Of a stretch of 64,000 bases of DNA, positions 1-64,000 are shown piece by piece. Source of the stretch: Eledone cirrhosa. Lineage: Eukaryota. The stretch is taken from contig OZ024743.1 in the NCBI GenBank assembly GCA_964016885.1, positions 166,346,001-166,410,000 on the forward strand, in the 5' to 3' direction. The notes under the pieces were generated by a model. The model ran no database searches. It had not been told where the DNA came from and saw only the letters and a list, made by a program, of their open reading frames with translations. The stretch's first letter is position 1; each line of letters starts with the position of its first letter. The translations under genes were made by a program, and so were the position numbers.

Positions 1-3000
1 AGAACAAATACTTTAGTACAGACATCAGCAAGAGAACAAATACTTTAGTACAGACATCAGCAAGAGAACAAATACTTTAGTACAGACATCAGGAAGAGGA
101 CAAATACTTTAGTACAGACATCAGCTAGAGAACAAATACTTTAGTACAGACATCAGGAAGAGGACAAATATTTTAGTACAGACATCAGGAAGAGAACAAA
201 TACTTTAGTACAGACATCAGCAAGAGAACAAATACTTTAGTACAGACATCAGGAAGAGGACAAATATTTTAGTACAGACATCAGGAAGAGGACAAATACT
301 TTAGTACAGACATCAGCAAGAGAACAAATACTTTAGTACAGACACCAGGAAGAGGACAAATATTTTAGTACAGACATCAGGAAGAGGACAAATACTTTAG
401 TACAGACATCAGCAAGAGAACAAATACTTTAGTACAGACATCAGCAAGAGGACAAATACTTTAGTACAGACATCAGGAAGAGAACAAATACTTTAGTACA
501 GACATCAGCAAGAGGACAAATACTTTAGTACAGACATCAGCAAGAGAACAAATACTTTAGTACAGACATCAGCAAGAGAACAAATACTTTAGTACAGACA
601 TTAGGAAGAGGACAAATACTTTAGTACAGACATCAGCAAGAGAACAAATACTTTAGTACAGACATCAGGAAGAGGACAAATATTTTAGTACAGACATCAG
701 GAAGAGAACAAATACTTTAGTACAGACATCAGCAAGAGAACAAATACTTTAGTACAGACATCAGGAAGAGGACAAATATTTTAGTACAGACATCAGGAAG
801 AGGACAAATACTTTAGTACAGACATCAGCAAGAGAACAAATACTTTAGTACAGACACCAGGAAGAGGACAAATACTTTAGTACAGACATCAGCAAGAGAA
901 CAAATACTTTAGTACAGACATCAGCAAGAGAACAAATACTTTAGTACAGACATCAGGAAGAGGACAAATACTTTCGTACAGACATCAGCAAGAGAACAAA
1001 TACTTTAGTACAGACATCAGCAAGAGAACAAATACTTTAGTACAGACATCAGCAAGAGAACAAATACTTTAGTACAGACATCAGGAAGAGGACAAATACT
1101 TTAGTACAGACATCAGCTAGAGAACAAATACTTTAGTACAGACATCAGGAAGAGGACAAATACTTTAGTACAGACATCAGGAAGAGGACAAATATTTTAG
1201 TACAGACATCAGGAAGAGGACAAATACTTTAGTACAGACATCAGCAAGAGAACAAATACTTTAGTACAGACATCAGGAAGAGGACAAATACTTTAGTACA
1301 GACATCAGCAAGAGAACAAATACTTTAGTACAGACATCAGCAAGAGAACAAATACTTTAGTACAGACATCAGGAAGAGAACAAATACTTTAGTACAGACA
1401 TCAGGAAGAGGACAAATACTTTAGTACAGACATCAGGAAGAGAACAAATACTTTAGTACAGACATCAGGAAGAGGACAAATACTTTCGTACAGACATCAG
1501 CTAGAGAACAAATACTTTAGTACAGACATCAGGAAGAGGACAAATACTTTAGTACAGACATCAGCTAGAGAACAAATACTTTAGTACAGACATCAGGAAG
1601 AGGACAAATACTTTAGTACAGACATCAGCTAGAGAACAAATACTTTAGTACAGACATCAGGAAGAGGACAAATACTTTAGTACAGACATCAGCAAGAGAA
1701 CAAATACTTTAGTACAGACATCAGGAAGAGGACAAATACTTTCGTACAGACATCAGCAAGAGAACAAATACTTTAGTACAGACATCAGCAAGAGAACAAA
1801 TACTTTAGTACAGACATCAGGAAGAGGACAAATACTTTAGTATAGACATCAGCTAGAGAACAAATACTTTAGTACAGACATCAGCAAGAGAACAAATACT
1901 TTAGTACAGACATCAGCAAGAGAACAAATACTTTAGTACAGACATCAGGAAGAGGACAAATACTTTAGTACAGACATCAGGAAGAGAACAAATACTTTAG
2001 TACAGACATCAGGAAGAGGACAAATACTTTCGTACAGACATCAGCAAGAGAACAAATACTTTAGTACAGACATCAGCAAGAGAACAAATACTTTAGTACA
2101 GACATCAGGAAGAGGACAAATACTTTAGTATAGACATCAGCTAGAGAACAAATACTTTAGTACAGACATCAGCAAGAGAACAAATACTTTAGTACAGACA
2201 TCAGCAAGAGAACAAATACTTTAGTACAGACATCAGGAAGAGAACAAATACTTTAGTACAGACATCAGGAAGAGGACAAATACTTTCGTACAGACATCAG
2301 CAAGAGAACAAATACTTTAGTACAGACATCAGCAAGAGAACAAATACTTTAGTACAGACATCAGCAAGAGAACAAATACTTTAGTACAGACATTAGGAAG
2401 AGGACAAATACTTTAGTACAGACATCAGCAAGAGAACAAATACTTTAGTACAGACATCAGGAAGAGAACAAATACTTTAGTACAGACATCAGGAAGAGGA
2501 CAAATACTTTAGTACAGACATCAGCAAGAGAACAAATACTTTAGTACAGACATCAGCAAGAGAACAAATACTTTAGTACAGACATTAGGAAGAGGACAAA
2601 TACTTTAGTACAGACATCAGCAAGAGAACAAATACTTTAGTACAGACATCAGCAAGAGAACAAATACTTTAGTACAGACATTAGGAAGAGGACAAATACT
2701 TTAGTACAGACATCAGCAAGAGAACAAATACTTTAGTACAGACATCAGCAAGAGAACAAATACTTTAGTACAGACATCAGGAAGAGGACAAATACTTTAG
2801 TACAGACATCAGCAAGAGGACAAATACTTTAGTACAGACATCAGCAAGAGAACAAATACTTTAGTACAGACATCAGGAAGAGGACAAATACTTTAGTACA
2901 GACATCAGCTAGAGAACAAATACTTTAGTACAGACATCAGGAAGAGGACAAATACTTTAGTACAGACATCAGGAAGAGGACAAATACTTTAGTACAGACA

Positions 3001-6000
3001 TCAGCAAGAGGACAAATACTTTAGTACAGACATCAGTAAGAGAACAAATACTTTAGTACAGACATCAGGAAGAGGACAAATACTTTAGTACAGACATCAG
3101 CAAGAGAACAAATACTTTAGTACAGACATCAGGAAGAGAACAAATACTTTAGTACAGACATCAGCAAGAGGACAAATACTTTAGTACAGACATCAGGAAG
3201 AGAACAAATACTTTAGTACAGACATCAGCAAGAGGACAAATACTTTAGTACAGACATCAGCAAGAGAACAAATACTTTAGTACAGACATCAGCAAGAGAA
3301 CAAATACTTTAGTACAGACATTAGGAAGAGGACAAATACTTTAGTACAGACATCAGCAAGAGAACAAATACTTTAGTACAGACATCAGGAAGAGGACAAA
3401 TACTTTAGTACAGACATCAGCAAGAGGACAAATACTTTAGTACAGACATCAGCAAGAGAACAAATACTTTAGTACAGACATCAGGAAGAGAACAAATACT
3501 TTAGTACAGACATCAGGAAGAGGACAAATACTTTAGTACAGACATCAGCAAGAGAACAAATACTTTAGTACAGACATCAGCAAGAGAACAAATACTTTAG
3601 TACAGACATCAGCAAGAGAACAAATACTTTAGTACAGACATCAGCTAGAGAACAAATACTTTAGTACAGACATCAGCTAGAGAACAAATACTTTAGTACA
3701 GACATCAGGAAGAGAACAAATACTTTAGTACAGACATCAGCAAGAGAACAAATACTTTAGTACAGACATCAGCTAGAGAACAAATATTTTAGTACAGACA
3801 TCAGCTAGAGAACAAATACTTTAGTACAGACATCAGCTAGAGAACAAATATTTTAGTACAGACATCAGCTAGAGAACAAATACTTTAGTACAGACATCAG
3901 GAAGAGAACAAATACTTTAGTACAGACATCAGCTGGAGAACAAATACTTTAGTACAGACATCAGGAACAGAACAAATACTTTAGTACAGACATCAGGAAG
4001 AGAACAAATACTTTAGTACAGACATCAGCAAGAGGACAAATACTTTAGTACAGACATCAGGAAGAGAACAAATACTTTAGTACAGACATCAGCAAGAGGA
4101 CAAATACTTTAGTACAGACATCAGCAAGAGAACAAATACTTTAGTACAGACATCAGCAAGAGAACAAATACTTTAGTACAGACATCAGCAAGAGAACAAA
4201 TACTTTAGTACAGACATCAGGAAGAGGACAAATACTTTAGTACAGACATCAGCTAGAGAACAAATACTTTAGTACAGACATCAGGAAGAGGACAAATATT
4301 TTAGTACAGACATCAGGAAGAGGACAAATACTTTAGTACAGACATCAGCTAGAGAACAAATACTTTAGTACAGACATCAGCAAGAGAACAAATACTTTAG
4401 TACAGACATCAGGAAGAGGACAAATATTTTAGTACAGACATCAGGAAGAGGACAAATACTTTAGTACAGACATCAGCAAGAGAACAAATACTTTAGTACA
4501 GACATCATCAAGAGAACAAATACTTTGGTACAGACATCAGGAAGAGGACAAATACTTTAGTACAGACATCAGCAAGAGAACAAATACTTTAGTACAGACA
4601 CCAGGAAGAGGACAAATACTTTAGTACAGACATCAGCAAGAGAACAAATACTTTAGTACAGACATCAGCAAGAGAACAAATACTTTAGTACAGACATCAG
4701 GAAGAGGACAAATACTTTCGTACAGACATCAGCTAGAGAACAAATACTTTAGTACAGACATCAGGAAGAGGACAAATACTTTAGTACAGACATCAGGAAG
4801 AGGACAAATATTTTAGTACAGACATCAGGAAGAGGACAAATACTTTAGTACAGACATCAGGAAGAGGACAAATATTTTAGTACAGACATCAGGAAGAGGA
4901 CAAATATTTTAGTACAGACATCAGGAAGAGGACAAATACTTTAGTACAGACATCAGGAAGAGGACAAATATTTTAGTACAGACATCAGGAAGAGGACAAA
5001 TACTTTAGTACAGACATCAGGAAGAGGACAAATATTTTAGTACAGACATCAGGAAGAGGACAAATACTTTAGTACAGACATCAGGAAGAGGACAAATACT
5101 TTAGTACAGACATCAGGAAGAGGACAAATACTTTAGTACAGACATCAGGAAGAGGACAAATATTTTAGTACAGACATCAGGAAGAGGACAAATACTTTAG
5201 TACAGACATCAGGAAGAGGACAAATACTTTCGTACAGACATCAGCAAGAGAACAAATACTTTAGTACAGACATCAGCAAGAGAACAAATACTTTAGTACA
5301 GACATCAGGAAGAGGACAAATACTTTAGTATAGACATCAGCTAGAGAACAAATACTTTAGTACAGACATCAGCAAGAGAACAAATACTTTAGTACAGACA
5401 TCAGCAAGAGAACAAATACTTTAGTACAGACATCAGCAAGAGAACAAATACTTTAGTACAGACATTAGGAAGAGGACAAATACTTTAGTACAGACATCAG
5501 CAAGAGAACAAATACTTTAGTACAGACATCAGGAAGAGGACAAATACTTTAGTACAGACATCAGCAAGAGGACAAATACTTTAGTACAGACATCAGCAAG
5601 AGAACAAATACTTTAGTACAGACATCAGGAAGAGAACAAATACTTTAGTACAGACATCAGGAAGAGAACAAATACTTTAGTACAGACATCAGGAAGAGAA
5701 CAAATACTTTAGTACAGACATCAGCAAGAGAACAAATACTTTAGTACAGACATCAGGAAGAGAACAAATACTTTAGTACAGACATCAGGAAGAGAACAAA
5801 TACTTTAGTACAGACATCAGCAAGAGGACAAATACTTTAGTACAGACATCAGCAAGAGAACAAATACTTTAGTACAGACATCAGGAAGAGAACAAATACT
5901 TTAGTACAGACATCAGCAAGAGAACAAATACTTTAGTACAGACATCAGGAAGAGGACAAATACTTTAGTACAGACATCAGCAAGAGGACAAATACTTTAG

Positions 6001-8520
6001 TACAGACATCAGCAAGAGAACAAATACTTTAGTACAGACATCAGCAAGAGAACAAATACTTTAGTACAGACATCAGTAAGAGAACAAATACTTTAGTACA
6101 GACATCAGGAAGAGGACAAATACTTTAGTACAGACATCAGCAAGAGAACAAATACTTTAGTACAGACATCAGGAAGAGAACAAATACTTTAGTACAGACA
6201 TCAGCAAGAGGACAAATACTTTAGTACAGACATCAGGAAGAGAACAAATACTTTAGTACAGACATCAGCAAGAGGACAAATACTTTAGTACAGACATCAG
6301 CAAGAGAACAAATACTTTAGTACAGACATCAGCAAGAGAACAAATACTTTAGTACAGACATTAGGAAGAGGACAAATACTTTAGTACAGACATCAGCAAG
6401 AGAACAAATACTTTAGTACAGACATTAGGAAGAGGACAAATACTTTAGTACAGACATCAGCAAGAGGACAAATACTTTAGTACAGACATCAGCAAGAGGA
6501 CAAATACTTTAGTACAGACATCAGCAAGAGAACAAATACTTTAGTACAGACATCAGGAAGAGAACAAATACTTTAGTACAGACATCAGGAAGAGGACAAA
6601 TACTTTAGTACAGACATCAGCAAGAGAACAAATACTTTAGTACAGACATCAGCAAGAGAACAAATACTTTAGTACAGACATCAGCAAGAGAACAAATACT
6701 TTAGTACAGACATCAGCTAGAGAACAAATACTTTAGTACAGACATCAGCTAGAGAACAAATACTTTAGTACAGACATCAGGAAGAGAACAAATACTTTAG
6801 TACAGACATCAGCAAGAGAACAAATACTTTAGTACAGACATCAGCTAGAGAACAAATATTTTAGTACAGACATCAGCTAGAGAACAAATACTTTAGTACA
6901 GACATCAGCTAGAGAACAAATATTTTAGTACAGACATCAGCTAGAGAACAAATACTTTAGTACAGACATCAGGAAGAGAACAAATACTTTAGTACAGACA
7001 TCAGCTGGAGAACAAATACTTTAGTACAGACATCAGGAACAGAACAAATACTTTAGTACAGACATCAGGAAGAGGACAAATACTTTAGTACAGACATCAG
7101 CAAGAGAACAAATACTTTAGTACAGACATCAGGAAGAGGGCAAATACTTTAGTACAGACATCAGGAAGAGGACAAATACTTTAGTACAGGCATCAGCTAG
7201 AGAACAAATACTTTAGTACAGACATCAGGAAGAGAACAAATACTTTAGTACAGACATCAGGAAGAGGACAAATACTTTAGTACAGACATCAGGAAGAGGA
7301 CAAATACTTTAGTACAGACATCAGCAAGAGAACAAATACTTTAGTACAGACATCAGGAAGAGGACAAATACTTTAGTACAGACATCAGGAAGAGGACAAA
7401 TACTTTAGTACAGACATCAGCAAGAGAACAAATATTTTAGTACAGACATCAGGAAGAGGACAAATACTTTAGTACAGACATCAGCTAGAGAACAAATACT
7501 TTAGTACAGACATCAGCTAGAGAACAAATACTTTAGTACAGACATCAGGAAGAGAACAAATACTTTAGTACAGACATCAAGAAGAGGACAAATACTTTAG
7601 TACAGACATCAGCAAGAGAACAAATACTTTAGTACAGACATCAGGAAGAGGACAAATACTTTAGTACAGACATCAGCAAGAGAACAAATACTTTAGTACA
7701 GACATCAGCAAGAGAAATACTTTAGTACAGACATCAGGAAGAGAACAAATACTTTTGTAGCGGTTGTCTCCCTTGTTTGGATTAACATCTAGACGGGAAG
7801 TAGAACTCTTTCTGCAACTTCCGGTCAGAACCCTATAAAAGTAACAACTTTAAGTTCTCACTCTCTCATTGCCCTTTCGGCACCAGGCCAAGAGCCTCTC
7901 ATTGCCTTCCGGCGCCTGGCATTAGCCAGGCGTCCTCTGCCAGCCGCGTTTGCCTGGCAATCAAAACGGTAACGACTAACTTTGTTTCATTCTATCATCT
8001 ATTTCTTTGACATGCCAACTATACTATCTACTATTGTTAATTAAATATTATACACACAAACCATGTCTCGTTTTGTTACATTCATACAACCCAGTATCTC
8101 CGCTATACTTCAGTACAGACATCTGGAAGAGAACAAATACTTTAGTACAGACATCAGGAAGAGGACAAATACTTTAATACAGACATCAGGAAGAGGACAA
8201 ATACTTTAGTACAGACATCAGGAAGAGGACAAATACTTTAGTACAGACATCAGGAAGATGACAAATACTTTAGTACAGACATCAGCAAGAGGACAAATAC
8301 TTTAGTACAGACATCAGCAAGAGGACAAATACTTTAGTACAGACATCAGCAAGAGAACAAATACTTTAGTACAGACATCAGCAAGAGAACAAATACTTTA
8401 GTACAGACATCAGCTGGAGAACAAATACTTTAGTACAGACATCAGGAAGAGAACAAATACTTTAGTACAGACATCAGGAAGAGGACAAATGCTTTAGTAC
8501 AGACATCAGGAAGAGGATAG
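1..8520. repeat. 32-bp minisatellite array, roughly 255 units in window, open at the left edge
   Basis: Head-to-tail units of AGAACAAATACTTTAGTACAGACATCAGCAAG with a few variant positions (gCa/gGa/gCt; agAac/agGac). No spacers. Interrupted at 7756-8107 and decays at about 8520. Confidence 0.98.
7756..8107 (+). mobile_element. Solo LTR inserted in the minisatellite
   Basis: TGTAGCGG...CCGCTATA inverted ends; 4-bp TSD CTTT/CTTC within a repeat unit; CCCTATAAAAG TATA box; visibly homologous to the LTRs at 22602-22991 and 24384-24724 (e.g. TCAAAACGGTAAC, TTGTTAATTAAA..TTATACACACAA). Confidence 0.9.
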
Positions 8521-8699
8521 ATATATGTTAGTACTAACACCAGCAAAGATACAATGTCTGTTAAAAAGTACCTGGCTTTCTTGTTTCCCCATGGGAAGTA
8601 ATAATGTTAGGGAGACATTTATGCATGTGTTTTTTTTGTGAGCTTGCAGGATACATCAGTCACTATCAGGCAACTAGTATATAAGGTACATCACATTTT

Positions 8700-9296
8700 T
8701 GTTTTGCCTGATACTGCCAACAAGGATCCTGAGTTTCTGAATATCATGACAACTGGAGAGGAGACGTGGGTGTACAGGCACAATTAAGAAACCAAAGCTC
8801 AGTCATCACAGTTGAAGTATCCAATGTCATCAAGGCACAAAAAAGCTTGTTAGGTGCAGATCAAAATCAAGGTAATGTTGACTGTTTTCATGAACTACTA
8901 AATTCCAAGATTCACCAGAAATTGAGCATCCCAAATATGCACCAGAAAAAGAAACAGTTATAAAGTCCTGCAATGTCTTTGTGGTGTAGTTTGGCACAAG
9001 AGACTGGATCTGTGAGCCTCACAAAACAGACAGCTGCATCATGACAATGCCCTACCGCAATTGTTGGAATTGGTCATAGGTTTCTTGGCAACGAAAGACA
9101 TTCTCTTCATTTGCTAGGCTCCTTACTCTCCAGACATAGCTCCTTCTGACGTCTATGGGAGTCAAGTGGACATCATGCAGACTGTCAATGGAGCTGAGAG
9201 TCATTTCAAACATGCTTTGAAAGTGACAGGATCGCTGGCCTAAATCAACAAAGAATGTAATTTTTTTCCTCAGATTAAGGTCGGATACTTTTTTGA
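8700..9296 (+). pseudogene. Degenerate mariner-family transposase remnant
   Basis: Manual translation gives DPEFLNIMTTGEETWVY, KIKVMLTVF, LHHDNA and PYSPDIAPSD in order, matching mariner motifs TGDETW, HDNA and YSPDLAP; broken by frameshifts and deletions. Confidence 0.8.
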
Positions 9297-9390
9297 GAGA
9301 TTTTGTTTGTTAGAACAAACCTAAGCAAGAAAACAAACATAACAGGATATTCTTTCAAGGACTTGTTGACATGGAAAATTGGGTTTTAAA

Positions 9391-9635
9391 TCAATCACAA
9401 TGACAAGGATGACGATGGTAGAGGTGATAGCAATAGTGATGGTAATGATGTTGATGGATATGATGATGGCAAGGATGATGATGAAAGCAATGGTGGTGAT
9501 GATGATGATGGTAGCTATTATGGTGATATAGGTGACAATGGTAATGATGGTAGCAATTGTGGTAATAATGATGATACCAACTGTGGTGGCAGCGATGATG
9601 ATGATGATTGTGGTAGTGTTGGTGGTGACGGTAGT
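9391..9635. repeat. Degenerate (ATG/GTG)n microsatellite
   Basis: gatgatggt-type trinucleotide runs; explains the His-rich 99-aa ORF. Confidence 0.9.
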
Positions 9636-9644
9636 AATACTTAC

Positions 9645-9798
9645 TTATTGACATTCTGTTCTCGGTTAGGTCCATGATAGATGAGGACACTTAACAAACC
9701 CCTTTTGCACCTGCTCTCAACTTCTTTGCCCCACTGGTGCACCAGGGATGCAGGTGTGATAATTAGGGTGGCTTTACTCTTCATTACACAACTACTGT
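9645..9798 (-). CDS. TTF2: TTF2-like exon 8 of 8 visible (SNF2 motif Ia region)
   Basis: (D)SSCVMKSKATLIITPASLVHQWGKEVESRCKRGLLSVLIYHGPNREQNVN; acceptor ttcaattag, donor gtaagt; phase 1 in matches the previous exon. Confidence 0.93.
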
Positions 9799-10307
9799 CT
9801 AATTGAAGGATGAAAGTGAGATTAGCTGTTAGCGATGTCATGGTTACTAAAGACATTTGGTGAGAATAGTGGTATCATCATCATTTTATGTTATGTTTTC
9901 TATGTTGACATAAGTTGGTTGAATCATCATGTTTTGAGACTAGAGAGGTCAGAAAACCATGTCATCATCATATGTTCCATATTTCAGCATGGTTTCTATA
10001 ACTTAATGCATTTCCTAACACTAACAATTTTATAGTGTGTGAACGAGGAAGGGACCTCAAACCCATCAAGGAGGGAAGTAACTCCAAATAAGAACTGACT
10101 TCGACTGTGATGACCAATGACAACATAGAAAACATTTGTAAAATCCTAATGATGGTGATGTTGTTGTAGTATAAATTTACAGAGCTGGCAAAATCATTTA
10201 CAATACAATAATGTCTGTTTCCTAAGGCGTAAATGTGTGTGTGGAGGAGAACAGTGTTTACTTCTAGTTTTGAGGTATGAGGAAAATAAGAGAGATGGAT
10301 TAAAGAA

Positions 10308-10620
10308 CAGTGGTTTCCAAATTGTGCACCTCAGTGCTGCAAGATATAATTAGGTGCACCATAAATGAACAAGATTCTATTTCAAAATGTGAAAAATACA
10401 AACTGAAATTTGTGATAAATTCTGTCAAACTAAAAATGAAAATATTGATAACTTTGCTCCCTTTAATGACTAAAAGAAGGAACTACAAATATCTTTTCTG
10501 TATTTTTGATTATATATAGTTCTATTTTATACTATAAATATCTTTTTTGAATATTTTCGAATATACGCACAAAGTATACCATAATAGTTTTATTCATTCT
10601 AAACAAATGAGTTACTGCTC
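10308..10620 (+). mobile_element. hAT-like non-autonomous fragment
   Basis: Begins CAGTGGTTTCCAAA, a typical hAT/Charlie terminus; the right end was not found. Confidence 0.35.
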
Positions 10621-10785
10621 TGGATGGTTGCTATAAATAGCAGCTAATCCATTCTCAAATCACACCATACTGTCATAAAAAAAGGAGGAGCACATTGGAT
10701 AATGTCAGTAAAGAAAGGAGAGATGGTATTGGCTGGAATCAGTGCTGACTTGGACTAAACGACATCAACATCAAGTGAAATAAGA

Positions 10786-11170
10786 TAATTGTTTCTACTT
10801 TTGGCACAAGGCCAGCAATTACCCAGTACATTACTGGTACTTTATTTTATCGACCCCATAAAGATGAAAGGCAAAGTTAACCTCGACGGGATTTGAACTC
10901 AGACCGTAAAGGGGCATAACTATGTTAGAAAGCATGGCGTCCAACCCTCTACCGGTACTGCCAATTCACATCAAGTGAAATAAGATAATTGTTTCTACTT
11001 TTGGCACAAGGCCAGCAAATACCCAGTGTATTACTGGTACTTTATTTTATCGACCCCGTAAGGATGAAAGGCAAAGTTAACCTTGGCGGGATTTGAACTC
11101 AGAATGGCATGGGCCGTAACTCTATGCGTCAAAGCATGGCGTCCGACCCTCTACCGATACTGCCAATCCA
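10786..11170 (-). mobile_element. Two tandem tRNA-derived SINEs (Deu/Nin-domain-like)
   Basis: Each has a B-box GTTCAAATCC, the GCCTTTCATC.TT..GGGGTCGATAAAAT body and the GGCCTTGTGCCAAAAGTAGAAACAATT tail; ACATCAAGTGAAATAAGATAAT is duplicated at about 10768 and 10969 (probable TSD). Confidence 0.88.
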
Positions 11171-11299
11171 AGTGTTCGGATTCATGACAAATCATTGGCA
11201 TCATCATCAGTTTGGAGTCTATTTTGCATGGGTAAGAGGAGCTGTCACATTATGAGACAAGTCAAGTCAGCTGACTGTCTTGTTCATATGGAACTGTTT

Positions 11300-11710
11300 C
11301 TGACTTGGTTTCTGCTGCTGAATGCTTTTCCTAACACCAACCACATTACAGCGTAGACTGAGTTATTTTTATTACGGCACCAAAATGACCATCTGACAGG
11401 GTGGGCCGAGTGCTTTTTCCTTGTGGTACAAGCAGGACCACCTACAGAGTGGACAGGATGCTTTTTGTTTTATCACCAGCACAACCACCTTACAGGCTTG
11501 ACAGGGTGCTTTTTGTCGTGTAATTAGCATAACCACTGTATAGTGTGTCCACATTAGGGTGGACTAGGTGTTTTTTTTATTGTGGTACAAGCATGAGCAC
11601 ATTACAGTGTGGACTGGGTGTTTTTTGTTGTGTCACCAGCACGATCACCTAACAGGGTCGACCAGGTGCTTTTTGTTATTTCACCAGCATGACAACCTTG
11701 CAGTGGTGCT
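11300..11710 (-). repeat. Degenerate ~40-bp tandem module from an RTE 3' UTR
   Basis: Repeated cacattacagtgtggactgggtgcttttt units, the same module seen in the RTE 3' UTRs at 28240-28440 and 55790-55990. Confidence 0.7.
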
Positions 11711-11813
11711 TTATATTTGAATTCATAATCCATAAGTTTGGTAGTCAGTTAAGTGCTATTTACTCAAAACTATCTTCTTAACAGTAGGATAGTAATAGGG
11801 ACAAGACATATAC

Positions 11814-11924
11814 CTTTTTTTAACCATTCTTCTTTTACTGTTTTTTTTAACCTGTCATCTTCTTGCTTTTGTTTCAAGATCAAAGAGATCATGGTCAAAG
11901 TTTTCCCAAGACCCATATCATCAG
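11814..11924 (-). CDS. TTF2: TTF2-like exon 7 (helicase motif I / Walker A)
   Basis: (A)DDMGLGKTLTMISLILKQKQEDDRLKKTVKEEWLKK; acceptor ttcctttcag, donor gtatat; 111 nt, phase 1 to 1. Confidence 0.96.
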
Positions 11925-12175
11925 CTGAAAGGAAAATAAGAGAATTAACCTTTTCTCTACTGTATTTCTAATGACAAGGTCTGCCTATGACTTTCAAATA
12001 ATTTTGAAAATAAAATAAAAAATTTCATATGATTTAATTAAATAACGAGCTTTCTCATTAAAACTCTTACATAGAACTATGATTTTTAGGAAGATTTTTA
12101 GGTAAATAAATATAACAACTTTGTATTATAGAAACAGAGGCAATTTCTTATCAAAAGGGATAAAAAAATGTTACT

Positions 12176-12930
12176 TAACCCTTTTGTGATCATATTTCAA
12201 ATGAAATATACTATTTTAATTACTTAATAAAGTAATTTTTAGGGATTTACTAAAATTATTAATTATTTAATTACTAAGATAGTAACGTATGGTTCTTATA
12301 TAAAATTACGTTGGGAAATTTTAATTGGAAAATTTTAATAGAAAAATTTACATTAAAATTTAACCCATTATCATTTACATTACTCTATATTTACTATTGT
12401 ATTTTGGAGGTAAAAGCTTTATCTTACATAATCATTTTACATAATAGTGAATCTACGAGATTTTGATGTTATTTATTTTGAGAACAATACTTTAACACCA
12501 TATGAGTGACCGACTACGACCAGTATGAGTATGAGTGACCGACTACGACCAGTTTGAACAGAAAGAGGTGAGAGAATTCTGGTTTAAATGCTCAAGGGTT
12601 AAATAGGAACCCTTTAAAATAAGTAGTTTTGTTTCATAGAACCGAAGCCAGTTTTGGTCAAGTTAGTTATTGCGAAAAGAGTGTTAATTAACCTTTTTGT
12701 TCCAACATTTCTAATGAAATACACTGATGATGCTCTTTAGTTAATTTTCAAAATAATTTCATTTTGAAAGAATTTAGAAATATGACTAACTTTTCAATAT
12801 TAAGCTGATGTTTGGAACCCAACAAAGGTTTTTACATAAAATTATATTGGAGGATTATTAGATAAATGCAAAGAGTTTTACATTGTAGTATCAGGACTAA
12901 TTTCAGGTGGTTTAATATCAAACTGTTTAT
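12176..12930. mobile_element. Cluster of TTAA-flanked (piggyBac-type) MITEs, one nested at 12360-12602
   Basis: TTAACCC...GGGTTAA termini. The nested element is homologous to 19591-19820, and the host elements resemble 21975-22206. Confidence 0.75.
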
Positions 12931-13659
12931 CATGCTGGTGACGTTCTGCTTGGTTAAAATGAAATATGCAGTAGAATCATTTTATCATGTGGCCAGATAC
13001 CATCTCTAATCAAACAATTAAAGACTGCTCATAGTCAAGAATGGTGACAAACAACTCCAAATGTTTAGTTTCTAGTTGGAAATGAGGTATATTTCTTTCC
13101 TGCCGTGAACATAGTATTGTTGTAGCATTCACTTGTCTTATCACTTTGCCTTTCTTTCTTTCTCCATCCTTTCCAGTAACATTGTAGCATAATTGCTTCC
13201 TTTCCTTTTCTCAGTTGCAGGGGTAAATAATATTGGTTGTAAACCCCAGGGTAGTAATGGCAGCCAGTATTTTAAGGCCATTTTCCTTGCTAAAGCAAGA
13301 GTTAACCTTGCAGGTACCAACAAAAGCTTAATGCTCATTATGTGGTTTTTTTTGAAGCAATGTTTTATTGACAGATGCCCTCCCTAGTGCCAATCCATAT
13401 AGTGACTTCATATAACAGGCAGGGATATGGTATGCTTATTCTAAACTGAATACACACAAAGGATGAAAATCAAAATTCAGTATTCTATATTGTATGCATG
13501 TAAAAAGTTATTTCTATCATCTGCAGATGTGTTTCAATATGTATATATATTATCAATACAGCTTTGTGTACTATTAGAATCATTTCTAACATTCAAGATA
13601 TTCAACTAGCAACTAATGGTACAGGCTACTTGTGGCCAAGTATTTCACACACGTAAAGG

Positions 13660-13970
13660 TCTGTCATTTAGTAGTTATGATGCTTGGCTCGCAATCGTAA
13701 GGTCACGGGTTCAATTATGGTGGTGCATTATGTCCTTGAATAAGAAACTTTACTTCATATTTCTCCAGTCCACATATCTGGAAAAAATTAGTTGTAATGC
13801 AAAGTTCTGGCCTTGTCACACACTGTGTTACATACAATCTCACTGAGAATGACATTAAGAGTACACATGTCTGTGGAATGCTCAGTCACTTGCACTTTCA
13901 TTTCAAGAGTAAGTTTTTCTGTTAAAAAACTGGAAGAGTTGTTGGAACTGACAGAGGCCCAACAACACAA
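13660..13970 (+). mobile_element. Degenerate CORE-type tRNA SINE
   Basis: GGTTCAA B-box followed by tgtccttgaataagaaactttacttc (CORE-like); homologous to 19217-19560. Confidence 0.6.
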
Positions 13971-14103
13971 TGTATACCTTTAATGTAATACTGGGCCAGA
14001 TAACAGCATAGGACATGGCTAACCCTTTCAATTACAACTAGTCTATTAAAAAGGGTTTTTTGTAGTCTCACAGACACACAAACATACACAATGATTTTCT
14101 TAC

Positions 14104-14243
14104 CTAGAATACCTCCCGAAGGTTGCTGTTTTTGTCTCCAGAGTAACCAGGCTAAAGCATGTTTCTGATGAGGCATCAAGGTGACCTTCAGCCCTTCTGG
14201 GTCTTCTTCTTCTTCATCTTCCTTTGGACAAGTTTTCAGCTGC
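14104..14243 (-). CDS. TTF2: TTF2-like exon 6 (Q-motif to GGIL)
   Basis: [46 protein letters not shown]; acceptor ttgtcaag, donor gtaaga; joins the next exon to give GGILADDMGLGKT. Confidence 0.96.
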
Positions 14244-14446
14244 CTTGACAACAAAACAAACATGAACTTACATTAGGTTTCTTATATAGACATATGATGT
14301 ATGTGGATGATGACCATTGGGTGAAAAAATGTCAGGTGTTTCCAGTGGAAGAAAGCTGTAGTAGAGGTAGACTGGGGAAAATCTGGGCAGAAGTCATTAG
14401 AGCTGATCTCAAAACACTGAATTTCACAAAGAAGATGATTAAGGTA

Positions 14447-17400
14447 TATAACGTGGATTACGTGTCAATGGAGATATTAATAGAGTTATCGATTCAGAAG
14501 GCAATGAGGAAAATGACATAATCCATTATAACAAAAATTCCCTTTTATTTGTTGTACAAATATGGAATCGAAATAATAAGAGAAGGTTGAGCAAGTCTTC
14601 ACATCGTATTGGCTGCATATTCCAGTGGAGATGTGAAATAATGTGGCATATCAAATGTCGGACGTCTTGATGCTACCAGGTCGTTCAGTGAACTTTGTCT
14701 CTCTGCCTTGTCAACCAACTGTGTCTCTGGTCCAAATAGTCCAGCAACTTGTCTCAATCCACTGAGGGCCTTGATTGGCTCACACTTCAGCCAATTTACC
14801 TCTGTGCCACCATTCTTCCGCCAAAGAAAAATACATTTAATTCTGTTCACTACAGTACCCTCCGTTTAGATCGAAGATCGATATCAATACATGAGTAGTG
14901 CTAAATATGCAATATGTCTACATGACATCAAACAATAAATAATCATCGGGTACACCGAGAAAACACATACATGAATACAACCAAGAAAAATGAAACATAA
15001 CATAATTGAACAAGCAAAAGTAATTGTTTACATAAGAGTCAAAAGTTTGAACAATATCACAGTTCATATATAGATTGTTTTACTCAATCTCTGAGGCCAA
15101 TGTACTCTACGACCACTACGAGTCGTCGTAACACATGTGGGTGAAGGTAATGAAGGTGTGTGTGATATTGTGGGTGAGTATGCTTGTGAAGGTTCAACAT
15201 CAATGTATTGTATGTAGGGGGTGTATGGGGTTCAACTGGTGGAGCGTCTGTAAAGGCCTGTTTAATCCTATCTACAGAAACTGTTTCCTACCACAAATGT
15301 CTATGGTAAAAAGTTTGTCCGTTTTTGCCAGGACACGGTAGGGTCCTGTATAGGGTGGCACAAGTGGTCCTTTCACTGAGTCTTTATGTAGAAAAACGTG
15401 AGTCCAAGAAGTAATGTTTTTAGTAACCAAAGATTTAATCGTCTGTTGACGTGTTCCCATAGGCGGAAGATCATTGAAATATGATCGCAATCGGTTAATA
15501 TATAACGTAGGATCTTCCCGCGATGCGTCGACTGGGACTAACATCTGTCCCGGTAAGGATAAAGGTGTTCCGTACAGCAATTCCGCTGGGGAATATCCGA
15601 GATCCTCCCTGACCACTGCGCAACAGCCAAGAAGAACTATTGGTAGATATTCACTCCATCTTTGCTGGTCGGGATAAGCACGCAATGCTGCTTTTAATTG
15701 TTGATGAAAGTGTTCTATCATGCCATTTGACGCCAGGTGGTAACTAGTAATTCTAATACAATGTATCCCTAAGATTTTAGAAAGTTCATGGAAGAGATGT
15801 GATTCAAATTGTCCGCCATGGTCAGTGGTGATCGTGGAAGGGACACCGTATCGCGATATCCAGCCAGACATCAGAGCTCGTGCTACCGATTCTGCTGAAA
15901 TCTCTTTGAGAGGAATGGCTTCAGGCCAACGTGTAAAACAGTCGATACACGTAAGAAGGTATGTATATCCATGACTGACCGGCCAAGGTCCAACTAGGTC
16001 GATATGAATATGGTCAAAGCGGGCATCTGGAGCGTTGAATGTGCCCAGAGGTGCTTGAATGTGTTTGTGCACCTTAGACTTCTGGCAAGGTATGCAGGAA
16101 CGAGACCATGCAGTGATATCTCGTCTCATATTTGGCCAAAAGAATCTAGCCGTAATGAGTTTCACTGATGAATGGATTCCAGGGTGTGAGAGGTTGTGTA
16201 ACATGTCGAAAACTGTTCATCGATGAAGTTCCGGAACGAAGGGTTGAGGTGAATCAGTCGATATGTCACACAGGATGCTTGTGTCAGAATTGTGTACAGG
16301 TAATTGTTTGAATTTGCACGTCGCAATTTCGGTTGCAGATTAATCCAAATCGTCCAAAGCAGGCTGGTCAGCAGCGAGCAAACGTAGATCAATATCCGTT
16401 TTTGTCGATAGTGAGTTGATAGGTAAACGAGATAATGCATCTGCCGCTATATTCTGTGATCCGGGAATATGGCGTATATCACTAGTGAATTGTGATACAT
16501 AATCTAAATGTCGAGTTTCACGTGGCGAGTATCTTTCGGGTTTCGCTTTGAGAGCAAATGTCAAAGGACGATGGTCCGTGAAAATCGTAAACGGGCGTCC
16601 TTCCAACGAATGCTGGAAGTGTTTGATTGCCAAGTACATCGCTAACAGTTCTCTGTTAGCGATGTATCGGGTTTCAGCGGGTTTAAGCTGTTTTGAGAAA
16701 TATGCAAGTGGTTGCATCTTCTGGTTGTGGTACTGTTGCAAAACTGCACCTACTGCTGTGCCTGATGTATCAACGACCAGGGAAAACTGGGCATCAGGCA
16801 CAGGATGTGCAAGCAGGGTGACATCAGCTAATTCCTGTTTCACTCTGGAATAAGCTTCGAGTTGAGCAGGGTCTCAAGAAATGACTCATTCTTCTTTCTT
16901 CGGTTCCGCAACAGTTCAGAAAGAGGTGCTATGCGCTCAGGACATGGAATAAAACGACGGTAATAATTTAGCAGTCCCAAGAACTGACGTAATGATGTAG
17001 GAGGAGGTAATTCTTGAAGAGCTTTCACTTTATCTGGTGGAGGTGATATGCCTGTAGGACTAATGGTGTGTCCTAGAAAAACTAGCGAAGACGCACCAAA
17101 TATACACTTCGCGGGGGTTAATGCGAACTTGGTACTTCTTAAAACGTTGAAATAACAAACGAAGGTGTTTAACATGTTCCTCTGGAGATGTGCTAGCAAC
17201 GAGTACGTCGTCTATATAGCAGATTACAAAATCCAGGTCTTTGGTGATTTCGTCCATGAAGCGTTGAAAGGTACTAGCGGCGTTGCGTAGACCAAAGGGC
17301 ATCGTTAGGAACTCAAAAGCACCAAAGGGTGTAGTGATAGCAGTCTTCGGAATATCAGCTGGATTAAGTGGCATCTGATGATACGCTCTGACTAAATCCA

Positions 17401-19120
17401 GCTTTGAAAAAACTGTGCATCCATGTAAGGAAGAAGCAAAATCCTGAATGTGTGGGATCGGGTACTGTCATCACGTTTAATTGGCGAAAGTCCCCAGTCG
17501 GACGCCAATCGCCGGAACGCTTTGGAACCAAATGCAAAGGAGAGGCCCACGGACTGGAGGAAGGGCGTATGATCCCCAACTGCAGCATGTGGTTAAATTC
17601 AGCCTTCGCCGTTTTCAATTTCTTCGCAGGGAGGCAGTGAGAGCGTGAAAATACAGGAGCGCCAAGTTTCGAAATGTTTTGTGGAGTGAGTAGGCTTGCT
17701 TACCACAAAATTCAAATTTGTCAATTCCGGGAAGGAATTTAGAAGCGACTGGAAAGGGTCCTCGGAAGCGGCGATGAAGAGTACCGGGCTGATAGATGAG
17801 ACAGTAGATCTCAAACCCAGAACGGAGAGTTCCGTATTAGCATCCAACAACCGGCGTCTGTGCATATCCACTAAGAGGTTATAGTGGTGCAGGAAATCCG
17901 AGCCTAGAATAGGGTAAGGCAAATCAACGACTGTGAAAATCCATGTGAAGTCTCTTCGCAATTCCAGGTTCAAAGAACGAGAAATTTGACCATACATGGA
18001 GATAGGAGAATGATTTACGGCTTGCAGAGAAATGGATAAAACTGGCGATTTCTCTTTGAGAAGTTTTAGCGGCCATATGCTGGAAGCAGCGCCTGTATCC
18101 ACCAGACATCGAGCTTGGGAAAACGTGTCAGTTATGAAGAACGCACGATTATTTGGGAGTGTCAGAGGAGACTGTGCCGTGCTCAGGTCTCCTGAAATTC
18201 GTTTCCCTGGTTGGAAAAGGAACAGGGCTGTCTACAACAGCGTGCCGCCGCACCAAAACGGCTGTGATAGTATCTCAGTCCTGGTTTATTGTGCGGTGGT
18301 GATGTGGCAAGGGCAAACGGCTCTGGAAGCGACGTCTGGGCGATTGAGCCCTGGAGAAACTTGTGCTATGGCTTGAAGAATTGCCGTAGACGTGCGCGAC
18401 TGATTGGTGTGAATGGCAGCTGCTGGAGAGAACGATGAAACATTATTTTGTCCGCCGAAGACGCCAGTTGCTCGACTGAGCTAGTCTCCATCATAGGCGC
18501 CAATATCGCCTGGACATTGGGCGGCAGCCTCGAAAAGAAAAGCCGTCTCAGGAGGGCGCTGTCAGCTGGAGCGTCCTCCGCCAGTTCTTTCATTCGACGC
18601 AGGAACTGGCTCGGCGTCCGATCACCCAAATGCTCGTCATTTACTAGGGTTTGAAATCTCTTCTCTGCGGACAACGTGGTATGCCACAGAACCTCACGCT
18701 TAACGCTCTCATAGGTGGCTCTATAATGTGTCGCTGGAGATATTAATATAGTTATCGATTCAGAAGGCAATGACGAAAATGACATAATCCATTATAACAA
18801 AAATTCCCTTTTATTTGTTGTACAAATATGGAATCGAAATAACAAGAGAAGGTTGAGCAAGTCTTCACATCGTATTGGCTGCATATTCCTGTGGAGATGT
18901 GAAAGAATGTGGCATATCAAATGTCGGACGTCTTGATGCTACCAGGTCGTTCAGTGAACTTTGTCTCTCTGCCCTGTCAGCCAACTGTGTCTCTGGTCCA
19001 AGTAGTCCAGCAACTTGTCTCGATCCGCTGAGGGTCCTGATTGGCTCACACTTCAGCCAATTCACCTCTGTGACACCATTCTTCCGCCAAGGGAAAATAC
19101 ATTTAATTCTGTTCACTACA
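14447..19120 (-). mobile_element. Ty3/Gypsy LTR retrotransposon, decayed, both LTRs present
   Basis: LTRs at 18722-19120 and 14447-14854, both starting TGTAGTGAAC on the minus strand; PPT-like CGGAGGGTAC; TSD GGTA/GGCA. Gypsy domain order: gag (LGDRTPSQFLRRM), protease (DTGA), RT (CYIDD), RNase H (RELLA..TDH..NIAADALSR), integrase ([22 protein letters not shown]); many frameshifts. Confidence 0.96.
15272..16204 (-). pseudogene. Gypsy integrase ORF (310 aa)
   Basis: HHCC zinc motif, DDE core ([21 protein letters not shown]) and GPY/F motif. Confidence 0.92.
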
Positions 19121-19216
19121 GGCACGCAGCAAATGGAGTTAGGTTGTTAGGGAAAAGACCAGTCCAACACATAGGAACATAAGTATGTGCAACATGCACA
19201 AAAGTGTGTGTGTGTG

Positions 19217-19560
19217 AAGCCATGTGGCTTAGTGGTAGGGGTGTTCCACTCATGATCGTAAGGTTGTGAGTTTGATTTATGGCAGCATGTTCTGTCCTTG
19301 AGTAAGATACTTTATTCCATGTTGCTCCAGTCATTTCAGCTGAAAAAGAATGAGTTTTACCTGTAATTCAAAGAGCCACACGCAACAGTACACACTGTGT
19401 CAAGTAGAATCTTCCTGAGAACTAGATTAAGTGTGCATATGTCTGTGGAATCCTCAGTCATTTGCACATTAATGTCACAAGCAGGCTGTTTAGTTGGTCA
19501 AACACCTGAAACTGTCATCGTTGGAACCAGTGGAGGTCCAACAACAAGTGTGTATGTACA
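19217..19560 (+). mobile_element. CORE-type tRNA SINE
   Basis: A-box TGGCTTAGTGG followed by tgtccttgagtaagatactttatt CORE-like body. Confidence 0.7.
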
Positions 19561-19590
19561 TATGTTTGACAGACAACAATAAAAAGCATT

Positions 19591-19820
19591 TTAATCCTTT
19601 AGCATTTACACTATTCTATGTTTACTATTGTATATTCAAGGTAAAGGCTTTATCTTACATAATTATCTCACATAATCTCGAGTCAACGAAATTTTGATAA
19701 TGTTATAGTTTATTTCAAGAACGATATCTTAACGTCGGTGTGAGCTGCTGGTTACAGTCGGTTTCAAAAAGGGAAAAGAATTCTGGCTGGATACAGCTGG
19801 TTTAAATGCTAAAGGGTTAA
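19591..19820. mobile_element. piggyBac-type MITE
   Basis: TTAA-TCCTTTAGCATTTA ... TAAATGCTAAAGGG-TTAA terminal inverted repeats with TTAA TSD. Confidence 0.88.
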
Positions 19821-19919
19821 AGCCATTTTACTTGCTAAAGCAGGAATTAACCTTGTGGACCCCATTTTGCCCTATCATCTACATCCCTGCACACCAATTC
19901 CTTGGCTTACATTTTCTCT

Positions 19920-20110
19920 GTGTATATCCAGTTATGCCATGTATATCTAATTGTTGCCATAAATACCCAGTTGTTGCTAGGTATACCCAGTTGTTGCTCG
20001 GTATACCCAGTTGCTGCTATGTGTATCCAGTTGTAGCCATGTATACCAAGTTGTTTCCATGTGTACCACATTTTTGCCATGTTATCAACTTTAAAATAGT
20101 ATTTGCCATG
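19920..20110. repeat. Degenerate ~21-bp tandem repeat
   Basis: gtatacccagttgttgccat-like units. Confidence 0.75.
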
Positions 20111-20131
20111 TTATCAATTTTAAAATAGTAT

Positions 20132-20457
20132 GGAGGCACATGGCTTAGTGGTTAGAGCATTGGCCTTGCAACCAATTCTCAGACCGGGTGATGTGTTGTT
20201 TCCTTGAGCAAGACACTTTATTTCACATTGCCCCAGTTTACTCAGCTGTAGAAATGAGATGATAGGGACTGGAGTCCCTATCATTCCACTGCAAAGTGGT
20301 CGTGGAGGTGCCACGGCAAAAAAGCACCCAGCACTCACTGTAAATGAGGTTGGTGTTAGGAAGGGCATCCAGCTGCAGAAATCAAGCCAGAATCAGTTCC
20401 CGTCCCACCCTTGCAAGCAGGGAAAAGTGGACGTAAAATGATGATGATGATGATGAT
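20132..20457 (+). mobile_element. tRNA/CORE SINE with RTE-derived body and 3' tail
   Basis: A-box TGGCTTAGTGG, CORE-like segment, the GTTAGGAAGGGCATCCAGC module, and a 3' end nearly identical to that of the LINE at 35714-35779, ending in (ATG)n. Confidence 0.9.
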
Positions 20458-20597
20458 GTATGCTGTACCTCTGCATGTTGTAGGGCATTTGGACATTAAA
20501 CATTGTCCCCCCCTCCCCAAAGACCTTAAGATAACAATGTATGTACAATAAGTCTAACATAACACTAAGAGACTAAGCTGCTAAGGTAAAAGCTTAC

Positions 20598-20700
20598 CCA
20601 TGCAAAGAAGCAGTAATTTCTTCCATTGCTTTCTTCACATTTTCAAGACGCTTGACAGTCATACGACCTCCATACAGCTGTGCATATTGGCCAAAGGGAT
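20598..20700 (-). CDS. TTF2: TTF2-like exon 5
   Basis: PFGQYAQLYGGRMTVKRLENVKKAMEEITASLH(G); acceptor tcttttcag, donor gtaagc; phase 1 to 2 splices into LHGQLKTCP. Confidence 0.9.
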
Positions 20701-21009
20701 CTGAAAAGACAGGAATATAATGATATTTATCTGGTTACTGATTGAAATAGAGCGGGCATTGAAGTGTTGAAAGCAGTCAAATGCCGAACTACTGTCATCC
20801 TCATCATTTTATGTCCGTTTTCCATGCTGGCATGAAAATATGTTCTTTTTTGGCATGGATTCTATGGCTGGATGCCTTTCCTATTACTGATCACAGTGTA
20901 TTAGGTGCATTTTATCATGGCATCAACATTGCCACTTTACCGAGAATACTGGGTGTATATTATCATGGTAAGCAACACTACCACTTTACAGAGTGTACTA
21001 TATTTTATC

Positions 21010-21895
21010 ATGACAAGGTGGTGGAACAGTGTTGTAGATATGACCACAAAAGCTAAGTGACAGGCTTGGTAATCTGGAAGGCAGAAAGAAACAGGGAGTA
21101 ATCCTAAGTATCGAGAAGAGAAGCTAGACATTAAGTTTACTTAGCATGAGGGAAATCAGAAAGTAGATGGTGTGCTCATGTTCTGTGGCATGAAGGTCAG
21201 AAGCATGAGGTGTTCCGGATTGCAAGGCAGTATACCAGAAAGATCTGAGACATTGTTGAGAAGTGTTGATGGAATGGCAGCAGCACACTTACTCTTCCTG
21301 ACACTGAAAAGGAAGCAGCATGGAAGTGCTATTATGAAAGGCTGCTGAATAAGGAAAATGTGTGGGAGGGTAAGGGCCTACCCTAAATAGACTCAACTGA
21401 AGGAATAACCATCAAAGTTGATAGCAAGGTTATAGATAAAGCTTCTTCATCTTCACCCACTTATTCCTGAGAGGGTCATGCGAGCAGAGTCCTCAAACAC
21501 TCCTTCCAGCGAGTCCTATCAGCAGCAACCATTTCCAACTGATCTGGCTGGATCCCCAAATGAGATCAGCCAAATCCATGGATGTTATCCAACCATCTTG
21601 CTCAGGATCAACTCCTGGATCTCTTGCTGGTTGGTTTTGCCCATAAAATCTGTCAGCGATTCTTTCCTGAGATGTTCTAACCATATGCCTATAGTATTAG
21701 AGCTGTGATCTCTCTATTCAGAGCAGTAGCAACTCTACCTGGAGTGACTCACTGATCTCCAAGCTACGTTGTAGATAAAGCAATTAAAAAAATGAAGGTA
21801 GACAAGGCAATTGGCTTATCAGGAACAGTTGATGAGATTATTAAACTATGATAGTCACTAATCAAGTAGTTCAGGAAAGTGTCATACCCAATTCC
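21010..21895 (+). mobile_element. Decayed RTE fragment with a nested second LINE 3' end at 21443-21771 (minus)
   Basis: WWN..., AWKCYYERLLNKEN remnants. The nested piece is flanked by a TAGATAAAGC direct repeat and ends ...GACCCTCTCAGGAATAAGTGGGTGAAGATGAAGAAG, resembling Expander/Rex3-type RTE tails. Confidence 0.7.
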
Positions 21896-22440
21896 AAGAT
21901 CTGAAAAATGTCAGACACCACCCTTCAATAAAAAAAAAAAAAAAAAAAAAAAATTGCCTGATGTGAAACTGAAGTTAACACTTCCATGACTTGTTTCTAA
22001 TGAAATACACACTATTTTAATTGATTAATAAAGATTGAGGGATTTACTAAAATTATTATTATTTCATTACTAAGATAACTCAACATATGGTTCTTATATA
22101 AAATTATGTTAAAAGATTTGAATCTAAACAAGAACACTTTAAAATTGATGGTTTTGTTTCATCGAACCAGAGCCAGGTTTGGCAGGATTGGTATTAAAAG
22201 GGTTAATATTTAAAGCTGTTGTCAGAGACACAACGCAGTACTAATATTATGATATATTACACCAAGTGTTGGTCACCAACACAATACGTTACTGATAATA
22301 TGATATACTACACCACCAAACAAGTTGGCTGTCTGGTAACATAATCAAATCAATCACCCAGCTTCTTATAAAAATACAAAACAAAAATGAAATGAAAGAG
22401 AAGAATTTTTGTAAGATGGAGTGGCAAATCATGAACTTAC

Positions 22441-22569
22441 TTGAAGAACTTGCTCCAAGAAATTCTTTAGGTAGACAAAAAGCCTCAGTTAGCTTGGTTT
22501 CTCTCTTATTTTCAGAGTTGTGAGGTTTATGAATTTGGGTGGAACCAGATTTATTAGCAATTCCCCACT
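22441..22569 (-). CDS. TTF2: TTF2-like exon 4 (low-conservation linker)
   Basis: Acceptor cttctgttgcag, donor gtaagt; 129 nt, open, phase 1 to 1, exactly bridging exons 3 and 5: WGIANKSGSTQIHKPHNSENKRETKLTEAFCLPKEFLGASSS. Confidence 0.72.
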
Positions 22570-22601
22570 CTGCAACAGAAGTCGATGAAGGTTTATGAGA
22601 A

Positions 22602-24724
22602 TATAACAGAACACTGGATTGTATGAATATAACAAGACACTAGGTTGTGTGTATAAAGTTTAATTAACAAGTTGAAGTTATGTAGTATAGAATTGTTGAC
22701 ATGTCAAGAGTAGATGAAAGAATGAAGTAAAGTTATTTGTTACCGTTTTGAAGTGAGCTCACAAGAGACCATGTTAGGGTTCCCAGGCGAACACGCCTGG
22801 CCGAAGACGCCTGGCCGGAGGGCCAGGCAGGTAGAAGAGAGTGAGATCGCCCTGAGCTATCCCTTTTATAGGGTCCCAGAACGGAAGTGACAAAAAGGGT
22901 TCTGCCACCCCAACGGGAAGTAACTCCAGCTACTTCCTGTCTAGAGAGCGGTGATGTGATTGTCATAACAAGGGAGGCAACTCTTGCTACATTACCCCCC
23001 GCCAGATTTTTAAAATATAAAAATTGATTGAATCATGTATGGAGTAAGATGGCGAGCATGTAAGTCCAGGCATGAAAATTATGAAAAAATGTTTGCAATA
23101 AAAGGAAAACAGCAAAATATATGCATGCAAAAATCAATGATAGATATCAAGGTAGCCAACCGCCCTTGGCCAGAGAACGACTGGACATCTATCTATCCAT
23201 CACCCAAAGATACAATGTAATCAAACTAAAAGAAGAGGTTAAAGTTCAAATGTTCAAAATACAGTTCACCGGTGTGCAATCACATGACAGCAGGAAAGAA
23301 AGTGTGTCCTCCAGAGAATGTATGCAGGTGGTCTCTAGACTGTGGTACGTGAAATTCAGTGGGATTTTCTCACAGGAAGAGTGTTGCAAAAATAAATTCT
23401 CTGGCTTGTTCTGCTGGTTTTGGTTGTTGATGAAGCTGTGTTGTTGTTGTTGTCTCGCGGAGTGAGCGTATTCGATGTTGTTTAAATTCACAGTAAAAAG
23501 TTTCCCAGAAAAAAAATGAGTTGTGCAAAGTGCTAGAAATAACAGCCAAAGTTGATGGTCATTGTTGAGAATGCGTTGACCTAGAAGTGTCAAGAGGCCA
23601 GCGACCAAAGAAATAAGCATTCTGAATAAATGCGCAGTTTTCAACAGCAAATTTACGAGGTAAATTTTTAAACCGGCAAATAGGAGAATATAGCTTACGG
23701 CTGGAGAATCCTTGGCAAGAAACAATATCTATGGCGTGCGTTATCTCAGTGAGTCGAGATGTGTGCTCCCCACACGTGCCGAAACAAGGTTAAAGTCAAG
23801 TTGAGAAAAAAATATTTCTATTGCGCGAGAAAATGGTGCGAAAATGTTAGTGCAACAGGTCGTTGGCAGCCATTTTGAAAAATTTGTGTGTGAACGTGAT
23901 AATATGATGAAAAAGAAAGAAAGGCTTCACTTGGTATAACAAATATGGCGAGTTCAATTTTTTGTGAACGATGAAAAAAAACTTGGTGGAAAGAATAAGC
24001 AATAGTTGAGATTCAGCAAAACTAAATGCTCATGTTGAAATGTGTAAAAAAAATAATCAAATTTCTTTCTTTTTTTTTTTAAAGTGTTCGTTGTAAGAAG
24101 AAACGAAAAACATATATATACATCCAGTGAAATGCGACACTTAGTTGATGTATGACACGTGCGTGAGAGAAAAAGAGTCTGTCTGAACGAGAATTTCACA
24201 TGTGCGTGTGTTCGTTTCTGTGTCTGCGTATTTTTCCTAGCTTGTTAATAAAGTTTGCTGCGTATTCGAAATGTTGGTCGACGCATTCCAACGAAAATGG
24301 GGTACTGCTAATTAATTTTCTTTTTTCCATACTCACACAACACCAGATTCTGTTATTTTTATTTTTTTTTCAGGGTCACCACTTATAACAAAATACTGGT
24401 TGTATGAATACAACAAGACACTAGGTTGTGTGTATAAAGTTTAATTAACAACAAGAGTAGATGAAAGAATGAAGTAAAGTTATTTGTTACTGTTTTGAAG
24501 TGAGCTCGTAAGAGACCATGTTAGGGTTGCCAGGCGAACGCGCCTGGCCGAAGGGCCAGGCAGATAGAAGAGAGTGAGATTGCTCTGAGCTATTCCTTTT
24601 ATAGGGTCCCAGAATGGAAGTGACAAAAAGGGTTCTGCCACCCCAACGGGAAGTAACTCCAGCTACTTCCTGTCTAGAGAGCGGTGATGTGATTGTCATA
24701 ACAAGGGAGGTAACTCTTGCTACA
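22602..24724 (-). mobile_element. Non-autonomous LTR retroelement (2.1 kb)
   Basis: LTRs at 24384-24724 and 22602-22991; PBS TGGTGACCC 2 nt after the 5' LTR (tRNA-Trp-like); PPT GGCGGGGGGTAA; perfect AGAA TSD; no gag/pol motifs recognised. Confidence 0.92.
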
Positions 24725-25299
24725 AGAACATTGATTAATAACACATACGAAATAGCCAAGTTGAGTTAAAAAAATAGAAATGTACATAAAGTAGAAACAG
24801 ATTCATTTCTTCTTTTTCATAATATAATCCAACATTCATTAATAAGGACACAACAAAGGAGCCTCAACATGGTGCCCCAACCTGCTAAAAATAACAGACA
24901 GATCACTCTAAAACAAAGTCACATTCATCTAAAACGAGGAAGGACACATATAAAATGTCAGACATGATAGTCATGACTGCAGCGCTACTGATCATAAGTT
25001 CGTTCAAGCAAGGTTGACTTAGGGCTAAACAAGTGGTGTTATTGCCACCACACACTTGGGACTAAACAACACTGGTTTTACTGCCACCACACAGAGTTAC
25101 ATAATACCACATCACCACTGCATTAGGTAAAGCTGGAGTCACACAACACCACTTGGCCACTACACTAGCAAGAACTGGAGTTACACAACACTATTTTTAC
25201 AACATCTGACCACCACTCAAAACTGTTGGAGAAAAATTGTGTTGAGTCCATGCTAGTATTTGTTGGATGGGTCTTGTCCAACACAGTATCTCTCTACTC

Positions 25300-25520
25300 A
25301 TTGTGTTCCTTGTCAGCTCCTCTGTGACGCACAGCATTTTTAGATCAGCTCTTACCACCACTGCCCTTGTTTTCTTCAGTCTTCCTCTACTACAGTTTCC
25401 TTTTACTGGGAACTCCTAGCACTGCACCCATAAATCATCATCCATATGAATCACTTGTTCATACCAGTGCAGTCTTCCCTCTTGCACACTACATATGATT
25501 CCTCTTTTACCTAGTTTTTC
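25300..25520 (-). mobile_element. RTE 3' fragment
   Basis: RGIICSVQEGRLHWYEQVIHMDDD matches the RTE C-terminal motif. Confidence 0.7.
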
Positions 25521-25814
25521 TTCATTTGGTTTGTGGTTTGTGCACATTAACATTATACATCCAATACTATTAATAAAATACATACCTGATTTAATAGCTG
25601 TCTTGTGTACTGTCTGACCTCCTGGTTTCTCTGGTGGATGAACCATAACAATTTGAGGTTCATTACAGTCTAAAAGTAATAAGCAAATAAATAAAATATA
25701 CATACACATATATATATATTTGTTCCAGTATATATATTTCCTTGTTCCTTGCCTGCAAGAAAAGTGGAACATTCATGATGATGATGATGATGATGATGAT
25801 ATAAATTTTAAAAA

Positions 25815-28552
25815 ATGAGACAATCACTCGAGATCACCGATAGTTCAGGGAGGACACCAGTCAGATAGATTTTATCCTTACCGGAAGACAAGATAAAGCG
25901 ACTGCTGTAAACGCAAAGTCACTTTCTGGTGAAGAATGCACCTCCCAACATAACCTAATGATTAGCGACCTTATGGTCAGGACTAGACGATCTCGATGAC
26001 AGGACAACCTTGAGGAGAAGAATGTGGAAGTTGAAGAACCCCACTGCCAGAAACAAATTTAGAGGCATGTTACTTGATGCTTTCAACAGTAAGGAAGAGC
26101 AAATAGAGACATACAATATAGAGGAATAGTGGGAATTTCTTAAAGATAACCTACTGAAGGCGAAAAATGAAATATGGGGCTGGAGAAGACTTCTAGGGAG
26201 AAGCAGAGTTACTTGGTGGTGGAACAGTAGGGTGGAGGAAGTAGAGAACACTAGTAGGTGGCTAGAAGAGAAGCTAGGCAACAAGTGTACTTCGCAAGAA
26301 GGGAAGCAGAAGATAAAAAATGTAAGCATGTTTTGCAATGCGAGGACAAAAGATGTGAGGTGTTTAGGATTGCGAGACAATGTGTCAAGGAAAATTGTGA
26401 TATTGTTGGGGAGAAGTATGTCCGTAATGATAACAGAGTACTTGCCATAACTGATGCTGAAAAGAAGATAGCATGGAAGTGCCACTATGAAAGACTACTA
26501 AATGAGAATAAATGAGATGAAGATAGTCTTCCACAAGTTGATTCAACATAGGGACTGGTTGTGCAAGTTCGTAGTAATAGTAAGGTAAGCAAAGATATGA
26601 AGATAGACAAGGCAGCTGGACCTTTGGGGATAGTTGCTGAGATGCTGAAAGAGTCAGAGATGGTAGGACATACCATAATCACCCGTATAGTAAACCAAGT
26701 AATAGAAAATGGTGTCATACCTAATGACTGGCATAGCAGCATCATCGTCAACTGCTGCAAGGGTGAAGGAGATGCTCTAGACAGAGAAAACTATAAAAGC
26801 ATTAAGTTGGTTGACCAGGTTGTGAAGGTCAACAAAAGAGTAATCGCACAGCTGATTAGGGACTAAGTTAACCTAGATGCAATGCAGTTTGGATTTGTGC
26901 CAGGAAAAAGTACCATGGATGCTCTCTTCCACATGAAGCGACTGCAGAAGTACCTAACTAAAAATAATCCCTTCTACTTAGCTTTTGGTGACTTGGAGAA
27001 AGCCTTTGACAGAGTCCCCTGCTCCATTATCTGGTAGGCTCTTAGAAAACTAGGAGTAGATGAGTGGCTTGTGAAAGATATACAAGCCATGTATAGAGCA
27101 ACAGTCAGCAACGTTAGAATTAACAATGACTATAGTGTACAGGTAGGTGTTCATCAGGGCTCTATCCTTAACCCCCTCCTGTTTATTATTGTCCTACAGG
27201 CTATAACAGAAGAGTTTAAGATTGACTGCCCATGGGAACTTCTATATGCAGATGATCTAACTCTCATAGCTGAATCTACGGCAGAACTAGAAGAAATTCC
27301 AAACATGGAAGCATGGCCTAGAATCAAAAGGCCTTAAAGTTAACTTGTCTAAGACTAAAGTATGTAGAAAGGAAAATAATTCACAGGTTCCCTCTGGGAA
27401 AAGGCCTTGCTCAGTGTATAGGAAAGGAGTACGTAAAATTCCATTCTATGTCCCAAATGCAAGCTATGGGTTCATAAAAGATGTAGTGGGATCACAAGCA
27501 GGCTATCAAAGAATGTAGGTTTATATGTGGCTGATGCTCAGGTGCAGTAAGTAGCAAATGCCCACTGGATGATATCTCCTTCAACTGCCCAGATGGTTCT
27601 ATAGAAATAGTAGACCCATTACCTGGGTGATAAAATCAGCAGTGGAAGAGGGTGTTTTGAAAGTACAGTAGCCAAAGTCAGAATGGGATGGAAAAAGTTC
27701 AGAGCTAATACCGCTGTGGCCACAAAAGGTTTCTCTCTAAAAATGAAAGGCAGATTGCAGGATGCTTATATACGAACAGCAATGTAACATGGCAGTGAGA
27801 CATGGGCATTGTGTGCAGAGGACCTGTGAAGATTGGAAAAGAACGAAGGATGCATGCTCCGGTGGATGTGTAATAGTAATATACGTAAACAGCAAAGCAT
27901 AAATGAACTAAGTGATAAATTAGGCATAAGAGGGATCAGATGCAGTATACTAGAGAGGAGATTGCATTGGTATGGTCATGTGATGTGTATGAAGGATGAC
28001 AGCTGTATAAAAAAGTGCAGGGCAATCAAAACTGATGGAAGCTACGGCGTAGGTAGACCCAGGAAGACCGGGGATGAAGTGATAAAAGCTGACCTTGCGC
28101 AATTTCACCTCTCTAAGACAAGATCACTGGATCGAGATCTTTGACGTTGTGCAGTAATACAGAAACATGCCTTCCATGCACATGGACTCAAATATACATC
28201 TTGTAGGCACCTCTTAACCACTATACCCACTTCTGTCCACACCACCATTACACTGTAAAGTTATCTTGGTATCACAACAAAAAAGCATCCAGCCCACACT
28301 GTAAAGTGGTTGTATGGGTGTCACAACAAAATTCACCCAGCTCACACTGTAAAGTGGTTGTGTAGGTTGTCATGACAAAAGGACCCAGCACATGTAAATG
28401 TGGTTAGTGTTAGGAGGGGCACCTAGCTATAGAAACTTAGCCAGAAATAGTTCTATATGAGCAAGACATGGTCACCTGACGCAACTTGCCTCAAATGAGA
28501 CAACCCATCTAACCCATGCTAGCGTGGAAAATGAATGTTAAACGATGATGAT
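25815..28552 (+). mobile_element. Decayed RTE/BovB LINE (family B), 5'-truncated
   Basis: AAGPLGIVAEMLK, QGSILNP, YADD and RRLHWYGHV in frameshifted ORFs; tandem 3' UTR module; (ATG)n tail. Confidence 0.92.
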
Positions 28553-29099
28553 ATATACATAATTCGTTTTTGAATTTGTTTTATGAGATTTCTTATCTGA
28601 AGACTTGTGTTGAAACAGATATTGTTATACTTTGGGAGGGTCATGCTGCCAATAAAAACACACGCACCTGTTGGTTTCACTTCAAATTATTATATTCATT
28701 ATTATATTCTTACTAGCAGAAAAACCATATGCACACTATCTACATGCATATTATAAGCAAATATATATGCATGTAGATATGAAACGTCAAATGAAATTGT
28801 AATTGACAATATGCACAGAAATTGAATGAAGTCTGTGTTAGACTCTCGTCTGTAATCAGTAAAGTAATCCATGATACATTAAAAAAAGATGATATTAAAT
28901 ATAAACTGCATATACAATAAACTAAAATGTTATGAAATCGAAAAAGGAGAAAATTAGCGACCTAAATATAAACCTTATATAATGATGCAAATATATGAAT
29001 GTTTATATAAGCGATGTGATAAGTGTTATAATATAACAGACGCTAACCGAAAGTGTTGACATTTGAAAATTTTAAAGAAGTGAATCTTAAAATAAGCAA

Positions 29100-29645
29100 T
29101 CTATATATATAAAGCTGTGGTTGTCTGTCTGTCTATCGATTTTTGGCACACATCTCCTCTTAGAATCTCAGACGGAATTGCACCGAAATTGCTATACTTG
29201 TACATTGAGCCCTAGTGAAGACATCGGAAAAAAAATATTTCAAATTGACCCACCCTATGTGACGAAATCGAATCTAATGTATCGATTTTTGAGCGTAAGT
29301 GACGAGTTATTTCCCTTTGTTCTGTTTACATTGAGCGTCTTTAAAAAATTACGCTGGCTTTCTCAGCGTTTAAAATGACATTAACACAATACACGAACAG
29401 TTGTCGAGCCAGCAAAACTTTGACCTGCAAAATTCATCAGTTCGAACACTAAGCTTCCGTTTTGCTTCATTTCCATTTAAAAGCCTTTTAAAACAATATT
29501 TTTACTTGAAAACAAGTCTATAAATTTCGTTAGGCGTGCAGACAGACAGTCGTGCAGACAGACTTTAAGCCAAAAAAGAAACTTAACATTGTAACTTTAA
29601 CACAGCTACTGAGCGACCCCGAGCAACGCCGGGCTTTACTGCTAG
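29100..29645 (+). mobile_element. Non-autonomous Helitron-like element
   Basis: A|TCTATATATATAAAG 5' end, GTCT microsatellite, CCCG..CGGG hairpin, CTAG|T 3' end, no TSD. Confidence 0.85.
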
Positions 29646-29720
29646 TACCTTATATATAAGAATATTTATGTTTAATCAAGAGCTACAAAATTTAGTAGAT
29701 AAATTACATAATATCCATTC

Positions 29721-29892
29721 ATTCGGTAGAGGGTCGGACGCCATGCTTTCCAGCATAGTTACGTCCCTTTACGATCTGAGTTCAAATCCCGCCGAGGTTG
29801 ACTTTGCCTTTCATCCTTACGGGGTCGATAAAATAAAGTACCAGTAATGAACTGGTGATTGCTGGCCTTGTGCCTAAAGTAGAAACAATTAT
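29721..29892 (+). mobile_element. tRNA-derived SINE (same family as 10786)
   Basis: GTTCAAATCCCGCCGAGG, GGGGTCGATAAAAT, GTAGAAACAATT tail. Confidence 0.88.
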
Positions 29893-29981
29893 TTATTCAA
29901 AGTAACAGGGTAAAAACAGGGTAAAAAAAAACAGGGTAAAAAAAATATAAAACGGGCACTGTCCTGCACTCCTTTATTATA

Positions 29982-30700
29982 TTATAGATTCCTACACTGT
30001 CCCTCAGTACAACTTATGCTATATACTACATTCTTAGTTTTGCAGTTAGTTTGCAGGCTTAACTTGCAGACTATGCATTTCCTATCAGCACAGGGTGATC
30101 TTTGAAATGGGTATGTTTTGCTAATTATGGTTTTTATGGGAATACCTGGTCTTTCAACTATCTTAATATCTAATTTGAGCTTGTCTAAGGCCCTTCTAAA
30201 TCTGTAAGCTAATTCGCCTCTAGGGGTTGTATTGATGAACATTATATGTCTAGCTCATGCTAGCATTGACGATAGATGTTAAACGATGATGATGATGATG
30301 ATGATACACTTACTATAGCAATACTGTAGGAATAAGAATATAACATACATAGGTGAAACAACCCGTAGCATAGGAGAAAGAATAAGTGAACACTAGCGAA
30401 AACTCCAGGATGGGAAAAACTCATCAGTACTCCACTAACATGCCAAAATAGAACATAGGGGAACATTAGAGAATATAGAGATAAAAATTATATCCACACA
30501 CAGAAAAGATGCAATCCTCAGACAAATCACAGAGGCAACAAACATAAATAAACTCAAACCAAAATTAAACAGAAAACATGAGTGGAATAGCAACATCACA
30601 ACTAGTCATTAAGGACAAAATGAAGACATACAGGCACACAAAAACCAAACTAACAAAACAAATCAGACACACACAGATAGAACAAACAACCAACTAGTGA
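29982..30700. mobile_element. Penelope-like element remnant with GIY-YIG domain split across strands
   Basis: Minus strand 29982-30250: IVERPG..CIVC..CKTKNVVYSISC. Plus strand from 30325: CRNKNITYIGETTRSIGERISEH, later ITEA..INKLKPKLNRKHEW. Confidence 0.85.
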
Positions 30701-31349
30701 CAAGTAAATAAACACATAAATAAATAAACAAAAACTTCTGTTTTCCTTCGTCTCTCCTTCTTTGCGCCTGTTCTTGCTACAATCAGATATTTATCTCTTC
30801 GCTCTCCCTTGTTAGGTCTCCTTTTTAACTTCTCTCTCTCTCCCACTGGTTACTGTAATTTACATGTACTACTGTCTCGTGTTTCCCCCTCTCTATCGGT
30901 ATGTTTTTCTTTAGTTTATTTTCTTTTTCTGTCGTTCTCTTCGCTATCGTCTGTTTTTTTCTTTTTTCTTCCCTGATAATTATTCCTCTTAATTATCAAT
31001 GCACTGTGGTGAGATGTACTGTCTTTAATGCGCCAAAATATCAGTGACCCACAGAAGACAGCTAAAGAGCTGGAATTGTCCTATATGTTTGTGTTTCTGT
31101 CATGTTTTCATAATAATAATATATATATATATAGGGAGCAGCGGCTGTTAGGGCAAGACGTGTTTTCTCGGGCTCTGCTAGAGTCAGCAGCAACACACAA
31201 CCACGTGTTGCTACACACACACACGAGGAAAGAGAAAATTTATGAGACCAATAGAGATATGTACATTTATATATTTATATCTAGATATTGCTATTATCAT
31301 TTACAGTCCCTCTGTGTTTAATGTATGTTCATTAGTATATGTGTTGTTA

Positions 31350-31660
31350 TTTCTTATTTCTGCTTACATTTTACATATATACATATATATATCTATATAT
31401 ATGCTTGCGTGGACCCCTCTCAAAAATTCGTTGGATTTTCTAATTGGATACCCCGAAACTGGATACCAACACTGAATACACCTGAACTTCTACCAGGAAA
31501 TCTTTCGTTGTTATTTCTGCTTGCATTTTACATATATACATATATATATCAATGCTTGCGTGGACCCCTCTTAAAGATTCGTTGGATTTTCTAATTGGAT
31601 ACCCCGAAACTGGATACCAATCACTGAATACACCTGAACTTCTACCAGAAAATCTTTCAT
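31350..31660. repeat. Tandem duplication of a ~155-bp unit
   Basis: atgcttgcgtggacccctct...cttctacca..aaatctttc occurs at about 31401 and 31552. Confidence 0.9.
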
Positions 31661-31789
31661 ATCAGTGAAAATTTTCTTTTCTTTGCTTCATATATATATA
31701 TTATATATACTTGTCCGCCATTGCAAAAGGCCATAAATTCAAAATTTTGAAGAGAGAAGTGATCTATGAACTTGTAGCATCTCACTGAC

Positions 31790-32490
31790 CCCCCCGCCAC
31801 CACAATAACAATAACGCCTACACTCGCTCCCCACCATCACCACATTACTCTAAGGTCGCTGTCCTGTCCCCTGTTGACATACTGCTGACTCTCTTTTGAT
31901 GTATGTATGTGTATATACATATGTGTATGTGTGTGTATAGGTATATCTCAGTGGATACGACCAGATTTGAACACAGCAACAACTACAACAACAACAACAA
32001 CAACAGCAACAACACCATCGTCTGTGTTGAATGTGTGTGTGTGTATGTATTTGTATATATGCGACAGCAATAACAGCATCAACACCATTGTCTGCAGCAA
32101 CAGCAGCAGTGAAATGAAGAACAACAACAACAGCAACAACTACAATAACAACTACAGCACCAACAACTGCCACCACCATCACTGACCATCCACCACCACC
32201 ACCGCCATTACCAGCGTAAAGCAAACAATTATTATTGTTATTATTATTATATACAAGCTGAACTGGACTGGGAAAGGTCAACAGTTGACATGATAGTGAT
32301 TTTGACTTTGACGATTTTGATTTTGTATCAGTACTGTCGGTAATATATGTATATATATGTGTTTGTGAGTGGTGTGTGTGATTGTATGCATGAATGAGTG
32401 TTGGTATGTGTGGTTGTGGTTTGTATGCATGAGTATTGGTGTGTGAGTGTTTGTGTGTGCGTCGTGTCAATAATTTTTTTTTTTTTTTTT
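31790..32490. repeat. Compound microsatellite block (CAA, TG, CAC, ATT, poly-T)
   Basis: Direct inspection. Confidence 0.9.
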
Positions 32491-32491
32491 T

Positions 32492-35400
32492 AATGACCAT
32501 GCTGTAAAATGGAGGGGTAGAGAGGGCCCTTGAGTCTAGTAAGACATCCTCTCTAGTGCTGGTGGCACAAATAAAAGCACCCAATCCATGCTGTAAAGTG
32601 GCGCTGGTGTTAGGAAGGGCATCCAACCAGTGTATCAATGCCAAAACGCTTATCAGCACAGCAACAAATAGGAACAACAACAAAATATGAAGACGTCGCA
32701 TCTCAGAGTTGCAACACTTAATGTTGGCACTCTCAGAGGTAGATCTGCTGAAATAGCGGAGATACTGGAGAGAAGGCAGGTGGATGTGTGCTGCGTGCAA
32801 GAGGTGAGATGGAGAGGTGCCTCTGCGAGACTAGTCGTAGGCAAGCGTCTTAGCTATAAGCTATTCTGGGTAGGTAAGGATGATGGGTTAGGGGGAGTAG
32901 GCATTTTCCTGGCTGAGAAATGGATCAATAAGACAATAGAGGTAGTTCGAGTTAGTAATCGAATAATTAAGCTTAGATTAGTTGTAGGTAGGAGACTACT
33001 GACAATCATCTCGGTCTATGCTCCCCAAGTAGGCCTAGGCAAAGATGAGAAAGACTGCTTTTATGAGCAACTTTTGCAAACAACCACAATGACAGAGGAC
33101 GGAGACATCGTTATGCTAGCAGGAGACTTCAATGGTCATGTTGGACAGCTCCAGGATGGTTACACTGGGGTACATGGTGGGCACGGTTACGGTTCAAGAA
33201 ATGAAGGAGTGAGACTTCTTGAATTTTGTGATGCAAGTACATTGACTATTTGCAACACAAACTTCCAGAAACCTGCCAATCACCTAATAACCTACAAATC
33301 TGGTGAGCACATAAGCCAGATTGACTTCCTGCTAGTTAGGCAGCGGGACAGGCAGATAGTGTCTAATACCAAGGCATACCCTGGGGAAGAATGTACCCCA
33401 CAGCATAGGTTAGTTGTTAGTGATATCTCAGTAAGCAAGAGATGGAATGAGACATATAGGAAGGTGTGGAGAAGAAAGGTCTGGAAGCTAAAAGACCTTT
33501 CACTAAAATACAAATTTAGGAAAGCCCTTCAAGATGTATATGACGAAAAAGAAGACGATTTAGAGACGTATGACATAGATAATAACTGGAAGTTCTTACG
33601 TGACAACTTGCTGCAGGCTACTGATGAAACCTGTGGCTGGAGCAGAGCTCCAACCAGACAGAGAGTGACCTGGTGGTGGAACAGCACAGTAGATAAGGCT
33701 ATTAGAGACAAAAGACTAGCATGGAAGGCTTGGAAAAAGGGTGGGAGTAGGGAAGAATATACAGCCACTAAGAGAGAAGCTAGACGTCAGGTGTACTTAG
33801 CACGCAGGGAGGCAGAGAGTAGGAGGTTTGCCAATGTTCTGCGACGGGAAGATCAGAGGCGTGCGGTGTTCCACATTGCAAGGCAGTGTGTCAATGCAAA
33901 TCAGGATGTTGTTGGAGATAAATGTGTCCGGGATGATGCCGGTGTACTTAGTGTCACGAATGACCAGAAAAAGGAGGCCTGGAAATGTCATTATGAGAGA
34001 CTGATGAATGTGGAGAACGAATGGGAGAGAGAGAAATTACCCTTGGTAGATCCAACAGAGGGACCAGCTATTGAGATTGACGAATATAGGGTCCAAGAGG
34101 CGATTAGGGAAATGAAAAATGGTAAGGCGGCCGGACCATCGGGAATAGTTGCTGAGATGCTGAAGGCATCAGGGGACGTAGGCACTAAACTGGTTGCACG
34201 CATCATCAATCAGGCTATATATGGTGGTGTCATACCCAAAGACTGGTGCAGCAGTATTCTCATAAATTGCTACAAAGGTAAAGGGGATGCTTTGGAGAGG
34301 AGCAATTATAGGGGTATAAAACTGATAGATCAGGTTATGAAAGTGGCAGAAAGGATTTTAGCACAACTAATTAGAGAAAGGGTCAAACTAAATGAGATGC
34401 AGTTTGGTTTTGTGCCTGGGAAGAGTACAACAGATGCCCTCTTCTTGGTGAGACAAATGCAAGAGAGATTCTTAGAGAAGAATAAGCCACTATACTTAGC
34501 CTTTGTTGACCTAGAGAAGGCCTTTGATAGGGTACCCCGATCTGTCATCTGGTGGTCCCTAAGGAAGCTAGGTGTTGAGGAATGGCTTGTGAGGACAGTG
34601 CAAACTTTGTACAGAGGTACTCTCAGTAAAGTCAGGGTAGGAATGGAGTTTAGTGAGGAATTCCAGATACAAGTAGGAGTACATCAGGGTTCGGTCCTCA
34701 GCCCGCTCTTGTTCATTATAGTCCTCCAAGCCATAACAGAGGAGTTTAAGACTGGCTGTCCATGGGAACTTCTCTATGCTGACGATCTGGCTCTTATAGC
34801 AGAATCAGTAGAGGAGCTAGAGAATAAATTCCGGCTATGGAAACAGCAGTTGGAAGCAAGAGGACTGAGAGTAAATCTAGCTAAGACAAAAGTGTTGATG
34901 AGTAGAAAAGAGGACAAAACCCTGATTCCGTCAGGGAAATGGCCATGTTCGATATGCAGAAAAGGAACTGGCATAAATTCTATAAAATGCACACAATGCA
35001 GGTCCTGGGTACACAAGAGATGTAGCGGGATAGCAGGCAAACTAACAGGTAGGGAGAAATATGTATGCAGTAGATGTACAGGGAAATTAGACAGTAGAAG
35101 TCGCACTGATAGACACATTTTTCAAATGCGAGAGGGCGCTATAGAAGTGGTGGATAGCTTCCGGTACCTAGGAGATCAGATTAGCATGGGAGGAGGGTGT
35201 TCCGAGGCCATAGTATCTAGAATAAGGACGGGTTGGAAGAAGTTTAGGGAGCTGCTTCCTCTGTTGACAAAGAAGGGTTTCTCCCTGTGTACGAAAGGCC
35301 GGTTGTATGATGCCTGTGTGAGGAGCGCGATGCTGCATGGTAGTGAGACATGGGCAGCAACCGCAGAGGATATGCGACGGCTGGAGAGAAATGAGGCAAG

Positions 35401-35779
35401 CATGCTCCGTTGGATGTGCAGTGTAAATGTGCGTGAACGACCCAGCATAAATGTGTTGAGAGAGAAACTGTGTCTGAGAGGGATAGAATGTAGTGTACAG
35501 GAGAGGAGACAGAGGTGGTATGGACATGTGATGTGCATGGAGGATGACCGATGGGTGAAGAAGTGCCAGGAAATGCCAGTTGAAGGAAGACGTGGTAGAG
35601 GTAGACCACGAAAAACATCGGCGGAGGTGGTGAGAACAGACCTCAGATCATTGAAAATCACGGCGGAGATGACGAGGGACCGTGACGAGTGGAGAGATGC
35701 TGTGCTGAATAAGACCCGTCCCACCCTTGCAAGCAGGGAAAAGCGGACGTAAAATGATGATGATGATGATGATGATGAT
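32492..35779 (+). mobile_element. RTE/BovB-clade LINE (family A), antisense in a TTF2 intron
   Basis: Short 5' UTR with the AAAAGCACCC..GTTAGGAAGGGCATCC module, a single long ORF, and an (ATG)n tail directly after the stop codon. No clear TSD. Confidence 0.95.
32687..35752 (+). CDS. RTE ORF: APE endonuclease, reverse transcriptase, C4HC3 finger, C-terminal domain (1021 aa, uninterrupted)
   Basis: TLNVGTL, VQEVRW, YAPQ, GDFNGH, IDFLL, QHRLV (APE); AAGPSG, NYRGIKL, QFGF, FVDLEKAFD, QGSVLSP, YADD, FRYLG (RT); RWYGHV, RGRGRPRKT. Confidence 0.97.
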   Translation: MKTSHLRVATLNVGTLRGRSAEIAEILERRQVDVCCVQEVRWRGASARLVVGKRLSYKLFWVGKDDGLGGVGIFLAEKWINKTIEVVRVSNRIIKLRLVVGRRLLTIISVYAPQVGLGKDEKDCFYEQLLQTTTMTEDGDIVMLAGDFNGHVGQLQDGYTGVHGGHGYGSRNEGVRLLEFCDASTLTICNTNFQKPANHLITYKSGEHISQIDFLLVRQRDRQIVSNTKAYPGEECTPQHRLVVSDISVSKRWNETYRKVWRRKVWKLKDLSLKYKFRKALQDVYDEKEDDLETYDIDNNWKFLRDNLLQATDETCGWSRAPTRQRVTWWWNSTVDKAIRDKRLAWKAWKKGGSREEYTATKREARRQVYLARREAESRRFANVLRREDQRRAVFHIARQCVNANQDVVGDKCVRDDAGVLSVTNDQKKEAWKCHYERLMNVENEWEREKLPLVDPTEGPAIEIDEYRVQEAIREMKNGKAAGPSGIVAEMLKASGDVGTKLVARIINQAIYGGVIPKDWCSSILINCYKGKGDALERSNYRGIKLIDQVMKVAERILAQLIRERVKLNEMQFGFVPGKSTTDALFLVRQMQERFLEKNKPLYLAFVDLEKAFDRVPRSVIWWSLRKLGVEEWLVRTVQTLYRGTLSKVRVGMEFSEEFQIQVGVHQGSVLSPLLFIIVLQAITEEFKTGCPWELLYADDLALIAESVEELENKFRLWKQQLEARGLRVNLAKTKVLMSRKEDKTLIPSGKWPCSICRKGTGINSIKCTQCRSWVHKRCSGIAGKLTGREKYVCSRCTGKLDSRSRTDRHIFQMREGAIEVVDSFRYLGDQISMGGGCSEAIVSRIRTGWKKFRELLPLLTKKGFSLCTKGRLYDACVRSAMLHGSETWAATAEDMRRLERNEASMLRWMCSVNVRERPSINVLREKLCLRGIECSVQERRQRWYGHVMCMEDDRWVKKCQEMPVEGRRGRGRPRKTSAEVVRTDLRSLKITAEMTRDRDEWRDAVLNKTRPTLASREKRT

Positions 35780-35782
35780 ATA

Positions 35783-37214
35783 CGGTAGACATAAATGCAA
35801 TTCAATTCAAGCACTGAATGTCATGTTTCTTCATCGAAATAAGGATGACGGAATATAATTAGAATGAGGAAAATGCGCAGTTGTAGATGTTAGTCCTTTA
35901 TTAATAAATCTGTGATACATATTTCAATGACGATCATGATCACTTGATTATTTAATCAATTCTCGTGATTTCATTAGACACCAAAATTGAGTAAAAGGTT
36001 ATGTTTCCAAGGCAATCCTATATTCAAGGGAACAGACAAAAAATTATGTTTTTGCTGGGATTGTCCATCCTTTTGTGAGCTTCAGAACATCCCGACAGCT
36101 CTGCACAGATGCAGAAGTGGGGGAAGTTGACCACTTAACCACCACCCAAATTAATACAACCCTAGGTGAGTCAGCCCACACACCAGTCCCCCACCACCTC
36201 AGCCAGCAAACTGATACGGTCACAGAGAGTACAATTCAGCCACAGAGTTGTTGCTTACTGTTAATTTCAGTATCTAGCAGAATTTTGTGTTTGGGGCGAG
36301 GGAATATACTGACCATTAACCACAAAGTGAGAATATAACTTAATGTTATGGTTAATAAAATTACAGATCAACAATTAAAAGTTAAAAACTAAAAATTAAA
36401 AAATTTAGACAGTCTAAAAATAATTGTTTCTACTTTTGGTACAAATAATATCAAACGGATTGATGTGTACATTAGTAATAGAGATTGGGTTCAAAATTGG
36501 ATATTAAATGTTGATAGTTGGTGATTAATAATTGAATGTTATTAATTTATTATGAAGCCAGACTAGCAAGAACTGGCATCTTAACAAAAATGACAGGTGA
36601 AATTTAAAGTATAGAATGTAATAATTAGATAATCATATAGTTGATATCCTAGTTAATCCAGTAGAGACCAATAGGAATACATGTAGAAGGAAAATGTAGG
36701 AGGAAGTATAAAAAAGAAAAGATAAGATAAAATGAAAAGAGGAACAAAGGAATTATAAGGAAAAAATATGTGACAAATGTCTGAGTGGGAATAAAGTAGA
36801 GGTGACGAATTACAAAGAGTCCAGTTATATTCACAGTACTTTGAGTGTTTTGGTCAGTTCAGTCCCAGCCAGGTGCAAATAGACTTCTCCAGCTCTCCAT
36901 GGCTAGGTGAGGCAGGATGGGACGTTTCCAAGCTTTAGTACGAAATAAAAGGTGTTGCGGGAAAATAAGAAGATATCATTGCTTTTGGTTCTCTCATTAA
37001 TCCGGTCGAAAGTTGGTGCATAATTATATTTTCAACTGTTAGGGATATCCAACAGTAGAGGACATTTTTGGGTGTAGTTGATAGCCGATGCCTCACTTCA
37101 TCAAATTTATTTACAACTTTGCATTTTCCTCATTCTAATTAAATTCCATCATCCTTATTTTGATGAAGTAACATGACATCGAGTGCTTGAATTGAATTGC
37201 ATCTATGTCTACTG
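35783..37214. mobile_element. Non-autonomous DNA transposon with ~105-bp TIRs (Tc1/mariner-like)
   Basis: CGGTAGACATAAATGCAATTCAATTCAAGCAC..GAATGAGGAAAATGC at 35783 is the reverse complement of ..GCATTTTCCTCATTC..GTGCTTGAATTGAATTGCATCTATGTCTACTG ending at 37214; TA on the left, TG on the right. Confidence 0.82.
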
Positions 37215-37334
37215 TGTGTATTAGCTCTGCCTGTTGAGTGCTTTTTAATACAATCTGATATACATACTTTTATTAGAATGCTGTTGAAGTGTGTGTACAT
37301 TTTGGGGAGAGGGGGACACCCTGTATATATTGTT

Positions 37335-37575
37335 ATAGAAGAATCAGATGCAGTGTGCAGGAAAGGAGATTGCGCTGGTATGGACATGTGATGCATATGA
37401 AGGATGACAACTGTATAAAAAGGTGCAGAGCACTTAAAATCGATGGAAACCATAGAGTGGGGAGACACAGGAAGACTTGGGGCGATGTGATAAAAGCTGA
37501 GCTTGCCCAATTGCACCTCTCAAAGGCAATGACACAGGACCAGGATCTCTGACATTATGCAGTAATACAGAAGTA
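37335..37575 (+). mobile_element. RTE family B 3' fragment
   Basis: IRCSVQERRLRWYGHVMHMKDD...RKTW. Confidence 0.85.
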
Positions 37576-37623
37576 CCGATTTCCCACGGGCACAGGTAAA
37601 AAATGAAGCATATGTATGATATG

Positions 37624-37669
37624 CACCAGAATTCTTTCATCACACATATCTGTGACGTCATCAGTGATG
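37624..37669 (-). ncRNA. Minimal type I hammerhead ribozyme at the Penelope 3' end
   Basis: CAUCA-CUGAUGA-C-GUCACA(GAUAUG)UGUGAU-GAAA-GAAU-UC/UGGUG: intact core boxes, 6-bp stem II, 5-bp stem I, palindromic GAAUUC at helix III. Confidence 0.78.
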
Positions 37670-38646
37670 TTTCTGTTTCCTCCCATTGTATTGCTATACT
37701 GTTTTCTTATTCCATTCTTTTTTTTTTTGTGTTTTTGCGTGTTCGTGACTGAGCCTGTTTGAGTTTATGTGTTTATATTCTACTTTTGGTCACTAGTGTG
37801 TTTATGTGTGGTTGTTATTCCATTCATGTTTTCTGTTTAGATATTATTTCAATTTCTATGTTGTCTGTATTACAATCATGTTTTAGTCTGTTGTGTTCAT
37901 ATAGTTCTGAATTGTCTTTTTGTTCTTTTAATTCACTTCAATGTTCATCTATCCCCTCTCCTATGCTACGGACTGTTTCTTCTATATATGTCATTGTCAT
38001 ATTTCTGCAGGCACCCTCTGTATATCTTATGCAACAGACTACATTTCTATTTTTACAATTTATTTATGGACTTACTCTACATATTACCCATTTCTTATTT
38101 GTACAGCGGATTTTCTTAAAGGGGTAAGTTATACTGACCAGACATTTTATGATAGTTCCTGGCTTTTCTACCATTTTAATATTCAAAGGTCTTTCTAAAT
38201 TGCTTAGGTAGTTAACCTCCAAGGGTTGCACCCATGAACATGACACTGGTATCTCTGGTTGTCGTACCATGAAGTGGCTTTCCCTATCTTTTATCTAGTC
38301 TATCTATGCTATTCCATGATTTGCTCCTGTACAATGGGCAAACCCCTTTCATGTCCATCTCTATGAAGGTCTTATATTTAGCTGTGGCCCCTTTGTACAC
38401 CCTGATTCTGTCTCTTTGGTTGTAACCAGAGAATTGCATGCGATTGATGATGGGTTGTACGTGTCTCTCCAGTTTAGTTGGATTGCACATGCGGGACATA
38501 TTCTTTATCACTCTTACTAAGTCTGAGATCAGGATATTAAACTTAGCCCTATTGGACATTACCGAGTGTTTGTGCATTAGGTATTTGGAGGCCATAGGTT
38601 TAGCATAATGTGAGTGGAGGATTTTGGCTTTCTCATTTATAGTATA

Positions 38647-39048
38647 CTAGCAGATTTATCCGGCGTTGCTCGGGGTTTGAAATTATGCTAAGAATATACA
38701 GCTAGGAAGTAAAAAAAGAACATTATTTGTCCCCAACCTGTCAAAATAAGCAGAAGTCTTCAATAATTAATGCAAACGAATATATTTGGTGAAAAGGTTA
38801 TCTCCCTTTTTTATAAAGATTGACAATAAAGTTTGTTATCTCCCTTACATCAATTTTTCTACCGATAATGTTGATATCGATTTTTTATTGCTCAAGGTGG
38901 GTCGATTTGAAAAATGTTTGTGATGTGACAATCTTAGCGAACTGTGCAACGTGCACAGAAAATTTGGTCAAATTCAGTTGGTAATTGTGAAAGCCTTATC
39001 CATGCAAAGTTGTACACACACACACACTCGCTTTTATATATATAAAGA
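38647..39048 (-). mobile_element. Non-autonomous Helitron-like element nested in the Penelope
   Basis: A|TCTTTATATATATAAAAG start and CCCGAGCAACGCCGG hairpin with CTAG|T end on the minus strand; same hairpin as at 29618. Confidence 0.85.
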
Positions 39049-40429
39049 TAACCAGAGTTCTGTGTCTAATTCTGGTAATCAATTGTTAGGGAGTTTGGAA
39101 GGGTAGCCGATAGTTACTGTGATGCACTGGTGTATGGAATTAGCTATTTGCTGGATGCCCTCCATCTTGTTAGATTCTAATTTGGGTTTATCAGTACTCT
39201 CTTGTAGGGGTGTTTATATTACTATACTAATGTCTACATAATGAAAGTACAGGATGAAGTTGTCTTCTAGACCTTCTTTGAGTCCTTTCCCACCAAACCA
39301 TAAATAGGTTGGCAATATCGCCAACAATGCTGATGGCCGCTCCTTCGACTTGGGTGTATGCTTTCTTATTAAATTTGAACATGTAGCCCTTTAAAGTAGT
39401 CTCAGTACTAGCTCCACCTGGGGGCTTTTTTGTTATTGAGGGTATGGTAGGGGTTTACCTCTTATTAGTCTACTGGGGCAGAAACTGTTGAGGTCATGAT
39501 TGTCTAGATATTCTCTGTCACATATAAGTCTAAGTAGGAGGCCCAGTTCGTCCGTGTCAACATCACAGAACTCTACCTCACTCTCACTGATTATTTTCAA
39601 ACATTTTTCCACAGCAATATCAACGTCAATGGATGGGTATATATCTATACTGCTATTTTGCAGTTTGTTAGGTCTTTGGTGTAGTTGCAATCGTTGATTC
39701 TGCTGAGGAGGTCCTCTGTGTTGTCACACACATAAGATTTTATAGTTGCTGGCTATATTGGCTCTGCAGAGAGGTCTTGTTGGTGGTCCTGTTATAGGGT
39801 CAATAGCTGGTTTATGGTCTTTGCGGAGCCCATACCAGGGTGGTATGTCATTGTTAGAAGCCTGGAAATTATTGGCCGTGCATCTATTTGGTCTTAGGAT
39901 GTTGGTCTACGTCATCATGTGAGCATTGAGGATCCCTTCCCTTTCCTCATGTGTTTGTGGTGTTGTTTCACTCGAGTTGATGAGGTTGGGTTGCACAGCC
40001 TTGATGTAGTTCGGCATGCAGTCTCTTGTTTGAAGGTAGAAACACTATCTCACCATCCCTTGTGTGCTGCATGAGGCTTTGAAGACCCTCTGCAGGCTTT
40101 CTCCCAAGTTGTTGGACCTCTGGTCTGTTCTGTCTCCTAGTATATTGTTCCAAGCCAAAATCAGAGATACATATAACCCTTCATCAATCGCAGCAGTACC
40201 ATAGTTTATGAGGGATTTTGAGCCAGTTGGCCGCAACAAGGGAGCCATGTTACTGGGTGGGCCTGCCATCGACTGTGTTTATAGTGCGGGCTGGGTGGCG
40301 CCGTTATAAGCCAAGTCCAGGGTTGAGTTGTCAACACGAGTCTTTTGTTGTAGTGCCAGAGGACTTGGTCATTTGTCATCCTCATTGGGAGATTCAGGTG
40401 TGTCTTCCTCTTTTGGGGCTTCCTGCAAC

Positions 40430-40772
40430 CTAATGCCCTTCACCTTTTTAAACAGCTGTCATCCTTCATGCAAATCGCATGACCATACCATCGCAGTCGT
40501 CTCTCCTGCACACGTGTTCCTTCTTATGCCCAGTTTCGCTCTCAATACATTTACACTTTGCCATTCACACACATTTCTGTTACACATTCATCTAATCATG
40601 CAGGCTTCATTTCTTTCCAATCTTCATAGATCCTCAGCACGCAGAGCCCATGTTTCACTTCCCTGTAGCATTACTGAGCACACAAGCATCGTACAGTTTG
40701 CCTTTTATTTTGAGTAAGAGACTTTTTGTAGTTAGCAGCGGCAGTAGCTCCCTGAATCTTTTCCATCCAGCA
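40430..40772 (-). mobile_element. RTE 3' fragment
   Basis: Reverse complement encodes GWKRFRELLPLL..., ERNEACMIR and RRLRWYGH. Confidence 0.8.
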
Positions 40773-41039
40773 TACCACCTTAGCCTTTTAGACCAATCAA
40801 ACCACAGCAATATAAACATATCTTCATTCACTATCTTTTGGCAATAACTGCTACTATCTTCTTTATTCTTCCTGGAAATTTTTGATTATTATGGATGGGC
40901 AAAAATGAAGGATCAACTCTAAATATAAATATAAATCCATGCGTTTCCAGGCAACCATGTGAACCTTCTTCATTTCAGATACAAAAAGCATATACCCAGC
41001 CCCAACCCCCCAAAATATCCACCTCTCCTATTGACAACA

Positions 41040-42485
41040 AAGGCCCAAACTTCCAAATTGGCACCATCATCATGAGCACAGGAGAGATTGTAGTGATGCT
41101 AGAGCAAAAGAAATTGATATATGCTGTGTGCAAGAGCCTAGATGAGGGGGTTCAGCTAGACTCCTTGTAGGCAAAAAACAGTGCTACAAATTTTTCTGGG
41201 TAGGAAATGACAAGAGGCTGAGGAGAGTAGGCATCTTATTAGCTGATAAATGAGTAATCTCTGTAAATAGAGTGAACACAAGTAACATTAAACTCAGACT
41301 AGTCCTAAATAGAACAATGGCTACAATTATGTCTGCATATGCACCCCAATCTGAGTTGACAGATGAATTCAAAGATAGGTTTTATGATTCCTTAATGCAC
41401 ATGACTATGCTAACGAATGACAGTGACTTCCTAATCATCATAGGAAACTAAAACACTATAACGGCTTCTACATGATCCATGGAGGCTACAAGTTTGGCAC
41501 GAGAAACAATGAAGCTTTCATGTTCCTAGAATTCTGCGACACCAATGACCTATTGATATGTAACACAAACTTCAAAAAACCTGATAACCACCCGATTACC
41601 TATAGATCTGGTAAACATGTTAGTCAGATAGATATTATCCTTACCAGAAGGTGAGGTAAAAACAAAATCCTTCCCTGGCAAGAAATGCACCTCCCAACAT
41701 AATCTAGTAGGTAGTGACCTTATTGTCAGAGCTAGACAAACTTGGAGACAGAGAGCAACCTAGAGAAGAAGTATATGGAAGTTGAAAAAGCCCTCAGCCA
41801 GTAACAGATATAGAGATATTTTGCTCAATGCCTAGGGCAGTAAGGAAGATCAAACAGAGACATTCATTATAGCATTGGGAGTTCCTGAAAGATAACCTAC
41901 CGAAGGTGACAGACAATATCTGAGGATGGAGCAGTGATATAAACCTTTTTCAATCACAGGAAGGATCCATAGAAGTGGTTGATAGCTTCTGTTATCTAGG
42001 TAACTTAATAGTGGAGGAGGTGCTCTAAGAACATAATACCTAGAATAAGGATAGGATGGAAGCAATTGACTACAAAAAGTTTCTCCCAATGTAAAAAAGG
42101 ACGACTGTATGATGTCTGTATGCGAAACGCGATGCTGTATGGTAGTAAAACATGGGCAATGACTGAAGAGATGTGCGTAGACTGGAGAGAAATGAAGCAA
42201 CCATGCTTTGTTGGATGTGCAATGCAAATGTGAGAGAAAGGCAGAGCTTGGATGAACTGAGGGAGAATCTGGGTTTAAGAGGAATCTGAAGTGGTGTGCA
42301 AAAGAGAAGACTGTGTTGGTACGGTCATATGATGTGTATGGATGATAGTGACTGGGTGATGAGGTGCCAGGAGATCCCAGTGGAGGAAAGCTGTAGTAAA
42401 GGTAGACCAAGGAAGACCTGGGCAGAAATGGAGAGAACTAATCTTAAATCATCGAGACTCACAGAGGAGATTGCAAAGGGACAAA
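41040..42485 (+). mobile_element. Heavily decayed, internally deleted RTE
   Basis: HGGYKFGTRNNE..EFCD..CNTNFKK (APE) joined almost directly to C-terminal RRLCWYGH..GRPRKTW; the RT core is missing. Confidence 0.8.
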
Positions 42486-43154
42486 ATACTCTATTTCACC
42501 CTACAGATGAAGAAGATTGGTGCAAAACATGACACAACAGCGACCTTATAATTTCATTAGTTGAGGGCCTATGAGACAATACAATATGATGATATAAAAG
42601 TGTATTTGCTCCAGACTGCCTTCTATTGCAATATATAAGACTCAACAATTCAACCCACACTACACAAGAAAATTTGTCTCAAACCTCTATCGACATGAGT
42701 CCAGATAGAGAACTAAGAGTAAAAATGCTTGTTTCAAAATAAGTCAATCACCCACGCACTTAACCATTTTTATACTAAACTGCCTGAAATTACCCTTAGT
42801 TCTATGATTCCAGATTGTTTATTTTAAAGTATTTATCTAAAAACCTTAAGTAATAATTGTATGTAAAGTTCTTTATGTTCCAAACTCCAAAACCAGTTTA
42901 ATGGTTAAAACAAAATATGGCATGAGCAAAAAAAATGCATTATAAAGTAAAACCTCAAATGTCATCTCTCCCTTAAATTATGTTCTTCCTGTTCTTTTCC
43001 ATTTTCAGTAACCCCTTACATTTTAGAAGCTTTATTGCCTTGCTTAGGGTGAGTGGAAAAAAAACTAAAACATAAAAATAAATAAAATTAGTGGTGATGG
43101 GAGGAGGAGAAAAGAATGGAATGTGGTAGGAATATAGTAGAAAGTGTAACTTAC

Positions 43155-43284
43155 TCTTAGACATTCTAGAAGATTTTTCACTTAGATCTATATTCTGGAT
43201 TTTCTTTTCCAAACAATTAATATTTTCTTTAAGGCGAGCACCTTTATCTGGAAGAGCCGCTAACTGCACACGAGATAACAGCTC
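43155..43284 (-). CDS. TTF2: TTF2-like exon 3 (LPDKG coiled-coil motif)
   Basis: ELLSRVQLAALPDKGARLKENINCLEKKIQNIDLSEKSSRMSK; LPDKG is conserved in TTF2 N-termini; acceptor tattcaag, donor gtaagt; phase 0 to 1. Confidence 0.9.
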
Positions 43285-43748
43285 CTTGAATAGAAACAAA
43301 AATGACACATACATGTCTCTTGCCCAAGCATTTTTGCTATTACTAGCTGACCCTGTGGACATTAAAGCAGTTTAATTAGAAACAAGTATTATTTTAACTG
43401 TTTTATTTATAAGCTATATATACTCTTTTACCTGTTCTATGGCTGAGGCCATGCTGGGGCACCACCCATTGCAACCGAAGTTGCAGCTGCAAGTAGCAGA
43501 TTCGCATCCAATTTTCGAAGGCTATCACAAAGCACTTGATGAGAGTAGTCAATAAATTACTCCTCAGAGTAATCACAATAAGTTAGGTAATAGTGACACA
43601 ATAAGTTACAATAGTGACATATACAGGTACTTAAGTTTCGTTGGTTTATTCAGCCCAACTCATTTAGCCTATTATATAAATAAAGATGGCTATCCCCATG
43701 GCTGTTTTAGAAAGTATAGTAGAGTTCTAAGGGTAAGTAATCCTGAAA

Positions 43749-44405
43749 TCTATATATATAAAGTTGCATTCCTGTCTGTTTGTTTGTTCACGAACTACTC
43801 CTATGGTTTTGGAGATAGACTCCCATAACCATATATATTCTGAAACTACATTGCCCAGGGTACTTGGACAAGTATATTTCATTTTAATCATAGGGTTACC
43901 CGGGAGCACAAACCCCCGCTGAAAAGTTGTTCCCTTCGATTTATATGAAATTTAAACCATAGGTAAATGGCAAGATATGATGCCTATTCACAAAATTTCA
44001 GCAAATTTCAATAATATTAAGACACTCTAATGGGGGTTAAACCCCCTATTAGGGCTTCCCGGGGGCACAAACCCTCGCTGAAAATTGTTTTTCCTTCGAT
44101 TTATATGAAATTTAAACCATAGGTAAATGACAAGATATGATGCCTATTCACAAAAGTTTTGAATTGATATTTTTAAAAAAATTATTTACAAGAAACAAAA
44201 TAAGAATAAGATTTGATAATGTAATTTTGATTTGATATATTACAAAAAATAATGTTTTCCAATTTTTCATGCATTACATTTTACATTGAGTAATATTGAA
44301 ATGCAGAGTTTTTCTCTATAAATTATATCATTGATTTAAAATCAATCATCATTTTCTTACAAAATAAATGGGTGAAACGCAGCAAGGCGCGGGTAATTCG
44401 GCTAG
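43749..44405 (+). mobile_element. Non-autonomous Helitron-like element with internal duplication
   Basis: A|TCTATATATATAAAG start, subterminal GC hairpin, CTAG|T end; ~100-bp block repeated at about 43900 and 44060. Confidence 0.82.
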
Positions 44406-44839
44406 TTATCTATAAATAGACAAATCTCTTGAATAAAGCAAAGGGAAGTAACTAGCAAATAAAAACAAAAGGGAAATAGTTTGTGTTACACAAGGAATCC
44501 AAGTGTTAAGTTGAAAAGTCGAAGAAAATAAATTCAGTTAATCCGGCCTACACCATTTTTTCAGAATGAATTTTACTTCATGAGGACAGCAACTAAAACT
44601 TCTTTAAAACCAGTTGCAAGAGTATATTCCACTTCTCTGAATTACACAGTCAGCAAAATGTTCCATTGACATAGGGGGTAATTTTTCCAGTATCCTCCAA
44701 CACTTACAAATTATGCCAGGTTGCAAATTCAATACGGGCATTGACAAGGCATAAAAATTAACCAAAATGTTAATAACAGTTCTGTTACAAAGTGTTAGTG
44801 ATGTTTATCAATAAAATTATTCAATTTTATTTAATCATT

Positions 44840-45022
44840 AATTGTTTCTACTTTTGGCACAAGGCCAGCAATTACCCAGTGCATTACTGGTACTTTATTT
44901 TATCGACCCCGTAAGGATAAAGTTAACCTCGGCAGGATTTGAACTCAGATCAGAAAGGGGTGTAACTCTGTGTTACAAAACATGTTGTCCGACCCTCTAC
45001 CGATACTGCCAAACCACCACCC
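44840..45022 (-). mobile_element. tRNA-derived SINE with TSD
   Basis: Same family as 10786; ATTTTATTTAATCATTAAT is duplicated on both sides. Confidence 0.88.
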
Positions 45023-45390
45023 TTATTTTATTTAATCATTAATGAAAGCAAAATTGTTAGGCGAGAGAGAGAAAAAAAAAAAAAAAACGAATCGGCACTG
45101 TTTGTGAAAATGTAAACACTGGTAGAAATTATCCAACTGTATTCAAAAATCGGGAAAAAAAACATCACATAGGACTAATAATATTCATTGTACAATATCA
45201 TATTTATTGCCAAAATCTGACGAATATTTCTCAAAGAAAAACAAAAATTCTGACCAAAATTAGCATGGAATTGCTGTATTGAGAATGTTATTTCTTGCCC
45301 TAGCACAACTGATACATAAATGTAAGTATGCATACGTATACACACACACATATACATACATACACATATATACATATACGTTATATCGAA

Positions 45391-45498
45391 CATTACTAAT
45401 AATGCTCGATCTGTTTGTAAACAAACAGCCTGATTTGAAGCTGTGCCCTGCCATTGACCGTTTGTTTACAAAGGAATCGAGCATTATTATTATTAATG
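45391..45498. mobile_element. ~110-bp hairpin MITE
   Basis: CATTACTAATAATGCTCGAT..TTTGTAAACAAAC and GTTTGTTTACAAA..ATCGAGCATTATTATTAATG inverted arms. Confidence 0.75.
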
Positions 45499-45649
45499 TT
45501 CAATATAACTCATACATACATATGTGTGTGTATGTATACATACATACATGTGTGTGTGTATGTATACATACATACATGTGTGTATGTATGTATATATATA
45601 TATATACACACACACTAAACCCATGCTAGCGTGGAAGATAGATGTTAAA

Positions 45650-46076
45650 CGGAATAGGAAGAGGCGAAATAAATCATCCAACCACCTCAAACAGGTGACA
45701 AAAAAGGCAGTGCTTCAATTTGAGCAGCGGATAGCAACCAGCCCTGACAGTATGGTGTTCTGGAAGTATGTTCACTCAAAGCAGAGGCCTCACTCTCCAG
45801 TTGGTCCTCTTCACAATCCCCACACAAGCCAGGTTACTCACGACCCCAAGGAATGCGCAGAGCTCATTGCTGAATGCTATGCAGGCATTTTCACTATTGA
45901 AGACCAGAGTGTACCGTCTCCACCACCTATGACACCGGATTCTATCACAACCATGGAATTTACAACTGCAATGCTGTGATGTCACCTAAAAAATAAATGC
46001 AACCATGCCTCTCCTGGTCTTGATGGTGTTATGTACGTGCTTCTTAAACGTGGTGGGTACTTCCTTCTGCACCAGC
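45650..46076 (+). mobile_element. CR1-clade LINE fragment
   Basis: FWKYVHSK..., YAGIFTIED, SPGLDG; 45862-46076 is nearly identical to 47253-47467. Confidence 0.82.
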
Positions 46077-46426
46077 GACCATATATATATGGAAGATAGA
46101 TGTTAAACATGATGATGATTTATATATATATATATATGTGGAAGATAGACGCTAAACGATAATGATATATATTTATATATATATATATATCATCATCGTT
46201 TAACGTCTATCTTCCACATATATATATATATCATCATCATCGTTTAACGTCCATCTTCCATATATATATATATGTATATTTATTTATAATTACTTTAAAA
46301 CTCATAGTCTTCAAAATGTTTTTAAATAAACACAGTATTTTATCAAATATACTATGCATACATTCATATATACATTGCTATTTCAGAGCACCGATACTTA
46401 TATTTACATATATATATATATATATA

Positions 46427-46747
46427 TTATAAAATAAGAAGGAATAATAGACACAATATACCTATTTTTTCTTCGTCCCAACTGTACAGTTTCGCTGGTC
46501 ACTATGCAAAAATGTTATATCATAGATATGTAACATTGTTGTGAGGTAAGCCAGCTTACTCAAGAGATTTTCTCACTTGCTACGGACGTATGTAGTTAGG
46601 GCTCTTCTCTGAAGTGCTCCCTTACCTCACAACAATATTACATATCTATGATATAACATCTTTGCATAGTGACCAGCGAAATTGTACAGTTGGGACGAAG
46701 AAAAAATAGGTAAATATTGTGTCTATTATTCCTTCTTATTTCATAAT
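46427..46747. repeat. Inverted repeat with ~125-bp arms (Penelope pLTR-like)
   Basis: 46427-46550 is the reverse complement of 46621-46747. Confidence 0.9.
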
Positions 46748-46928
46748 ATTTTACATAGCTCTGATATTGTGTCAATTTAATTATTTCGATTATCTTGTCT
46801 CTCATAATCATAGAGCAACACTGGTTAAGGTCGACAACATACAATCTCACATACTTGTGAAAAATATATGTTTATATATACATGTATATGTATGTATGCA
46901 CACATATCTGTATACCTCTCATTATATA

Positions 46929-47111
46929 CGGTGGATTGGCAGTATCGGTAGAGGGTCGGACGCCATGCTTTGACGCATTGAGTTACGGCCTTTGCCATTC
47001 TGAGTTCAAATCCCGCCGAGGTTAACTTTGCCTTTCATCCTTACGGGGTCGATAAAATAAAGTACCAGTAATACACTGGGTAATTGCTGGCCTTGTGCCA
47101 AAAGTAGAAAC

Positions 47112-47117
<6 letters not shown>
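46929..47117 (+). mobile_element. tRNA-derived SINE, near full length
   Basis: TGGCAGTATCGG A-box, GTTCAAATCC B-box, family body and tail. Confidence 0.9.
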
Positions 47118-47151
<34 letters not shown>

Positions 47152-47249
47152 AGAGAAAGTTGGTTGATTTAAAATCTGCCGACTTTTACATAACAGATGT
47201 CAAGTACTCAACGGTTTATGTTTATTTGGAGTTTTATTATAATAATAAA

Positions 47250-48035
47250 CATGCTCATTGCTGAATGCTATGCAGGCATTTTCACTATTCAAGACCAGAG
47301 TGTACCGTCTCCACCACCTATGACACCGGACTCTATTACAACCATGGAATTTACACCTGCAATGCTGCGACGTCACCTAAAAAATAAATGCAACCATGCC
47401 TCTCCTGGTCTTGATGGTGTTACGTACCTGCTTCTTAAACGTGGTGGGTACTTCCTTCTGCACCAGCTATCACGCTTCTTCCAATTCTGTCTGAACAACG
47501 GTGCTACTCCAGAACAGTGGAAAACTGCCAGTGTCATTCCTCTGTTCAAAAAGGGTGACCGCACATCACCTGTGAACTATCGTCCAGTCAGTCTTACTAG
47601 TTGCATTGCCAAACTGATGGAATCCTGTGTCAGAGAAACACTTTGGAACTTCTGGAACTCTCACAGTCTTATCTGGCCCTCGCAATTTGGATTTATCCCC
47701 AACTCCAACATGCCTACAAAGTCAGAAAACAGCACAGTTCCCATGACTTTCTGAAACATTTTTTCACACTCAGAGTTGCTGAAGCATGGAACAAACTACC
47801 TGCATCAGTTGTTAGCTGTCGAGACACTGCATCCTTTAAAACCTCCATGCTTCCCGAGATTCGCCAACACTACACCTGATGTTCCCCCTCCATATACATA
47901 CACACGTATATCATGATTCATGCACTATTCACTTCCCTGACATTTGTATATTATTCTATGTACTATACATGCACCTTTGACGAGTTGTAGTGCACCTGAG
48001 CACTTTAAACAATAATTTCATTATTATTATTATTA
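47250..48035 (+). mobile_element. CR1-clade LINE fragment with internal deletion and 3' end
   Basis: WKTASVIPLFKKGDR..NYRPVSLTS..QFGF jumps to HFFTLRVAEAWNKLP; (ATT)n tail. Confidence 0.88.
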
Positions 48036-49039
48036 TGATGACACGTACGTATGCATACTTATATTTATTTTCAGTCGCTGTTTTAACATGTCAAGAGCGA
48101 AGTCAGAATTTCCGTTTTTCTTTGAGAAATATTAGTCAAGTTTCACCAATGAATATTATTTTGTAGACTATTAAAATCCGATGTGATGCATTTTTTTTTA
48201 ACGATTTTGAATAGTTGGATAATTTCTACCAGTGTTTACATTTGCAAATAGTACCAATTCATTTTGTTGTTTCTCTCTCTCCTTTTAATGAGTTAATGGA
48301 AGATATTAGTTTTCACATTTTGTTTGTTTTTAATCTAGGTCTACATGCAATTCTGAGAAAGCTTCATTAACAATCAAATAAAATTGAATAATTTTATTGA
48401 TAAACATCAAAAACACTTTGTAATAGGACTTAAGTAACATGTGTTACTAATGCTAATGTTGGGCTCTAGAAGATTTATGCAGCTCAGTTTAGTGCATATT
48501 TTCGCAGAAACTTAGCCATTAGTTCATACATTTCTTGAAATTCTGGCTCAAACTCAATATTTGAAGCCTTGGATTCTTGTTCTGTCTCACCTCTCACCAC
48601 TTATGAATATGCCATTTCGACAAGTAATGTCAATATGCGTTATGAGCATCTGTAGCATTCCTTTTTTTTATTAATTTTGTGCCATTTTGTTGCCAAAATT
48701 GGCAATGTCTATTGAATTTGTGAGAAATGTTTCTTTCTTATGGTATAAAAATAACGATTATCTGACCTACCCTCTTCGATTTTTATATCAAAATAAGCAA
48801 ACAAAGTCCTCCTGTATTAGTTTCAATATAAATCAAGTTATAGTGCTTTAATGCATTGAACTAGAATTAGTAATACTGTTCAGCAATCAAAAACAAAAAT
48901 GAAACAAACATTGTAAATGTGTGGAAATAAGGAGGCACCTAATGAGGGATGGTGGCAACAGTGCTGATGCAAAAGCTACAGCAAGGGCAGAGAGGATGAG
49001 GGAGAAGAGGCTGAAGATGCTGAATGGCATCAAGGAGTT

Positions 49040-49335
49040 GCTAAATGATGGCAAGCACAGTAGTTTGGTTGACAAATGCAGAGATAGATTATGTTGGAAA
49101 TGAGGGATGTCCAAATGCAGGAGTTTCATTGATAAGGGCAAAGACAGACTATATTGGAAATGAGACACTTTCAACCTAAGGAGTTTGATTGAAACAAGGG
49201 ATCTTTAACCCCTGTAGTTTGGTTGATAAGTACAATGACACATAGTTCAGATGATTAATGCAGAGACTATATTAGAAACAAAATGTCTCCAACCTCAGTT
49301 TGGTTAATAAGTGCAGAAACAGATTATTCCAAACT
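49040..49335. repeat. Degenerate ~59-bp tandem repeat
   Basis: gtttggttga.aa.tgcaga.a.agatta..ttggaaa units. Confidence 0.6.
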
Positions 49336-49584
49336 CTTCAGAAGAGAAGGCACATAACTGAACATAGCAGGACAGAACAAAATAACATTCCAGTTTGTTT
49401 TGTTTTTATTGCCTAGCTCCAAGCTTAGCTCTGACCAATCATTCCAGTTGTAACTATTTTGAACTTTTTTCTGGCCAAATGTACCTTTTTTAAGATGGTA
49501 GGCTAGTGTATATGTAATATTAGGGAGATTTATCAAATTGAGAAAGAAAGAGTGGTGAGTGTAGAAAAAGAAAGAAAAGAGATT

Positions 49585-49800
49585 TCTAATTTAGGCATAA
49601 GGCTAACAATTTGTGGAGTGGGAGAAAGTTGATTACATTGACCCAGTACATGGCTGATACTTTATTTTATCGACCCCACCCAGAAGGATGAAAGACAAAA
49701 CTGACCTTAGCAGAATCTGAACTTAGAGCATAAAGAGCTGTAACTTAATACTGCAAAGCATTTTGTCTGATGCCATAATGATTCTGCCAATCCATCACCC
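49585..49800 (-). mobile_element. Older tRNA SINE copy
   Basis: ttttatcgacccc..aggatgaaag body on the plus strand. Confidence 0.75.
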
Positions 49801-49852
49801 TAATAATAATAATAACAATAATCGAAAACAATTCAACTAAATTACCACCAAC

Positions 49853-50053
49853 CTTTTGCCTTTGAAGAGTATTTTTAAGATTGACTTTCTCACTGTTCTG
49901 CTTCGAAGTAACTTTAACTGGACTGTCCCTCCATTGAGTGAAGCTATCGTTAGCATCTTTCACATCCTTCTTAGCTTCTAACTTCTTTTCATTTTTAAAT
50001 ATTGGTGCTTTGTGATCAGTCTTACTCAATGATGAAAACGAAGGAGCATCATT
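49853..50053 (-). CDS. TTF2: TTF2-like exon 2
   Basis: NDAPSFSS...KVNLKNTLQRQK, 201 nt, phase 0 to 0, donor gttggt; joins ELLSRVQLAALPDKG as in the TTF2 L..QK..L..V....LPDKG motif. The acceptor position is less certain. Confidence 0.78.
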
Positions 50054-50209
50054 CTTTTCAATTTTAACCAATTCATTTGTGATTTCATTGCAGTAGGTGA
50101 AGAAAACAGAAAAGAAAAAAAGAATCAAATACTTTCCGATTTTAATCTTCATATTTATAAACACAATATTGACCCTTTATTTAAACATATTCCATTTTAA
50201 ACTAATGAA

Positions 50210-50360
50210 TAGACATTGCTAATTTGCATACATTTTGTGTCTACTAATTTGCATATATTCTATGTCCAGTAATTTGCATACATTCTATGTTCACCTCACT
50301 AATCTGCATACATTCTATGTTCACTAACATGCAAACATTTTATGTACACTATTTACATGC
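50210..50360. repeat. ~24-bp degenerate tandem repeat
   Basis: ctaatttgcatacattctatgt units. Confidence 0.75.
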
Positions 50361-51499
50361 ATTTTCTTCCAATGTTCACCTGGGTGGTATGATTTATTTA
50401 TTTATTCATATTCCTTTTATATTGCCTTATAAGTTAAGGGTTTCTATCAGGCCAATCACTAGTTTTCTGTATTTATAATGTCTGTGCAAGTCAGATGGAA
50501 CAAATATACATAACAACGTTCACCAATACACACCACCAAAAGATATACACATACGATTACCTTCTGCAGTTTTTACCTATCAAATTTCACTCACAATACA
50601 TTTGTCAACCCAAAGTAGAAGGCAATTGCCTAAGGTGCCACACAGTAAGATGAAACCTGGAACAATGCTCTTTCAAAGCAAACTTTTTAACCACAGAACA
50701 ATGCCTGGAGAAATGTATTTACACCTGATGCACTTCCTATTGCTAAACACTCAACCATGAAGTTTTTTTTTGGTTTGTTTTTATAAAATGATACTGGGGC
50801 AATAATGAAAATAAAGCACCTTGAACATTTGTGGATCAAAGTCTGTAGGAAAAACAGACAGAGAGCTGTAACTTTATGTAGTTGACATTTTAGCTTTATA
50901 ATTGTCATGTATGTTATTTTAGCCAACTAGTGAGCAATTTTTCCCCTATTTAAATAGAACACATAATTTTTCACTCACTTAGCTGTCACCAACAGCCATG
51001 GGTAAGCTGTCTCATTTCACTCTCTATCTCTTTCTTTTCAATAGCAGACACTGTTGAAGCAAAGACAAAAAGCTATTTTCCACTAGTTTAAAAGCACATA
51101 TGTTATCTACATGTATTTTTATTGTTAATCATCTGCTCATAAACCTTCTGAATTTACAAACGTGAACCTATGAATGTATGTTTTCTATCTAACTATCTGC
51201 AATACTAAGTTCAGAAAACCATGTCCCTTCCTGGGAAGGAGTGTACCACTCAAAATGACTTAGTAGTCAGCAACTTTAGAAGTAGAGTTAGAGAGTGAAG
51301 GAAAATTTAACATTAGTAGCAGATTTTAACACATAACACCATGGGTAGGAAGTTCCTCAACCATCTGGCTTTGATACAGAAAAGAATATTCATGGTCTCA
51401 TCTAAATGTTTACCTCACATTTACTCAGTTTACCTGTCATCTCACTCCTTGAACTCAATACATTGTTAACCATCTTAAATAAAGAAAAATTAACATTAC

Positions 51500-51572
51500 T
51501 GTCGTAGTTGTCATTATCTTGAAACCACACCAGTCTGTCCCTTGCTTTCTTTCAAGACATCGATAATAACAC
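51500..51572 (-). CDS. TTF2: TTF2-like exon 1 of 8 visible (N-terminal Cys-rich zinc-finger region)
   Basis: CYYRCLERKQGTDWCGFKIMTTTT resembles the TTF2 F/Y-R-C...W-C-G motif; strong acceptor ttttttctcacag, donor gtaatg. Confidence 0.82.
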
Positions 51573-51651
51573 CTGTGAGAAAAAAAAGAAATATATATAC
51601 ATATATATATAAAAAACAAAAATATGAGAGAAAACAGAAAAATGAATGAAT

Positions 51652-51735
51652 ACAGACAGTAGTCCCAACTCATCAGTTGACCGCTAGAGAAGAGAATCCC
51701 TAGCAGTTGCCTGATGAGACAGGACTACTGTCTGT
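51652..51735. other. 84-bp near-perfect hairpin (mini-MITE or pre-miRNA-like)
   Basis: ACAGACAGTAGTCC/GGACTACTGTCTGT, CTCATCAG/CTGATGAG and GCTAG/CTAGC nested pairings. Confidence 0.8.
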
Positions 51736-52640
51736 CATCATCATCATCACCGTTTTACGACCGTTCTTCCATGCTAGCATGGGTTAGACGGGTTGTCCTG
51801 TTGTGGGCAGTGTCAGGTCGGCTGACCTTGGCTTGCTCATACGGGAACTGATTTTGGCTTGATTTCTACAGCTGGATGCACTTCCTAACACCAACCTCAT
51901 TTACAGTGAGTGCTGGGTGCTTTTTTTCAGTGGCGCTTACACATCCACTTTACAGTGTGGACTGGGTGCTTTTTTGCCGTGGCACGTCCATGACCACTTT
52001 GCAGTGGGAGGTTGTGGGGGCGTATTGTCTATATGCTTCAGCTTCGGCTTGTACCCGTGGGGTGGTCGGATATTTCGGTATTACTACGTGGTCACGGTCA
52101 TGTGTCATCGTCTTTGAGAGGTGTAATTGGGTAAGGTCGGCTTTTATCACCTCATCCCAAGTCTTCTTGGGTCTCCCCACTCCGCGGCTTCCATCGACTT
52201 CTAGTGCTCTGCACCTTTTTATGCAGCTGTCATCCTTCATATGCATCACATGTCCATACCAGCGCAACCTCCTCTCCTGCACACAGCATTTGATTGCTCT
52301 TATACTCAGTCTCTCTCTCAATTTGTTTATGCTTTGCCGTTCGTGTATATTACTATTACACATCCATCGGAGCATGCAGGCTTCGTTTCTCTCTAATCTA
52401 CGCAAGTCTTCTACAGACAGCGCCCAGGTCTCACTACCATGTAACATTGCTGTTCGTATGCACGCATCATACAGTCTATCTTTCATTTTGAGGGAAAAGC
52501 CTTTTGCAGCTAGCAGTGGCAGTAGATCCCTGAACTTCTTCTATCCCGTTCTTACCCTAGTTATTGTACTTTCCAAACACCCACCTCCGCTGCAAATTCG
52601 GTCACCTAGGTAGCAGAAGCTGTCTACTGTTTCTACAGTA
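51735..52640 (-). mobile_element. RTE family B 3' fragment
   Basis: RLYDACIRTAMLHGSETW..RRLRWYGHV..GRPKKTW, 3' UTR module, (ATG)n tail. Confidence 0.92.
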
Positions 52641-52911
52641 TTCCTTCATTTTCCTTATATAATGTGATCTGTATAGAACGTTTTTAACGTCCACACCTTT
52701 TTTTTCACTATATATATATAAGTATTGAAGTTTCCGTTGAAAATTGAAAAAGTCATAGGAGTGAAGAGTGCTCTATGTAAGTACCAGAGCTAAATTTAAT
52801 GTATAATAAGCAATACAATATAATTACCTCATTACCAGAGGTTTCCCGAATAAGACGAATACAAAAAACGTCCTCATTCGTTCATCGGACAAGGCAATTT
52901 AAAACAGTGAA

Positions 52912-53893
52912 ATCATCATCATCATCATCGTTTAACGTCCGTGTTCCACGCTTGCATGGGTTTGGACGGGGGTTTTCCCACTTGAGGCAAGAGTGATTGT
53001 CTTGCTCGCATAGGACTGTCTGGCGGGTTTTCTACAGCTGGATGCCCTTCCTAACACCAACCACATTTATAGTGTGGGGCTGGGAGGTTTTTACCGTGTT
53101 GCCTACACGGCCACATTACAGCGTGGACTGTCTGGCGTGTTTTCTACAGCTGGATGCCCTTCCTAACACAAACCACATTTACAGTGTGGGTTTGGGAGGT
53201 TTTTACCGTGTTGCCTACACGGCCACATTACAGCGTGGACTGTGTGGTTTTTTTTTGTCGTGACACCTACACGATCTCATTTGTTTCGGCCTGGATGTTG
53301 TGGCACCAACATAACTTTACATTGAAAGGGGCGGTGTGGTGGGGTGGTGGGACGGGGGTGTATTTTGTTAGCGATGCCTACTGACTGTAGTAGGTTTTAC
53401 TTTGTATTTAGGTAAGGCGAGTCTTCTCTATTACTGAGTACCGCCAAAGGTCTCGGTCCAGTGACATTGTCTTGGAGAGGTGTAAGTGTGTGAGGTCGGA
53501 ATTTATCAGCTCGTCCCAGGTTTTTCTGGGTCTGCCTACTCCGTAGCTACCGTCTATCTTTATTGCCCTGCACTTTGTTATACAGCTGTCGTCTTTCATG
53601 CGCATCACGTGACCATACCAACGTAGCCTTCTCTCGAGTAAACAACATCTGATCCCTCTTATTTCTAATTTTTTCCTTAGTTCGCTTATGCTTTGCCGTT
53701 CACGTATGTTACTATTACACATCCAGCGGAGCATGCAAGCTTCGTTCCTCTCTAGTCTGCGTATATCCTCTGCACACAATGCCCAGGTCTCACTGCCATG
53801 CAACATTGCTGTTCGTATGCAGGCATCATACAACCTGCCTTTCATTTTTAGGGAGAACCCTTTAGTGGCTAATAGTGGTATAAGCTCTCTGAA
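52912..53893 (-). mobile_element. 5'-truncated young RTE family B copy
   Basis: Nearly identical to 58710-59683 including the 3' UTR; (ATG)n tail. Confidence 0.94.
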
Positions 53894-54019
53894 CGAAATA
53901 TTTGAAAAATCTCCTCAAGAAAGGCAAAAGTTTAATGGGCAAAAAAAATTATAAATAAAAGTAATGCAAGAGATATATAAAACAATAAGGAAATATAGTT
54001 AGGGTATGTGTATAAATGT

Positions 54020-56112
54020 CAGTAACAGATTTAGAGATATTTTACTTGGCAGTAAAGAGCAGATAAGAGACATTCAATATAGAAGAGCACTGGGAGGAAT
54101 GTACCTCCCAAATTAACCTAAAAAATAACCTACTTAAGGCGACAGACAAGATCTGCAAATGGAACAAGACTACAGGGAGAAGGAGAGTGACTTGGTGGTG
54201 GAACAATAAGGTAGATGAGACAATTAAGGCCAAGAGTCAGGCATGGAAACAATGGAAGAACAGAGAAAGTAGAGTACGCTACACAGAGGCCAGAAAGGAA
54301 GCTAGACGACAAGTATACTTAGCTAGAAGGGAAGCGGAGGATAAAAAATTCAAACATGTTTTGCAGCATGTGGACCAGAAACAGGATGTGTTTGGGAATG
54401 CGAGGCAGTACGTTAGAGAGAATTGCAATATCATGGGTGAGAAGTGTGTGTGGGATGATAAAGGTACACTTGACCTCACTGGTGCCGAGAAGAAAGCTGT
54501 GTGGAAGAGCCATTATGACAGATTACTGAATGAGGAGAATGTGTGGGAGAAAAAGACCCTACATCAAGTGGATTCCATAGAGGGCCAGCTGTACAAGTCA
54601 GCAGTAGTGTAGTAAGGAAGGCAATTAAGGATATGAAGACTGGGAAGGCAGCTTGCCCATCAGGAATAGTTGCCAGGATGCTGAAAGCATCTGGGTCAGT
54701 AGGTCACACTATAACCACACGTATTGTTAACCAATACTAGATGGTGTCATACCATATGATTGGCACAGCAGCATCATTGTCAACTGCTACAAGGGTAAAG
54801 GAGATGCACTAGATAGAGGAAACTATAGATATAACACTGATGGACCAGGTCATGAAAGTAACGGTAAGAGTTATAGCACAGTTGATTAGGGACCGGGTAA
54901 ATCTAGATGGGATGCAGTTTGGATTGTGCCAGGCAAAAGCCCCACTGATGCTCTTCCTTGTGAAGCAGTTACAGGTAAAGTACCAAGCTAAAAGTAAGCT
55001 TCTCTACCTGGCATTTGTTGATCTGGAAAAAGCTTTTGACAGAGTGCCCTATGCCATAATCTGGTGAGTTCTTAGAAAACTAGAAGTAGATGAGTGGCTT
55101 GTGAAGGCTGTACAAGCCATGTATAGGGGAGCAGTCAGCAAAGTTAGGATTAACAATGACTATAGCAAGAAATTAAGTATACAGGTTGGTGTCCACCAGG
55201 GCTCTGTTCTTAACCCTCTCCTGTTTATCATCATGTTACAGGCTATAACTGATGAGTTTAAGGCCAGGGAGCTACTACCACTGCTAGCTACAAAAGGCTT
55301 TTCTCTCAAAATGAAAGGTAGACTATATGATGCGGGCATATGAACAGCAATGTTACATGGTAGTGAGACCTGGGCATAGATTGGAAAGGAATGAAGTTTG
55401 CATGTTCTGATGGATGTGTAATAGTAATATACGAGAATGGCGAAGCATAAAGAAACAGAGGAAAACTAGGCATAAGAGGAATCAAATGCAGTGTGCAGGA
55501 GGAGACTGCGTTGGTATGGACATGTGATGCATATGAAGGATGACAGTTGCATAAAAATGTGCAGAGTGTTCAAAGTTGATGGAAGCCGTGGTGTGGGGAG
55601 ACCCAGGAAGATATATGACGAGGTGATAATATCTGACCTTGCCCAATCGCACCTCTCAAAGGTGATAACATATGACCGAGATCTCTGCATTACGCAGTAA
55701 TACAGAAGACCGAAACAGAAGCATATATACAGTATGCACCAACCCAACCCACCCTCCCATGAGGACAGGCCGAAGTATACATCCAGTAAAGCCCCCAGCC
55801 CACACTGTGAAGTGGTCGTGTAGGTGTCACAAGAAAAAGTGACCCAGTTCACACTATAAAGTGGTCGTGTTGGTGACATGACAAAAAGCACCCAGTCCAC
55901 ACTGTAAAGTGGTTGTATTGGTGATATGACAAAAAGCACCCAGTCCTCACTGTAAATGAGGTTGGGGTTAGGAAAGGCATCCAGCTGTAGAAACCTAGCC
56001 CAAATCAGTTCTTTTTGTGCAAGACATGGTTACCTGCCCTAGCATTGTCCTCAACAAGACAACTCGTGTAACCCATGCTAGCATGGATAAATGGACATAA
56101 AACAGTGATGAT
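54020..56112 (+). mobile_element. Decayed RTE family B copy with internal deletion
   Basis: TWWWN.., FVDLEKAFD, QGSVLNP, then ITDEFK|ARELLPLL, a deletion removing YADD and the C4HC3 finger; tandem 3' UTR module. Confidence 0.9.
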
Positions 56113-56257
56113 GGTATGTATCTGAGTCTCATGTGGTTTAATCATAATTGATAGTTTGTCTTCGATGATCGATTACATAGATCGATTTTTATCCATACTC
56201 TTCAGATATGAAATAGCGCTATAAGGTTTCACTTAAGATTCCAACTGTGTATATATT

Positions 56258-56968
56258 ATAATAATAATAATGAAATTATTGTGTAAAGTGCTCAGGTGCA
56301 CTACAACTCGTCAAATGTGCATGCATAGTACATAGAATAATATACAAATGTCAGAGAAGTGAATAGTGTATGAGTCATGATATACATGTGTGTATGTGTA
56401 TGGAGGGGGAACATTAGGTGTAGTGTTGGCGAATCACGGGAAGCATGGAGGTTTTAAAGGATGCAGTGTCTCGACAGCTAACAACCGATGCAGGTAGTTT
56501 GCTCCATGCTTCAGCAACTCTGAGCGTGAAAAAATGTTTCCGAAAGTTATGGGAACTGTGCTGTTTTCTGACTTTGTAGGCATGTCCACGTGTGTTAGAC
56601 ACATGGAAATCAAAAAGGTACTCAGGGTTGTTGTTGGCAAGATGGTTAACAAGTTTGTGGGTGTTTACCAAGTCAGTTGCCAGGCGTCGGAGCTTCAATG
56701 TATCCATGCCCAGGGAAGCAAGGCGCTCAGAGTATGGTAGATGCCTGATGGAGGGTATTTGCTTGGTTGAACGTCTCTGAACAGTTTCCAGGTGGTCAAT
56801 GTTCTGAGCAAGATAGGGGTTCCAGACTGGTGATGCAAATTCTAAGTGTGGCCGCACCATAGCCATGTACAGGCTTAAATAGATAGCTGGAGAGCGGCTG
56901 ACAAAGGTCTTGCTGAGTGATGCGAAGACACCCTCAGCCCTCTTGACAATTTTAGAGATGTGCTTCAT
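56258..56968 (-). mobile_element. CR1-clade LINE 3' fragment
   Basis: VRPHLEFASPVWNPY, LETVQRR, TRGH, FFTLRVAEAWSKLP; (ATT)n tail; same family as 47250. Confidence 0.92.
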
Positions 56969-57419
56969 TCTTCTATAGAATATGTATTTGGTATATATAT
57001 ATATATATACCGTGTTTCTTGTGTGATATATGGCTCTTTCGCTCTCTGTATATACATATATCTTTATATAAATAATTACAACAGTGACATAAACCGGTAC
57101 TCAAGTTTCGTTAGGTTCTGGGACCCAATTTTTTCAGCCTGTCATGAGAAAAATGGAAAACCAAGATGGCCACCTATGGTTGATTGTGTTTTCCCTTTGG
57201 GGCTATAACAAGAGTTCATGCAGGGGCAAGTAATTTAGAAAAAGTATAGAAAAGAAGGAGTTAATTTAAAGAAGGATAAGGTCTAAGGAAGGTAACTTTT
57301 GAGAGACCACAGTCAATTCAGAATGGAAATAGAAGCACAATTTCTTCTAGCTAACTCAAGGGATCACCCTACTATAATTTAGCGCTGAGGAACAGCGGCT
57401 TCTCTAAATATATTACATA

Positions 57420-57685
57420 CTCTTCAGATCACCACCCTACATCGAACAAGAAAAAACCTAGACATAAAGATGTCATATGGTTTGCACCACCTTTCTCACT
57501 TAATGTGAAGACAAATGTAGGCAAAAAATTCTTAGGCCTCTTAGATCTCCATTTCCCTGTTGGTCATAAATACCAAAAGATATTTAATCACCATACAGTA
57601 AAAACAGGATACTCTTGCACCAACAATGTAAAAACCTATATCACCGGTAAACACAAAAGCCCCCCCACCATACGGATGCTCATGT
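57420..57685 (+). mobile_element. Penelope-like RT C-terminal fragment (different lineage)
   Basis: VIWFAPPFSLNVKTNVGKKFLGLLDLHFP..IFNHHTVKTGYSC matches the WFNPP..TN.GK.FL..HFP..IFN..T.K.SYSC pattern of Penelope-like elements. Confidence 0.75.
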
Positions 57686-57690
57686 AGAAC

Positions 57691-57780
57691 AGTGCTACTC
57701 AAAGTGGTGGTCCACGGACCGGTGCCGGTACGCGAGCCATCAGCTATTGGTACGCGGCCAGTGTCCAGGCCATGCTAAGG
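57691..57780 (+). mobile_element. hAT/Charlie-like terminal fragment
   Basis: CAGTGCTACTCAAAGTG.TGGTCC..GGACC is a typical hAT MITE terminus. Confidence 0.55.
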
Positions 57781-58081
57781 AATCATTTGAGGAATTGGTA
57801 GAATCTAAGGCATTTCAAGGAAATTTTAGGCTGTGACTGCTAGTTTCAGTAATTTGTCCTTATGCAATGAAAACTGGGGGTGAAAATTATATGACAATAA
57901 TAGGTAAATTAACCTGATAGTAAAAACATAAGTTGATAATATATCATAGTTTTCTATGAAGAAAGAAAGTCAAATAACAGAAAATGGACTGTGCAGCATC
58001 AGTTTCGGTGACTAAACGACCTACTGCAGTAAGTAAACAACTTATCAGTTGGCTGGTGGTGATGTATTCAAATATATATAT

Positions 58082-58377
58082 ATATTCATTAGTTAAGCAA
58101 GCAAGACCACAAATTTCACAAGGAAGGCATTAAAGGATTGTCAACATAGTTTTAGTTAATGTAAGGAATGCAAAGAATAATAATAATTGTTTCTACTTTC
58201 GGCACAAGGCTAACAATTACCCAGTGCATTACTGGTACTTTATTTTATTGACCCCGTAAGGATGAAAGGCAAAGTCAACCTCGGCGGGATTTGAACTCAG
58301 ATCGTAAAGGGACGTAACTATGCTGGAAAGCATGGCGTCCGACCCTCTACCGATACTGCCAATCCACCGCCCTTTAG

Positions 58378-58409
<32 letters not shown>

Positions 58410-58504
58410 TCTTTGCATTCCTTACATTAACTAAAACTATGTTGACAATCCTTTAATGCCTTCCTTGTGAAATTTGTGGTCTTGTTTGCATAACTGATGA
58501 ATAT
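58082..58504. repeat. Palindrome with ~100-bp arms and a SINE (58184-58373, minus) at its centre
   Basis: 58082-58185 is the reverse complement of about 58400-58504; the centre is (AAT)n/(ATT)n. Confidence 0.9.
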
Positions 58505-58663
58505 TTCCAGCTCTGTGCACCTAACCTCTGCATGAACCCAGCCACCTAGCTGCCTTCCACTGCATATTGCACATTGAGCACATGCCTTAACGCTTTAATT
58601 CACCAATCTCTCCTCTCCTACCCTATCTCCATCTCTCTATTAAAGATTGGTTACTCTTAAACT

Positions 58664-58694
<31 letters not shown>

Positions 58695-58709
58695 CATACA
58701 TACATACAT

Positions 58710-61700
58710 ATCATCATCATCATCATCATCGTTTAATGTCCCTGTTCCACGCTTGCATGGGTTTGGACGGGGGTTTTCCCACTTGAGGCAAGAGTGGTTG
58801 TCTTGCTCGCATAGGACTGTCTGGCGGGTTTTCTACAGCTGGATGCCCTTCCTAACACCAACCACATTTACAGTGTGGGGCTGGGAGGTTTTTACCGTGT
58901 TGCCTACACGGCCACATTACAGCGTGGACTGTCTGGCGTGTTTTCTACAGCTGGATGCCCTTCCTAACACCAACCACATTTACAGTGTGGGACTGGGAGG
59001 TTTTTACCGTGTTGCCTACACGGCCACATTACAGCGTGGACTGTTTTTTTTTGTCGTGACACCTACACGATCTCATTTGTTTCGGCCTGGATGTTGTGGC
59101 ACCAACATAACTTTGCATTGAAGGGGGCGGTGTGGATGGGGTGGGACGGGGGTGTATTTTGTTAGAGATGCCTACTGACTGTAGTAGGTTTTACTTTGTA
59201 TTTAGGTAAGGCGGGTCTTCTCTGTTACTGAGTACCGCCAAAGGTCTCGGTCCAGTGACATTGTCTTGGAGAGGTGTGTGTGAGGTCGGAATTTATCAGC
59301 TCGTCCCAGGTTTTCCTGGGTCTGCCTACTCCGTGGCTACCATCTATCTTTATTGCCCTGCACTTTGTTATACAGCTGTCGTCTTTCATGCGCATCACGT
59401 GACCATACCAACGTAGCCTTCTCTCGAGTAAACAACATCTGATCCCTCTTATTTCTAATTTTTTCCTTAGTTCGTTTATGCTCTGCCGTTCACGTATATT
59501 ACTATTACACATCCAGCGGAGCATGCAAGCTTCGTTCCTCCCTAGTCTGCGTATATCCTCTGCACACAATGCCCAGGTCTCACTGCCATGCAACATTGCT
59601 GTTCGTATGCAGGCATCATACAACCTGCCTTTCGTTTTTAGGGAGAACCCTTTAGCGGCTAATAGTGGTATAAGCTCTCTGAACTTTTTCCATCCAGTTC
59701 TGACTCTAGCTACTGTACTTTCAGAGCACCCTCCCCCACTGCTGATTTTGTCACCCAGGTAACGGAAGCTGTCCACTATTTCTATAGAACCCTCTGCGCA
59801 ATTAAAAGAGCTAGTATTTTGTGGGCACTTGCTGCTACTTATTGCACCAGAGCACCGGCCACATGTAAAATCTGTGTTCTTAGTTAGCTTACCTGTGATC
59901 CCACTACATCTTTTATGCACCCATACTTTGCATTTGGGACATAAAATGGAGTTTCTAACTACGCCTTTCCTACACACTGAGCATGGCCATTTTCCGGAGG
60001 GGACCGGCGCCTTATTTTCTTTCCTACAAACTAGAACTTTAGTCTTAGCCAGGTTAATTTTAAGGCCTTTTGATTCTAGGCCGTGCTTCCATGTTTGGAA
60101 TTTCTTCTCTAGCTCGGCCATTGATTCAGCTATGAGCGTTAGATCATCTGCGTATAGGAGTTCCCATGGGCAGCCGGTCTTGAACTCCTCTGTTATAGCC
60201 TGAAGGGCAATAATAAATAGTAGGGGGCTAAGAACAGAGCCCTGATGGACACCAACTTTTACGCTAAACTCTTCACTATATTCGTTGTTAATTCTAACCT
60301 TGCTGACTGTTTCTTTATACATGGCTTGTATGGCTCTCACAAGCCATTCGTCAACACCTAGTTTTCAAAGAGCCCACCAGATAATGGAACGGGGGACTCT
60401 GTCGAAGGCTTTCTCCAAGTCGACAAAAGCTAAGTATAGGGGTTTACTTTTAGCTAGGTACTTCTCCTGTAGTTGTCGTACAATGAAAAGAGCGTCTGTG
60501 GTACTTTTGCCTGACACAAACCCAAACTGCATTTCATCTAGATCAATTCTCTCTCTGATTAGTTGCGCTATTACTTTTTCCGTGACCTTCATGACCTGGT
60601 CAATTAATTTAATGCCTCTATAGTTACTCCTATCTAGGGCGTCTCCTTTACCCTTGTAACAGTTAACAATGATGCTGTTACGCCAGTCCTTCGGAACAAC
60701 CCCATTCTGTATGACTTGGTTTACTATCCGGGTGACCATGGTGTGTCCCACCGTACCGGAGGCTTTCAGCATCTCGGCAACTATTTCCGAAGGCCCAGCC
60801 GCCTTACCCATCTTCATATCTTTGATTGCCTTACTTATTATACTACCTTCGACTAACACTGCTGGTCCCTCTATTGGGTCAATGTGGGGGAGACTGTCTT
60901 TCTCCCATTTATTCTCCTCATTTAGTAGCCTTTCGTAGTGACACTTCCAAGCTACCTTCTTATCAGCGTCAGTGATGGCAAGCACGCCATCATCGTTAAG
61001 TACACACTTCTCCCCGACAATATCACGGTTTTCCTTGACACATTGCCTAGCAATCCTGAACACCTCACATTTTTGGTCCTCGCGTTGTAGAACATGCTTG
61101 AACTTTCTTTCCTCTGCTTCCCTCCTGGCCACTTGATAGTCTTCTCTACTTCCCCCATCCCGCCATGCTTTCCAAGCCTGCTTTTTGGCCTTGATTGACC
61201 CCTCCACCTTACTGTTCCACCACCATGTTACTCTCCTCCTGCCTACAGGCCTGCTCCAGCCACAGACTTTGTCTGCCGCCATCAGCAGGTTTGCTTTCAG
61301 GAATTCCCACTGTTCCTCTACCTTGTACGACTCTAATTGCTCTTCCTTACTGTCGAAAGCATCAAGTAATATGCTTTGAAATTTATTTCTGGCTGTGGGA
61401 TCTTTTAGCTTCCATATTTTTCTCCTGAGGATAGTCCTCTTCTGCTGTCTAGTACGTCTCGTCCTGACTATGAGGTCGCTAATTATCATGTTGGGAGGTG
61501 CATTCTTCATGGGGGAGGGATTTAGTGTTTACAACAGACACTCTGTCACGTCTTCTGGTAAGGATATAATCTACCTGGCTGGTATGTTCTCCTGATCTGT
61601 AGGTGATCAAGTGATTGTCTCGTTTTTTGAAGTTAGTGTTACAGATAGTTAGGTTGTTTGCATCACAGAATTCCAGGATTCTGGAGCCTTCCTCGTTTCT

Positions 61701-62354
61701 AGTACCAAACCCATAGCCTCCGTGGATTTCGTCATAGCCGTCACAATGTTGTCCAACGTGACCATTTAGGTCGCCAGCAATAATTATATAGTCACTGTCG
61801 GTTATTTGGGAGGTAGTGAGCATCAGTGTCTCATAGAATCTGTCTTTTATAGTGCCAGGCAGTCCGGATTGGGGCGCGTATGCAGATATTACTGTCACAG
61901 TAGTTCTGTTTAGAACAAGTCTTATTTTAATTATTCTGTCATTCACTCTATTTACATCTATTATCTTATCCACCCATTTTTCTGCTAACATGATTCCTAC
62001 CCCACCTATCCCATTGTCATTCCCCACCCAGAAAAGCTTATAGCAACGTTTTTTACCCACAATGAATCTAGCAGACCCGCCCCTCCACCTGGTCTCTTGG
62101 ATACAGCAAACATCAACCTCCTTACGTTCAAGCAATTCTACAACCTCGTTAGAGCGGCCTTTTAAGGTGCCTACGTTCATGGTACCAACTCTGAAGTTTT
62201 GGATTGTGTTTGGAGGATGGGGCGCAGGGAGGGGTGAGGGGAATGAGTTTGGGGTTATGTTGGCCATCCGCGGCCGAAACAAAGAGGAGGGGGCCTTGCC
62301 CCTTCGTCCGGCAGCATGAGGTGAATTTGTCGTTATCTTTGGCATTGTCATCAA
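58710..62354 (-). mobile_element. Near full-length RTE/BovB LINE (family B) with few frameshifts
   Basis: Consecutive ORFs 61479-62354 (APE), 60365-61510 and 59225-60340 (RT with YADD and C4HC3 finger), ~500-bp 3' UTR, (ATG)n tail. Confidence 0.96.
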
Positions 62355-62464
62355 GTGTCCAGATTCTTCAGACTCTCCAGAAATTCCTTAGTCCATCCAT
62401 CATATCGAAAAGCAGCCAGTAGTGATAGCATAGGCCGTTGACTTGTGATTGGTCCAAACAGTAA

Positions 62465-62603
62465 AGGTGGAGAGTGAGGGCGGGAGGGAGGAAGGTGGAG
62501 AGTGAGGGTGGGAAGGAGGAAGGTGGAGAGTGAGGGCGGGAGGGAGGAAGGTGGAGAGTGAGGGCAGGAGGGAGGGAGGTGGAGAGTGAGGGCGGGAGGG
62601 AGG
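62465..62603. repeat. 28-bp G-rich purine minisatellite, 5 copies
   Basis: AGGTGGAGAGTGAGGGCGGGAGGGAGGA units. Confidence 0.9.
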
Positions 62604-63799
62604 GATATGGGGTAGTTAGCAATGAGGGAGATTATTTAGAACAGCGTGGAGAAGATTAATTTAAGGCAAGGATAGCAACGATTGTAAATATATATGGATG
62701 AATGAACGAGGTTTTAAGGAGACAAGAAGAAAATGTTCTATAATACATTACATTTTCGTAGAATCGACTGACCATTTAATAAGGGTTGACAAATTCTGAA
62801 GTATTGTCCCTTGTAACATTCTTATTTATATTAGGGAGTGAGAGATTGAGAGGGACGTATATGTTAGAGAGAGTGGGAGTAATAGCGATTTTGGTGGGCG
62901 AGAGAGAATCTATTTTTATGAATCCTGGAAAATTTTTAGCAATGAGAGAGATTATTTAGAACCAGCGTATATATATATATATATATATACATATATATAT
63001 ACGTATATATATATATATATATATACATATATATATCGGCTGTGGTAGAGATTATGTAAGTAAATGTAGTATATTTGTGATATTGTAATGCCGCCGAATG
63101 ATACTTTAGTCTCCCTTCAAAACCATGCTCCCTTTACTTCGGCCCGTATCCTCAAATAAATTATTTCTTCCCTTAATGTAACTGTTTTCTCATGCTTAAA
63201 ATAGCTTGATTAATTCTTAACAGTAAAAAAAAACATTATTTACGTGGTATTCCCTCAGTAAATTAATGTTATGCCCTCTGTAATCCCTTAACCTCCTCTC
63301 ACACCTCGACCAGGTGACTGACTTGTTCTGTATTCATTCCTTTCTCATGATAAAAGGAAGTGTCATCTGGCCTTGTGGTATTGAGATTATGACGTGTAAG
63401 GATGTAGAGAAGTAGATGTTATATATTTGCTGGTGTGATCAAGATTAGGTGAGTGGATAAGTAACGCTAAACAATTCTCCTCCTCCCCCGCCTCTACGCC
63501 ATCCCCTTCACGCCTCCCCCAAACCAGACAATACACCCATATACGCCAACACCCCCGCCTTCCACTGTTAAATCGTGAGAAACAGTTCGTATGTTGAACC
63601 CCCCCCGTTTTTTTTGGGGGGGGGGGGTGAATAGACTTGTGAAATCAGAGTTTGATATATATGGAGGGCCTCAGGTTGCGGCTAACTGGTTCACTTAAGC
63701 CAATTTTTGGTTTGCAACACACAGTGCTCACGAGGAATTCAGAAGTATATACCTGGGGTTATGGAATTTATATTAATTATTTCTATCCCTAATTTACAG

Positions 63800-64000
63800 A
63801 TGGCGAAGCGAGGCCCTATGGACATATTTATCAAGCCAAAACATCCGGTTGCTGAACCCGCAAGTAATTTTGAAAAAGATAAAGGCAATGTAAATGAAAC
63901 CGAAGTATTGCAGGGAAAAAGAATTTGTACTAGCTCTACTCGGAAATATGACTCCTCATACATTCAATTCGGTTTTGTAGCCACGAATGATGGAGGAATG
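63800..64000 (+). CDS. N-terminus of a hAT (Charlie/ZBED5-SCAND3-like) transposase, running off the window
   Basis: Manual translation MAKRGPMDIFIKPK...STRKYDSSYIQFGFVAT; RKY...Y...GF precedes the BED finger in this family. Not in the ORF track because there is no stop codon in the window. Confidence 0.72.
   Translation, partial: MAKRGPMDIFIKPKHPVAEPASNFEKDKGNVNETEVLQGKRICTSSTRKYDSSYIQFGFVATNDGGM

Follow-up and report, generated by a model that had tools for sequence, protein, structure and literature searches.

A predicted Pygopus-like PHD finger within the reverse transcriptase domain of an RTE retrotransposon sub-lineage, seen in Eledone cirrhosa

The 64,000-nucleotide stretch of DNA analysed here (hereafter the window; Eledone cirrhosa assembly GCA_964016885.1, contig OZ024743.1, positions 166,346,001–166,410,000) carries a full-length copy of an RTE-clade LINE, named family A, at ~31134–35779 on the forward strand. 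This copy consists of a 5′ untranslated region (UTR) of ~1.55 kb, one open reading frame (ORF) and an (ATG)n tail. The stop-free frame at 32672–35752 (+) encodes 1026 amino acids, with its first Met at residue 6, and displays the RTE-clade architecture, a single ORF in which an APE-type endonuclease precedes the reverse transcriptase (RT). The endonuclease domain occupies residues 14–245 (32711–33406, +; PF03372, E = 7.1e-7; PF14529, E = 3.4e-5), and the RT core up to motif 6 matches Pfam RVT_1 over residues 543–745 (34298–34906, +). The RT domain ends in the strand IEVVDSFRYLG at 35141–35173 (+), whose residues F830, Y832, L833 and G834 are invariant in the 122-row alignment described below, and a thumb/wrist region completes the protein. 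Inserted in the RT, at 34946–35077 (+), lies a C4HC3 finger (residues 759–802, net charge +9), recognized as a Pygopus-like PHD by its pattern, PF00628 and predicted fold.

The 5′ end of family A is common to three of five upstream stretches of other copies, where it comes after a (TA)n run, and the remaining two stretches are 5′-truncated. The 5′ UTR is repeat-rich and contains an internal 151-bp duplication (31356–31658) that is also present in other copies. No sense-strand frame of at least 150 amino acids was found in it, and there is no separate ORF1. An Rfam search of positions 31000–36000 returned nothing near a gathering score, and so gave no catalogued ribozyme for the 5′ UTR. At the other end, the (ATG)n tail begins 2–3 bases past the stop codon (35750–35779). 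With next to no 3′ UTR in family A, any signal for 3′ recognition must sit in the coding sequence; the 3′-terminal hairpin was no more stable than shuffled sequences (z = 0.60).

Family A is young and abundant. When the 3.0-Gb genome was searched with a 106-residue query covering the finger region, 59,962 first-look candidates came up, a figure that is not a copy number, and 148 of the 150 candidates scored were 100% identical to the query, many of them in frames of ~1024 amino acids. Thirty fetched loci shared 97.4–99.1% DNA identity with the window copy. The (ATG)n tail was present at 37 of 38 loci, with 5′ ends that vary and are often truncated. Apparent duplicated flanks, blurred by the (TA)n flanks, could be seen by eye at some loci (L011, L034). 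Additional finger-bearing RTE families are present in the same genome. Near-identical DNA (at least half of the sampled words) was detected in sequencing runs under 8 organism codes, and no RNA run was among the holders listed.

The window holds further finger-bearing copies. A broken copy of a second family, family B (~59225–62387), carries the same finger at 59852–59983 (−), also with a net charge of +9, and the identical spacing that had been reported for it was borne out. Over residues 755–802, the two fingers share 65% amino acid identity. Comparison of 48 codons gave a pS of 0.97, which is saturated, and a pN of 0.23, as expected of a finger that is under purifying selection at the sequence level. 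A third, decayed copy of a finger-bearing family was aligned by tblastn at 25850–28165 (+); part of its finger remains near 27445–27500 but is frameshifted. Scanning all six frames of the window for the C4HC3 pattern yielded two matches only, those of families A and B. Repeat units of 48 bp and 112 bp, located at 32570–32640, 28268–28405, 53013–53247, 55788–55956 and 58814–59044, adjoin the other finger-bearing copies and have motifs such as AAAAGCACCCA and GGAAGGGCATCCA in common with the family A 5′ UTR; they may represent 3′ UTR or SINE-like sequence belonging to these RTEs.

The remainder of the window includes a 32-bp satellite at 1–7759 and 8105–8517 (~243 and 13 copies, 94–95% matches, strongly A-skewed) and a broken LTR-retroelement pol at 15272–18231 (−), whose frames for RNase H (PF17919) and integrase (PF17921, PF00665) follow a domain order that probably marks it as Ty3/Gypsy. 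CR1-type LINE-like fragments were observed at 45509–45979, 47194–47754 and 56414–57100, and the genome abounds in copies of a young CR1 family that has frames of 945 aa and ends in (ATT)n tails. Elsewhere in the assembly, one contig contains at ~19.3–23.7 Mb a cluster of many equal-scoring PHD matches of 138 nt, compared with 132 nt for the RTE finger.

The preliminary description of this DNA, made from its letters alone, had recognized the C4HC3 arrangement and assigned it to the PHD class. Indeed, the ligands are spaced C-x2-C-x10-C-x2-C-x4-H-x2-C-x14-C-x2-C, and Pfam, sequence matches and predicted fold all agreed with this identity. The family A finger scored 25.2 bits (E = 1.7e-5) and the family B finger 27.1 bits (E = 4.2e-6) against PF00628, both above its gathering cut-off of 24 bits. 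Three of four finger-bearing relatives scanned also exceeded the cut-off, and P0153 scored 20. Readings as a C1, DZR or RING domain were rejected, as their scores fell below that of PHD and below their own cut-offs. Sequence matches of the finger included KDM5B PHD3 (E = 2.5e-6), PHF13, BPTF and TAF3, and Pygopus fingers ranked first when the family profile or one typical member served as the query. An AlphaFold2 model of 60 residues adopted a PHD fold (mean pLDDT 79.5), and the rows returned for it by Foldseek were nearly all PHDs (best E = 3.9e-3, probability 1.00, none at E ≤ 0.001). Drosophila Pygo headed a wide fold search (Z = 5.8, rmsd 3.6, 53 aligned) whose top rows are of the PHD type at Z values of 5.8–3.4, modest figures that are to be expected from a very small domain. 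The agreement between sequence, ligand pattern and fold underlies our assignment of the finger as a PHD. Its ligand pattern suggests that it binds two Zn ions in a cross-brace.

The finger is located between GLRVNLAKTKVL and IEVVDSFRYLG, as first proposed, and its position within the RT was confirmed by the ends of the RVT_1 matches and by model alignments. In family A the match to RVT_1 breaks off at profile position 195 of 205; across P0001, P0002 and the four finger-bearing relatives scanned it ends at 193–195, and in the finger-less P0149 it runs through 205/205. The end of the KT motif is separated from YLG by 89–98 residues in complete finger-bearing relatives, and by 27–32 residues in typical finger-less ones (36 in the distant P0253). 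The two RT motifs had been said to lie normally 15–20 residues apart, and we found ~16–21 when the finger is absent. A predicted model of residues 420–1026 (pLDDT 92.1, pTM 0.88) matched L1 ORF2p and R2, and the finger within it showed pLDDT values of 86–95 in 10-residue blocks. Group II intron maturase constructs comprising the RT domain only aligned to the model as far as residue 427 (aa 846), in ranges that give ends only. Since the finger spans model residues 340–383, it should precede the YLG strand and lie inside the RT domain. Sequence and model together thus indicate that the finger splits the RT domain between motif 6 and the YLG strand, which we take to be RT motif 7, the primer grip. 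In L1 ORF2p, the primer grip forms part of the palm, the thumb comes next, and both hold the primer (PMC10830420). Complex prediction of the finger with the two RT halves returned a score of 0.00, uninformative either way.

Conservation was examined with residues 690–900 as the query, which gave 266 matches among 1003 candidates; because this query includes the finger, the search favours finger-bearing matches. The 120 homologues listed among these matches and the two window proteins formed an alignment of 122 rows. Seven ligands are invariant in all rows and Cys4 is present in 121, in line with the expectation that ligands would be conserved across families. W779 is kept in 120 rows, the full C4HC3 pattern in 119 and the 10/2/14 spacing in 101. 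The finger had a mean column conservation of 0.67, compared with 0.73 and 0.71 for the flanking RT parts and 0.36 for each of the two linkers. The finger had been described as kept in two divergent families; it is kept in both, but its range proved far wider and marks a whole RTE sub-lineage.

For a check independent of the finger, representatives at 50% identity were searched with the RT core alone and the best 150 were taken. Eighteen of these have a finger at 25 bits or more, with RT identities of 42–63%; those with a short loop reach at most 47% and include many near-copies of one family, and many others end ahead of the finger region. For phylogeny, 274 proteins were reduced to 214 scorable ones and 65 rows, and the careful tree comprised 38 rows plus one outgroup. 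In the RT-only tree, 22 finger-bearing and four finger-less rows formed one clade (support 95/90), which was separated from both CR1 and a Rex3-like row. Monophyly of the finger-bearing rows was not rejected (p-AU = 0.35), yet appeared in 15% of bootstrap trees. Other RT trees had a similar outcome. The root of the careful tree rests on long branches. These RT sequences would fit a single gain of the finger, with or without one loss. Judged by their motifs, the finger-less sister rows are presumably plant-type, teleost and nematode RTEs, with Bov-B and Rex3 more distant.

The closest named homologue among those listed is an Octopus bimaculoides protein with 68% identity over residues 690–900. 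Few homologues have a named host (O. bimaculoides, O. vulgaris, Branchiostoma belcheri and the catfish Neoarius graeffei), and Mollusca and Cnidaria are the commonest phyla among the handful of recorded members of the Atlas clusters. One homologue labelled as bacterial is probably contamination. The catfish sequence, P0013, is a finger-bearing RTE ORF annotated as an slc22a21 isoform; it is nested among invertebrate-type rows in the tree and possibly reflects horizontal transfer. Searching the Atlas with the finger alone, RT clusters excluded, returned only short unnamed PHD clusters and no donor.

Between Cys1 and Cys8, the net charge of the finger is positive in all 122 rows (+1 to +11, mean +6.1), compared with −6 to +6 (mean −0.9) in ten near-complete non-RTE PHDs of the same genome; five partial non-RTE matches (+3, −2, −3, −9 and −7) were left out of this mean. 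Lys or Arg recurs at residues 783 (116 of 122 rows), 782 (98), 790 (87), 764 (84) and 788 (75). Pocket residues were mapped by aligning the finger to Pygo and reading it against the published Pygo–H3K4me2 structure (PMC2726290). The counterpart of Y341 (residue 757) is aromatic in 119 of 122 rows, that of V350 (residue 766) is V in 108 and T in 14, that of A356 (residue 770) is S in 110, A in 10 and C in 2, and that of W366 (residue 779) is W in 120 and Y in 2. The Pygo pocket is ringed by acidic residues, and mutation of E360 abolishes H3K4me3 binding, according to the same paper. At these acidic positions, Asp or Glu is found in 4 of 122 rows for D352 and 8 of 122 for E360. The canonical K4me3-cage position Cys3-3 is S, A or C (110, 10 and 2 rows) and never Met or aromatic; the residues aligned with it in PHF13 and KDM5B are M or W. 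As far as residue identities tell, the Pygo-type hydrophobic K4 cavity appears to be kept and the acidic binding face lost.

Family A has a target preference of its own. A (TA)4 run lies within 30 nt of the tail at 22 of the 37 loci with a 3′ end (38 distinct loci, which are top-scoring copies and not a random sample), against a background of 80 in 3481 windows. Young CR1 copies show (TA)4 at 2 of 29 (30 loci, one of them without an end; Fisher p = 7e-6 versus family A). Adjacency to (TA)n is a real trait of the family. Bov-B and plant RTEs are also described as cutting at TA, with a Tn-TA signature (PMC13295347). We rejected the preference as evidence for the role of the finger, because finger-less RTEs cut at TA as well and because the tail, whose last bases are AT, could itself prime through microhomology.

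Our leading reading, to which we give a probability of roughly 45%, is that the PHD acts as a positively charged accessory module that grips nucleic acid during target-primed reverse transcription, close to the primer grip and thumb. A Pygo-like finger would have been captured once into an insert-tolerant loop of the RT. Chain connectivity would place it near the primer and thumb, and its ligand would be nucleic acid, either target DNA or an RNA–cDNA duplex. This reading ranks first because a basic domain tethered right before the primer grip is most simply understood as a nucleic-acid contact, and because of the net positive charge, the fixed Lys/Arg positions and the loss of the D352 and E360 equivalents. 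The conservation of the finger, near the RT level and far above that of the linkers, was also counted in its favour, and the guess of RNA binding in the preliminary description is in keeping with it. Against nucleic-acid gripping, the K4-cavity residues that are kept would fit a methyl-lysine pocket, although they may also be structural. Charge separates the two classes incompletely, as one non-RTE finger reaches +6 and divergent RTE fingers carry only +1 to +3. Moreover, finger-less RTEs, four of them possibly nested in the clade, manage without it. Another possibility is that the Cys/His pattern arose by chance, or is carried along neutrally, within a variable loop. The loop does differ in both length and sequence, and the insert is missing from many RTEs; however, the near-complete invariance of the eight ligands, kept down to 42% RT identity, and the low pN beside a saturated pS between families A and B make a passenger highly improbable and largely refute it.

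The kept cavity would also suit methyl-lysine reading of the Pygo type, in which the finger would anchor the retrotransposition complex on nucleosomes methylated at H3K4 and might rest its basic face on their DNA. Among solved PHDs, the nearest ones in sequence and in fold read H3K4me (Pygo1/2, PHF13, PHF23, KDM5B PHD3, TAF3 and BPTF), four of five Pygo K4-cavity residues (Y341, V350, A356 and W366) have conserved counterparts, and genome targeting has been proposed generally for the ORF1 PHDs of CR1/L2 elements (PMC4120745). However, D352 and E360 are not kept, the finger surface is basic like the H3 tail itself, the cage Met/Trp is replaced in every row, and the sole target preference seen, (TA)n microsatellites, is a feature of DNA sequence. 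Chromatin reading had been the first idea put forward for this finger, and the sequences would uphold its hydrophobic Pygo-type pocket but not its acidic residues, in a finger that is net positive throughout. We keep methyl-lysine reading as a possible, if doubtful, function because the hydrophobic cavity is intact, and it could coexist with a nucleic-acid grip. It is unlikely that the finger is instead a structural or protein-interaction module that packs on the palm, thumb or wrist, or engages a cofactor of the host in the way that Pygo binds BCL9, thereby stabilizing or regulating the single-ORF protein. Near-invariant small residues (G765, G767, N769, S770 and G789) do suggest tight packing, and pLDDT is somewhat higher for the finger in context than alone, but a purely structural role leaves the conserved exposed Lys/Arg positions unexplained, and the RT fold is complete in finger-less relatives.

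The non-LTR RT domain is usually seen as constrained, with accessory modules at the protein ends. The family resembles finger-less RTEs in its single ORF with APE and RT, its microsatellite-like 3′ tail and its 5′-truncated copies, and differs in ~65 extra residues, the PHD among them, that part motif 6 from the YLG strand. PHD-bearing CR1/L2 elements were reportedly described in a study by Kapitonov and Jurka in 2003. The top structural matches of CR1/L2 PHDs are likewise mostly Pygopus PHDs (2vpb, 3zpv), according to Metcalfe and Casane (2014, PMC4120745). In those elements ORF1 carries the PHD, or else it occupies the N-terminus of ORF2 or of a single ORF, upstream of the endonuclease, whereas here it splits the RT domain. 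The Pygopus PHD itself (PF27108; PDB 2vpe, 4up0, 3zpv) was the best sequence match for a typical family member and the best wide fold match; it shares the Y-P-C start and the V, small, I and W residues at K4-cavity positions. It differs in its acidic EVND loop and E360, which are replaced here by Gly, small or basic residues, and the family finger has a shorter loop 2 and a positive charge. The octopus RTE-2_OV and an active O. bimaculoides RTE (Petrosino 2022, PMC9115989) are likewise single-ORF and recently active, but a 1109-aa protein and a C2H2 finger are described, a comparison made by description only. The name of the O. bimaculoides element apparently derives from RTE-8_BF. In the main text of that article PHD occurs only in the funding note, and it is absent from the four of eight supplements searched.

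PHDs in LINEs and automatic PHD-plus-RT labels are thus already known: about half of the 120 listed homologues (66 by hand count) are annotated with PF00078 and PF00628, and Atlas clusters are already named ‘PHD-finger/Reverse transcriptase’. What appears new is the placement inside the RT across an RTE sub-lineage, which we regard as a real, well-conserved variant. Our search of open literature found no paper describing a PHD inside an RTE RT, and there is a fair chance that subscription papers, Repbase or Dfam already record this placement.

Finger-bearing RTEs may inflate PHD gene counts in such genomes, as 15 of the best 30 fetched PF00628 loci (from 37,938 first-look candidates) were RTE copies. 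The finger also offers a simple marker for the sub-lineage. Bolder, and in our view rather unlikely, is the proposal of a metazoan-wide LINE lineage with a bivalent nucleosome reader in the polymerase palm, in which the Pygo-type pocket takes methyl-lysine and the basic face holds DNA. If this were true, chromatin state would gate the priming of reverse transcription at the target, and the lineage would provide, among LINEs, a so far undescribed equivalent of chromovirus targeting that is built into the catalytic domain. RTE proteins serve as gene-insertion tools (PMC13708176), so that a targeting or nucleic-acid-gripping module at the site of the finger is directly testable. Collectively, a folded domain of 45 residues inside the RT, kept across phyla, points to a natural insertion-tolerant site in the palm.

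What the first reader, a model, noticed from the sequence alone, without database searches (positions are those of the whole stretch)
37624..37669. Minimal hammerhead ribozyme that reads in the TTF2 pre-mRNA sense
Seen (minus strand): CAUCA CUGAUGA C GUCACA-GAUAUG-UGUGAU GAAA GAAU UC/ UGGUG, with both core boxes intact, predicted cleavage after UUC and a palindromic GAAUUC helix III. Established: Penelope-like elements carry minimal type I hammerheads with very short, palindromic helix III that act as dimers. Inference: it lies on the same strand as the host gene, so it is transcribed within the 20-kb intron and could cut the nascent intron.
Basis: partly seen in the sequence, partly recalled or inferred. 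Interest (0 to 1): 0.72.

Follow-up and report, generated by a model that had tools for sequence, protein, structure and literature searches.

The report
Broken Penelope hammerhead relic in intron
This is a decayed, cut-off copy of the small hammerhead RNA motif that Penelope-like jumping genes carry by the thousand in this genome; it sits in an intron of the TTF2 gene and is likely an inert passenger rather than a working RNA cutter.

Summary
The letters are there exactly as described (window 37669-37624, minus strand), and a full hammerhead descriptor hits only this site in the window, against 1 of 300 simulated windows.

It belongs to a 5'-truncated, frameshifted Penelope-like element (PLE) copy (40153-37627, minus). 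That copy lies in sense orientation in the ~17.5-kb intron between TTF2 exons at 43308-43117 and 25664-25590.

At family level the motif looks like a real PLE hammerhead:
- Full-length relatives show repeat-ORF-repeat with the motif on both sides.
- Helix II keeps pairing through two compensatory changes between subfamilies.
- The only core difference is at the free position N7.
- It has the unpaired base between A9 and 10.1 that is typical of PLE hammerheads.
- One 29-nt core occurs 8,708 times exactly in the genome.

This copy, however, is broken:
- PLE sequence stops 2 nt after the predicted cut site.
- The helix I 3' strand (GUG) comes from an unrelated antisense LINE fragment.
- G10.1-C11.1 has decayed to G-U.
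- The GAAUUC palindrome is one base out of register and would pair C17.
- No partner copy exists in the window.

The scan has many earlier PLE-hammerhead notes on other DNA, none at this locus. Verdict: an ordinary relic of a known kind. Cleavage is untested and unlikely.

The parts
37624..37669 (-). Hammerhead-like motif. Helix I 5' strand 37669-37665; CUGAUGA 37664-37658; unpaired C 37657; helix II 37656-37651 with 37644-37639 and loop 37650-37645; GAAA 37638-37635; G-A-A-U-U 37634-37630; C17 37629; helix I 3' strand 37628-37624.
   Evidence: Sequence read. It is the only hit of the full descriptor and of family model R1 (83.7 bits; the model includes this row).
37627..40153 (-). Penelope-like element copy. 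It is 5'-truncated (starts near residue 471 of a 1217-aa relative), frame-broken, and cut off 2 nt after the predicted hammerhead cleavage site.
   Evidence: tblastn of the L075 ORF on the window covers aa 471-1175 at 40153-37830, in several frames. It is 77-81% identical in DNA to L031 and L032 over 38645-37627. The frames are broken.
37277..37628 (+). Fragment of a LINE: C-terminal ORF piece 37277-37552 plus part of its 3'UTR. It is truncated at its 3' side where it meets the PLE copy. TG at 37628-37627 is shared microhomology.
   Evidence: ORF listing. Alignment to a second LINE fragment. The family has 2009 first-look candidates. In 0 of 11 other copies does PLE sequence follow, and at least 7 of 11 continue with shared LINE 3'UTR.
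43117..43308 (-). TTF2 exon upstream of the intron that holds the motif (aligns to residues 185-248 of an Octopus sinensis TTF2).
   Evidence: tblastn of P0002 on the window, 61% identity, E 1e-14. P0002 is named by NCBI as transcription termination factor 2.
25590..25664 (-). Next TTF2 exon downstream of the intron (aligns to residues 238-262).
   Evidence: tblastn of P0002, 64% identity, E 3e-6. Further exons lie at 22558-22442, 20707-20600, 14251-14093, 11958-11815 and 9808-9647. The last two hit Pfam's SNF2-related domain.

Best explanation
The 46-base motif is the hammerhead-type motif of the 3' repeat of an old, 5'-truncated and frameshifted Penelope-like retroelement copy that lies in sense orientation inside a 17.5-kb TTF2 intron, and it is likely catalytically inert there.

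**In intact relatives.** The motif sits in both repeats that flank an ORF with reverse-transcriptase and GIY-YIG-type endonuclease motifs. By analogy with published PLE hammerheads, it is predicted to cut long or tandem PLE transcripts. It would do so weakly, as a dimer or with help from the element's protein. That role is inferred, not shown.

**In this copy.**
- PLE sequence ends two bases after the predicted cut site.
- The rest of helix I is supplied by chance by an unrelated antisense LINE fragment.
- The G10.1-C11.1 pair has decayed to G-U at a CpG.
- Position 16.2 has changed C to U.
- No partner copy is present in the window.

The motif would be transcribed as part of the TTF2 pre-mRNA. 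The most likely outcome is that it is spliced out and degraded with the intron.
For: **It is a PLE.**
- maps residues 471-1175 of a 1217-aa relative (L075 ORF) to window 40153-37830, minus strand.
- That ORF carries the motifs YVDD and NVVYSIRC...YIGETARSIGERIDQH, which I read by eye as reverse transcriptase and GIY-YIG.
- Pfam gives a weak RVT_1 hit, E 1.3e-4.
- The nearest Atlas clusters carry HTH_animal, RVT_1 and GIY-YIG at score 0.97.

**Position of the motif in relatives.** Model R1 hits L075 upstream of the ORF (7431-7326), downstream of it (3298-3193), and in an inverted neighbour (8268-8373). This is the published repeat-ORF-repeat layout (PMC8557442 and PMC6765202, passages read).

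**The family motif behaves like RNA structure** (55 rows, 51 distinct).
- Helix II is 96% paired.
- Two helix II pairs switch on both sides between subfamilies: U-A 25 against C-G 23, and A-U 25 against G-C 25.
- A15.1-U16.1 is kept in 49 of 50 rows.
- C3, G12, A13, A14 and A15.1 are invariant.
- The subfamilies differ in the core only at N7 (U or C).

**PLE-specific traits** listed in PMC4209133 (passages) are present: an unpaired base between A9 and 10.1, a long helix II and a short helix I.

**Abundance.** The younger subfamily's 29-nt core occurs 4352 + 4356 times exactly, against 0 for the reversed control.

**This copy is broken.**
- There is no partner in the window.
- The hammerhead fold scores -7.3 kcal/mol against an MFE of -9.7, with z = -0.30.

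**Published activity.** Single min-hammerheads gave no detectable cleavage in vitro and dimers gave low cleavage (PMC4209133). An Anolis PLE hammerhead cut only when the element's protein was added (PMC11167929, passages read).
Against: - The catalytic core of this copy is intact, and its chimeric helix I (5 bp) is better than the family's own. The family conserves only 2 bp, and its outer three positions are 43% paired. Activity therefore cannot be excluded from sequence alone.
- Thousands of sibling copies could in principle supply partner RNAs or protein in trans.
- No cleavage assay or RNA data exist for this copy or for the family.
- The two covarying helix II pairs separate just two subfamilies, so they may reflect as few as two events.
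- Pfam does not recognise the GIY-YIG domain.
- No Rfam hammerhead model hits this copy or an intact relative.
Confidence: 0.8

Rival explanations
1. One reading: the motif is an active minimal hammerhead that cuts the nascent TTF2 intron, alone or as a dimer through GAAUUC.
For: - The core boxes are intact, and helix I has 5 bp and helix II 6 bp.
- It is on the same strand as TTF2 and inside an intron.
- The full descriptor is rare by chance.
- The genome holds thousands of sibling motifs.
Against: - The helix I 3' strand is LINE-derived by accident.
- In the hammerhead register, helix III (AGAAUU) does not self-pair (+1.4 kcal/mol). The GAAUUC duplex (-3.6) would pair C17, which must stay unpaired.
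- The 10.1-11.1 pair is G-U.
- There is no second copy in the window.
- The dimer MFE pairs the two helix II hairpins, not helix III.
- In longer contexts CAGAA pairs with UUCUG across the cut site.
- Intact PLE min-hammerheads are already very poor in vitro (PMC4209133).
Confidence: 0.05
2. The look-alike is not a ribozyme at any level: the PLE tail merely contains CUGANGA and GAAA around a hairpin that has some other role, or none.
For: - No Rfam hammerhead model hits this copy or an intact relative, even at E up to 10.
- The family conserves only a 2-bp helix I.
- Helix III is not palindromic in register in most copies.
- Cleavage has never been tested.
Against: - The motif sits where published PLE hammerheads sit, in both repeats.
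- It has the idiosyncratic unpaired base after A9.
- Helix II covaries.
- The only core difference is at the one free position, N7.
- G10.1-C11.1 is kept in 28 of 50 rows. The G-U cases (18) sit at a CpG, so CpG decay would explain them.
- The Drosophila virilis Penelope hammerhead is also described with a 2-bp helix I (PMC4209133).
Confidence: 0.1
3. The end of the PLE copy 2 nt after the cut site is not a coincidence: the copy was made from, or recombined at, a hammerhead-cleaved RNA end.
For: PLE homology ends at +2 relative to C17, with TG microhomology to the LINE fragment.
Against: - Among the 21 other independent old-subfamily copies, none ends within 30 nt of the cut site. Their downstream ends range from +35 to +261.
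- The two repeats are in opposite orientation, which a simple template switch does not give.
- The LINE fragment is itself truncated inside its 3'UTR.
- No LINE continuation lies beyond the PLE 5' end.
- A deletion or end-joining event explains all of this.
Confidence: 0.05

Closest known systems
Minimal hammerheads (min-HHR) of metazoan Penelope-like elements, Cervera and de la Pena 2014 (PMC4209133; passages read)
   Same: Type I order; located in the element's flanking repeats; long helix II (6-7 bp); short helix I; an unpaired base between A9 and 10.1; G10.1-C11.1 in CpG-preserved copies; a very short helix III.
   Different: - The family conserves only 2 bp of helix I.
- The 15.1-16.1 hexamer is self-complementary only through G-U pairs in the commonest younger variant (AGAUUU), and not at all in this copy (AGAAUU).
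- This copy is a truncated chimera with a LINE.
Atypical hammerhead of Drosophila virilis Penelope (same paper)
   Same: A 2-bp helix I, a 6-bp helix II with the unpaired base at its 5' end, and failure to match standard descriptors.
   Different: The D. virilis motif has a bulge inside helix II and a 2-nt palindromic insertion in helix III. Neither is seen here.
Poseidon PAc hammerhead of Anolis carolinensis, Frangieh et al. 2024 (PMC11167929; passages read)
   Same: A PLE repeat hammerhead near the ORF start, with weak intrinsic activity.
   Different: - PAc was assayed. It cut only with the element's protein, and cleavage was not needed for insertion in vitro.
- Nothing has been assayed here.
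- In PAc the ORF begins inside the motif. Here the motif lies about 140 nt upstream of the open frame.
Metazoan non-LTR retrozymes (PMC7229834, abstract seen; Li et al. 2026 preprint 10.64898/2026.07.22.740005, abstract and section 13 read)
   Same: Type I hammerheads derived from or related to PLE repeats; many copies lie in introns (about 43% overlap introns in Xenopus tropicalis).
   Different: Retrozymes are short tandem units expressed as circular RNAs. This is a single fragment of an autonomous-type element.
[quoted passage not shown]
   Same: A hammerhead in the sense strand of an intron of a protein-coding gene.
   Different: Those are conserved at orthologous positions and fold as stable monomers.

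Membership tests
Hammerhead ribozyme, type I | Core C3-U-G-A-N-G-A9, G12-A-A14, A15.1-U16.1, H17 | tested here: met
   In the window: CUGAUGA, GAAA, A...U, C17. In the family: C3, G12, A13, A14 and A15.1 are invariant, and A15.1-U16.1 holds in 49 of 50 rows.
Hammerhead ribozyme, type I | Helix II supported by compensatory change | tested here: met
   helix II is 96% paired, and two pairs change on both sides between subfamilies (25 against 23, and 25 against 25). These are possibly only two events.
Hammerhead ribozyme, type I | Helix I formed by the element's own flanks | tested here: not met
   In the family only CA/UG (2 bp, 93%) is conserved, and the outer three positions are 43% paired. 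The window's 5 bp use LINE-derived GUG.
Hammerhead ribozyme, type I | Match to curated Rfam hammerhead models | tested here: not met
   No hit at gathering score on the window, nor at E up to 10 on 37400-37900. The control also fails on an intact relative, L047 2500-2800, so this test is uninformative for this variant.
Hammerhead ribozyme, type I | Site-specific self-cleavage | not testable with these tools
   No RNA run is listed for this organism and there is no bench assay.
PLE min-hammerhead (Cervera and de la Pena 2014) | Unpaired nucleotide between A9 and 10.1 | tested here: met
   C at 37657 in the window; U (C in two old-subfamily rows, including the window) in the family rows that keep this stretch.
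PLE min-hammerhead (Cervera and de la Pena 2014) | G10.1-C11.1 pair | tested here: not met
   The window has G-U. In the family: G-C 28, G-U 18, other 4 of 50. The position is a CpG, so decay is the likely cause (inference).
PLE min-hammerhead (Cervera and de la Pena 2014) | Palindromic 15.2-16.2 / helix III able to form an intermolecular helix | tested here: not met
   Window AGAAUU self-duplex +1.4 kcal/mol; old subfamily AGAACU +1.4; younger AGAUUU 0.0 (six pairs by hand, two of them G-U); out-of-register GAAUUC -3.6.
PLE min-hammerhead (Cervera and de la Pena 2014) | Located in the repeats flanking a PLE ORF, with a second copy nearby | tested here: inconclusive
   Met in the full-length relative L075, with hits on both sides of the ORF plus an inverted one. 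Not met for the window copy: it has one motif only and no second hit in 64 kb.
Penelope-like element, canonical endonuclease-bearing type | [quoted passage not shown] | tested here: inconclusive
   The 1217-aa ORF carries YVDD and NVVYSIRC...YIGET...R..DQH, read by eye. RVT_1 is weak, E 1.3e-4, below Pfam's cut-off. Pfam gives no GIY-YIG hit. Atlas neighbours carry RVT_1 and GIY-YIG.
Penelope-like element, canonical endonuclease-bearing type | Partial tandem and inverted arrangement, 5' truncation, microsatellite targets | tested here: met
   - Repeat-ORF-repeat plus an inverted copy.
- Cores spaced 4145-4147 nt apart on C1 near 14.38 Mb.
- Variable 5' ends.
- Many copies end in (TA)n.
Functional intronic ribozyme of a host gene | Conservation at the orthologous intron position in other species | not tested
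   No relatives of this genome are held (header).

The most novel reading that the evidence does not exclude
The accidental fusion with a LINE fragment gave this relic a stronger helix I than its parent elements have. With protein or partner RNA supplied in trans by the thousands of sibling Penelope copies, it cuts the nascent TTF2 intron and so tunes the output of a transcription termination factor.
Probability: 0.03. Interest if true: 0.6.

Novelty: new member of a known kind. Interest (0 to 1): 0.15.

Why it matters
For the locus itself it matters little. Sense-oriented PLE hammerhead relics in introns must be common in a genome that holds at least 8,708 exact copies of one core, and comparable elements overlap introns in about 43% of cases in Xenopus (preprint section 13).

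The useful by-products are at family level.
- This genome, whose TTF2 is closest to Octopus proteins, carries an apparently young, very abundant canonical PLE with open frames up to 1217 aa.
- Its repeat hammerhead has a 2-bp helix I and a helix III that self-pairs only through G-U.
- Rfam models miss it.
- Such a family is a convenient natural case for asking whether PLE hammerheads need dimers or the element's protein.

My two literature searches on the point found no paper describing a cephalopod PLE hammerhead of this kind. One search ('hammerhead ribozyme' + 'octopus') gave 5 papers, and the only relevant one discusses Naiads. One search covered PLE, hammerhead, Naiad and pLTR.

Tried and rejected
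- **Rfam.** No hit at gathering score on the whole window. No hammerhead at E up to 10 around the site. The same failure on an intact relative shows the test is blind to this variant.
- **RNA evidence.** No RNA holder was listed for the host-gene stretch (3 runs, none on record as RNA). Read laying was therefore not used, and expression and RNA ends remain unknown.
- **Thermodynamic folding.** It gave no signal for or against (z from -0.08 to -0.50).
- **A weak mir-190 match** (15.3 bits, E 5.9) was rejected as chance.
- **Pfam on the PLE ORFs.** It returned nothing apart from a weak RVT_1 hit. The PDB sequence search gave only marginal reverse-transcriptase hits (E 0.047).
- **Was the PLE inserted into a LINE?** I looked for the LINE 3'UTR continuation beyond the PLE 5' end and found none.
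- **Does the tail fragment at 28656-28564 belong to this copy?** It more likely belongs to the inverted PLE pair at 29985-30567. This was left open.
- **A GRF zinc-finger exon** of TTF2 was not found in the window.
- **Lunse et al. 2017** (PMC5785218) is not held, so its dimer data are cited only through the review PMC6765202.
- **Earlier findings of the scan.** Look-ups at this place and by sequence returned nothing.

Full report
**Observation.**
- Loose core patterns are not unusual in this window: 6 hits against 2.5 expected, and 8 against 4.3.
- A full descriptor asked for the core, 0-1 extra base, a helix II of at least 5 bp, GAAA, U-H and a helix I of at least 4 bp. It finds only this site on both strands, and it found a site in 1 of 300 first-order Markov simulations of the window.
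- Rfam 15 gives no hammerhead hit at gathering score or at E up to 10 in 37400-37900.
- Rfam also fails on an intact relative of the motif (L047 2500-2800), so this negative says nothing.

**What the motif belongs to.** A 201-nt query around the site has 725 first-look candidates in the 3.0-Gb genome. The 39 scored non-self matches are 79-90% identical and cover window 37730-37627.
- Aligning 29 fetched loci shows an interspersed repeat with variable 5' ends. Nine of these loci are near-identical copies from one duplicated region of contig C24.
- The repeat continues 190-260 nt beyond the predicted cut site and often ends next to (TA)n.
- Two of the 21 independent copies (L005, L008) and the window extend more than 1 kb upstream.
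- In L031 that upstream part is a 320-aa open frame ending in NVVYSIRC...YIGETARSVGERIEEH.

**The younger subfamily.** Searching the genome with that protein gives 32,702 first-look candidates. The 145 scored include open frames of up to 1217 aa.
- A full-length example (L075, minus strand) has a 1217-aa frame with YVDD and the GIY-YIG-like block.
- Pfam sees only a weak RVT_1 match: E 1.3e-4, 22.1 bits, below the cut-off. It sees no GIY-YIG.
- The nearest ESM Atlas clusters (0.97) carry HTH_animal, RVT_1 and GIY-YIG.
- My covariance model R1 hits L075 upstream of the frame (7431-7326), downstream of it (3298-3193) and in an inverted neighbour (8268-8373).
- This is the repeat-ORF-repeat layout, with an inverted truncated copy, that is described for Penelope-like elements, whose hammerheads lie in the repeats (PMC8557442 and PMC6765202, passages read).
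- tblastn of the L075 frame maps residues 471-1175 to window 40153-37830 in several frames. The window therefore holds a 5'-truncated, frame-broken copy.

**Is the family motif a hammerhead?** Alignment A2 has 55 rows: the window, 24 rows of the older subfamily and 30 of the younger one. I dropped seven C24 duplicates, the loci that repeat the window, L005 or L008, and one partial hit.
- The older form reads CUGAUGA-Y-GUCACA-loop-UGUGAY-GAAA-GAACUC|UGAGAAACUAUA.
- The younger form reads CUGACGA-U-GUUGCA-GAUG-UGCAAC-GAAA-GAUUUA|UGAUAAACUAUA, or GAACUU|UGAUAAAC.
- Counting pairs (51 distinct rows), helix II is 96% paired.
- Two helix II pairs change on both sides: U-A 25 against C-G 23, and A-U 25 against G-C 25.
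- A15.1-U16.1 holds in 49 of 50 rows, and 15.2-16.2 is G-C in 28 and G-U in 20.
- Sliding the 3' partners by 1-3 columns drops pairing from 83% to 19-51%.
- The two subfamilies differ in the core only at N7.
- The unpaired base after A9, the long helix II and the short helix I are the traits that Cervera and de la Pena list for PLE min-hammerheads (PMC4209133).
- Against a clean fit, only 2 bp of helix I (CA/UG, 93%) are conserved and the next three positions pair in 43% of cells. The same paper describes a 2-bp helix I for Drosophila virilis Penelope.
- The covariation separates only two subfamilies, so it may reflect few events.
- The younger 29-nt core occurs 4352 + 4356 times exactly, against 0 for the reversed control. 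Some runs are spaced 4145-4147 nt apart, which indicates tandem elements.

**Why this copy is a relic.** PLE homology ends at 37627, two bases after C17.
- From 37626, or from 37628 if the shared TG is counted, the minus strand is the antisense of a LINE 3'UTR.
- In 0 of 11 other copies of that LINE does PLE sequence follow. At least 7 of 11 continue with shared LINE 3'UTR, so the LINE piece is itself truncated.
- The GUG that completes the 5-bp helix I is therefore foreign. About 3.5% of window 3-mers would do the same.
- The window has U at 11.1 where 28 of 50 family rows have C (a CpG position).
- It has U at 16.2 where the older subfamily has C.
- In the hammerhead register the helix III hexamer is AGAAUU, whose self-duplex is unfavourable (+1.4 kcal/mol). 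The GAAUUC palindrome (-3.6) is shifted by one base and would pair C17.
- The predicted dimer MFE pairs the two helix II hairpins instead.
- As a monomer the hammerhead fold scores -7.3 against an MFE of -9.7 (z -0.30). In longer contexts CAGAA pairs with UUCUG across the cut site.
- Model R1 finds no second copy in the 64-kb window: the next best hit is 21 bits, E 0.19, in a microsatellite. No partner exists in cis within this stretch of the pre-mRNA.

**Host gene.** An open frame at 49748-50176 (minus) matches the N-terminal part of Octopus sinensis 'transcription termination factor 2 isoform X2' at 59% identity, E 3e-19.
- tblastn of that protein places nine exon pieces on the minus strand: 51577-51515, 50089-49853, 43308-43117, 25664-25590, 22558-22442, 20707-20600, 14251-14093, 11958-11815 and 9808-9647.
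- The last two also hit Pfam's SNF2-related domain.
- No RNA run was listed for this organism, so transcription and RNA ends could not be examined.

**Mechanism.**
- Shown: the anatomy above.
- Inferred from published PLE work: in intact elements the repeat hammerhead would process long or tandem transcripts, weakly and as dimers or with the element's protein. Single min-hammerheads showed no detectable cleavage in vitro and dimers showed low cleavage (PMC4209133). The Anolis PAc motif cut only with protein, and cleavage was not needed for insertion in vitro (PMC11167929).
- For the window copy I infer that it is transcribed within the intron and removed with it, without cutting.

**Comparison and novelty.** The thing works like, and at family level is best filed with, the PLE repeat hammerheads. 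The window copy fails several family features (own helix I, G10.1-C11.1, in-register palindrome, nearby partner) because it is decayed and truncated.
- Intronic copies of PLE-related hammerhead repeats are common elsewhere: about 43% overlap introns in Xenopus (preprint 10.64898/2026.07.22.740005, section 13).
- The scan's own notes hold 4652 findings with the words hammerhead and Penelope in at least 81 genomes. Two of these on other pieces of this genome concern a different, rearranged motif. None concerns this locus.
- I rate the finding a new member of a known kind, of low interest.
- The family-level by-product is a very abundant, apparently young PLE whose hammerhead Rfam misses. It is the part worth keeping.

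Noticed in passing
window 1-7759 and 8105-8517: A 32-bp minisatellite, 242.6 copies at 94% match plus a 12.9-copy outlier. It causes the strong AT skew of the first 8 kb and lies just downstream (in gene sense) of the TTF2 exon at 9808-9647.
   Followed up: partly
window 32672-35752 (+): An uninterrupted 1026-aa LINE frame (Exo_endo_phos, RVT_1, PHD) lies antisense inside the same TTF2 intron. A related but broken LINE lies at 59228-62387 (-).
   Followed up: partly
window 15275-17467 (-): Fragments of an LTR-retrotransposon pol (integrase, RNase H, RVT_1) lie in the TTF2 intron between the exons at 20600 and 14251.
   Followed up: no
window 29985-30567 and 28564-28656: A head-to-head inverted pair of PLE endonuclease-region fragments (29985-30245 minus, 30241-30567 plus), and a separate PLE tail/5' piece abutting a LINE 3' end. 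No hammerhead motif survives there.
   Followed up: partly
G000:C1:14381872-14394339 and genome-wide: The younger PLE subfamily's 29-nt hammerhead core occurs 8,708 times exactly. Some runs are spaced 4145-4147 nt apart, which points to tandem arrays of whole elements with open frames up to 1217 aa: possibly a still-active family.
   Followed up: partly
L016, L023-L030 (G000:C24, 0.79-30 Mb): Nine or more near-identical copies of an old-subfamily tail, each with an inverted second copy about 250 nt upstream. Neighbours are 34-40 kb apart at 13.81-13.92 Mb and 14.13-14.17 Mb, which suggests a large segmental or tandem duplication on C24.
   Followed up: no
L031 5016-6668: A long, regular tandem array (coding-like periodic frames, unit about 90 nt) lies upstream of the PLE copy on C27.
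   Followed up: no
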